Source: Fidelibacterota bacterium
GTDB lineage: Bacteria > Fidelibacterota > Fidelibacteria > Fidelibacterales > Fidelibacteraceae
Assembly (NCBI GenBank): GCA_034723415.1
Contig: JAYEOX010000075.1
Coordinates: 8,427 to 45,397 of the forward strand
Length of the DNA stretch: 36,971 bases
Direction: 5' to 3'
Shown here: in pieces, positions 1-36,971 of the stretch
Layout of the letters: every line of letters starts with the position of its first letter
Position numbering within the stretch: the stretch's first letter is position 1
Position numbers and translations under genes: made by a program
Notes under the pieces: model-generated
The model's input: the letters and a program-made list of their open reading frames with translations, nothing else
Database searches by the model: none
Told to the model about the DNA's origin: nothing

Positions 1-70
1 TTTTTACGTCTTAGCGATTTTTCCTGCCCGATTTACAATTATTCTATTAGAATGACAGATAGATGTGATA

Positions 71-958
71 TTATTTTCTTTTAATTTCTCCAATCTCCCA
101 AGGCAAAACAACGGCATTTTTTTTATCAAGTTCGGGTTTCACTCGCATAAAAGCCATTCCTGCATATTTTTTAGAATTGAATTTTGAATTTACCCATTTA
201 TCATAAGTTGTTTCAAATGTAGAATAATTACTTGTAGATGCCTCTCTAAAGTATTTTACTCCATTTTTTTCTACGATCATTAACATGTGAGCTGAAAAAA
301 TATCATCTTTATTTGCAAATAAAAGTGCAACTATGTCGCCATTGTGAACATTATCTTTTACTTTATCCAAATATTTTAAAGGAACATAATCAATTGTGAT
401 TTTCCTATCAGGTTTTATATATCGCAGATCCTCAATTCCCTTATTTTTGAAAAATTGTCTATGTGAAATAGTTCTTGTCATTTTTTTTGCATATTTTCCG
501 ACGACTTGTTTTGAAACATCGTTTAGCAGCCAGCTGTTTTCAGGCAGCCAATCGCCGATCGTATAATGATTTCGCGTTCTCATTCCGATTATTCCATCTT
601 TATATCGTATCTGTTGAAGATTATTGAAAAAATTATCCCAGCTATCAGAAATTGACATTGCCAGCACATGCTCTGAATAAACCATACAATTAGTGCTGTC
701 AAAGTCAACTAAAGGATAAGTTTCAAAGAGGGCATAGGGTCCATCGCCGGTAGCTGTCCAGCTGTATGGCATTCCCAAAAATAATTCCGAATAGAAATTT
801 ATTCTTTCCGTAACTGTCAAATTATTTTGACTTGTTGTTCTCAACAATGAATCAATTTCAAAATTTGTCATATTATAGATCTTTTTTGAATTATTGTTCT
901 CTGCAAATAATATCATCACAACAGAAATTAACAATATAAGTAATTTTTTTATTTTCAT
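71..958 (-). CDS. DUF1460-like exported NlpC/P60-fold cysteine amidase (putative peptidoglycan amidase)
   Basis: Signal peptide; FLGMPY, STNCMVYSEHVLA (Cys), QIRYKDG...RNHYT and SAHM (His) motifs typical of the DUF1460 family; SD AAGGAG upstream. Confidence 0.75.
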   Translation of the reverse strand: MKIKKLLILLISVVMILFAENNNSKKIYNMTNFEIDSLLRTTSQNNLTVTERINFYSELFLGMPYSWTATGDGPYALFETYPLVDFDSTNCMVYSEHVLAMSISDSWDNFFNNLQQIRYKDGIIGMRTRNHYTIGDWLPENSWLLNDVSKQVVGKYAKKMTRTISHRQFFKNKGIEDLRYIKPDRKITIDYVPLKYLDKVKDNVHNGDIVALLFANKDDIFSAHMLMIVEKNGVKYFREASTSNYSTFETTYDKWVNSKFNSKKYAGMAFMRVKPELDKKNAVVLPWEIGEIKRK

Positions 959-1077
959 TTTAACTCCTTATTTCATTTTATTTAAAATTAAATATACAAA
1001 ATTAATGCTTGGGAATGAATAAAAAAATATGTGTATAAAGTTAATAATATCATTATTTCCATTTTTTTTAAAGATTA

Positions 1078-1109
1078 TTTGATTATTTGTAAATATAAAA
1101 CTAAATTTA
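1078..1109 (+). promoter_or_regulatory. Putative sigma-70 promoter of kdsB (TTGATT-N17-TAAATT)
   Basis: TTTG 1078-1081, 20-nt spacer, TAAATTTA 1102-1109; same motif precedes pepC and the GS-family gene. Confidence 0.45.
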
Positions 1110-1116
1110 ACTAATA

Positions 1117-1905
1117 ATGGAGGATTTACATATTAAAAAAAATAATGAGAAATATAATGTAGTTGGAGTTATTCCGACGAGATATGAATCAACGAGATTC
1201 TCGGGGAAACCGTTAATTGAGATTCTTGGAAAAACAATGATCAGACGAGTAATTGACAGAGTTAGAATGACTCAACTTATTGATAAAATAGTCGTAGCTA
1301 CCGATGATATTCGAATTAAAGAAAATGTGGAAAATTATGATTGTGCTGTAGAAATGACAAGTAAAGATCATCAAAGCGGAACTGAAAGGATAGGAGAGAT
1401 ACTGTCAAAATACGATGCAAAATTTTATGTAAATGTTCAAGGTGATGAGCCATTCATTTCACCGCAAGTAATCGACAATACAATAAAATTATTACTAAAT
1501 AATCCTAAATTCTCTGTTACAACAACAGCTATAAATTTTCAAAATATAGATGAATGGAAAAATCCAAATAGAGTGAAAGTTGTTTTAAATGATCATAATG
1601 AAGCAATGTATTTTACGCGGGCAAATATTCCGTATCCAAGAAATAAATGGAAAAATTATCCACCGAATACATATAAACATCTCGGCTTATATTGTTATCG
1701 TAAAGAGGCGATCGTTGACTTTATTAAATTGCATCCGGCAGAATTAGAAAGAACCGAATCGTTGGAACAACTGAGATTTTTGGTCAATGGATTCAAAATT
1801 GGTGTTCATATTACCGATGAAGAATCACCATCGGTTGATACAAAAGATGATCTGGAAATAATAAAAAAATGGGCGAAGAAGAAAAGATTAAAGATTAAAG
1901 ATTAA
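1117..1905 (+). CDS. kdsB: 3-deoxy-manno-octulosonate cytidylyltransferase (CMP-KDO synthetase)
   Basis: IPTRYESTRFSGKPL, SGTERI, VNVQGDEP, HLGLYCYR and ESLEQLR motifs. Confidence 0.95.
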   Translation: MEDLHIKKNNEKYNVVGVIPTRYESTRFSGKPLIEILGKTMIRRVIDRVRMTQLIDKIVVATDDIRIKENVENYDCAVEMTSKDHQSGTERIGEILSKYDAKFYVNVQGDEPFISPQVIDNTIKLLLNNPKFSVTTTAINFQNIDEWKNPNRVKVVLNDHNEAMYFTRANIPYPRNKWKNYPPNTYKHLGLYCYRKEAIVDFIKLHPAELERTESLEQLRFLVNGFKIGVHITDEESPSVDTKDDLEIIKKWAKKKRLKIKD

Positions 1906-1910
1906 AGATA
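1883..1910 (+). repeat. Tandem heptamer (AAAGATT)x3 + AAAGATA overlapping the kdsB stop codon
   Basis: Read directly: 1883-1889, 1890-1896, 1897-1903, 1904-1910; TAA stop at 1903-1905. Confidence 0.85.
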
Positions 1911-2006
1911 GATTTAGAAATGATTGATTATAATTATTTAACCACTTCAGTAGTTTTGAAAATAACAAAATTTTGCGAAATGAAATATAAATAATTTATT
2001 CTGAAG

Positions 2007-2462
2007 TTATAACCCGTAAATATTCACACCGTTTGCTTTGATCAAATAAACTTTTCCGTTTTTATTATTGTGTTCATGTTCATCTGTCTCATCATTTGCC
2101 GAACGTTCAGGGAATCCATCTTTTATTTGAAAAATTCCAACTACTTCTGCTTGCTTTCCAAGACACTTTTCTTTTGGAAATACAAATGGTTTGTTGTCGT
2201 CAATACTAAATATATTTACTTCAGTGCTGTCATTTACTTTAAGACTAATTCGACGACCGGAATGAACACAAACAGATGAAATTTTTCCTTTTACAGCTAT
2301 TTCTCTCCATTCTAAATTATCTTTTTGATTGATCAATTCTTGTGGTGAAATGAATTTTGTTGCAGTAATTTGTGAACCAAAATTTGTAAATTTTTCCGTT
2401 TTCTTTTTTCCACAACTAATGAAGATCATGAGTATAGATAACAATATTAATAATTTACGCAT
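2007..2462 (-). CDS. Lipoprotein, DUF4920-like (OB-fold-like)
   Basis: Lipobox ILMIFISC; FGS...VKGKISSVC...FVFPK...VVG pattern; His/acidic stretch near the C-terminus. Confidence 0.55.
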   Translation of the reverse strand: MRKLLILLSILMIFISCGKKKTEKFTNFGSQITATKFISPQELINQKDNLEWREIAVKGKISSVCVHSGRRISLKVNDSTEVNIFSIDDNKPFVFPKEKCLGKQAEVVGIFQIKDGFPERSANDETDEHEHNNKNGKVYLIKANGVNIYGL

Positions 2463-2488
2463 GATATTTCTCCTATATATTTTTAAAT

Positions 2489-3562
2489 TTAAACATTAAA
2501 TCTAATATTTAAAATATCTCCATCATTGACAATATGATTTTTCCCTTCTATTCTGACAGCTCCATTTTCCTTTGCTTTTGTGATGGAATTGTATTTGATA
2601 AATTCATTGTAATTTATTACTTCTGCTCTGATGAATCCCTTTTCCAGATCAGAATGAATAGTACCGGCTGCTTCTTTTGCTGTGGAATCATTTTTAATTG
2701 TCCAAGCCCTAACTTCATCTTTTCCTACGGTAAAAAAACTAATTAATCCCAATCCTTTATAGGCGGTTTTTATAACTTGTTTTATTGCCGGTTCCTCAAT
2801 TCCTATTTCCTGCATGAATTCTTTTTGTTCTTCAGGATTTAACTCCTGAATCTCTTTTTCTTCCAATGCGGATACTGAAGTCATTGCTTTATTTGGGAAT
2901 ATATTTTCAATTTCTTGTTGGTATTTTTCTCTTTGTGAATAGTGTGACTCGTCGAAATTTAGAACGATTATTAAAGGTTTTTGAGAAAGGAACTGAAATC
3001 CTCTAATCAATCTGTTTTCTTCCATGGAAAAATCGCCAGTTCGTAATGGTTTTTCATTATCTAATATTTTTTTACTTTTTAAAAGAATATCGTGTTCTTT
3101 TGGATCGTATATTGGAGCTGCTCTTAATTTTAACTTTTCTACTTTTTCTAAACGATTTTCTAAAACCATTAAATCACTAAAAATAAGCTCTTCTTCAATT
3201 AATTTTATATTATTTTTCGGATCAATTTTGAATTGACTTCCGTCTGAATTTACACCATCAAACATCTGAATTACAGCTACTAATCCATCAACTTGTCTCA
3301 CGGATTCTAAATATTTCCCTGATATATTGTGTTTGCTTTCTGATGATATTCCCATAATATCGATACAATCAAATTTTGCGAAAGTTGTTTTTTTTGGTTC
3401 ATATATTTCGCTTAAATTTTTAATGCGATCATCAGCAACAACAACTTGTCCTCGTCGAATTTCTCCAACTCCGGTGTTTGCAGTCTCAAAATGATTATTT
3501 GTTAGCAACTCAAATAGTGTGCTTTTCCCAGAAAATTTTAATCCAATAAATCCTAATTGCAT
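2489..3562 (-). CDS. ychF: YchF/Obg-family P-loop ATPase (DUF933 C-terminal domain)
   Basis: GLKFSGKST P-loop, DIMG, FFTVGKDEVRAW, AAGTIHSDLEKGFIRAEV, DGDILNIRFNV; start moved to ATG 3562 behind SD AGGAG. Confidence 0.9.
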   Translation of the reverse strand: MQLGFIGLKFSGKSTLFELLTNNHFETANTGVGEIRRGQVVVADDRIKNLSEIYEPKKTTFAKFDCIDIMGISSESKHNISGKYLESVRQVDGLVAVIQMFDGVNSDGSQFKIDPKNNIKLIEEELIFSDLMVLENRLEKVEKLKLRAAPIYDPKEHDILLKSKKILDNEKPLRTGDFSMEENRLIRGFQFLSQKPLIIVLNFDESHYSQREKYQQEIENIFPNKAMTSVSALEEKEIQELNPEEQKEFMQEIGIEEPAIKQVIKTAYKGLGLISFFTVGKDEVRAWTIKNDSTAKEAAGTIHSDLEKGFIRAEVINYNEFIKYNSITKAKENGAVRIEGKNHIVNDGDILNIRFNV

Positions 3563-3646
3563 GTTTCTCCTTTTTAATTTCATGGGAAAAATACAAAAGT
3601 ATTTCAAAAAAAACAATTATATAATAATGAGAATTTTAATTAATTA

Positions 3647-3678
3647 TTTGATAAATTTAAAAAAATAAATTAAATTTA
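3647..3678 (+). promoter_or_regulatory. Putative sigma-70 promoter of pepC (TTGATA-N17-TAAATT)
   Basis: TTTG 3647-3650, 20-nt spacer, TAAATTTA 3671-3678. Confidence 0.45.
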
Positions 3679-3713
3679 TTCAGTTGTTAAAAAAAATATT
3701 ATTGGAGGAAACA

Positions 3714-5099
3714 ATGAAAAAAATCTATTTTGTAATACTAATCTTGATTTCAGCTAGTGTTTTTGCACAGAATAATGGTGCGATTACTAATGAAAATTTA
3801 GAAAATTTTAAAAAAAGTGTATCAGGAACAGGTAGTCAGAAAGCAATAATGAATGCCTTAGCAAATCATCGTATAAAAGATTTGGCAGTTGATAGGGAAA
3901 CTTATATAAAACAGGATGAACTATTTACAAAGAAATTAGATGTAAAGGGAATATCAAATCAAAAATCGACTGGTCGTTGTTGGTTATTCGCAGGGTTAAA
4001 TATTTTTCGTCCGCGAATGATAGAAAAATATAATCTTGAAAATTTTGAATTTTCTCAAAGTTATTTATCTTTTTATGATAAATTAGAAAAATCAAATCTA
4101 TTCATTAATCAAATAATAAAGTGGAAGGATAAAGATCCTGAAAGTAGAGAAGTTGATTGGTTATTAGATCATGTAGTTGGTGATGGTGGGCAGTGGAATA
4201 TGGTTGTTGATTTGATAGAAAAATACGGAATGGTTCCACAATATGCGATGCCTGAAACATATTCAAGTTCTCATACTGGAGATCTATCATATTTGATGAG
4301 AAAGAAAATGTATCAAACAGCTTCAAAAATTTTTAATGCAAATAAAACAGGTGATGCGACAGTTGAAGATTATGAGGAAATTAGAATAAATGCACTTGGA
4401 GATATTTATAAATTATTAGCAATGACATTTGGAAAACCACCAAAAAGTTTCATTTGGAAATACAAAAATGAGGATGGTGATGTTAAAATTGATAAAGAAT
4501 ATACTCCACAAGAATTCGCTCAAAAAATTGTAAAAGTTGATTTGGAAAATTATGTTTATATTTTGAGTAATCCATTAGAAGAATATTATCAGACATATAG
4601 AGTGGAATTGGATAGAGATATGTTTGACAAAGAAAATATGTTCGTTTTAAATTTACCGACAAGTGATATGAAAAAATTAGCAACAGCTCAAATTATGGAT
4701 GATACTCCTGTTTGGTTTGGATGTGATGTTGGAAAGGAATTTGACAGTGACGGTTTTATGATAAGGGGAATTAAGGATTATGAGAGTTTATTTGGTATTA
4801 ATTTTGATCTTACAAGAAAAGAACAAGTTCTCTATAATTCATCAATTCCAACACATGCGATGGTTTTTATTGGTGTAGATATAAAAGACAATAAACCGCA
4901 AAAATGGTTGGTAGAAAATTCTTGGGGAACAGATAGGGGTAGAGAAGGATACTGGACTTTAGGGAATGATTGGTTTGATAAATATATGTATGGCGTGATA
5001 ATTGAAAAGAAACATTTGTCAGCAAAAATGTTGAAAGCACTTGAGACAGAACCGATTATTTTACCGCCTTGGGATGCAATGTGGAAAGGAATGGAGTAG
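3714..5099 (+). CDS. pepC: Aminopeptidase C / bleomycin hydrolase (peptidase C1B) with signal peptide
   Basis: QKSTGRCW (catalytic Cys), THAM (His), VENSWG (Asn), DGGQW, C-terminal PWD; start set to ATG 3714 behind GGAGG. Confidence 0.9.
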   Translation: MKKIYFVILILISASVFAQNNGAITNENLENFKKSVSGTGSQKAIMNALANHRIKDLAVDRETYIKQDELFTKKLDVKGISNQKSTGRCWLFAGLNIFRPRMIEKYNLENFEFSQSYLSFYDKLEKSNLFINQIIKWKDKDPESREVDWLLDHVVGDGGQWNMVVDLIEKYGMVPQYAMPETYSSSHTGDLSYLMRKKMYQTASKIFNANKTGDATVEDYEEIRINALGDIYKLLAMTFGKPPKSFIWKYKNEDGDVKIDKEYTPQEFAQKIVKVDLENYVYILSNPLEEYYQTYRVELDRDMFDKENMFVLNLPTSDMKKLATAQIMDDTPVWFGCDVGKEFDSDGFMIRGIKDYESLFGINFDLTRKEQVLYNSSIPTHAMVFIGVDIKDNKPQKWLVENSWGTDRGREGYWTLGNDWFDKYMYGVIIEKKHLSAKMLKALETEPIILPPWDAMWKGME

Positions 5100-5110
5100 G
5101 AAAATTAACT

Positions 5111-5231
5111 ACCGAATACACCGAAAAAATACCAAAAGTAAAAATAAAAAAAGATTGTGTAAAAAACTTAATAACCAAAATCACAAAAATTACTTAGTGA
5201 TTAATTTATTCTTTGCGTGTTTTGTGTGAAA
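5111..5231. repeat. Intergenic dispersed-repeat cluster between convergent pepC and yigZ
   Basis: GAATACACCGAAAAAA (5114-5129) recurs exactly at 19135-19150; TTAATTTATTCTTTGCGTGTTTTGTGT (5201-5227) recurs at 36922-36947 with one mismatch and one indel. Confidence 0.6.
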
Positions 5232-5244
5232 TTTTTCTTCTTTT

Positions 5245-5850
5245 TCACTCTATACACTCACCAACAACTTCTCCACTCGTAGCATTCTTAACATTCTCAA
5301 TTATTATTTCTTCTTCTCCGAAATTAACTTCGAGTACAATTGAAATATTCTTTTTAAAATTCTGATCTAATTTAATTATATTTATTTTATTGAATTCTTT
5401 AAGGAGTAATGGATGCTGAGTATATGAACATTTAAAATAGATCTTTTGCCCGAAAACTATTTTCTTTTTTTTACTCAAAGCAAGTGTATGTTCAGCACAA
5501 TAGCCATAAGCTTTTATCAATCCGCCGATCCCTAATTTTTTACCACCGAAATATCGTGTAACAATTAGTAAAACATCAGAAATATTATGCTTTAAGAATT
5601 CATTGTAAATTGGTTTGCCTGCAGATCCACTTGGCTCACCGTCATCATTATATCTAAAATTATCATTGTCTTTTATTCCAATTCGATAAGCATAACAATT
5701 ATGATTTGCTGAGTGATGTTTCTTTCTCATTTTATCTAATATTTCATCAATTTTATCAATACTTTTTACATGAAAAACATTTCCGATAAATTTACTTCCT
5801 TTTTCAATAAATTTAAATTGCTGTGTGTTTTTAATTGTATAATATTTCAT
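5245..5850 (-). CDS. yigZ: YigZ/IMPACT family protein
   Basis: KGSKFIG, ANHNCYAY, DDGEPSGSAGKP and VTRYFGGKKLGIGGLIKAY motifs. Confidence 0.92.
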   Translation of the reverse strand: MKYYTIKNTQQFKFIEKGSKFIGNVFHVKSIDKIDEILDKMRKKHHSANHNCYAYRIGIKDNDNFRYNDDGEPSGSAGKPIYNEFLKHNISDVLLIVTRYFGGKKLGIGGLIKAYGYCAEHTLALSKKKKIVFGQKIYFKCSYTQHPLLLKEFNKINIIKLDQNFKKNISIVLEVNFGEEEIIIENVKNATSGEVVGECIE

Positions 5851-5868
5851 TAAAAGTGAATTTTTTGT

Positions 5869-7482
5869 CTATTTTATGAATGTGAATTTTTTGATGAATT
5901 TTTTATCGGGCAAAATTAATTGTAAAAAATAGATACCACTTGGTGTGTTTGATCTGCTAATGGTTTGAGGCGAAATTGTCAAATTATGTTTTCCTTCAGT
6001 AAGTTCTGAATTATTTAAATTTATCGAGTTTGTTTTTTGTCCAAGAATATTGAAGAAATTAATTTTTCCTGAATTGTAATCATTTTGTATGAAATATTCC
6101 AGTGTAATATTTTGATTTGATGAGACCGGATTTGGATAAATTGATGTAAGCTCTGTAAAATATTTTTCAATAATTAGATTGCCTTTTACACTGTCTTGAC
6201 TACCGATTGATAAAAAAAGCTCAGCTGATAATGAAGAGATTTGGATTTTTGTTGAACTTGAAGAAATATCATAAACGTTTGTAGTATTTCCATCGAATAA
6301 AACAGCAGAGATTTGATAGGAATCATCAGATTCAAAATGAATATTTATTTGTGGAATATTTATATCTGCAATTTTGTAAAATGTATTTGAATAATGTCCA
6401 CTTACAATTTGAATATTCATCGTTTGATCATCATTATAATAAAAATAATTATCTGTATTATTTGAAAATTTTATTGAAGGAATAATTTCAGCATCGGGGA
6501 AAAACGATTGTTCTGGAAAATTATTTTCACCGCAGTAGATATGAGAAACGCCCCATTCGGATAGAGCATTATTCCAGCCGGATTCGTTAGAATTTAAAAA
6601 AGTTGTCAAGGCGGACATTGCATTTCCTTCTAAAATGTTTCCCCAAATTTCCATTATTGGATTATTTTTATTTGTTTTATATTTTTCATCTAAATAAATA
6701 TTCCAACTACAAAGTTGGTAAAAACCGGGGCTATTATATTTATCAATTTGATTGCCCCAATTTGTTATATAATCTTCTGTATATTGAATATAATCATTTA
6801 CTTCCGGAAATATTTTATCCTCAAACCAAACAGCACAAGCTTCCAAATACCAAACATCACTATCAAAAAAGAAATTATAACCAAGTTGAAAGACATGAAA
6901 TAATTCGTGAGCACAAGTTACTTTCAGTGCAGATGTATCATTGGTATAATAAAGATCACCGATCATATCATTGTCAATTTCGATGTAAGCGGTGTAATCG
7001 TGTGTCCTTGGAGTTGATGTAACCTCATTTTCAGGTATTGTACCTCCATAATTTCCGTTCCCAAGATTTGAAAAATAAACATCAATTTGTGGATCTTCAG
7101 AATCATCTATTGGTGGAATCAAAAATCCTAATGTATCGTGTAGATAAAAATATGATGCTTCTAAATATTGACCGGCGCGAATTATATAATCAGGAATAGA
7201 AGTATTTAAAGTATATGATTGAGCTATGGAATCATTGCCACTATTGTCAAAATGTAATTTGAATAAATTGTTTTTAGATGTAAATATCGCATCTTTATCC
7301 GGACGGTATGTAGTTTTATATAATCTTAAACTGATAGCAGAATTATTAATATTTCTAACTGCTGCGGAAGTTTTCCAAATACTTTTTGGAGTTGAAATAT
7401 TTTGTGAATTATTGATATTTGTAAATACTAATAATAATATAATTAATTTGAATATTCTTTTAAATACAATTGTTTTTTTCAA
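5869..7482 (-). CDS. Secreted HEXXH zinc-metallopeptidase-like protein with T9SS type-A-like C-terminal sorting domain
   Basis: N-terminal signal; CAHELFHVFQ followed by WYLEACAVWFE; C-terminal IYPNP...FNILGQK...SGIYFLQL...KKFTFIK; TTG start. Confidence 0.7.
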   Translation of the reverse strand: MKKTIVFKRIFKLIILLLVFTNINNSQNISTPKSIWKTSAAVRNINNSAISLRLYKTTYRPDKDAIFTSKNNLFKLHFDNSGNDSIAQSYTLNTSIPDYIIRAGQYLEASYFYLHDTLGFLIPPIDDSEDPQIDVYFSNLGNGNYGGTIPENEVTSTPRTHDYTAYIEIDNDMIGDLYYTNDTSALKVTCAHELFHVFQLGYNFFFDSDVWYLEACAVWFEDKIFPEVNDYIQYTEDYITNWGNQIDKYNSPGFYQLCSWNIYLDEKYKTNKNNPIMEIWGNILEGNAMSALTTFLNSNESGWNNALSEWGVSHIYCGENNFPEQSFFPDAEIIPSIKFSNNTDNYFYYNDDQTMNIQIVSGHYSNTFYKIADINIPQINIHFESDDSYQISAVLFDGNTTNVYDISSSSTKIQISSLSAELFLSIGSQDSVKGNLIIEKYFTELTSIYPNPVSSNQNITLEYFIQNDYNSGKINFFNILGQKTNSINLNNSELTEGKHNLTISPQTISRSNTPSGIYFLQLILPDKKFIKKFTFIK

Positions 7483-7670
7483 ATTGTTTTTCTTTTTATC
7501 TTTTTTTTTAGTTTCATTTTCATCTTGATATCGTCTTTAACATCATTAATGGCTTTTTTGAATTCTTTTAAACCTTTCCCCATGCCTTTAGATAATTTTT
7601 GTAGTTTTTTAGCTCTAAATAATAGTATAACTATTAAAAATATTAGTATTCAAAATCCGGATATACTTAT
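7479..7670 (-). pseudogene. tatA: Degenerate twin-arginine translocase TatA/E subunit
   Basis: Manual translation from ATA 7670 (SD AGAGG upstream): ISISGF*ILIFLIVILLFRAKKLQKLSKGMGKGLKEFKKAINDVKDDI...; matches TatA LLFGAKKLP..KG.GKG.KEFKKA but has no ATG, a TGA at 7652-7650, G>R and P>Q. Confidence 0.85.
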
Positions 7671-7679
7671 AATATCCTC

Positions 7680-7943
7680 TTAACGAGTAAATTTTAATAA
7701 ATAATAACCAAATGCCATTCCGATCAAGCCAACAACATTGAACCTCAACATTAAAGAAAATGAGAATTTAATAAAATGTAGATCTATAGAGAGCGGGTCT
7801 TTAATTCCAAGTGGAATACTTGCAAGAAAGAATTCTTTGACCACTCCTGCCGGTAAGATCAATACAAATATCTCACTGATAACACTTCCAATAATTGCAC
7901 CAATTAATAAAATGCCTATCACCTTTCCAATATTTTTTTTCAT
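7680..7943 (-). CDS. DUF4321-like small membrane protein
   Basis: Two hydrophobic segments, LLIGAIIGS...P.SIDL.FIKFSF...FNVVGLIG pattern; ATG 7943 behind GGAG. Confidence 0.65.
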   Translation of the reverse strand: MKKNIGKVIGILLIGAIIGSVISEIFVLILPAGVVKEFFLASIPLGIKDPLSIDLHFIKFSFSLMLRFNVVGLIGMAFGYYLLKFTR

Positions 7944-7978
7944 TCTAAATTGCTCCAAAAATTTTGTTTTATTGCTGA

Positions 7979-8746
7979 TTATTCATCTATATCAATTTCC
8001 ATTTCTTCATTTTTAGACGATGATTGTTTCCGCCAATAATTTAATATATTAATTAAGATCAATAAAAAAATTAACGGGAACATTATCTTTTCTTGATATA
8101 CGATAAGTATCAATAATATTAATAAAATAAGAATTGTATCTTTTTTGTATTTAGAATCTTTTCTTAAAGAAAATTTATTAACTTTTTTAAATATTATATC
8201 GCTTACCATTAAATATCCGATAATTATATAATAAGTTGGGAAAATAATGTTAATTGGGAAATAAATATTATTTAGAAGATTCTTATGAACGATTATAAAC
8301 ATAATAAAGCTTACAATTGACAATGCGGCTAATGGTGAAGGCATTCCAATGAAATGATCAATGGATTCTCTATGTGCTATAACATTAAATCTTGCTAATC
8401 TGATGGTTCCAAAAATAACGAAAGTAAATGAAAGCATTAATCCCCATCCACCAAATTTACAGAAAAACATATTATATGATAAAATTGCCGGAGCGATAAC
8501 AAATGAAATTAGGTCCGCCAATGAATCCATTTCAACACCAAAATCAGATGAACCGTGAACTAATCGCGCAACTTTACCATCTAATCCATCAAAAATTGCA
8601 GCGAAAAATATTAACCATCCTGCGATAATAAAATTATCAAAGCCCTGCCTAAATGAGAATGAAATAGATATAAATCCAAGAAACATATTTAATAATGTAA
8701 AAATGCTTGGCCAAACGGTTCTTTTTATTTTTATTTTTCTTCTCAT
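7979..8746 (-). CDS. pssA: CDP-diacylglycerol--serine O-phosphatidyltransferase
   Basis: DGLDGKVAR...G.EMDSLAD CDP-alcohol phosphotransferase motif, IRLARFN, FIGMPSP; adjacent to psd. Confidence 0.92.
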   Translation of the reverse strand: MRRKIKIKRTVWPSIFTLLNMFLGFISISFSFRQGFDNFIIAGWLIFFAAIFDGLDGKVARLVHGSSDFGVEMDSLADLISFVIAPAILSYNMFFCKFGGWGLMLSFTFVIFGTIRLARFNVIAHRESIDHFIGMPSPLAALSIVSFIMFIIVHKNLLNNIYFPINIIFPTYYIIIGYLMVSDIIFKKVNKFSLRKDSKYKKDTILILLILLILIVYQEKIMFPLIFLLILINILNYWRKQSSSKNEEMEIDIDE

Positions 8747-9414
8747 TTGATTTTATCGTTATTTGTAAATTTACCAATTATTGTTTCGCCACCGCGAACT
8801 TTTTCACCGATTTTTGCATCTAATCTAAAATTTTTTTTCGGAATTATCATGTCAATTCTACTACTAAATTTCATTAATCCAAATCTTTCTCCCGCTTTTA
8901 CAATGTCATTTAGTTGCAAATTGCATACCAATCGTCTGGCAATGATTCCTGCTACTTGTTGGACTCTTATTGAACCATATTTTGAATCAATATCAAAAAC
9001 ATATTTTTCGTTCAATTCTGAAGCTTTTGGATTGAATGCAGCTAAAAATTTTCCCTTATGATATTTTATTAATGAAATTTTTCCGCCAATAGGAATACGA
9101 TTTATATGTACATTCGTCAATGAAAGAAAAATGGAGATCATTGTTGATGGTTCTTTTGAAATAGGATGTAGAATATTTTCCTTGATGGAAATAATTTTTC
9201 CGTCAGCAGGTGAAACTAACAAATTTCCTTCTGTGGGAATTTTTCGATTTGGATCTCTAAAGAAATATATACAAAATAAAAATAACAATAATGATATATA
9301 TACAACAATTAGTAAAAATGAATTTAAATAAATAACATTTTTAAATATTAAATATAGTAATTCAGAGAATATTGTTATGAAGAGAAAAGATAATGTTGTA
9401 CTTTTTGCTGCCAT
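8743..9414 (-). CDS. psd: Phosphatidylserine decarboxylase proenzyme (short type)
   Basis: YFFRDPNR, VSPADGK, SIFLS..NVHINR.P, QVAGIIARR, G..KFSSR.D self-cleavage region. Confidence 0.92.
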   Translation of the reverse strand: MAAKSTTLSFLFITIFSELLYLIFKNVIYLNSFLLIVVYISLLLFLFCIYFFRDPNRKIPTEGNLLVSPADGKIISIKENILHPISKEPSTMISIFLSLTNVHINRIPIGGKISLIKYHKGKFLAAFNPKASELNEKYVFDIDSKYGSIRVQQVAGIIARRLVCNLQLNDIVKAGERFGLMKFSSRIDMIIPKKNFRLDAKIGEKVRGGETIIGKFTNNDKIK

Positions 9415-9538
9415 TTATAGCTCCTTTTAGCTTATCAATAAAGATAAGGAATATTTTTTAAAATAAGTATATTTTTTTGAGAATAATAATAGAACATAGA
9501 TATTAATACGAATTTTTAGACAGAAATCTAAACTTTAT

Positions 9539-11089
9539 TTATTTTTTTGAGGGACTTTGCATTTTTTGATCGAGCAAAATAAATCCTAAAATAAAAATCG
9601 AAAATACTACACAGATTATAGCGAATGTATTTCCCCAGATTATGTAAAGTGGTGTATATGAAAAGGTGCTTAACTTTGCATCAAAAAATCCTTTTTTATT
9701 CAGTGGGATTTCTTTTTTTACAATTCCTTTTGGAGTTATTACCATAGAAATACCTGTATTTGCACATCTTACGAATGCTCGTTTAGATTCTACTGCTCTT
9801 ACTACTGATTGTGCCGCATGTTGATATGGTCCTAATGAATTTCCAAACCAAGAATCGTTAGTCACATTTATATGATATTTTGCTCCTTGACGCACATTAT
9901 TAATACTTATTTGTGGAAAAATAGATTCATAACAGATCATTGGAGAGATCATTACATTTCCATTAAATATTGTAAATGGTTCGTTATTTTCTCCGGGTGA
10001 AAAATTAGATTGCCCTAAGTTTAATTTTTTTAAGAATTCAAATTTTGTTGAAAATGGAATATATTCTCCAAAGGGAACAAGATGCACTTTATCGTATTCA
10101 CTTACAATTCCTTTATTTTTAACAAAAGAAAATAAACTGTTATTAAATTCTATTTCTTTATTAATATAATAGTGATCCGGAGAACCGGTGATCAATATTT
10201 TGCTTGTGTTGTTAACTAATTTTTCTATTACTTTCCTGTATTTACTTGTTCGAATATGTACTGGAGTGGCACTTTCCGGCCAAACAATAACATCAACAGA
10301 ATCAAGTCCTGATTTTGTGCTTAGCGAATCGAGATTTTTAAATACTTTTTTTCTATTTTTTATCTTCCATTTATCTAATGAGCCATAATTTGGTTGTACT
10401 ATTCGAAATGTGATTTTTTCTGCAATTTTGAAATTAATATTAAGTATAATAATTCCGTAAATGTAAGGTATTGCAAGTAATAATGCGACAGAAAGAATAT
10501 ATTTTTTAAATTTGATGTTACTGTTTTTTATTGATAAAATTGCTTTATACAAAAGTATATTAGTTAGAATAATTATGAATGAAACGAGATAAATTCCACC
10601 AATGTCAACAATTTGTAAAAAGGGAAGATTACCTACTTGAGAATTGCCAAGAGAGATCCATGGGAATCCAAATACGCCGTAACTTCTAATAAATTCAATT
10701 GAAACCCAAAATAATGGGAATGACCATAGTGCAAGATTAGCATTTCGTTTTTTTATTACAGTAAATAGGTAGCCGATGACTCCATAATTAACAGCTAAAT
10801 ATAACGCACCCAATATCATTGAAATAGTTGCAAAAATAAAATTGGTACCTACATTGAAAGCAAGCCAGTGAATCATAAAAGTAGAGTAAATAAAACCGAA
10901 AGAATATCCGATTTTAAAACCACTTTTTGTATTATTTAAAATATGAATAAGTGGAATAAGAGCTATGAATACAAAATAAAATTGATTGAATGGAGCAAAT
11001 GATAAAACAATAAAAATTACTGAAATTAAAATAGTTATTAAACGATGAGTAAGTATAAATTTTGAAATTATTTTTAAATATTTTGTCAT
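9539..11089 (-). CDS. lnt: Apolipoprotein N-acyltransferase
   Basis: Multiple TM helices; nitrilase triad motifs WPES, YDKVHLVPFGEY, ICYESIFP; TNDSWFG; RAVE. Confidence 0.95.
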   Translation of the reverse strand: MTKYLKIISKFILTHRLITILISVIFIVLSFAPFNQFYFVFIALIPLIHILNNTKSGFKIGYSFGFIYSTFMIHWLAFNVGTNFIFATISMILGALYLAVNYGVIGYLFTVIKKRNANLALWSFPLFWVSIEFIRSYGVFGFPWISLGNSQVGNLPFLQIVDIGGIYLVSFIIILTNILLYKAILSIKNSNIKFKKYILSVALLLAIPYIYGIIILNINFKIAEKITFRIVQPNYGSLDKWKIKNRKKVFKNLDSLSTKSGLDSVDVIVWPESATPVHIRTSKYRKVIEKLVNNTSKILITGSPDHYYINKEIEFNNSLFSFVKNKGIVSEYDKVHLVPFGEYIPFSTKFEFLKKLNLGQSNFSPGENNEPFTIFNGNVMISPMICYESIFPQISINNVRQGAKYHINVTNDSWFGNSLGPYQHAAQSVVRAVESKRAFVRCANTGISMVITPKGIVKKEIPLNKKGFFDAKLSTFSYTPLYIIWGNTFAIICVVFSIFILGFILLDQKMQSPSKK

Positions 11090-11093
11090 ACTA

Positions 11094-11507
11094 TCAACTA
11101 TTTGAATTTAAATAGTCCTTCAAAATAATAAAAGCAGACATTTGGTCTATTTTTTCTTTATTTTTAATAGTATTAATTCCTTTCTTAATTAGAATTTCTT
11201 TTGCTTCCTTGCTTGTATATCTTTCGTCCCATTTAATAATTTGACAATCAAAATTTATCTCAAGTAATTTAATAAAAACATCTACTTTCTCGGTTTGAGA
11301 TGTTTTATTTCCTGAAAGCCCGATAGGATAACCGATTATGATCTTTCCAATAGAATACTTGTTATATACATTTTTAATTTTTTCTATCGCATTTTCATTA
11401 GAATTATTAATAATTAATGTGGGCAAAGAAATTGGAATTATATTTAGCGGATCTGAAATTGCCATTCCTATTCGTTGACTTCCATAGTCAATGGAAATAA
11501 TTCTCAT
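11094..11507 (-). CDS. ruvX: Holliday-junction-resolvase-like pre-16S rRNA nuclease YqgF/RuvX
   Basis: IDYGSQRIGMAISD, IGYP, WDERYTS and IDQMSA motifs. Confidence 0.93.
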   Translation of the reverse strand: MRIISIDYGSQRIGMAISDPLNIIPISLPTLIINNSNENAIEKIKNVYNKYSIGKIIIGYPIGLSGNKTSQTEKVDVFIKLLEINFDCQIIKWDERYTSKEAKEILIKKGINTIKNKEKIDQMSAFIILKDYLNSNS

Positions 11508-11827
11508 TATTTTTTCTTTAAGGGTTGTTCTAAATATTTTTTTAATATTTTACCAGGTGTAAAATGAGTTTTTTTATGAGGTTTCACATATACAATTTCA
11601 TTTGTTCTTGGGTTGCGAGCTTTGGGTTTTGCTTTTGTAGGTTTAACTTCAAATGTTCCAAAATTACGAATTTCTATTCTAACTGTGTCTGCTTCATCTT
11701 TCATTAATAAATGTCTAAGAGCAGTAAAAAAGTCATCAACAAGCGGTTTAATTTCTTTTTGTTTGTGACTGGATATATTTGCCATTTCTCTGGTAATATC
11801 CACTTTTGTAAATGTTTTTTTTGTCAT
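11507..11827 (-). CDS. HU/IHF family DNA-binding protein
   Basis: IEIRNFGTFEV and ARNPRTNE arm motif, F.PGK. Confidence 0.9.
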   Translation of the reverse strand: MTKKTFTKVDITREMANISSHKQKEIKPLVDDFFTALRHLLMKDEADTVRIEIRNFGTFEVKPTKAKPKARNPRTNEIVYVKPHKKTHFTPGKILKKYLEQPLKKK

Positions 11828-11841
11828 AACGATTCCTTATT

Positions 11842-14007
11842 TTATGTTCTTTCTACTTTAATTATTCCCGGTATTTTTTTTAATTTTTTGATAACATTTT
11901 TTATATGTTTTAAATTATCAACAATAATAATGATGTTTCCTTGTGCAATTGCACCCTGCGACTTCATATTTATAGAAGCAATATTGGTTTTCATATTTTG
12001 AATGACATTGCTAATATCCTGAAGAATACCATTTCTGTTTTCACTTAAAATACTTAAGTGAGAGTAAAATGTATAATCAATGTTTTTATTCCAGTTGACT
12101 TCGATCAATCTGTCCAATTCCGTCTCTTCTGTTGGAATATTTGGGCAATCGCTACGATGTATTGTAATTCCTTTTCCTCTTGTGATGTATCCTACAATAT
12201 CATCACCCGGTATAGGATTGCAGCCTTTTCCAAAATTGACCATAACATTATCCACCCCTTGAACGGTAACACCCTTGGAAGTGCTCTTATAAAATCGTGG
12301 GAAAAATTTATGATCTTTTGTGTCTTTATCATTATTTATGTTTTTTTCTTTACAAACTTTATCTATTATTTCCTTAATAGTAATTTCACCTTTTCCAATT
12401 GCTTGAAAGAAAAGGTCTTGTGTCTGGAATCCCATTTCTTCATATTTTTTAGATATTTTTTTGATCTTATTAGCCATTTTTGCTTGGCGAAGTTTTTTAT
12501 CTAGAATTTCTTTACCTAAATTGATACTTTCTATATACTCATTTTTTCGAAACCAGCCTCTAATACGAGATTTTGCTCGGTTAGTTTTTACGAATTTTAG
12601 CCAGTTATAACTTGGTTTAATATTATTTGATGTAAGTATTTCTACTTTATCCCCACTACTTAAAATTGTATTTAATGGAACAATTCTTGAATTGACTTTT
12701 GATCCGATACAAGAAAGTCCAATTTCAGTATGAACTGCAAATGCAAAATCAAGAGCCGTAGCTTTTTTTTGTAATGTGATCAAGTCGCCTTTGGGAGTAA
12801 ATACAAAAATTTCATCTTTAAAAAGATCTATTTTCAATGTTTCCATAAAATCTTCACTACTATTTGGATCGCTTTTTAAAATATTAATTAACTCTCTGAG
12901 CCAAAGTACTTTTTTATCAATTTCATCTATATCTTTACTGGTTTCTTTATATTTCCAATGAGCTGCAATTCCTGTTTCTGCAATTCTATCCATTTCATCA
13001 GTTCTAATTTGAATTTCTACATTTTTTCCTTCCGGTCCTATTATTGTGGTGTGGACCGATTGATATCCATTTGATTTTGGAGTGGCAATAAAATCTCTAA
13101 ATCTTTCAGCGATAGGTTTAAATTGTTGATGAATAATTCCTAATACAGCATAGCAATCGGACACTTTATCTACGATAATTCTAATAGCCAAAATGTCATA
13201 AATTTTGTCTAAATCTTTGTTTTGAAGATTCATTTTTTTGTTTATAGAAGATAAATTTTTAGTTCTTCCTAAAATTTTTGTTTTAATATTATTTTCATTC
13301 AATGACTTTTGGATTGTTTTCTTAAACTTATTAATATATTCATTAAAATGTTTCTTATTTTTAAGCACTTGATTTTTTAAAAATTTATATCGATCTGATT
13401 GTAGATATTTAAAAGACAGATCTTCCAATTCGCTTTTTATTTTGTACATTCCTAATCTGTGTGCAAGTGGTGCATATACATCACGGGTTTCAAGTGATAT
13501 ACGCTTCTGTTTTGATCTGGGCATTGATTTCAATGTTCTCATATTATTTAAGCGATCGGCAAATTTGACAATTATAACTCTAATATCATTGGCAACACTA
13601 AGCAGCATTTTTCTGAAATTACTTGCTTGTCTATCTTCCTGGCTATTAAACTTTATATCACTTATTTTGGTTACGCCCTCAACAATATTTGCAATAGTTT
13701 CAGAAAATTCATTAATAATTATTTTTTTTGAATATTCTGTATCTTCTAAAATATCATGAAGTAATCCGGCGCAAATAGTTGTTGTATCCATAGATAATTC
13801 TGTAAGAATTATTGCCGTCTGATATAAATGTTCAAAATATGGTTCACCTGACAATCTAAATTGTTCGTCATGTCCTTTTTTAGCAAAATTATATGTTTTC
13901 CATAATAATGGAATATCTTTTTCCACTTGTGGATTATATTCTTTGATCTTATTTATTAGGTCTGTAAATTTTTTTGGATATTTTTTATTGATTTTCTCGG
14001 GTTTCAT
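11842..14007 (-). CDS. rel: Bifunctional (p)ppGpp synthetase/hydrolase Rel (long RSH)
   Basis: HD motif LLHDILED, KFADR.NNMRTL, RFRD, PKSNGYQSVHT, EIQIRT, TGS (FTPKG, DFAFAVHT) and C-terminal ACT domain. Confidence 0.95.
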   Translation of the reverse strand: MKPEKINKKYPKKFTDLINKIKEYNPQVEKDIPLLWKTYNFAKKGHDEQFRLSGEPYFEHLYQTAIILTELSMDTTTICAGLLHDILEDTEYSKKIIINEFSETIANIVEGVTKISDIKFNSQEDRQASNFRKMLLSVANDIRVIIVKFADRLNNMRTLKSMPRSKQKRISLETRDVYAPLAHRLGMYKIKSELEDLSFKYLQSDRYKFLKNQVLKNKKHFNEYINKFKKTIQKSLNENNIKTKILGRTKNLSSINKKMNLQNKDLDKIYDILAIRIIVDKVSDCYAVLGIIHQQFKPIAERFRDFIATPKSNGYQSVHTTIIGPEGKNVEIQIRTDEMDRIAETGIAAHWKYKETSKDIDEIDKKVLWLRELINILKSDPNSSEDFMETLKIDLFKDEIFVFTPKGDLITLQKKATALDFAFAVHTEIGLSCIGSKVNSRIVPLNTILSSGDKVEILTSNNIKPSYNWLKFVKTNRAKSRIRGWFRKNEYIESINLGKEILDKKLRQAKMANKIKKISKKYEEMGFQTQDLFFQAIGKGEITIKEIIDKVCKEKNINNDKDTKDHKFFPRFYKSTSKGVTVQGVDNVMVNFGKGCNPIPGDDIVGYITRGKGITIHRSDCPNIPTEETELDRLIEVNWNKNIDYTFYSHLSILSENRNGILQDISNVIQNMKTNIASINMKSQGAIAQGNIIIIVDNLKHIKNVIKKLKKIPGIIKVERT

Positions 14008-15368
14008 TAAAATGCGCTATCTATTTGATCTTGATATTCACCTAAAGTCAATTCATAAAATCTTGCAATGTTTTTTTGAAAATTCAAGTCAACTTTACCA
14101 ATTGGGCCATTTCTTTGTTTAGAAATTATTAATTCTGCTTTGCCTTCATCTTCAGGATCTTTAGAATAAATTATTGGACGAAAAACAAACATTACTACAT
14201 CAGCATCCTGTTCTATAGCTCCGGATTCTCTTAAATCAGATAATTGCGGTTTGTGGTCACCACCTCTTTTCTCTACTTCACGACTAAGTTGTGAAAGAGC
14301 GATAACAGGAATCTTTAATTCTTTTGATAATGCTTTTAATCCTTGACTGATACTAGATATTTCATGTTGTCTGTTATCAATTCTCCCTGTTGCATGAGCT
14401 AATTGCAAGTAATCGATAAACAAAATATCTAAACCTTTTTCATTTTTTAATCGTCTTGCTCTACTGCGAATATCTAAAATATTCAATCCGGCGGTGTCAT
14501 CAATAAAAATATCTGCTTCTGAGAGAGCGCTTGCTGCTTTTGTCAAGTCATTCCATAAAGCTCCCGGAACATTTCCTTTTCTTAATTTTTGATGATCAAT
14601 TCCACTTTGTGAACTTAAAAATCTCAAGCCGAGTTGTTGCTCAGACATTTCCAATGAAAATATTCCAACTTTATAATGATGTGAAATTGCCATAGATCTC
14701 GCCATTGTGATTGCTAAAGCTGTTTTTCCCATGGAAGGGCGTCCTGCAATAATAATAAGATCAGATTGTTGAAATCCGGATGTAATTGAATCTAAAGGAG
14801 CAAAACCAGTATGTATTCCAATGACTTCTCCTTTATGATGAGATAACTTATCTACATGATCTATAGTATCTTGAATTATTTCCGGAATAGGATTAAAATC
14901 ACCTTTAAATGTTCTTTCTTTTAATGAAAAAATATTCTGTTCGGCATTGTCCAACATATTCCCAACTTCTTCTTTTTCATTATATGCATCTGTAATAAGT
15001 TTCGTAGAAGTGGTAATAATTGTTCTTAATGTTGCTTTGTCACTAACTATTTGGGCATAATATTCAATATTTGCTGCTGTTGGGACTGATGCTATTATCT
15101 TTGAAATGGTCGCACTTCCACCAATTTTATCTAATAATTTTAGCTGTATAAGTTTTTCTGTTACAGTTAAGTGATCAATGGCTTGTGATAGTTTAGATAA
15201 TTCTTTTATCGATCTGAATATTAACTGATGTGCTTCTTTATAAAAATCAGATTCTTTTAATAATTCTATCCCACGATAAGCAGCGTCTGGTTCTAACATC
15301 ATTGCACCTAATACGGCAATTTCTGCTTCTATTGATTGTGGTGGAGTTCTTGTAATGTCTTCTACCAA
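14007..15368 (-). CDS. dnaB: Replicative DNA helicase
   Basis: PPQSIEAE, AGRPSMGKT, FSLEMS, IDYLQL, LSQLSR, DLRESGAIEQDAD, KQRNGP; no intein. Confidence 0.97.
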   Translation of the reverse strand: MVEDITRTPPQSIEAEIAVLGAMMLEPDAAYRGIELLKESDFYKEAHQLIFRSIKELSKLSQAIDHLTVTEKLIQLKLLDKIGGSATISKIIASVPTAANIEYYAQIVSDKATLRTIITTSTKLITDAYNEKEEVGNMLDNAEQNIFSLKERTFKGDFNPIPEIIQDTIDHVDKLSHHKGEVIGIHTGFAPLDSITSGFQQSDLIIIAGRPSMGKTALAITMARSMAISHHYKVGIFSLEMSEQQLGLRFLSSQSGIDHQKLRKGNVPGALWNDLTKAASALSEADIFIDDTAGLNILDIRSRARRLKNEKGLDILFIDYLQLAHATGRIDNRQHEISSISQGLKALSKELKIPVIALSQLSREVEKRGGDHKPQLSDLRESGAIEQDADVVMFVFRPIIYSKDPEDEGKAELIISKQRNGPIGKVDLNFQKNIARFYELTLGEYQDQIDSAF

Positions 15369-15393
15369 TTTTTATTCCTTTTAAAATATAATA

Positions 15394-16035
15394 TTATAAA
15401 TATTTATTTGCTATCATCTTGAAATCTGATATAATACTATCCTTCCAATTTGGATTTCTAAGAATTGCTGCAGGATGATATGTAACATATAGATCAACAT
15501 TTTGATAATAGTATTTTTGACCTCTCATTCTACCTAAGGATAATTCTTTTTTTATTAATGTTTTTCCGGCTATTCTTCCTAAGGCAACAATAACTTTTGG
15601 GTTGATCAAAGAAATTTGTTTATGTAAATATGGTTCACAAGTTGCAATTTCATCTGGAAGAGGATCGCGATTTTTTGGTGGACGGCATTTCAATACATTG
15701 GCAATAAAAATATCATCTCTGCTTAAATTAATTTCCATCAATAATTTATCAAGAAGTTTACCTGCTCTTCCTACAAATGTAATTCCGGTTGCATCTTCGG
15801 TCGCTCCGGGAGCTTCACCAACAAACATAATATCCGCATTTGCATTTCCATCACCAAATACAAACTTGTTACGACTATTTCCTAATTGGCATTTTTTGCA
15901 ATTTTCAATCTCTCTTTTATATACTTCTAATTTATTTGTAAATAGATCTTTTTTTAGCATTAATTTATTCCCAAAAACATCTTTTAGATAATTTAAATAT
16001 CTTATTGTTTTATTATCAATTTTTTTTGTGATCAT
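15394..16035 (-). CDS. Uracil-DNA glycosylase family 4 (4Fe-4S)
   Basis: CKKC, GEAPG..ED..G..FVG.AG, NVLKCRPP.NR, TYHPAA motifs. Confidence 0.92.
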   Translation of the reverse strand: MITKKIDNKTIRYLNYLKDVFGNKLMLKKDLFTNKLEVYKREIENCKKCQLGNSRNKFVFGDGNANADIMFVGEAPGATEDATGITFVGRAGKLLDKLLMEINLSRDDIFIANVLKCRPPKNRDPLPDEIATCEPYLHKQISLINPKVIVALGRIAGKTLIKKELSLGRMRGQKYYYQNVDLYVTYHPAAILRNPNWKDSIISDFKMIANKYL

Positions 16036-17225
16036 ATTAATATTTTTAATATTTCATCAGCTAATTCATTTTTTGTCATTAATTTCTTTTCAAGAATTTT
16101 CTCATTTTTGGTGATTATTGTGACTTTATTTGTATCGCTTTCGAACCCGGCGCCTTTTTCATTTGGGTCATTTACAATTATATAATCCAAATTTTTCTTT
16201 TTTAATTTCTCAATTGAATTGTGAATTTTATTTTCAGTTTCAACACTAAAACCAACTAATATTTGATCTTTTTTTATTTTCCCTAATTCTAATAAAATAT
16301 CTTTTGTTGTTGTAAAATTTAATGTTCTTGGAATATCGGATTTTTTTATTTTATTAGATTCTCTATTTGTTGGTTTAAGATCTTCAACTGCCGCTGACAT
16401 GATCACGATATCTGCCCATTCAAATTTTTCTATAACTGCTTCAAACATCTCTTTACTCGAAACAACAGAATCTGTTTCAATATTTTCTTGTGCTGATAGG
16501 GAAGTGGGACCTAAAATTAATTTTACATTTCCACCATGTTTTTTAGCAGAATTCGCCAGAGCAATTCCCATTTTTCCGGTAGAAGGATTTGAAATGAATC
16601 GTACTGAATCCAAATATTCTCTTGTTGGGCCACCGGTGATTAAAATATTTTTACCTTTTAAGAATTTGTTATTAGCAGAATACAGATTATCAATTATTAT
16701 TTTTTCCTCTGCTAATCTTCCAATTCCTTCACCTTCAATATTTGTTGCTAATTTACCTGTTTCCGGCTCAATAATGTTATAACCGTTTTTAATAAGTGAC
16801 TCTTTGTTTTTTGTGAAAAATGGATTGTGATACATGTTTTTATTCATTGCTAAAGCGAAAAAAGTATTCTTCGGCTTAGAAGTCATTAACATCGTACTTA
16901 ATAGATCATCTGCAATTCCATTAGCAACTTTTCCAATGATATTTGCAGTAGCCGGCGCGACTAAAAAAATATCGGATTGACTTACAAGATCTATATGGCG
17001 AGTCGAAACTATCCGCTCTTTTTCAAACATATCTGTAAGAACTTTATTTCCGGTAAAGGTCTCAAAAATAAGAGGTGTCATGAACTCTTGAGCTGATTTT
17101 GTCATTATTACTTTTACATCACAATTATGATCATTAGTAAGATGACGGATGAGAGAAGCAATTTTATAAATTGCAATTCCACCTGTTAAACCGAGTAATA
17201 TTTTTTTATTTTTTAAATTCATCAA
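16032..17225 (-). CDS. coaBC: Phosphopantothenoylcysteine decarboxylase/synthetase
   Basis: TGGIAIYK, APATAN, AMN..M, TGGPT.E.LD.VRFISN.STGKMG, LVGFSVET. Confidence 0.95.
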   Translation of the reverse strand: MMNLKNKKILLGLTGGIAIYKIASLIRHLTNDHNCDVKVIMTKSAQEFMTPLIFETFTGNKVLTDMFEKERIVSTRHIDLVSQSDIFLVAPATANIIGKVANGIADDLLSTMLMTSKPKNTFFALAMNKNMYHNPFFTKNKESLIKNGYNIIEPETGKLATNIEGEGIGRLAEEKIIIDNLYSANNKFLKGKNILITGGPTREYLDSVRFISNPSTGKMGIALANSAKKHGGNVKLILGPTSLSAQENIETDSVVSSKEMFEAVIEKFEWADIVIMSAAVEDLKPTNRESNKIKKSDIPRTLNFTTTKDILLELGKIKKDQILVGFSVETENKIHNSIEKLKKKNLDYIIVNDPNEKGAGFESDTNKVTIITKNEKILEKKLMTKNELADEILKILI

Positions 17226-17246
17226 TTTTTTTTTATAAATATATTA

Positions 17247-17528
17247 TTATTCGTCTTCTTCAACTTTTTTATTGGGATCTTTATAACCAAATTCAATTTC
17301 ACCTTTTGCAAATTCTTCCATTGCAATGGTTGACGGTTTCTCGAGAGAAGAAAAATCAATTTCATCGTATTCCAAACTTTCTTCCATCTCCTCTTCTGAT
17401 AAGTATGATTTAATTTTGAATTTTTCTGATCTTTCTTGGTTTATTTGTCTCGCTCTCTTTGCAATAACTGTAATAGCTTCGAAAATATCTTGTTTTTCAT
17501 TTTTATCTAATTGATTTACTGGTGACAT
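17247..17528 (-). CDS. rpoZ: RNA polymerase omega subunit
   Basis: IAKRARQIN and KP..IAMEE...G motifs; between gmk and coaBC. Confidence 0.85.
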   Translation of the reverse strand: MSPVNQLDKNEKQDIFEAITVIAKRARQINQERSEKFKIKSYLSEEEMEESLEYDEIDFSSLEKPSTIAMEEFAKGEIEFGYKDPNKKVEEDE

Positions 17529-17530
17529 TT

Positions 17531-18118
17531 TTATTCTCCTAATTTTAAAATATTATTTTTTATTATTTTTTCAATTTTATTTATACAACTAGTTAATTTA
17601 TCATTAATTACGATAAAATCAAAATTATCTTTTTCTTTTTTTTCCAAAGAAATGCGCGAAAGTCGTTTTTCAATGGATTCCTTTGATTCTGTAGCTCTTT
17701 TTTTTAATCTTTGTATAAGAAGGTCCTCATTCGGAACATCAATAAATATAGTTATTGAATTATTTGGAAATTGTCTTTTTACATTTAATGCTCCCAAAAC
17801 ATCCAAATCAAGTATTAGTATTTGGCCATTATTAATTGTGTTTGTAACTTGTTCTTTTATTGTTCCATAATATTCTCCATGTACATTTTCAGATTCTACT
17901 AATTCATTTAAAGATAATAATTTGTTAAATTTGTCTGATGAAATGAAATAATAATCTTTACCGTTTTTTTCATAATCTCGCTTTTTTCTAGTCGTAGCCG
18001 AAATTGAAAACTTCCAAGATTTGTTTTTTTGTAATAATTGCTTGATTATTGTTGTTTTTCCCGCTCCACTATGAGCTGCAAAAATTACCAATAGTCCTTT
18101 TATTGAATGTTTTGACAT
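17531..18118 (-). CDS. gmk: Guanylate kinase
   Basis: SGAGKTT P-loop, SISATTR..R..E..GKDYYF, HGEYYGT, D.DV.GA. Confidence 0.95.
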   Translation of the reverse strand: MSKHSIKGLLVIFAAHSGAGKTTIIKQLLQKNKSWKFSISATTRKKRDYEKNGKDYYFISSDKFNKLLSLNELVESENVHGEYYGTIKEQVTNTINNGQILILDLDVLGALNVKRQFPNNSITIFIDVPNEDLLIQRLKKRATESKESIEKRLSRISLEKKEKDNFDFIVINDKLTSCINKIEKIIKNNILKLGE

Positions 18119-18975
18119 TGTTCCCTTAATATTTCTATTTGGTTTTTTAGTTCTACAACTTTTTGAGATATTTTAGAAGAATTTGCTTTGTTGCCAATCG
18201 TTGTGATCTCTCTTAACATTTCTTGTAGAAGGAATATCAACCTTTTTCCAACATTTTCATCATATTCTAAGTAGTTGTTGAATTGATTGATATGACTTGA
18301 TAATCTTTCATTTTCTTCTGAAATATCTAATTTATCCGCTAATAAAACGATCTCTTGTTCAATTAATCCGGCTTCTATTTTTTTTGTGTTTAATAATTTT
18401 GTTACTCGATCTTTTAATTTATTGAAATGCTCAGATATGTTTTTTTTCTGTAATTTCCTTATAGATAAATTTTCTTGTTCGATATTTTTTAGAATTTTTA
18501 TAAAAGATCTTTTTATATGTTCTCCCTCTTTAACCTGCATTTCAATTAAATTATTTAGAGCTCCTTCTGTACAAGTTAATATTTCCTTTGCTAATTTAGA
18601 ATTTATTAATTCCTCTGAATTAGTAGTAAAAATGTCAGGTAACTGAATTAAATCGGATATTTTTAGATCATTATCTAAATTAAATTCATCTTTAATAGAA
18701 AGTAATTCGTTGATATAATTTTTTAAGATACCTTTATTGATTTTTTTATTAATTATAGAATCATCAGTATCTGAGAAAATTATTTTATATGATATTTTAC
18801 CCCTGGATATTTTATTTTTTAGTAAATTATTTAATTGCTCTTGTAGAAAATTTAATTCATTAGTTATATTAAAATATATGTTAAAGTAGCGACTATTCAC
18901 AGAATGAATTTCTACATGAAATTTTTTGCCTTTAAACTCTCCCTCATATCTTCCAAATCCCGTCATACTTCTCAA
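18100..18975 (-). CDS. yicC: YicC/YloC family endoribonuclease
   Basis: SMTGFG, SVNSRY, RGK, D.SEE..RL.SH, GKRL.FL.QEM.RE..TIG.K, REQ.QN. Confidence 0.92.
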   Translation of the reverse strand: MRSMTGFGRYEGEFKGKKFHVEIHSVNSRYFNIYFNITNELNFLQEQLNNLLKNKISRGKISYKIIFSDTDDSIINKKINKGILKNYINELLSIKDEFNLDNDLKISDLIQLPDIFTTNSEELINSKLAKEILTCTEGALNNLIEMQVKEGEHIKRSFIKILKNIEQENLSIRKLQKKNISEHFNKLKDRVTKLLNTKKIEAGLIEQEIVLLADKLDISEENERLSSHINQFNNYLEYDENVGKRLIFLLQEMLREITTIGNKANSSKISQKVVELKNQIEILREQCQNIQ

Positions 18976-19002
18976 AATATTTCTCCATTTATTTTGGGTA
19001 AT

Positions 19003-19032
19003 AGTATAATAAATTTTATGCTATATATCAAA
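19003..19032 (-). promoter_or_regulatory. Putative sigma-70 promoter for the yicC-gmk-rpoZ-coaBC... operon
   Basis: Minus strand TTGATA (19031-19026)-N17-TATACT (19008-19003). Confidence 0.55.
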
Positions 19033-19299
19033 TAAAAACTTTGATTTAATTAGAAAAGAGGAAGGGAAAATGTAAACATAGTAAAATATTGTCTTTGGCA
19101 TTTTACAGATCAAAAAAGTAAAAAATTATTCACAGAATACACCGAAAAAAATTAAGGAAAAAGAAATAAAAAAATTTTTGAAAGAGATAATAAATATTGA
19201 TGACGTATAAAATTTTCATAGGTATTAAAAAATCATTATAGTATCAGATTTTTTTAATCTGCAAAAAAATGTTTAAAGATAAAATAAATTTAAAAAATG

Positions 19300-19331
19300 T
19301 TTGTTTTTATATTAAAAATATTGTATAATTA
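19300..19331 (+). promoter_or_regulatory. Putative sigma-70 promoter of rpoD
   Basis: TTGTTT (19301-19306)-N17-TATAAT (19324-19329). Confidence 0.55.
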
Positions 19332-19357
19332 ATGTTGGTAAATTTAAATGAGGGCAA

Positions 19358-20278
19358 ATGACAAAAAAAGTAAATAAAACAAAAAAGACCAAACAAGAGA
19401 AATCAAAAGGAACTAAAAGGTTTAAAAAGCGAAAAGTTAAACAAAGGAATGATGCTAATAGATCGCTAAGTAAATATCTTGATGAAATAGGACATTTTGA
19501 ACCTTTATCTCCAGAAGATGAAATAAAAATTGCAAAAAAAGTAAAGCAAGGTGATAGAGACGCTTTAAGAGTATTGTGTGAATCAAATTTACGATTTGTT
19601 GTTAGTGTTGCAAAAGATTATCAAGGTCAAGGTTTACCGCTAACAGATTTGATCAATGAAGGGAATTTAGGTTTGATAAAAGCTGCCGAAAGATTTGATG
19701 AAACTCGTGGTTTCAAATTTATTTCCTATGCTGTCTGGTGGATCAGGCAATCTATTTTGCAATCATTAGCTGAACATAGCAGAATTGTTCGTTTGCCATT
19801 AAATCGAGTCGGTACAATTAGTAAAATCAGTAGAGCTGCAGAAGAAATAGAAGGATATAATGAAAGGACACCGAATGTAAATGAAATTGCAAATAAATTA
19901 GGTGTTAAAACAAATGAAATTTCTGATGCTGTACGTATTGCTAAAAGGCATCATTCGTTAGATGCACCATTTAAAGAGGGTGAAAAAAATTCACTTATAA
20001 ATGTTATTGAAGATAATGAACAAAATCCGCCTGAATCACCATTGATTGATGAGTCATTAGAATCGGAAATTCAATCGGTTTTAGCAACTTTAGAACCAAG
20101 AGAAAGTAGCGTAATAAAAATGTATTTCGGTATTGGCAGAGAATATGCATTAACATTAAATGAAATTGGAGAAGAATTTAATTTAACTCGTGAAAGAGTA
20201 CGACAGATTAAAGAAAAAGCAATTCGTAGATTGCAACATAAATCCAGAAGTAAAAAATTAAAATCCTTTTTAGGATAA
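19358..20278 (+). CDS. rpoD: RNA polymerase sigma-70 factor, RpoD/SigA family (short, lacks region 1.1)
   Basis: [49 protein letters not shown], region 4 [13 protein letters not shown]. Confidence 0.9.
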
Positions 20279-20312
20279 TAAATAAATTGTTGATTGGAGG
20301 TGATTTACAAAA

Positions 20313-20522
20313 ATGATTCAAGTTACGGTTCATGATAATGAAAATTTAGAAAGAGCTTTGAGAAGATTTAAAAAGAAGTTTGAGAAAGCAGGTATTATTA
20401 AAGATATACATAAAAATGCTTATTATATTAAACCAAGCCAAAATCGCAGAATAGCAAAAGCAAAAGCAATTCGCAGAATAAAAAGAATGGAACGATTAGA
20501 AAAATATGATAGAGATTTTTAG
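20313..20522 (+). CDS. rpsU: 30S ribosomal protein S21
   Basis: ENLERALRRFKKK..KAG and YYIKPS; SD GGAGGTG. Confidence 0.95.
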   Translation: MIQVTVHDNENLERALRRFKKKFEKAGIIKDIHKNAYYIKPSQNRRIAKAKAIRRIKRMERLEKYDRDF

Positions 20523-20544
20523 TATAGATCAATTTAACATTAAT

Positions 20545-20574
20545 AAAACATCCGGTTCTGCTGGATGTTTTTTT
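20545..20574 (+). terminator. Rho-independent terminator after rpsU
   Basis: AAAACATCCGG-ttctg-CTGGATGTTTT hairpin (one G-U pair) running into a U tract. Confidence 0.8.
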
Positions 20575-20600
20575 AATTTATTATTAAAAGCGAGATTTAT

Positions 20601-21959
20601 ATGTTGATCGAATCAATTTCAGGAATTAGAGGTGTTGTAGGAACCGGACTAACTCCAAAAAAAGTTATGAATTATGCGAGTGGGTTCGGTGAATGGGCTG
20701 AAAAAGGTAAGATAATTATTGGTAGAGATTCAAGACCTTCGGGAAAAGTTATTGCAGATCTTTTTTCAAATACGCTTTCTTGGATGGGCTTTGATGTAAT
20801 TGATATAGGTATTGTCCCAACCCCAACTGTTCAATTTATAACAGAAAAATTTCAAGCTGCAGGTGGCGTTGTTATTACTGCAAGTCATAATCCTTTTCCA
20901 TGGAATGGAATAAAATTTATTGCTCCAACAGGATTATTTTTAGATGCCGATCAGGTAGCAAAAGTGTTGAATTTTACGAAAAATAAAGAATTTAGTTTTA
21001 AGAAAAGCGGTGGATTTGGTAATATTTCAGAATATTCAGAAGCTATTGATGACCATATTAAAAATATTTTGGGAATTCCATATTTGGATATAGAAAAAAT
21101 TCGTTCCAAAAATTTTAAAGTTGTTATCGATGCAGTAAATGGTGGTGGTTCAATTGCATTACCAAAATTATTAAATGCATTTGGTTGTGAAATAATAAAA
21201 GTTAACTGTGTGCCTGACGGACATTTTCCACATCTTCCCGAACCTTTACCGGAAAATCTAACTGATTTATTAGAAAAAGTAAAAGAAAATAAGGCAGATA
21301 TTGGGATGGCTGTAGATCCCGATGCCGATAGATTAGCGATTGTAGATGAAAACGGAAAATATCTTTCGGAAGAATATACGTTAGTAATGTCATTAAAAAC
21401 AGTATTGGAAAAAAATACTAAAAGTAATCCTGTAATTGTTACGAATTTATCAACCACACTTGCTGTCGATAAAATTGCCGATCAATATAATGCAAAAGTA
21501 ATTAGAACAGCGATTGGTGAAATAAATGTATCAAAAAAAATGAAGGAAATAAACTCCCTAATCGGTGGAGAAGGAAACGGTGGAATTATTTTACCGGATT
21601 CTCATTTAGGTCGTGATTCATTGGTCGGAGCAGCATTGATCTTGCAATTTCTTGTCGATGGAGATGAAAAGTTAAGTGAAAAATATAAAAAGTTACCGCA
21701 ATTTAAAATGAGCAAGATGAAAGCTGAAGTCGGTAATAAATCTAAAGATAAAATTATTGAAAATTTAATAAATAAATACAAAAATGAAAATATTAATACA
21801 GTTGATGGAATAAAAATTATTTTTGAAAATAGTTGGGTTCATATCAGAAAATCAAATACAGAACCGATTCTAAGAGTATATAGCGAAGCAACTAAATTGG
21901 AAGAAGCTGTGGAATTGGGAAAAAGATTTGTAAAAAAAATTGATGAATTGTGTAGCTAA
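20601..21959 (+). CDS. glmM: Alpha-D-phosphohexomutase, GlmM-like (archaeal/FCB type)
   Basis: ITASHNP phosphoserine loop, DPDADR metal loop, GGEGNGG sugar loop, R.SNTEP..R; exact substrate uncertain. Confidence 0.75.
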   Translation: MLIESISGIRGVVGTGLTPKKVMNYASGFGEWAEKGKIIIGRDSRPSGKVIADLFSNTLSWMGFDVIDIGIVPTPTVQFITEKFQAAGGVVITASHNPFPWNGIKFIAPTGLFLDADQVAKVLNFTKNKEFSFKKSGGFGNISEYSEAIDDHIKNILGIPYLDIEKIRSKNFKVVIDAVNGGGSIALPKLLNAFGCEIIKVNCVPDGHFPHLPEPLPENLTDLLEKVKENKADIGMAVDPDADRLAIVDENGKYLSEEYTLVMSLKTVLEKNTKSNPVIVTNLSTTLAVDKIADQYNAKVIRTAIGEINVSKKMKEINSLIGGEGNGGIILPDSHLGRDSLVGAALILQFLVDGDEKLSEKYKKLPQFKMSKMKAEVGNKSKDKIIENLINKYKNENINTVDGIKIIFENSWVHIRKSNTEPILRVYSEATKLEEAVELGKRFVKKIDELCS

Positions 21960-22037
21960 TTTTCCGAAGTTTTTACATTGTTTCTTCCACGATAATTAAA
22001 ATATTTTCGTTCTTATAATTTTTAACTTCGGAAGTTT
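21958..22037. repeat. Inverted repeat (REP-like) between glmM and deoC
   Basis: TTCCGAAGTT (21962-21971) and its perfect reverse complement AACTTCGGAA (22024-22033), 52 nt apart. Confidence 0.6.
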
Positions 22038-22072
22038 ATAGAACAAAATAATTTTAAAATAAAGGACACAAA

Positions 22073-22729
22073 ATGAATAAAATTACAAAAGAAGAATTAG
22101 CAAAATATATTGATCATACATTATTAAAATCAGATGCTAAAACAAATGATATTAAAAAATTATGTGATGAAGCAGATAATTACAATTTTGCTTCTGTATG
22201 TATAAATCCTTATTATGTAAAATATTGTGCGGAAAAATTAAAAGATTCAAATGTGAAAGTATGCACAGTTATTGGATTTCCACTTGGAGCTAATACAACA
22301 GGAATAAAAAAAGCTGAAGTAGTCCAAGCAATAAAAGATGGTGCTGATGAATTAGATATGGTGATAAGTATTGGTTCTTTGAAATCAGGAGACCACGAAA
22401 ATGTTTTTCAAGATATTAAAACAGTTGTTGAAGCATCAGAAGGTAAATGTGTAAAAGTCATAATTGAAACATGTTTATTAACAGAATCTGAAAAAATAAA
22501 AGCATGTGAATTATCTAAGAAAGCCGGTGCGAATTTTGTTAAAACATCAACTGGATTTTCATCTAATGGAGCTACAATAGAAGATGTTAGATTAATGAAA
22601 AAAGTTGTTGGAGAAAAAATGAAAGTAAAGGCGTCCGGTGGTATTCATTCTTATGAAGAAGCGATTGCAATGATCGACGCTGGAGCGAGTAGATTAGGTG
22701 CATCAGCAGGTGTAAAAATTGTTTCGTAA
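22073..22729 (+). CDS. deoC: Deoxyribose-phosphate aldolase
   Basis: [32 protein letters not shown] (Schiff-base Lys), VKASGGI, RLGAS. Confidence 0.97.
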
Positions 22730-22944
22730 AGAAGAAAATCCATACAAAAAAGCGTCAAGATTCTGCATAAAGAAACAAGTAAGGGATTATTTAAATTAGG
22801 ATCAAAAGGAATTTAACTTTTCAAAACATCAACCTACTCGAAGCAGGTGGCAATAATATGAAACAATTTTCTCATACAAGCACATACAGAAACTATCTTT
22901 GATTTTTCTCTACTGATAAGTTTTTTATAAAAAGGAGCAATAAT

Positions 22945-24360
22945 ATGAATTCAATTACAATCGGATTATTTATTTATTTGTTTATAGTATTGTTTGTTGG
23001 TTACAAAGCATTCAGAAAAAACAAGACACATGCGGATTTTTTATTAGCTGATAGAAAGATCGGTGCTTGGGCTCTTTCATTATCTGAACGTGCAAGTGGA
23101 GAATCAGCTTGGCTTTTAGTTGGATTGCCGGGAGCGGTTTTAGCAGTTGGTTATTTGGAAATATGGTCTGTTGTTGGTTGTCTGCTTGGAATATTTTTCG
23201 CTTGGCTATTTATTGCTATTCCGTTAAGAGAACTTGCAGGAAAATATAATTCATTGACTTTGCCGGATTTATTTACTAATTATTTCGATGATAAAGGAAA
23301 TTCTATAAGAATAATCGCATCTTTGATAATTACTTTCTTTTTTACATTCTATGTTGCTGCTCAATTTAGCGGAGCAGGTAAAGTATTAAATGTTACTTTC
23401 GGAATATCTCAACTTCAAGGAATGATCATTGGTGCAGGAATTATTTTGATCTATACACTTTTAGGTGGATTTTTTGCAGTTGTTTGGACAGATGTTGTGC
23501 AGGCGATTTTAATGTTTGCTACTTTAGTGATCTTACCAATTGTTGGATTTATAGAATTGAATAGTATGCCGGCGAATGAAATTCATTCATTAACTCCAAA
23601 TCTTCAATCTTTTGTTGGAAATAAAGTTGGTATTTTTGCTGTTTTAGGAATTATTAGTGGATTAAGTTGGGGGTTGGGATATACCGGACAGCCGCATTTA
23701 TTAATTAGATATATGGCGATCAACAGATCATCACAATTAAAAATCGGTAGAAAAATCGCATTTTCTTGGGCTGTGCCTGCTTTTTTTGGAGCTTTCTTTT
23801 TAGGAATTGTTGGCCTGAAATTATATGGTGCAGAGAAATTCGTTGATCCGGAAAAACTTATGCCTTTTATGGCAACTCATTTATTACCAACTTGGTTTGC
23901 CGGAATATTGATCTCCGGTGCAATTGCCGCAATGATGTCCACCGCAGATTCACAATTGTTGGTAACAACTTCTGCAATAAGTGAAGATATTTATCATAAA
24001 ATCGGTAAGAAAAAAGTTACACCGGAAAGAATGCTTTTAATCAGTAGAGTTGCCACGATAATTATCGGAATTATTGCTTTTCTTTTGGCTTATAAATCAC
24101 AAGATATGGTTTTTGCAATGGTATCTTATGCTTGGTCCGGGTTGGGCGCAAGCTTTGGACCGGTTTTATTATTAATGCTTTATTGGAAAAAAATTACTAA
24201 ACAAGGAGCAATTGCAGGAATGCTTACCGGTGCATTTACAACTGTCGTTTGGAAGAATATTTCTTTTTTAAATGATCTTATCTCAGTTAGATTTATAAGT
24301 TTTGCTTTAGCTCTGTTAACAATTATTATTGTTAGTATTTTGACAAGAAAGGAAAAGTGA
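22945..24360 (+). CDS. putP: Sodium:solute symporter, PutP (Na+/proline) type
   Basis: Many TM helices; S..AS.ESAWL..GLPG, GG..AV.WTD..Q, LGY.GQPH..RYMA, AAMMSTADSQLL, YAW.GLGASFGP. Confidence 0.85.
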   Translation: MNSITIGLFIYLFIVLFVGYKAFRKNKTHADFLLADRKIGAWALSLSERASGESAWLLVGLPGAVLAVGYLEIWSVVGCLLGIFFAWLFIAIPLRELAGKYNSLTLPDLFTNYFDDKGNSIRIIASLIITFFFTFYVAAQFSGAGKVLNVTFGISQLQGMIIGAGIILIYTLLGGFFAVVWTDVVQAILMFATLVILPIVGFIELNSMPANEIHSLTPNLQSFVGNKVGIFAVLGIISGLSWGLGYTGQPHLLIRYMAINRSSQLKIGRKIAFSWAVPAFFGAFFLGIVGLKLYGAEKFVDPEKLMPFMATHLLPTWFAGILISGAIAAMMSTADSQLLVTTSAISEDIYHKIGKKKVTPERMLLISRVATIIIGIIAFLLAYKSQDMVFAMVSYAWSGLGASFGPVLLLMLYWKKITKQGAIAGMLTGAFTTVVWKNISFLNDLISVRFISFALALLTIIIVSILTRKEK

Positions 24361-24505
24361 ACCCGGTGAAATATATATTCGGCCACAATTAAATAATTTT
24401 ACAAATTTAATATGGTAAACATTTACAGAACAAGAAAGGGAAAAAGTATAGAGCGAGTAGGAGAAAATGCGATTGTGTGATTTAAAGAATTGGAAAATGA
24501 TTGTG

Positions 24506-24719
24506 CTTTACCGCAAAGGCGGAGAGACGCAGAGGAAAATAGACAAAAGAAAGATTAACCACAAGAAACACCCTGACATACTTCGCTATAGGGCAGGCAA
24601 AGGAATTCATAAAGGCCACAAGAAAATAATTAATGAATATGAAAAATTAAATAGAATTTAGAAAACCAATCTAAACTTCTTCTTTTCGTCTTTTTTCTCT
24701 CTGCGGACTTTGCGTGAAA
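24506..24719. repeat. Cluster of nonamer-periodic repeats in inverted orientation with a nested REP-like hairpin
   Basis: 24506-24535 matches the reverse complement of 36931-36960 at 23/30 positions; an oppositely oriented copy lies at 24697-24719; CCCT...AGGGCAGGC at 24571-24598. Confidence 0.6.
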
Positions 24720-24831
24720 TCTTTACATGAAATCTTTCAAAAAAAACGCTCAATAAAAATGTTAACCGTTTTCTTTTATTGATTAATTTATAAATAATTT
24801 TTATAATTGAATTTAAATTTAAATAGATCTG

Positions 24832-24863
24832 TTTGTTTTTGAAAAATAATATTGTTAAATTTA
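24832..24863 (+). promoter_or_regulatory. Putative promoter of the GS-family gene (TTGTTT-N17-TAAATT, with TGn extension)
   Basis: TTTG 24832-24835, 20-nt spacer, TAAATTTA 24856-24863. Confidence 0.45.
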
Positions 24864-24930
24864 AACAAATTATTGATGTAACATTGATCTGTCTATTTTG
24901 CATCTGATCAAATAAAAAAAGGAGTAACAA

Positions 24931-26322
24931 ATGGAATTGAGTATTGCTTTTAAACAAAACAAACAACCAAAAGATTTACAAAGAAGTGACATATTGGAAT
25001 ATATTCAAAAAAATGATATTGATACAATATATTTTCAGTATATTGATTTGGAAGGAGAGATTCGCGAATTGGTAATTCCGATTAATTCTATTAAATATGC
25101 GCGTCGAATTCTTGCTTCCGGTGAACGAATTGACGGCAGCAGTGTTTTTAAACAAATTATTCCAACAGACGGATCTGATCTTTACATTATCCCCAATTAT
25201 TCAACAGCTTATAAAAATCCGTTTGATGAAAATTCAATAAATATTATTTGTAATTTTGTAGATAAACATGAAAAACGAGCTGAATTTACACCGAATAATG
25301 TTTTAATAAATGCTGCCAATATGATAAAAGAAAACCATGATCTTGAATTATGGGCATTAGGTGAGTTGGAATTTTATTTAATTGGTGAATATGAAAATAG
25401 CTCATTCAATTTACAAGCTCAAAACGGATATCATCAAACTACACCTTTTCTTAAATATCGTTCAGCAGCAAATGAAATTGCAAAAGTTGTTAGTCAAATT
25501 ACCGGAAATGTAAAATATACTCACAGTGAAGTTGGATATATTCCAAAGATTGAAAAACCGAATTCAAAATGGAATGGAAAACATGCGGAACAATATGAAG
25601 TCGAATTTTTACCGGCACCAATAGAAATCGCCGGATTAAATGTTGCAATTGCAAAATGGGTAGCAAGAAATATTGCCGCGAAATATAAGCTCGGTATTAG
25701 TATTGAACCTAAATTACAGGATGGTCATGCGGGTAATGGACTTCATTTTCATTTAGAACTTTTGAAGAACAAAAATAATATAATGCGTAATGAAAATGGA
25801 GAATTATCAGATGAATCGCTTGCAATAATTGCTGCATTATGTGAATATGCTTCATCATTAACAGCAATGGGAAATAGAGTTGAGTCTTCTTATGAAAGAT
25901 TGAACTCAGGACAGGAAACACCATCAACTGCATATTGGAATGAATTAGACAGAAATGCATTGATAAGAATTCCACTTGCTTGGAAAAATGGTGAAGATAT
26001 GGCTTCAATAATAAATGAAAATAATAGAGAATCATTTCATTCTCCATTTAAAAAACAAACGGTAGAATTGCGTAGTGCTGATGGTTCTGCTAATCATTTT
26101 TTTCTATTAGTTGGAATCTGTCAAGCAATAAATGTAGGATTAAATGATTTGGAAAATTATAAACAAAAAGCAAAACAATATTCAAATCCAGATCATAAAC
26201 TTTTAGAACAATTACCAAAAAATAGAGAAGAAGCAAGTGAATTATTTGATAAAAACAGAGATAGATATTCCGATGTGTTTTCCGAAGAAATTATAGAATA
26301 TATAATTAATTTTTTGAGATAG
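24931..26322 (+). CDS. glnA: Glutamine synthetase family protein (type I-like)
   Basis: DGSS, GELEFY, HSEVG, EQYEVEF, GNGLHFH, SYERL, R.ALIRIP and VELRS.DG catalytic/metal motifs. Confidence 0.8.
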   Translation: MELSIAFKQNKQPKDLQRSDILEYIQKNDIDTIYFQYIDLEGEIRELVIPINSIKYARRILASGERIDGSSVFKQIIPTDGSDLYIIPNYSTAYKNPFDENSINIICNFVDKHEKRAEFTPNNVLINAANMIKENHDLELWALGELEFYLIGEYENSSFNLQAQNGYHQTTPFLKYRSAANEIAKVVSQITGNVKYTHSEVGYIPKIEKPNSKWNGKHAEQYEVEFLPAPIEIAGLNVAIAKWVARNIAAKYKLGISIEPKLQDGHAGNGLHFHLELLKNKNNIMRNENGELSDESLAIIAALCEYASSLTAMGNRVESSYERLNSGQETPSTAYWNELDRNALIRIPLAWKNGEDMASIINENNRESFHSPFKKQTVELRSADGSANHFFLLVGICQAINVGLNDLENYKQKAKQYSNPDHKLLEQLPKNREEASELFDKNRDRYSDVFSEEIIEYIINFLR

Positions 26323-26324
26323 AA

Positions 26325-26369
26325 AAACATCTATTATTTGTTGTTAATTATCAAATTAAATAGATGTTT
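26325..26369 (+). terminator. Stem-loop downstream of glnA (possible terminator)
   Basis: AAACATCTATT (26325-26335) pairs with AATAGATGTTT (26359-26369); inner ATTTG/CAAAT stem. Confidence 0.45.
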
Positions 26370-26415
26370 AATACTTGGATATTTTGTAGAAGTAAAAAAG
26401 AACTTTAAAAAATGT

Positions 26416-26446
26416 TTTGACATTCATTTTAAAGATATTATATTTG
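26416..26446 (+). promoter_or_regulatory. Putative promoter of the suc-fum-hdr-tfr operon
   Basis: TTGACA (26417-26422)-N16-TATATT (26439-26444); also reads as TTTG-N19-TATATTTG. Confidence 0.6.
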
Positions 26447-26545
26447 AAGTCGTGATGAATAGAAAAAAAATAACAAAGAATAAATTATTGGATTATAATT
26501 TGATATAGATTTTAACTAATTATTAATTAAAATTGGGATGTTAAT

Positions 26546-27718
26546 TTGAATATTCATGAGTATCAGGCGAAAAGTATTTTAAGTAAATATGGTGTTGCAA
26601 CATTAGGTGGAAAAGTAGCTTCTACTTCATCTGAGGCAAGAAAAATTGCAGAAGATATCGGTGGTAATATGTGGGTTGTAAAAGCTCAAATTCATGCCGG
26701 TGGAAGAGGGAAAGGTGGTGGAGTAAAATTTGCCAAATCTCTTGATGAAGTCGAGAAACATGCAAAAGATATTCTCGGAATGAATCTTGTTACACATCAG
26801 ACAGGTAGCGAAGGAAAACTTGTTAAAAAAGTATTAATCGTTGAAGCAGGAGATATCAAGCAAGAATTCTATTTAGGAATTGTTCTTGATAGAGAAAAAG
26901 AAATTCCTGTGATGATGGCCTCAACGGAAGGTGGAGTTGAGATTGAAAAAGTTGCAGAAAAGACACCTGAAAAGATAATAAAAATAGAGATAGATCCATT
27001 AGTTGGATTGCAAGGTTTTCAAGCAAGATTATTGGGATTTAAATTAGGCTTTAAGGGCGAACAGATTAAGCATTTTTATAAACTTGCAATGTCACTTTAT
27101 AAAGCATATTATGAAAGTGATTCAAGTTTGGTTGAGATAAATCCTATGGCACTTTTGGATGATGGTTCAATAACTGCACTAGATGCTAAGATGGGTTTTG
27201 ATTCTAATGCTCTATTTCGTCACAAAGATATTCTTGAGATGAGAGATTTTGATGAAGAAGATCCTGTGGAAGTTGAAGCAAGCGAATATGGATTGAGTTA
27301 TGTTAATCTAGATGGAAATGTTGGTTGTATGGTAAATGGTGCAGGTCTTGCAATGTCAACAATGGATATTATCAAACACGAAGGTGGTGAGCCGGCAAAC
27401 TTTTTGGATGTAGGCGGAAAAGCAAATGCTGAAACAGTCGCAAAAGGTTTTGAAATTATTCTAAAAGATAAAAATGTAAAATCGATTTTTATAAATATTT
27501 TCGGTGGAATTGTTCGTTGTGATAGAATTGCAAAAGGAATTATAAAAGCAACTAAAGATAATTCAATTGATGTTCCGATTATTGTTCGTCTTGATGGAAC
27601 AAATGCTGAAGAGGCGATTGAGATATTGAATAAATCTGATATCGATATGCTAATTTCTGCTACTGATTTGTCTGATGGTGCGAAAAAATCCGTAAAATAT
27701 GCAAAGGGAAATATATAA
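26546..27718 (+). CDS. sucC: Succinyl-CoA synthetase beta subunit
   Basis: [55 protein letters not shown] start. Confidence 0.97.
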
Positions 27719-28588
27719 ATGAGTATTTTAGTAAATAAAAATTCAAGAGTAGTTGTACAAGGATTCACAGGAAAAGAGGGAACTTTTCATGCAGAGCAGT
27801 GCATTGATTACGGCACAAATGTTGTTGCTGGAGTTACACCGGGAAAAGGTGGAATTAAACATCTTGGGGTTCCGGTTTTTGATACGGTAAAAGATGCAGT
27901 TGAAGAACAGAAAGCAAATGTGTCATTGATATTTGTTCCTCCAGCATTTTCTGCTGATGCAATTATGGAAGCATCGGATGCAGGGATTGAACTTGTAGTT
28001 TGTATTACCGAAGGAATTCCAACAAAAGATATGATGATTGTAAAAAAATATCTGAAAAAAAATAATACAAAATTACTCGGACCAAATTGCCCGGGAGTTA
28101 TCACACCAAAAGAGGCAAAAATTGGAATTATGCCGGGATTTGTTTTTAAAAAAGGAAAAGTCGGATTGATTTCAAAATCAGGAACATTGACTTATGAGGC
28201 TGCTAATCAGGTTGTAAAAGCTGGATATGGAATTTCAACAGGAATTGGAATCGGTGGTGATCCGATAATTGGATACTCTTTTATTGAGTTATTAGAATTA
28301 TTTGAAGCTGATGATGAGACAGATGCAATTGTAATGATAGGTGAAATCGGTGGTGATTTAGAAATTCAAGCTGCAGAATATATAAAAGAGAATGTTACAA
28401 AACCAGTAGTTGCATTTATTGCAGGACAGACAGCTCCGAAAGGAAAAAGAATGGGACATGCAGGTGCGATTATTGCCGGAAGTAAAGGAACTGCTAAAGA
28501 GAAGATTGAAGCATTGAAAAAAGCTGGTGTAGAAGTTGCAGAAACGGCAGCGATGATTGGTGATACAATAAAAAAAGTATTGGAATAA
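27719..28588 (+). CDS. sucD: Succinyl-CoA synthetase alpha subunit
   Basis: [40 protein letters not shown] (phospho-His). Confidence 0.97.
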
Positions 28589-28600
28589 TAGGAGGTAAAA

Positions 28601-29446
28601 ATGCGTAAAATTCAAGTAAAGAAAATTACTGAAATAATTAAAAAACTTTCAATGGAAGCATCTACGATTGCTAACGATCAACTTATCAATAAATTAAAAG
28701 AGTCGGAAAAAATAGAAGAATCATCTGTTGGTAAAGCTGTTTTAAAGCAATTATTGGAAAATATTGAAATCAGTAAAACTGATAAGACACCAATTTGTCA
28801 AGATACAGGTTTTACTGTAGTATTTATGGATATTGGACAAGATATAAGTTTTGTTGGTGGCTCATTGCAAGATGCTGTAAATAAAGGAGTTGGTGAAGGG
28901 TATACTGAAGGATATTTGAGGAAATCCATAATAAAAGATCCGATAACAAATCCTAAAAATACTGGTGATAATACTCCGGCAATTTTACATACCAATATTG
29001 TTTCCGGAGATAAAGTGGAAATCACACTGTTGCCAAAAGGTGGCGGTGCAGAAAATATGAGTAGAATTAAAATGATGAAACCGGCAGATGGGATTGAAGG
29101 AATAAAGAATTTTGTAATTGAGACGGTGAAAAATGCAGGTGGAAATCCTTGTCCGCCAACGGTGATTGGGGTTGGAATCGGTGGAACTTTTGATTATGTC
29201 GCGTATTTGGCAAAAAAAGCAATTTTGAGAGATTTCGGCGATAGAAATAAGGATAAACAGATTGCAAAATATGAAACTGAATGGTTAGAGGAAATTAATA
29301 AACTTGGAATTGGACCTGCCGGACTTGGCGGAAAAATAACTTCTTTGGATTTATTTATTGAAGTATTTCCTCGTCATATTGCAACATATCCGGTAGCAAT
29401 AAATATTCAATGTAATGCAAATAGAAAGAAAAGTTTTGTTTTGTAG
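28601..29446 (+). CDS. Class I Fe-S fumarate hydratase, alpha subunit (TtdA/FumA-type)
   Basis: [57 protein letters not shown]. Confidence 0.9.
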
Positions 29447-29543
29447 ATTGAAAATTTTAGAAGATGAATTGCAATATAATAAAATATTGTTTAACATTGT
29501 TGATAAATATATAAAAATATAGCGGTTTAAAAAGGAGATATAA

Positions 29544-30095
29544 ATGAGTATTAAATTAACAGCACCATTAACGGAAGATAAAATTAAAGATTTAAAAATT
29601 GGTGATGAAATTTTATTATCAGGAACGATTTATACGGCTCGTGATTCTGCTCACCAAAAATTAGTAGATCTATTGAAAGAAAAAAAGGAATTACCGTTTG
29701 ATCCTGTTGGGAGTGTAATATTTTATGTTGGTCCTTCGCCAGCTCAGCCGGGACAAGCAATTGGAGCAGCAGGACCAACAACAAGTTACAGAATGGATCC
29801 ATTTGCTAATAAAATGATGGAAGTTGGAGTTAAAGGAATGATTGGAAAAGGTGCTCGTTCACAAGAAGTTATTGATGGAATGAAGAAATATTGTGGAGTA
29901 TATTTCGGAGCAACAGGTGGAGCCGCTGCACTTCTCTCAAAATCAGTTTTGGAAGCAGAAGTAATTGCATTTGATGAATTAGGCCCGGAAGCAGTAAGGA
30001 AATTAAAAGTAAAAGATATGCCTTTAATAGTAATTAATGATTGTTATGGAAATGATCTTTATATTGAAGGTAAAAAAAAATGGGAAGAGAAGTAA
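29544..30095 (+). CDS. Class I Fe-S fumarate hydratase, beta subunit (TtdB/FumB-type)
   Basis: G.IYTARD.AH, YVGP, GPTTSYRMD, MIGKG, GGAAAL, LGPEA. Confidence 0.9.
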   Translation: MSIKLTAPLTEDKIKDLKIGDEILLSGTIYTARDSAHQKLVDLLKEKKELPFDPVGSVIFYVGPSPAQPGQAIGAAGPTTSYRMDPFANKMMEVGVKGMIGKGARSQEVIDGMKKYCGVYFGATGGAAALLSKSVLEAEVIAFDELGPEAVRKLKVKDMPLIVINDCYGNDLYIEGKKKWEEK

Positions 30096-30135
30096 AATTA
30101 TATAATTTGTTTTAATTTTAGGAGATTTACTGAAT

Positions 30136-32556
30136 ATGAGAATTGGAGTTTATGTATGCCATTGTGGCGGTAATATTTCTGATGTTGTAGATGTTAAAGC
30201 TGTTGCACAAGAAGCCAAAAAACAGGGTGATGTTATTTTTGCAAAAGATTACTCTCATATGTGTTCGGGTAATGGACAACAAATGGTGATAGATGATATT
30301 AAAGAACATAAATTAGATAAAGTTCTTATATCAGCATGTTCACCACTTTTTCATGGAGAAACTTTTAAGGCTGCAGCAGCAAAAGCAGGTTTAAATCCAT
30401 ATTTAATTGAAATGTCAAATATTAGAGAGCATTGTGCGTGGGTACATTTTGATGACAAAAAGAAGGCAACTGAAAAAGCAAAAGATTTAACGAAAATAGG
30501 TATAGAAAAAGTACGAAATAATGAACCATTGGAAACAATAAAAACACCAATTGGAAAAAGGGTTTTAGTCATTGGTGGTGGAATTGCTGGTATTCAGGCT
30601 GCTCTTGATTTAGGAGATGCTGGTTATAAAGTTCATTTAGTTGAAAAGAAAGCTACGATAGGTGGAAAGATGGCTCAGCTTAGTAGGACTTTTCCTACAA
30701 ACGATTGTGCGGCTTGTATTTTAGGTTCAAAAATGGCAGATGTACCAAAAAACAAAAATATAAAACTAAGTACTTCTTCTGAAATTGAAAAGGTTGAAGG
30801 TACAATTGGTAATTTTAAGGTAACAATTAAAAAGAAACCTACTTATGTTCATCCTGATGCATGTGTTTCTTGTGGAGATTGTGTAACTCCTTGTCCTGTT
30901 TCAATGCCAGATGAAATGCAATGGGGCGTAACTAAAAGAAAAGCTATTTATCTTCCCATAGATTTTGCTGTTCCCAATAAATATCTTATTGATGGTGACA
31001 AGTGTTTAAATATTAAAGCTCAAAAAAAGACAGGTAAACCTTCAAATGTTTGTAAATTGTGTCAGAAAGCTTGTCATCAAGATGCTATAGATTTTAGTAT
31101 GAAACCTGAAAGAGAAGAATTTACAGTGGATACTATTATTGTAACAACCGGCTATGATGTATTTGATGCCACTCGGAAACCTGAATATGGATATGGAAGA
31201 TATGAGAATGTTATGATTGCTCCGGAAGTTGAGAGAGTAATTGTTCATAAAGGAGAGGGAACACCAACTATAGATATGGGAGAGCGAATAGCTTTTATTC
31301 AATGTGTAGGTTCTCGAGACGAACAACTTGGGATAGAATATTGTTCACGAGTATGTTGTATGTATGCTACTAAACTTTCTCAATTATTAAAAAGTATGGC
31401 TAATGTTAATAACGAAAAAAAAGAACTTTATGTATTTTATACTGATATGCGAACTTTTGGAAAGGGATATGAGGAATATTATAAAGCAACTCAAAAAATG
31501 GGTGTAAAATTTGTTAGAGGAAGACCGGCAGAGGTTATTGAAGATCCGGAAACAAAAAAGCTAACTATTAAAGTAGAAGATACTTTAAATAATCGAATAA
31601 TAGAGAGTGAGTTTGATAAAGTGGTTCTTTCAGTTGGAATGCAACTTAGCGAGGGTGGGAATGAAATTGCGGAAATCCTAAAAATTCCTAAAAGTGAAGA
31701 TGGTTTTTTACAAGAAGCTCATCCTAAATTTCGTCCCGTAGATACAGGTAAAGATGGTATCTTTATTGCAGGTACAGCTCAAGGGCCAAAGGATATTCCG
31801 GATTCTGTTGCTCAAGCGAGTGCCACAGCATCACGAGCTATGCGACTTATGAACCAAGGGGAAATAACAGAAGAACCCTTAAAAGCTTTTATTGAAACAG
31901 ATCTTTGTGATGGATGTGGATTGTGTGTAGATAGTTGTCCACCGGGAGCTATTACAATGAGAGATAATAAAGCTGTTGTCAATCCTGTGTTATGTAAAGG
32001 ATGCGGAATGTGTATTGCTTCTTGTCATGTTGATGCTATCGATCTTAATATGTACACTAATAAACAAATGTTAGCACAAGTAGAAGCAGCATTAAAAGAT
32101 AAAAAAGAAAATGAAAGAATAGTTTTAGTATTTGCAAATGATATGTGTGGTTATAAATTGGCTGATTCAGTTGGTACAGCGAAAAAAGCATATAATGATG
32201 CAGTTAGAATTATAAAAGTTCCATCAACAAGTAGAGTTACTACAAAATTGATGCTTCAAGCATTTTCTATGGGAGCTGATGGAATTCTTTTAGCAGATTG
32301 TGAATCGAAATCAAGTGATTTTGCCGGTAGTTTAGAAATGGCAACTGAAAATGTAAATAAGATTAAGAGTATTCTAACTGAAATTAAAGAAAATCCGGAA
32401 AGAGTAATGATTTTTCAATTTGCTACGGTTATGCTTCCGAAATTTGTAATGCTAATGAATAAAATGGCTAAAATTGGTAATGATAATAAACCTATTTCAA
32501 AAGCAAATAGAGAGATACTTGAAAAGAATATATCTAAATGGTTATTTGAGAAATAA
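30136..32556 (+). CDS. hdrA: Heterodisulfide reductase subunit A-like FAD/Fe-S protein fused to a degenerate C-terminal MvhD domain
   Basis: YVCHCGGNI, CSP..H, NIREHC.WVH, VIGGGIAGI (FAD), TFPT.DC..C, inserted and C-terminal ferredoxin motifs, QCVGSRD..YCSRVCCMYATK, EAHPK.RP; MvhD-like tail from about 32116. Confidence 0.93.
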   Translation: MRIGVYVCHCGGNISDVVDVKAVAQEAKKQGDVIFAKDYSHMCSGNGQQMVIDDIKEHKLDKVLISACSPLFHGETFKAAAAKAGLNPYLIEMSNIREHCAWVHFDDKKKATEKAKDLTKIGIEKVRNNEPLETIKTPIGKRVLVIGGGIAGIQAALDLGDAGYKVHLVEKKATIGGKMAQLSRTFPTNDCAACILGSKMADVPKNKNIKLSTSSEIEKVEGTIGNFKVTIKKKPTYVHPDACVSCGDCVTPCPVSMPDEMQWGVTKRKAIYLPIDFAVPNKYLIDGDKCLNIKAQKKTGKPSNVCKLCQKACHQDAIDFSMKPEREEFTVDTIIVTTGYDVFDATRKPEYGYGRYENVMIAPEVERVIVHKGEGTPTIDMGERIAFIQCVGSRDEQLGIEYCSRVCCMYATKLSQLLKSMANVNNEKKELYVFYTDMRTFGKGYEEYYKATQKMGVKFVRGRPAEVIEDPETKKLTIKVEDTLNNRIIESEFDKVVLSVGMQLSEGGNEIAEILKIPKSEDGFLQEAHPKFRPVDTGKDGIFIAGTAQGPKDIPDSVAQASATASRAMRLMNQGEITEEPLKAFIETDLCDGCGLCVDSCPPGAITMRDNKAVVNPVLCKGCGMCIASCHVDAIDLNMYTNKQMLAQVEAALKDKKENERIVLVFANDMCGYKLADSVGTAKKAYNDAVRIIKVPSTSRVTTKLMLQAFSMGADGILLADCESKSSDFAGSLEMATENVNKIKSILTEIKENPERVMIFQFATVMLPKFVMLMNKMAKIGNDNKPISKANREILEKNISKWLFEK

Positions 32557-32570
32557 GGAAGGAATATAAA

Positions 32571-32975
32571 ATGATAAAAAAAATTAAAATAACTTCTCAT
32601 AATCAAACATTTTATGAAAAGGTGAAAACAATAAGTGGTGAAGATATTGCAGTTTGTGATCGATGTGGTGTTTGTACCGGTAGTTGTCCGTTAACAATTG
32701 AAATGGAAATATCACCATCTAATATTATGAAAATGGTTCAGCTTGGCCAAGAAGATGTTATGGATTACAATTCGATGTGGGTTTGTTCTACTTGTAATTA
32801 TTGTACCGCTCGTTGTCCTCGAGGATTAGATGTTTCTAAAGTGACAGAAGCATTGAGACAAATAAGATTACGAACATCTTTTGATAAGATACAAATTGAT
32901 AAAATTCCAAAAGAAGAATTAAAAGATTTACCACAAATAGCATTAGTTGGAGCTTTTAGAAGATTAACTTCATAA
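32571..32975 (+). CDS. hdrC: Heterodisulfide reductase subunit C-like 2x[4Fe-4S] protein
   Basis: CDRCGVCTGSCP and WVCSTCNYCTARCPRG; between hdrA and hdrB. Confidence 0.9.
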   Translation: MIKKIKITSHNQTFYEKVKTISGEDIAVCDRCGVCTGSCPLTIEMEISPSNIMKMVQLGQEDVMDYNSMWVCSTCNYCTARCPRGLDVSKVTEALRQIRLRTSFDKIQIDKIPKEELKDLPQIALVGAFRRLTS

Positions 32976-32993
32976 ATAGAGAGGAAAGAATAG

Positions 32994-33893
32994 ATGAAAA
33001 TACCATATTACCCTGGTTGTACTTTAAAATCAACTGCAAAACATTTTGAAGATTCTGCGATAGAAAGTGCTAAAAAAATAGGAATTGAATTTGTTGAACT
33101 TCCAAGATGGAATTGTTGTGGTGTTGTAGCTCCACTGGCGACTGATGATATTATGCGTCATGTAGCACCGGTGAGAAATATGATAAGAGTACTGGAAATG
33201 AATAGAGATGGATTAGTAAAAGATGAGAAAAGATTACTCACTTTATGTTCAATGTGTTATAGTACTTTAAAAAGATCTAATTTACGAGTAAATGAATTGA
33301 TTGATGATTTAGATGTTCTTAACGATTTTATGTATAAAGAAGAAATGAATTATGATGGAAGTGTAAAGATAGTTCATTTTTTAGAAGTTTTAAAAGAGAT
33401 GGGGTTTGATAAAGTTAAAGACAAAGTTGTCAAATCGTTAGAAAATTTGAATGTTGCAGCATATTATGGTTGCAAATTGTTGAGACCAAAAGAGATCGGA
33501 ATAGATAATAGCGAGGTACCGATTATATTTGAAGATTTTATTTCTGCAATTTCCGCTAATCCGGTTGATTGGCATAATAAAAGTAAGTGTTGTGGAAGTT
33601 TTTTAACAGTAGATAATAAAGAGGTAGTCGTAGATCTTGGATATGATATTTTAACAGATGCTCAAAAATCCGGTGCTGATATAATTGTTACAAGTTGTCC
33701 TTTGTGCGCATATAATCTTGATAATAGACAAAAAAATATTAAAGAAAAATATCCGGAATTTAAAGAAATTCCGGTTGTATATTTTACACAATTAATGGCT
33801 TTGGCATTTGGGTTTCCTAAGGAAATAACTGGTTTCGATGGAAATTATATTAACTCTGTTAAATTGTTTAAATCAAAAAATATTAAAGTATAA
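32994..33893 (+). CDS. hdrB: Heterodisulfide reductase subunit B-like CCG-domain protein
   Basis: YYPGC..WNCCG..CSMC and YYGC.LLRP..CCG..CPLC..NL: both five-Cys CCG sets intact. Confidence 0.92.
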   Translation: MKIPYYPGCTLKSTAKHFEDSAIESAKKIGIEFVELPRWNCCGVVAPLATDDIMRHVAPVRNMIRVLEMNRDGLVKDEKRLLTLCSMCYSTLKRSNLRVNELIDDLDVLNDFMYKEEMNYDGSVKIVHFLEVLKEMGFDKVKDKVVKSLENLNVAAYYGCKLLRPKEIGIDNSEVPIIFEDFISAISANPVDWHNKSKCCGSFLTVDNKEVVVDLGYDILTDAQKSGADIIVTSCPLCAYNLDNRQKNIKEKYPEFKEIPVVYFTQLMALAFGFPKEITGFDGNYINSVKLFKSKNIKV

Positions 33894-33943
33894 ATATTCT
33901 TCAAAAGTGAATAAAATAAAAATTTGAATATGAGGTATAAATA

Positions 33944-34633
33944 ATGACTGACAAAAGAAAAATGATCAATGTTTTTATTATGGGTGAAGCACAAAAAGTT
34001 CCTGAAGGTTCTACAATTTTAAATGCTATTGAATATGCAGGATATCAACTAAAGAAAGGTGTTGGTTGTAGAGAAGGGTTTTGTGGTGCTTGTGCAACGG
34101 TTTATAGAGAAAAAGGAGATTATAAATTAAAAGGGGGACTTGCATGTCAGACAGTCGCTACAGATGGAATGTCATTAGTTCAAATTCCTTTTGTTCCGGC
34201 AGAAAAACCTGTTTACGATATGGATAAAATAACTCCAGATATAAATACAATAAAGGAATTGTTTCCCACAGTATTTCGCTGTCTTGCTTGTAATACTTGC
34301 ACGAAAGCGTGTCCCCAAGATATTCAAGTTATGGATTATGTTCAAGCCCTTAAACAAGGTAATATTGCCGAAGCTGCTGATTTATCTTTTGATTGCATTC
34401 GTTGTGGATTGTGTGCTTTGCGTTGTCCTGCTGAAATTGTTCAATACAATGCAGGAACCTTAGCGCGAAGATTATATGGCAAATATTTAGCTAAAAAAAG
34501 TCCTGAATTAATAAAACGAGTAGAGGAGATTGAAGATGGTAAATATGACCAAGAAATAAAGGAATTAAAAGAAATGAATAGGAAAGATCTTACTGAAAAA
34601 TATTATTCTCGTGAAATTAAGTTGGATACTTGA
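33944..34633 (+). CDS. Fumarate reductase/succinate dehydrogenase Fe-S subunit, TfrB N-terminal-like ([2Fe-2S] + 2x[4Fe-4S])
   Basis: GCREGFCGAC...LACQ, CLACNTCTKACP, CIRCGLCALRCP; no CCG domain, no TM helix. Confidence 0.85.
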   Translation: MTDKRKMINVFIMGEAQKVPEGSTILNAIEYAGYQLKKGVGCREGFCGACATVYREKGDYKLKGGLACQTVATDGMSLVQIPFVPAEKPVYDMDKITPDINTIKELFPTVFRCLACNTCTKACPQDIQVMDYVQALKQGNIAEAADLSFDCIRCGLCALRCPAEIVQYNAGTLARRLYGKYLAKKSPELIKRVEEIEDGKYDQEIKELKEMNRKDLTEKYYSREIKLDT

Positions 34634-35092
34634 TACTTGATACTTGATGTTAAATTCTGATAATTAATAATTAAAAGGTGAATATGAGAGAGATTTACGA
34701 ATATAATGTGTATAAATTGGCGGAAGAATTGTCAGATAAAATCTGGAATGATTTTGACAACTGGTCTTCAAAGGTTCGTAACACAATTGGTTATCAGATT
34801 ATTAGGTCATCGGATAGTATTTCAGCTAATTTAGCAGAAGGTTATGGTCGGTATTCCAGTGCAGATAAAAAGAAATTTTACTATTATTCTCGTGGTTCAT
34901 TTGAAGAAACAAAAGCATGGCTTCGTAAATTATATAAACGAGAAGTTATTTTTAAAAAAATAATGCAAGAATACAAAAAAATAATAGATGAATTAGGTCC
35001 AAAATTAAATGGATTCATCAACAGTACAAAAATAGAGAAAAAATGATAAGTGTCAAATATAAAACATCAAAAAGTATCAAGCATCAAGTATC
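34625..35092. mobile_element. Putative intervening element: four-helix-bundle gene flanked by inverted tandem-heptamer arms
   Basis: Left arm (GATACTT)x3+GATGTT at 34625-34651; right arm AACATC-AAA-AAGTATC-AAGCATC-AAGTATC at 35063-35092, its reverse complement with one mismatch and a 3-nt bulge; mobility is inferred. Confidence 0.55.
34684..35046 (+). CDS. Four helix bundle protein (23S rRNA intervening-sequence protein / Avd-like family)
   Basis: VYKLA..L, QI.RS.DSI.AN.AEGYGR, F..YSRGS..ET..WL, LNGFI motifs; ATG 34684 behind AAGGTG. Confidence 0.9.
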   Translation: MREIYEYNVYKLAEELSDKIWNDFDNWSSKVRNTIGYQIIRSSDSISANLAEGYGRYSSADKKKFYYYSRGSFEETKAWLRKLYKREVIFKKIMQEYKKIIDELGPKLNGFINSTKIEKK

Positions 35093-35169
35093 AAATGCCT
35101 TTGTTTTAAAAAAGTTCACACAACTAAAAAATATTAAACAAAATAATAGAAAATAGTAGGAGGTAATAT

Positions 35170-36840
35170 ATGTATCCTGAATATATGATGGAATCAATTA
35201 AGAAAGTAGAAAAGACCAGGCCACGTCGTTTGGAATTAGTTAAAAAATATGGGAAACAAGTATTTCCGGGAATGAGTGAAAAAGAGAGAGGGGATATATT
35301 AGAAAAGTATCATCCGGATTATCATAAAAATGCACGGCGAGAAATTCACGTTGGACCAAATAAAGGTGAAAAATTGACTACAAAAGTTGCCGATATGCTT
35401 GAATCACATTCTCGAATCGATCCGAGAAAGCTTGATCTTAATAAAGTGGATTTTGAAACTGATGTGTTAGTAATTGGAGCAGGTTCTGCAGGATTGTCTG
35501 CATCAATAACCGCCGCTAATAATGGTAGTGATGTTCTGCTTGTGACAAAATTACGATTAGGTGATTCTAACTCAATGATGGCTCAAGGTGGTATTCAAGC
35601 AGCCGATCAAGATGACGATTCACCTTCAATACATTATCTTGATGTGATCGGAGGAGGTCATTTTGACAATAAACCCGAATTAGTGGAAGCATTAGTGAAA
35701 GATGCTCCGAAATCAATCCAATGGCTGGAAAATTTGGGGGTAATGTTTGATAAAAATCCTGATGGTTCGATGTCAGTGAAACCTGGTGGAGGCACATCCA
35801 GAAACAGAATGCATTCAGCAAGAGATTATACTGGAGCGGGAATCTGTCGTGTGTTGAGAGATGAAGTTTATAACAAACCAGATAAAATTAAATATATAGA
35901 ATATACAGCAATTGTTGAATTGATCCTGAATGAAAAAGGTGATGCAGTGGGAGCAGTTGCATATCATATTGACACTAAACAATATTCTATAATCAAAGCG
36001 AAATCCGTTATTATTTCTACAGGCGGATTCGGACGATTACATATAGAAGGATTCGAAACAACTAATCATTATGGTGCGACAGCCGATGGATTAGTAATTG
36101 CCTATCGTGCAGGAGCAAATTTATTATATATGGATTCAGTTCAATATCATCCTACTGGAGCTGTTTTCCCAGAACAAATTGTTGGATTTCTTTGTACTGA
36201 AAAATTAAGGACTTTGGGAGCACAGCCATTAAATAAAAATGGTGAATTATTTGTATACCCCTTAGAACCACGTGATATTGAAGCATCCACATTAATTCGA
36301 GAATGTGATAATAATTTGGGAATTACAACTCCATCCGGATTAAAAGGTGTATGGCTTGATTCTCCCTTAATAGAACAAATTATGGGTGAGGGAACAATAG
36401 ATAAAAATCTACCGGCAATGGTAAGACAATATAGCAGATTTGATATTGATATACGAAAATATCCTATGTTAGTTTATCCAACCCTTCACTATCAAAATGG
36501 TGGAATTGAGATAAACAAAAAAGGTGAAACCTCAATTAAAGGATTGTATGTTGCTGGCGAAGCTTCCGGTGGTTTACATGGTAGAAATAGATTGATGGGA
36601 AATTCACAACTGGATTTAATTGTTTTTGGTAGAAGAGCTGGATTAAATGCTTCTAAAAGAGCAAAAGGGAAAGTGGTTTTTGGTAAATTAAGTTTAGAAC
36701 ATGTAAATAAATATGAAAAAGAAGTAGAAAAATTAGGCATTGATAAAAAACAAATTGCTCCTGTTATATTACCGGATTATATTCCAGATCATATCAAGAA
36801 AAGACAACTTACTTCTGAATTTTATGGTAATTTGGGATAA
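35170..36840 (+). CDS. Fumarate reductase/succinate dehydrogenase flavoprotein, TfrA-like (soluble)
   Basis: VIGAGSAG (FAD), AQGG, GG.S..R, STGGFG, QYHPTG, TE.LR, EPRD, PTLHYQNGG, AGE..GGLHG.NRL.GNS. Confidence 0.88.
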   Translation: MYPEYMMESIKKVEKTRPRRLELVKKYGKQVFPGMSEKERGDILEKYHPDYHKNARREIHVGPNKGEKLTTKVADMLESHSRIDPRKLDLNKVDFETDVLVIGAGSAGLSASITAANNGSDVLLVTKLRLGDSNSMMAQGGIQAADQDDDSPSIHYLDVIGGGHFDNKPELVEALVKDAPKSIQWLENLGVMFDKNPDGSMSVKPGGGTSRNRMHSARDYTGAGICRVLRDEVYNKPDKIKYIEYTAIVELILNEKGDAVGAVAYHIDTKQYSIIKAKSVIISTGGFGRLHIEGFETTNHYGATADGLVIAYRAGANLLYMDSVQYHPTGAVFPEQIVGFLCTEKLRTLGAQPLNKNGELFVYPLEPRDIEASTLIRECDNNLGITTPSGLKGVWLDSPLIEQIMGEGTIDKNLPAMVRQYSRFDIDIRKYPMLVYPTLHYQNGGIEINKKGETSIKGLYVAGEASGGLHGRNRLMGNSQLDLIVFGRRAGLNASKRAKGKVVFGKLSLEHVNKYEKEVEKLGIDKKQIAPVILPDYIPDHIKKRQLTSEFYGNLG

Positions 36841-36881
36841 GAAGAATTATAATTTGAAAACAAGGTTTAGATTGAGAATAA

Positions 36882-36961
36882 ACCGTTCATTGAGTGAAGT
36901 CGAAGTGCGGTAAAGTCCACATTAATTTATTCTCTGCGTTTTTGTGTCTCTGCGGTAAAGT
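36882..36961. repeat. REP-like hairpin plus nonamer-family repeat at the operon end
   Basis: ACCG...GAGTGAAGTCGAAGTG-CGGT imperfect palindrome 36882-36911; TGCGGTAAAGT direct repeat at 36906 and 36951; 36931-36960 homologous to 24506-24535. Confidence 0.55.
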
Positions 36962-36971
36962 AATTAAAACC

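Follow-up and report, generated by a model that had tools for sequence, protein, structure and literature searches.

Ten genes of a Fidelibacterota bacterium appear to encode a soluble fumarate reductase fed by HdrABC, in which electrons would pass from reduced ferredoxin through HdrA, HdrC and HdrB to fumarate, and succinyl-CoA would lead on to 2-oxoglutarate or propionate; we give this reading an even chance of being right. Substrate, direction, donor, complex formation and physiological role are what we infer here, alongside the observed gene content, residues, linkage and genome inventory. What sets this gene set apart is its donor-less state together with an MvhD domain that has lost its cluster ligands. 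The packaging of Hdr with fumarate reductase is itself already published: to the first-pass annotation such packaging, with flanking TCA steps and without Flx, looked undescribed, but it is found in Ca. Celaenobacter (PMC8542988), and versions with Flx are given in the cluster descriptions of PMC7282089 and PMC6315080.

Within the window, the whole stretch of 36,971 nucleotides that was analysed, positions 26546-36840 hold ten ORFs, all on the plus strand (ORF listing of the window; Table 1), with intergenic spacers of 0, 12, 97, 40, 14, 18, 50, 44 and 123 nt in order. No membrane anchor or transmembrane helix was found in the ten proteins (maximum 19-residue hydropathy 1.54) and none carries a Tat motif, which confirms the earlier description of ten co-oriented, anchor-free genes. 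That description also placed them behind a single promoter-like site. The site upstream of sucC is indeed the best of 70 in the window, and the upstream regions of two relatives (L087 and L114) retain TTGAT(G/A)-16-TATATT with the same 16-nt spacing; the number of such sites is nevertheless at chance level (62.8 ± 8.1 in shuffles). Both plus-strand terminator-like matches lie within coding sequence, and the contig stops 131 nt past the last operon gene. In L087 the equivalent operon is followed, about 3.7 kb on, by a malic enzyme fragment, and a donor gene is absent there. The ten genes can be considered a candidate unit for co-transcription as one operon.

Table 1. Features of the candidate operon, with positions in the window.
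Feature	Position	Strand	Basis and remarks
Candidate sigma70-like promoter, TTGACA-16-TATATT	26417..26444	+	Upstream of sucC; best-scoring site, 11/12
sucC, succinyl-CoA synthetase beta	26546..27718	+	PRK00696 573 bits, cut-off 370; TTG start
sucD, succinyl-CoA synthetase alpha	27719..28588	+	PRK05678 456 bits, cut-off 336
Class I Fe-S fumarase, alpha subunit	28601..29446	+	PRK06246 399 bits, cut-off 276
Class I Fe-S fumarase, beta subunit	29544..30095	+	PRK06842 272 bits, cut-off 238
HdrA fused to cluster-less MvhD-like domain, 806 aa	30136..32556	+	702 bits to 5odc_A
MvhD-like domain, ~residues 663-806	32122..32556	+	Pfam FlpD 4e-26; E 4.6e-10 to solved MvhD
hdrC, 2x[4Fe-4S]	32571..32975	+	TIGR03290 64 bits, cut-off 160; two ferredoxin motifs
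hdrB, both CCG motifs, ten of ten cysteines	32994..33893	+	HdrB model 170 bits, below cut-off
Fumarate reductase Fe-S subunit, 229 aa	33944..34633	+	[2Fe-2S] and two complete 4Fe-4S motifs; no CCG domain
Inserted element with four-helix-bundle gene (34678-35046)	34631..35095 (repeat ends approximate)	+	TIGR02436
Frd/Sdh-superfamily flavoprotein, 556 aa	35170..36840	+	Alignment to E. coli FrdA 2b76; fold search

The inserted element is flanked on both sides by short inverted heptamer repeats. Its four-helix-bundle gene has six homologous matches in the genome, is present in 4 of 80 related loci and is missing from the same spacer in L086, L087 and L113; it is a passenger outside the module.

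SucC, SucD and the two fumarase subunits score above their NCBIfam cut-offs, and with the reductase they would make up a reductive C4 branch from malate through fumarate and succinate to succinyl-CoA. The flavoprotein has a complete dicarboxylate site (H327, T343, E344, R368, H440 and R474; invariant in 16/16). Its best model is TfrA, at 326 bits well under the cut-off of 718; there is an N-terminal extension of ~95 aa, and the fold search gave no match for the C-terminal helical domain. L-aspartate oxidase NadB was rejected as an identity (272 bits, cut-off 453), and a separate NadB-like ORF was recognised on contig C160 by reading its sequence. Asn134 aligns with the covalent-FAD His of E. 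coli FrdA, a position that is Asn in 71 of 75 flavoproteins and never His, four being unmatched. Covalent FAD is generally required for succinate oxidation. Because this His is replaced by Asn, the enzyme probably works in the fumarate-reducing direction, so that of the two directions offered by the first-pass annotation reduction is the likelier and succinate oxidation unlikely.

We hold an oxidative, confurcating operation to be improbable. In it, glutamate, propionate or branched-chain amino acids would be broken down to succinate, whose oxidation to fumarate, with NAD+ receiving the electrons, would be powered by reduced ferredoxin acting at HdrA; succinyl-CoA synthetase (SCS) would yield ATP. 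GDH, hydrogenases, KorAB-like genes and the methylmalonyl-CoA pathway (a mutase/epimerase/Na+ decarboxylase operon) are all present in the genome, and these enzymes have been placed under propionate oxidation in Cloacimonadota (PMC12590816). However, the covalent-FAD His is missing in 71/71 matched sequences, the reaction would cost about +18 to +33 kJ/mol, a cluster-less MvhD offers no obvious electron exit, and the published account of the Pseudoclostridium thermosuccinogenes operon, which shares this gene set, gives it a role in making succinate.

HdrB is the sole CCG protein found in the genome and has Lys where the solved archaeal HdrB has His after the first Cys of the second motif. It scores 170 bits on the HdrB model and 169 on that of SdhE (methylmenaquinol:fumarate reductase), both below cut-off. 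This near tie bears on a very unlikely alternative in which the two halves are not coupled as proposed: the CCG protein would be an SdhE/MfrE-type partner to quinone, the flavoprotein pair would have another substrate, or the pair would be independent of Hdr. The two full 4Fe-4S motifs of the Fe-S subunit, which we take to be reminiscent of type E enzymes, lean the same way, as do loci with the reductase pair but no Hdr in view (L003, L040). On the other side, the genome has no match to the MqnA family, its two UbiA-family proteins do not match MenA, HdrA and HdrC are encoded in the same operon, and the linkage to Hdr and TCA genes crosses several phyla. No membrane anchor was matched in the genome by a search that covered the Sdh_cyt family.

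The nearest model for HdrA with its fused domain is HdrA2 (921 bits, below the cut-off of 1100), and the predicted structure aligns with 5odi_A (Z 37.6, rmsd 4.2, 620 aligned). HdrA retains the FAD Lys413/Glu366 pair (Lys409/Glu356 equivalents) and the dimer Cys194 (Cys197 equivalent), and both of its ferredoxin domains are complete, the inserted one in 19/19 relatives. The fused MvhD-like domain lacks the CX2CX25CX24CX4C [2Fe-2S] motif of HdrA2, with N-C-S-C-S at its five cysteine positions and 2/5 Cys left; this loss of cluster ligands was overlooked in the first-pass annotation. The domain still folds in the predicted model (pLDDT about 77-95) and carries invariant surface residues. All 19 aligned relatives of the fused domain have at most two of the five cysteines and four have none, these four having also lost one C-terminal ferredoxin Cys; free MvhDs have all five in 42 of 46 cases and four in the other 4. 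From these residues, HdrA seems to have lost its usual iron-sulfur entry port and is probably fed by another route, most likely ferredoxin. The degenerate HdrAs form one clade of their own, separate from L008, so the association of donor-less with cluster-less sets represents one or two events only.

No donor module (FlxABCD or MvhADG) lies in the operon. Mvh, Fdh, a complete Flx, a FlxC-like match, DsrC, TusA and DsrE2 were not found elsewhere in the genome, which is 94% complete, hence these absences are provisional; the fused domain is its one MvhD match. The earlier view of a module with no conventional donor or anchor thereby extends from the operon to the genome. An AsrA/AsrB-like (FlxB/FlxA-like) pair lies on contig C6 beside a group 4 hydrogenase and would count against a donor-less reading, and the NiFe hydrogenase set on contig C4 is Hox-like.

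Among the 80 related loci, many of which are cut by contig ends, the Fe-S partner is found in 73, an Hdr gene in 60, Kor in 36, fumarase in 14 and SCS in 11, in keeping with the cytoplasmic, Hdr-coupled fumarate/succinate module of conserved linkage that had been proposed. In the phylum, an MvhD-family match is found in 46 of 151 genomes, which include all 21 that have the flavoprotein. Most relatives have a donor module (Flx or MvhAG), and the korABCD-tfrAB-flxABCD-hdrABC order of tubeworm symbionts occurs among the Flx-type loci; G000, G001, G002, G059, G112 and G043 each have no MvhD match besides the fused domain. Two observations weigh against the preferred reading: at five loci the MvhD is intact although no donor gene is visible (L031 and L064 with full 10-kb flanks), and the degenerate sets of G071 and G122 adjoin Mvh genes.

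In the preferred reading, a quinone-independent reductase of flavoprotein and Fe-S subunit would draw electrons from the co-encoded HdrABC. In most relatives Flx (NADH) or MvhAG (H2) would dock on MvhD and HdrA would bifurcate; in this lineage the donor genes would have been lost, and the fused MvhD no longer has its [2Fe-2S] ligands. Reduced ferredoxin would be the likeliest source of electrons, delivering them to the complete ferredoxin domain of HdrA, from which they would pass through FAD, HdrC, HdrB and the Fe-S subunit to fumarate, with no bifurcation. Transfer from HdrB to the reductase could occur by direct contact or by a thiol/disulfide carrier, with little to choose between them. 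Ferredoxin-reducing enzymes (POR-, VOR- and KorAB-like) are present, and succinyl-CoA might proceed to 2-oxoglutarate via the KorAB-like enzyme or to propionate via a Na+-pumping methylmalonyl-CoA route. Neither type of citrate synthase nor ACL was found in the genome, therefore no full rTCA cycle is present.

Several points tell against this reading. Ferredoxin-driven fumarate reduction would dissipate about 87-103 kJ/mol and use up ferredoxin needed by KorAB. The Lys/Glu pair has been proposed as a mark of bifurcation (PMC12054007), and its retention in 19/19 HdrAs would speak against a non-bifurcating route. The system could be reductive and still bifurcating, an unlikely reading but one that carries weight: NADH or NADPH would reduce the HdrA FAD directly, like F420H2 in HdrA2B2C2, or a trans donor (the pair on C6 or the hydrogenase on C4) would dock on the cluster-free MvhD, and HdrA would send part of the electrons to fumarate and part to ferredoxin, which would serve KorAB. 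The conserved Lys/Glu pair and the invariant surface residues agree with this, 2 NADH + fumarate + 2 Fd(ox) comes to about -33 kJ/mol, NADH is proposed to replace F420H2 in bacterial homologues (PMC5296606), and bifurcation is what the cluster descriptions of the Flx and Mvh versions propose. However, the operon has no NAD-binding module, a donor docking there would find no cluster that could accept its electrons, and the lost C-terminal ferredoxin Cys in the four zero-Cys members fits decay of the input arm.

A more specific form is possible, if somewhat doubtful: a five-subunit HdrABC-fumarate reductase with no MvhD port, fed either by NAD(P)H directly at the bifurcating flavin or by ferredoxin running in reverse along the low-potential arm, in which the non-cubane clusters of HdrB would reduce the reductase directly with no free thiol. 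If true, this would be a swappable second input beside Mvh-Hdr, as suggested by the tandem double set in G071, and a bacterial HdrABC with a carbon substrate, not a disulfide, as its physiological acceptor.

The thiol:fumarate reductase TfrAB of Methanothermobacter is soluble and anchor-free, and works with Hdr through thiols; it uses CoM-SH and CoB-SH, and TfrB is an Fe-S domain fused to CCG domains. The present enzyme shares the soluble, anchor-free state, and TfrA is the nearest NCBIfam model for its flavoprotein. However, both subunits fall far under the cut-offs, a CCG domain is missing from the Fe-S subunit, the flavoprotein is extended at its N-terminus and shows no C-terminal domain match, and ComA (coenzyme M synthesis) was not matched in the 94%-complete genome. 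The earlier idea of a split TfrB therefore holds as an analogy but not as descent, given that the scores on the TfrB model, whose cut-off is 385, are 34 bits for the Fe-S subunit and 46 for HdrB. Compared with canonical Sdh/Frd (complex II), the dicarboxylate residues are shared, but the covalent-FAD His, anchor and quinone genes are not; with HdrABC, the HdrA fold with its Lys/Glu/Cys sites and the two-CCG HdrB are shared. HdrA2B2C2 of Methanosarcina acetivorans oxidises reduced ferredoxin and reduces disulfide, with NAD no substitute for F420, and likewise has an HdrA-MvhD fusion with no separate donor module. HdrA2, a type Ia fusion, nevertheless retains the motif, with an iron content consistent with [2Fe-2S], and uses F420H2, whereas the present HdrA is tied to fumarate reductase (PMC5296606).

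The published clusters are compared here as far as the passages describing them extend, and a biochemical test of Hdr-fumarate reductase packaging was not found in the literature. In tubeworm symbionts and Thioflavicoccus, Hdr has been suggested to pass electrons to the reductase, either without an intermediate or via a thiol (PMC6315080, PMC11636981); unlike in the present operon, Flx and OGOR are interspersed and the cluster sits inside a complete rTCA cycle. In Riftia symbionts, tfrAB expression departed from the pattern of the cluster (PMC11636981), a point against the preferred reading. The 'succinate operon' of the succinate producer P. thermosuccinogenes comprises fumarase, Flx-Hdr and fumarate reductase, with bifurcation proposed; its reductase genes of 675 and 1602 nt follow the hdr genes and are near the present sizes, a match of size only, and FlxABCD serves as NADH input, which is absent here (PMC7282089). 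A close counterpart is described in Ca. Celaenobacter (Cloacimonadota), where TFR, OGOR, fumarase, succinyl-CoA synthetase, Mvh and Hdr form one cluster without Flx and a reductive role was proposed from the genome (Williams 2021, PMC8542988). Soluble fumarate reductase, Hdr, fumarase and SCS thus stand together in both, but that cluster has Mvh hydrogenase and OGOR, and the present operon has neither. Compared with the Flx-Hdr-Frd and Mvh-Hdr-Frd clusters overall, the present operon shares hdrABC, the reductase pair and the TCA linkage, but in place of a donor module with an intact MvhD it has a fused, cluster-less one.

The operon is real and conserved. Its ten ORFs share one orientation, with inter-ORF spacers of 0-123 nt, which confirms the closely spaced, co-oriented genes of the first-pass annotation. 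Its claim that membrane anchors and Tat signals are missing also stands, as none of the operon's proteins shows a Tat motif or a stretch resembling a transmembrane segment. Four products, SucC, SucD and the two fumarase subunits, exceed their NCBIfam cut-offs; HdrA::MvhD, HdrC, HdrB, the Fe-S subunit and the flavoprotein can be clearly recognised as homologues within their families, all under every equivalog cut-off. The single promoter-like site proposed upstream is the top-scoring among 70 and its spacing is conserved in two relatives, although a count of 70 is at chance level. The last gene ends 131 nt before the contig end, and an Rfam scan of 24000-36971 returned nothing at gathering scores. 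A glutamine synthetase-family gene lies immediately upstream, as it does in relatives L087 and L114; this fits a connection with 2-oxoglutarate/glutamate metabolism, but could be local synteny.

The four-helix-bundle gene is a passenger, since short inverted heptamer repeats stand on either side of it, L086, L087 and L113 lack it in the corresponding spacer, and the window's genome gives six homologous matches to it. The spacer in L086 and L087 holds a longer heptamer array, and in further loci four-helix-bundle-type or PD-(D/E)XK genes are inserted at differing operon spacers.

Locations of features in the window, in its genome (G000) and in loci of relatives (L)
Feature	Sequence	Positions
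Operon, ten ORFs, + strand	Window	26546-36840
Glutamine synthetase-family gene	Window	24931-26322
Four-helix-bundle gene with flanking repeats	Window	34631-35095
Tandem hdrA pair	L008	3619-8454
DsrE2-family gene	L038	4823-5182
DsrE2-family gene	L132	15660-16073
DsrE2-family gene	L133	6723-7082
Double cluster	L132 (G071:C24)	1-20000
Degenerate hdrA::mvhD-C-B set with mvhG	L138 (G122:C312)	
Degenerate-type operon with sucCD	L135 (G050:C30)	
mvhD genes with in-frame TGA	L098, L102, L105 (G041:C157)	
Mrp/Nuo-like membrane complex	G000:C8	10000-19600
Mrp/Nuo-like membrane complex	G000:C10	
Homoaconitase	G000:C64	3-1970
Homoisocitrate dehydrogenase-like gene	G000:C7	2328-3446
Archaeal-type lipid genes	G000:C123	5274-7583
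Archaeal-type lipid genes	G000:C92	3542-4522

The match of HdrA to the solved methanogen enzyme reaches 702 bits (structural Z 37.6, rmsd 4.2, 620 aligned), and HdrA retains Lys413, Glu366 and Cys194. Equivalents of the first two are tied to bifurcation (PMC12054007), and that of Cys194 is the HdrA dimer ligand (PMC9012536). HdrB has ten of ten cysteines and is the sole CCG protein found in the 94.4%-complete genome. Whereas M. acetivorans HdrA2 conserves the full CX2CX25CX24CX4C motif (PMC5296606), the fused MvhD of the window reads N-C-S-C-S at these cysteine positions. At most two motif cysteines remain in 19/19 aligned fused domains, and none in four, while the Lys/Glu pair and the inserted ferredoxin domain are intact throughout; the set is biased, because 10 of the 19 proteins came from a search that used the degenerate domain as its query, and some rows are possibly close kin. 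Degenerate status was assigned from alignments rather than by pattern search, and the Glu356-equivalent residue was scored within the 19 fused proteins only, its pattern having missed most donor-linked HdrAs. Among free MvhDs in the loci (n = 46), all five cysteines are present in 42 and four in the other 4. The degenerate domain has a confidently predicted fold and invariant residues, among them Ser697 at a cysteine position. 

A quick HdrA-core tree, midpoint-rooted and with no clade test, comprised 36 rows: the window, 8 of the 10 retrieved proteins (without P0002 and P0005) and 27 HdrAs of loci chosen by hand. Degenerate HdrA::MvhD is a distinct subfamily, since 13 of 14 degenerate HdrAs lie together on the same side of a branch supported at SH-aLRT 100. 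That of L008 is a separate case outside the main degenerate group, and the pairing of donor loss with ligand loss depends on few events. The L008 locus carries a tandem hdrA pair, the one fused to a cysteine-free MvhD, the other with an intact MvhD after it. Three MvhD genes in L098, L102 and L105 each have one in-frame TGA, probably encoding selenocysteine.

The genome scan returned at least 577 relatives among at least 599 candidate stretches. In the best 80 of these at least 577 loci, many truncated by contig ends, the Fe-S partner is present in 73 and an Hdr gene in 60, so that hdr-reductase linkage is conserved. Donor-type genes of any kind occur in 58 of the same 80 (Flx-like in 31, MvhG/A in 20), and TCA neighbours comprise Kor in 36, fumarase in 14 and SCS in 11, the last count taking in L062, which includes ACL-like matches. 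Across 151 genomes of the phylum the flavoprotein is found in 21, all within the 46 with an MvhD-family match, and its distribution is uneven: it occurs in 3 of the 4 further genomes of the genus, but in 0 of 20 belonging to other genera of the family. The donor-less order hdrA::mvhD-C-B-FeS-Fp recurs in L002, L004, L006, L017, L038, L086, L087, L113, L133 and L134, and partly in L088, L114 and L135. Five loci have an intact MvhD with no donor in view, and in G071 one reductase is preceded by two tandem sets, a degenerate one and an intact Mvh-Hdr one; both argue against a strict rule of donor loss with ligand loss, and the tandem suggests alternative inputs feeding one enzyme. In L132 and L138 mvhG immediately follows the degenerate hdrA::mvhD-C-B, and in L132 (from G071) the complete second Mvh-Hdr set and the single reductase lie downstream; window-type operons seem to correspond to one alternative half of this double cluster and Mvh-type operons to the other. 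L135 continues with sucCD and a GlcD/GlcF-like pair made up of an FAD-oxidase and a CCG protein. Low-scoring fused MvhDs elsewhere in the phylum were set aside, as they belong to a different Kor/GltD-like/HdrD cluster with no fumarate reductase: L130, L131, L136, L137 and L139 carry kor(D)ABG, GltD-like::MvhD, an HdrD-like gene and a split HdrA::MvhD, followed in L131 by apparent citrate synthase and malate dehydrogenase genes.

The dicarboxylate site of the flavoprotein aligns with E. coli FrdA residue for residue and is unchanged in 16/16 aligned sequences. The covalent-FAD His position is Asn134 in the window, and Asn in 71 of 75 flavoproteins, the other 4 being unmatched. Non-covalently bound FAD supports fumarate reduction and is not known to support succinate oxidation; no statement of this was found in PMC8097209. 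The first-pass annotation had allowed either direction; the reductive one is favoured, and operation of the pair as a succinate oxidase is unlikely. The flavoprotein model (pLDDT 74) matches Frd/Sdh flavoproteins across ~450 columns and adds a family-specific N-terminal extension of ~95 residues. The family has at least 8000 sequences at E <= 1e-100, and the closest named flavoproteins among the matches listed (87-88%) are in records labelled Neomarinimicrobiota. The Fe-S subunit has one [2Fe-2S] motif, two full 4Fe-4S motifs and no CCG domain. Against the TfrB model it scores 34 bits and HdrB 46 bits (cut-off 385), so the proposed 'split TfrB' is best read as an architectural analogy, descent not being supported. 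Complex prediction of HdrB with the Fe-S subunit from their own alignments gave 0.01 twice against a mark of 0.32, with controls not folded.

In the window's 94.4%-complete genome no second MvhD, DsrC, TusA, Sdh_cyt membrane anchor, MqnA, ComA, molybdopterin oxidoreductase such as Fdh, Si-citrate synthase or any HMGL-like synthase was found, nor any ACL-like match. The search did return a Hox-like NiFe set (contig C4) and a group 4 hydrogenase with an AsrA/AsrB-like pair (C6). An anchor or Flx module encoded elsewhere could have accounted for both halves, as first suggested; no conventional module explains either half. POR-, VOR- and KorAB-like enzymes, Rnf-like genes, glutamate dehydrogenase, a small ferredoxin, an ADP-forming acyl-CoA ligase, PEP carboxykinase adjoining malic enzyme, and a mutase-epimerase-Na+-pumping decarboxylase operon are encoded. 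Two Mrp/Nuo-like membrane complexes have NuoD-like subunits lacking nickel-binding motifs, and their NuoI-like subunits carry a fused GltD-like NAD(P)H domain. Participation in a complete rTCA cycle was rejected, because there is no ACL-like match and the aconitase- and IDH-family matches resemble homoaconitase and homoisocitrate dehydrogenase, plus one weaker, unassigned family member. The presence of these two with no HMGL-family synthase found may reflect incomplete assembly or a catabolic role. The genome also holds archaeal-type lipid genes, with a geranylgeranyl-reductase-like gene, a small ferredoxin and a UbiA-family gene together and a DGGGP-synthase-like prenyltransferase elsewhere; such cases have been reported in FCB lineages.

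In the proposed mechanism, malate or amino acids would supply fumarate, which the soluble pair would reduce with HdrABC electrons, and SCS would take succinate through succinyl-CoA towards 2-oxoglutarate, or towards propionate, the latter with export of Na+. As the MvhD port would be dead, the simplest electron input would be reduced ferredoxin; ferredoxin-oxidising activity was shown for HdrA2B2C2 (PMC5296606). Ferredoxin-driven fumarate reduction is wasteful, at an estimated ~-87 to -103 kJ/mol, and HdrA keeps its bifurcation residues. A donor acting in trans, or NAD(P)H used directly, is therefore still a serious, though less probable, rival to reduced ferredoxin. HdrB would pass its electrons on either directly or by way of a thiol. 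A DsrE2-family protein, encoded just 5' of the degenerate hdrA in L038, L132 and L133, is a candidate protein thiol carrier there. A required role was rejected, since DsrE2 was not found in the window's 94.4%-complete genome, barring an unassembled gene.

Related clusters are known from several papers. A Flx-Hdr-Kor-Tfr cluster has been described (Rubin-Blum 2019, PMC6315080; Mitchell 2024, PMC11636981), with tfrAB differing in expression pattern from the rest (Mitchell 2024), as has a succinate operon (Koendjbiharie 2020, PMC7282089), and a bioRxiv HdrA preprint gives STRING links to Sdh/Frd only. Nothing further on such a cluster came from PMC9324843. No biochemical test of an Hdr-linked fumarate reductase was found in the open literature (subscription papers and a cited 2019 preprint lay outside the scope), nor a purified enzyme in the literature searched. 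No description of the cluster-less, donor-less MvhD form was found in the literature covered, including passages of PMC6019823, PMC12054007, PMC5296606 and PMC9012536, subscription papers and bioRxiv supplements being outside the scope. This form offers a compact system in which to study the working of bacterial Hdr, and bears on what bacterial HdrABC reduces in cells lacking coenzyme M, coenzyme B and DsrC. With five subunits, no hydrogenase needing maturation and a single CCG protein found across the genome, the minimal version offers a practical construct for distinguishing a thiol shuttle from a direct wire and for asking what purpose the MvhD cluster serves. The scheme would account for succinate or propionate production by quinone-less fermenters, for 2-oxoglutarate made without citrate synthase, and for annotation scoring such genomes as lacking Sdh/Frd. 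The first-pass annotation had regarded the packaging as undescribed, which was not borne out, as one cluster described by Williams 2021 (PMC8542988) holds TFR, OGOR, fumarase, SCS, Mvh and Hdr. The Hdr-reductase-TCA kind of operon is thus already described and the new point is the loss of the MvhD ligands. The Williams cluster has Mvh and OGOR, whereas the window's operon is donor-less.
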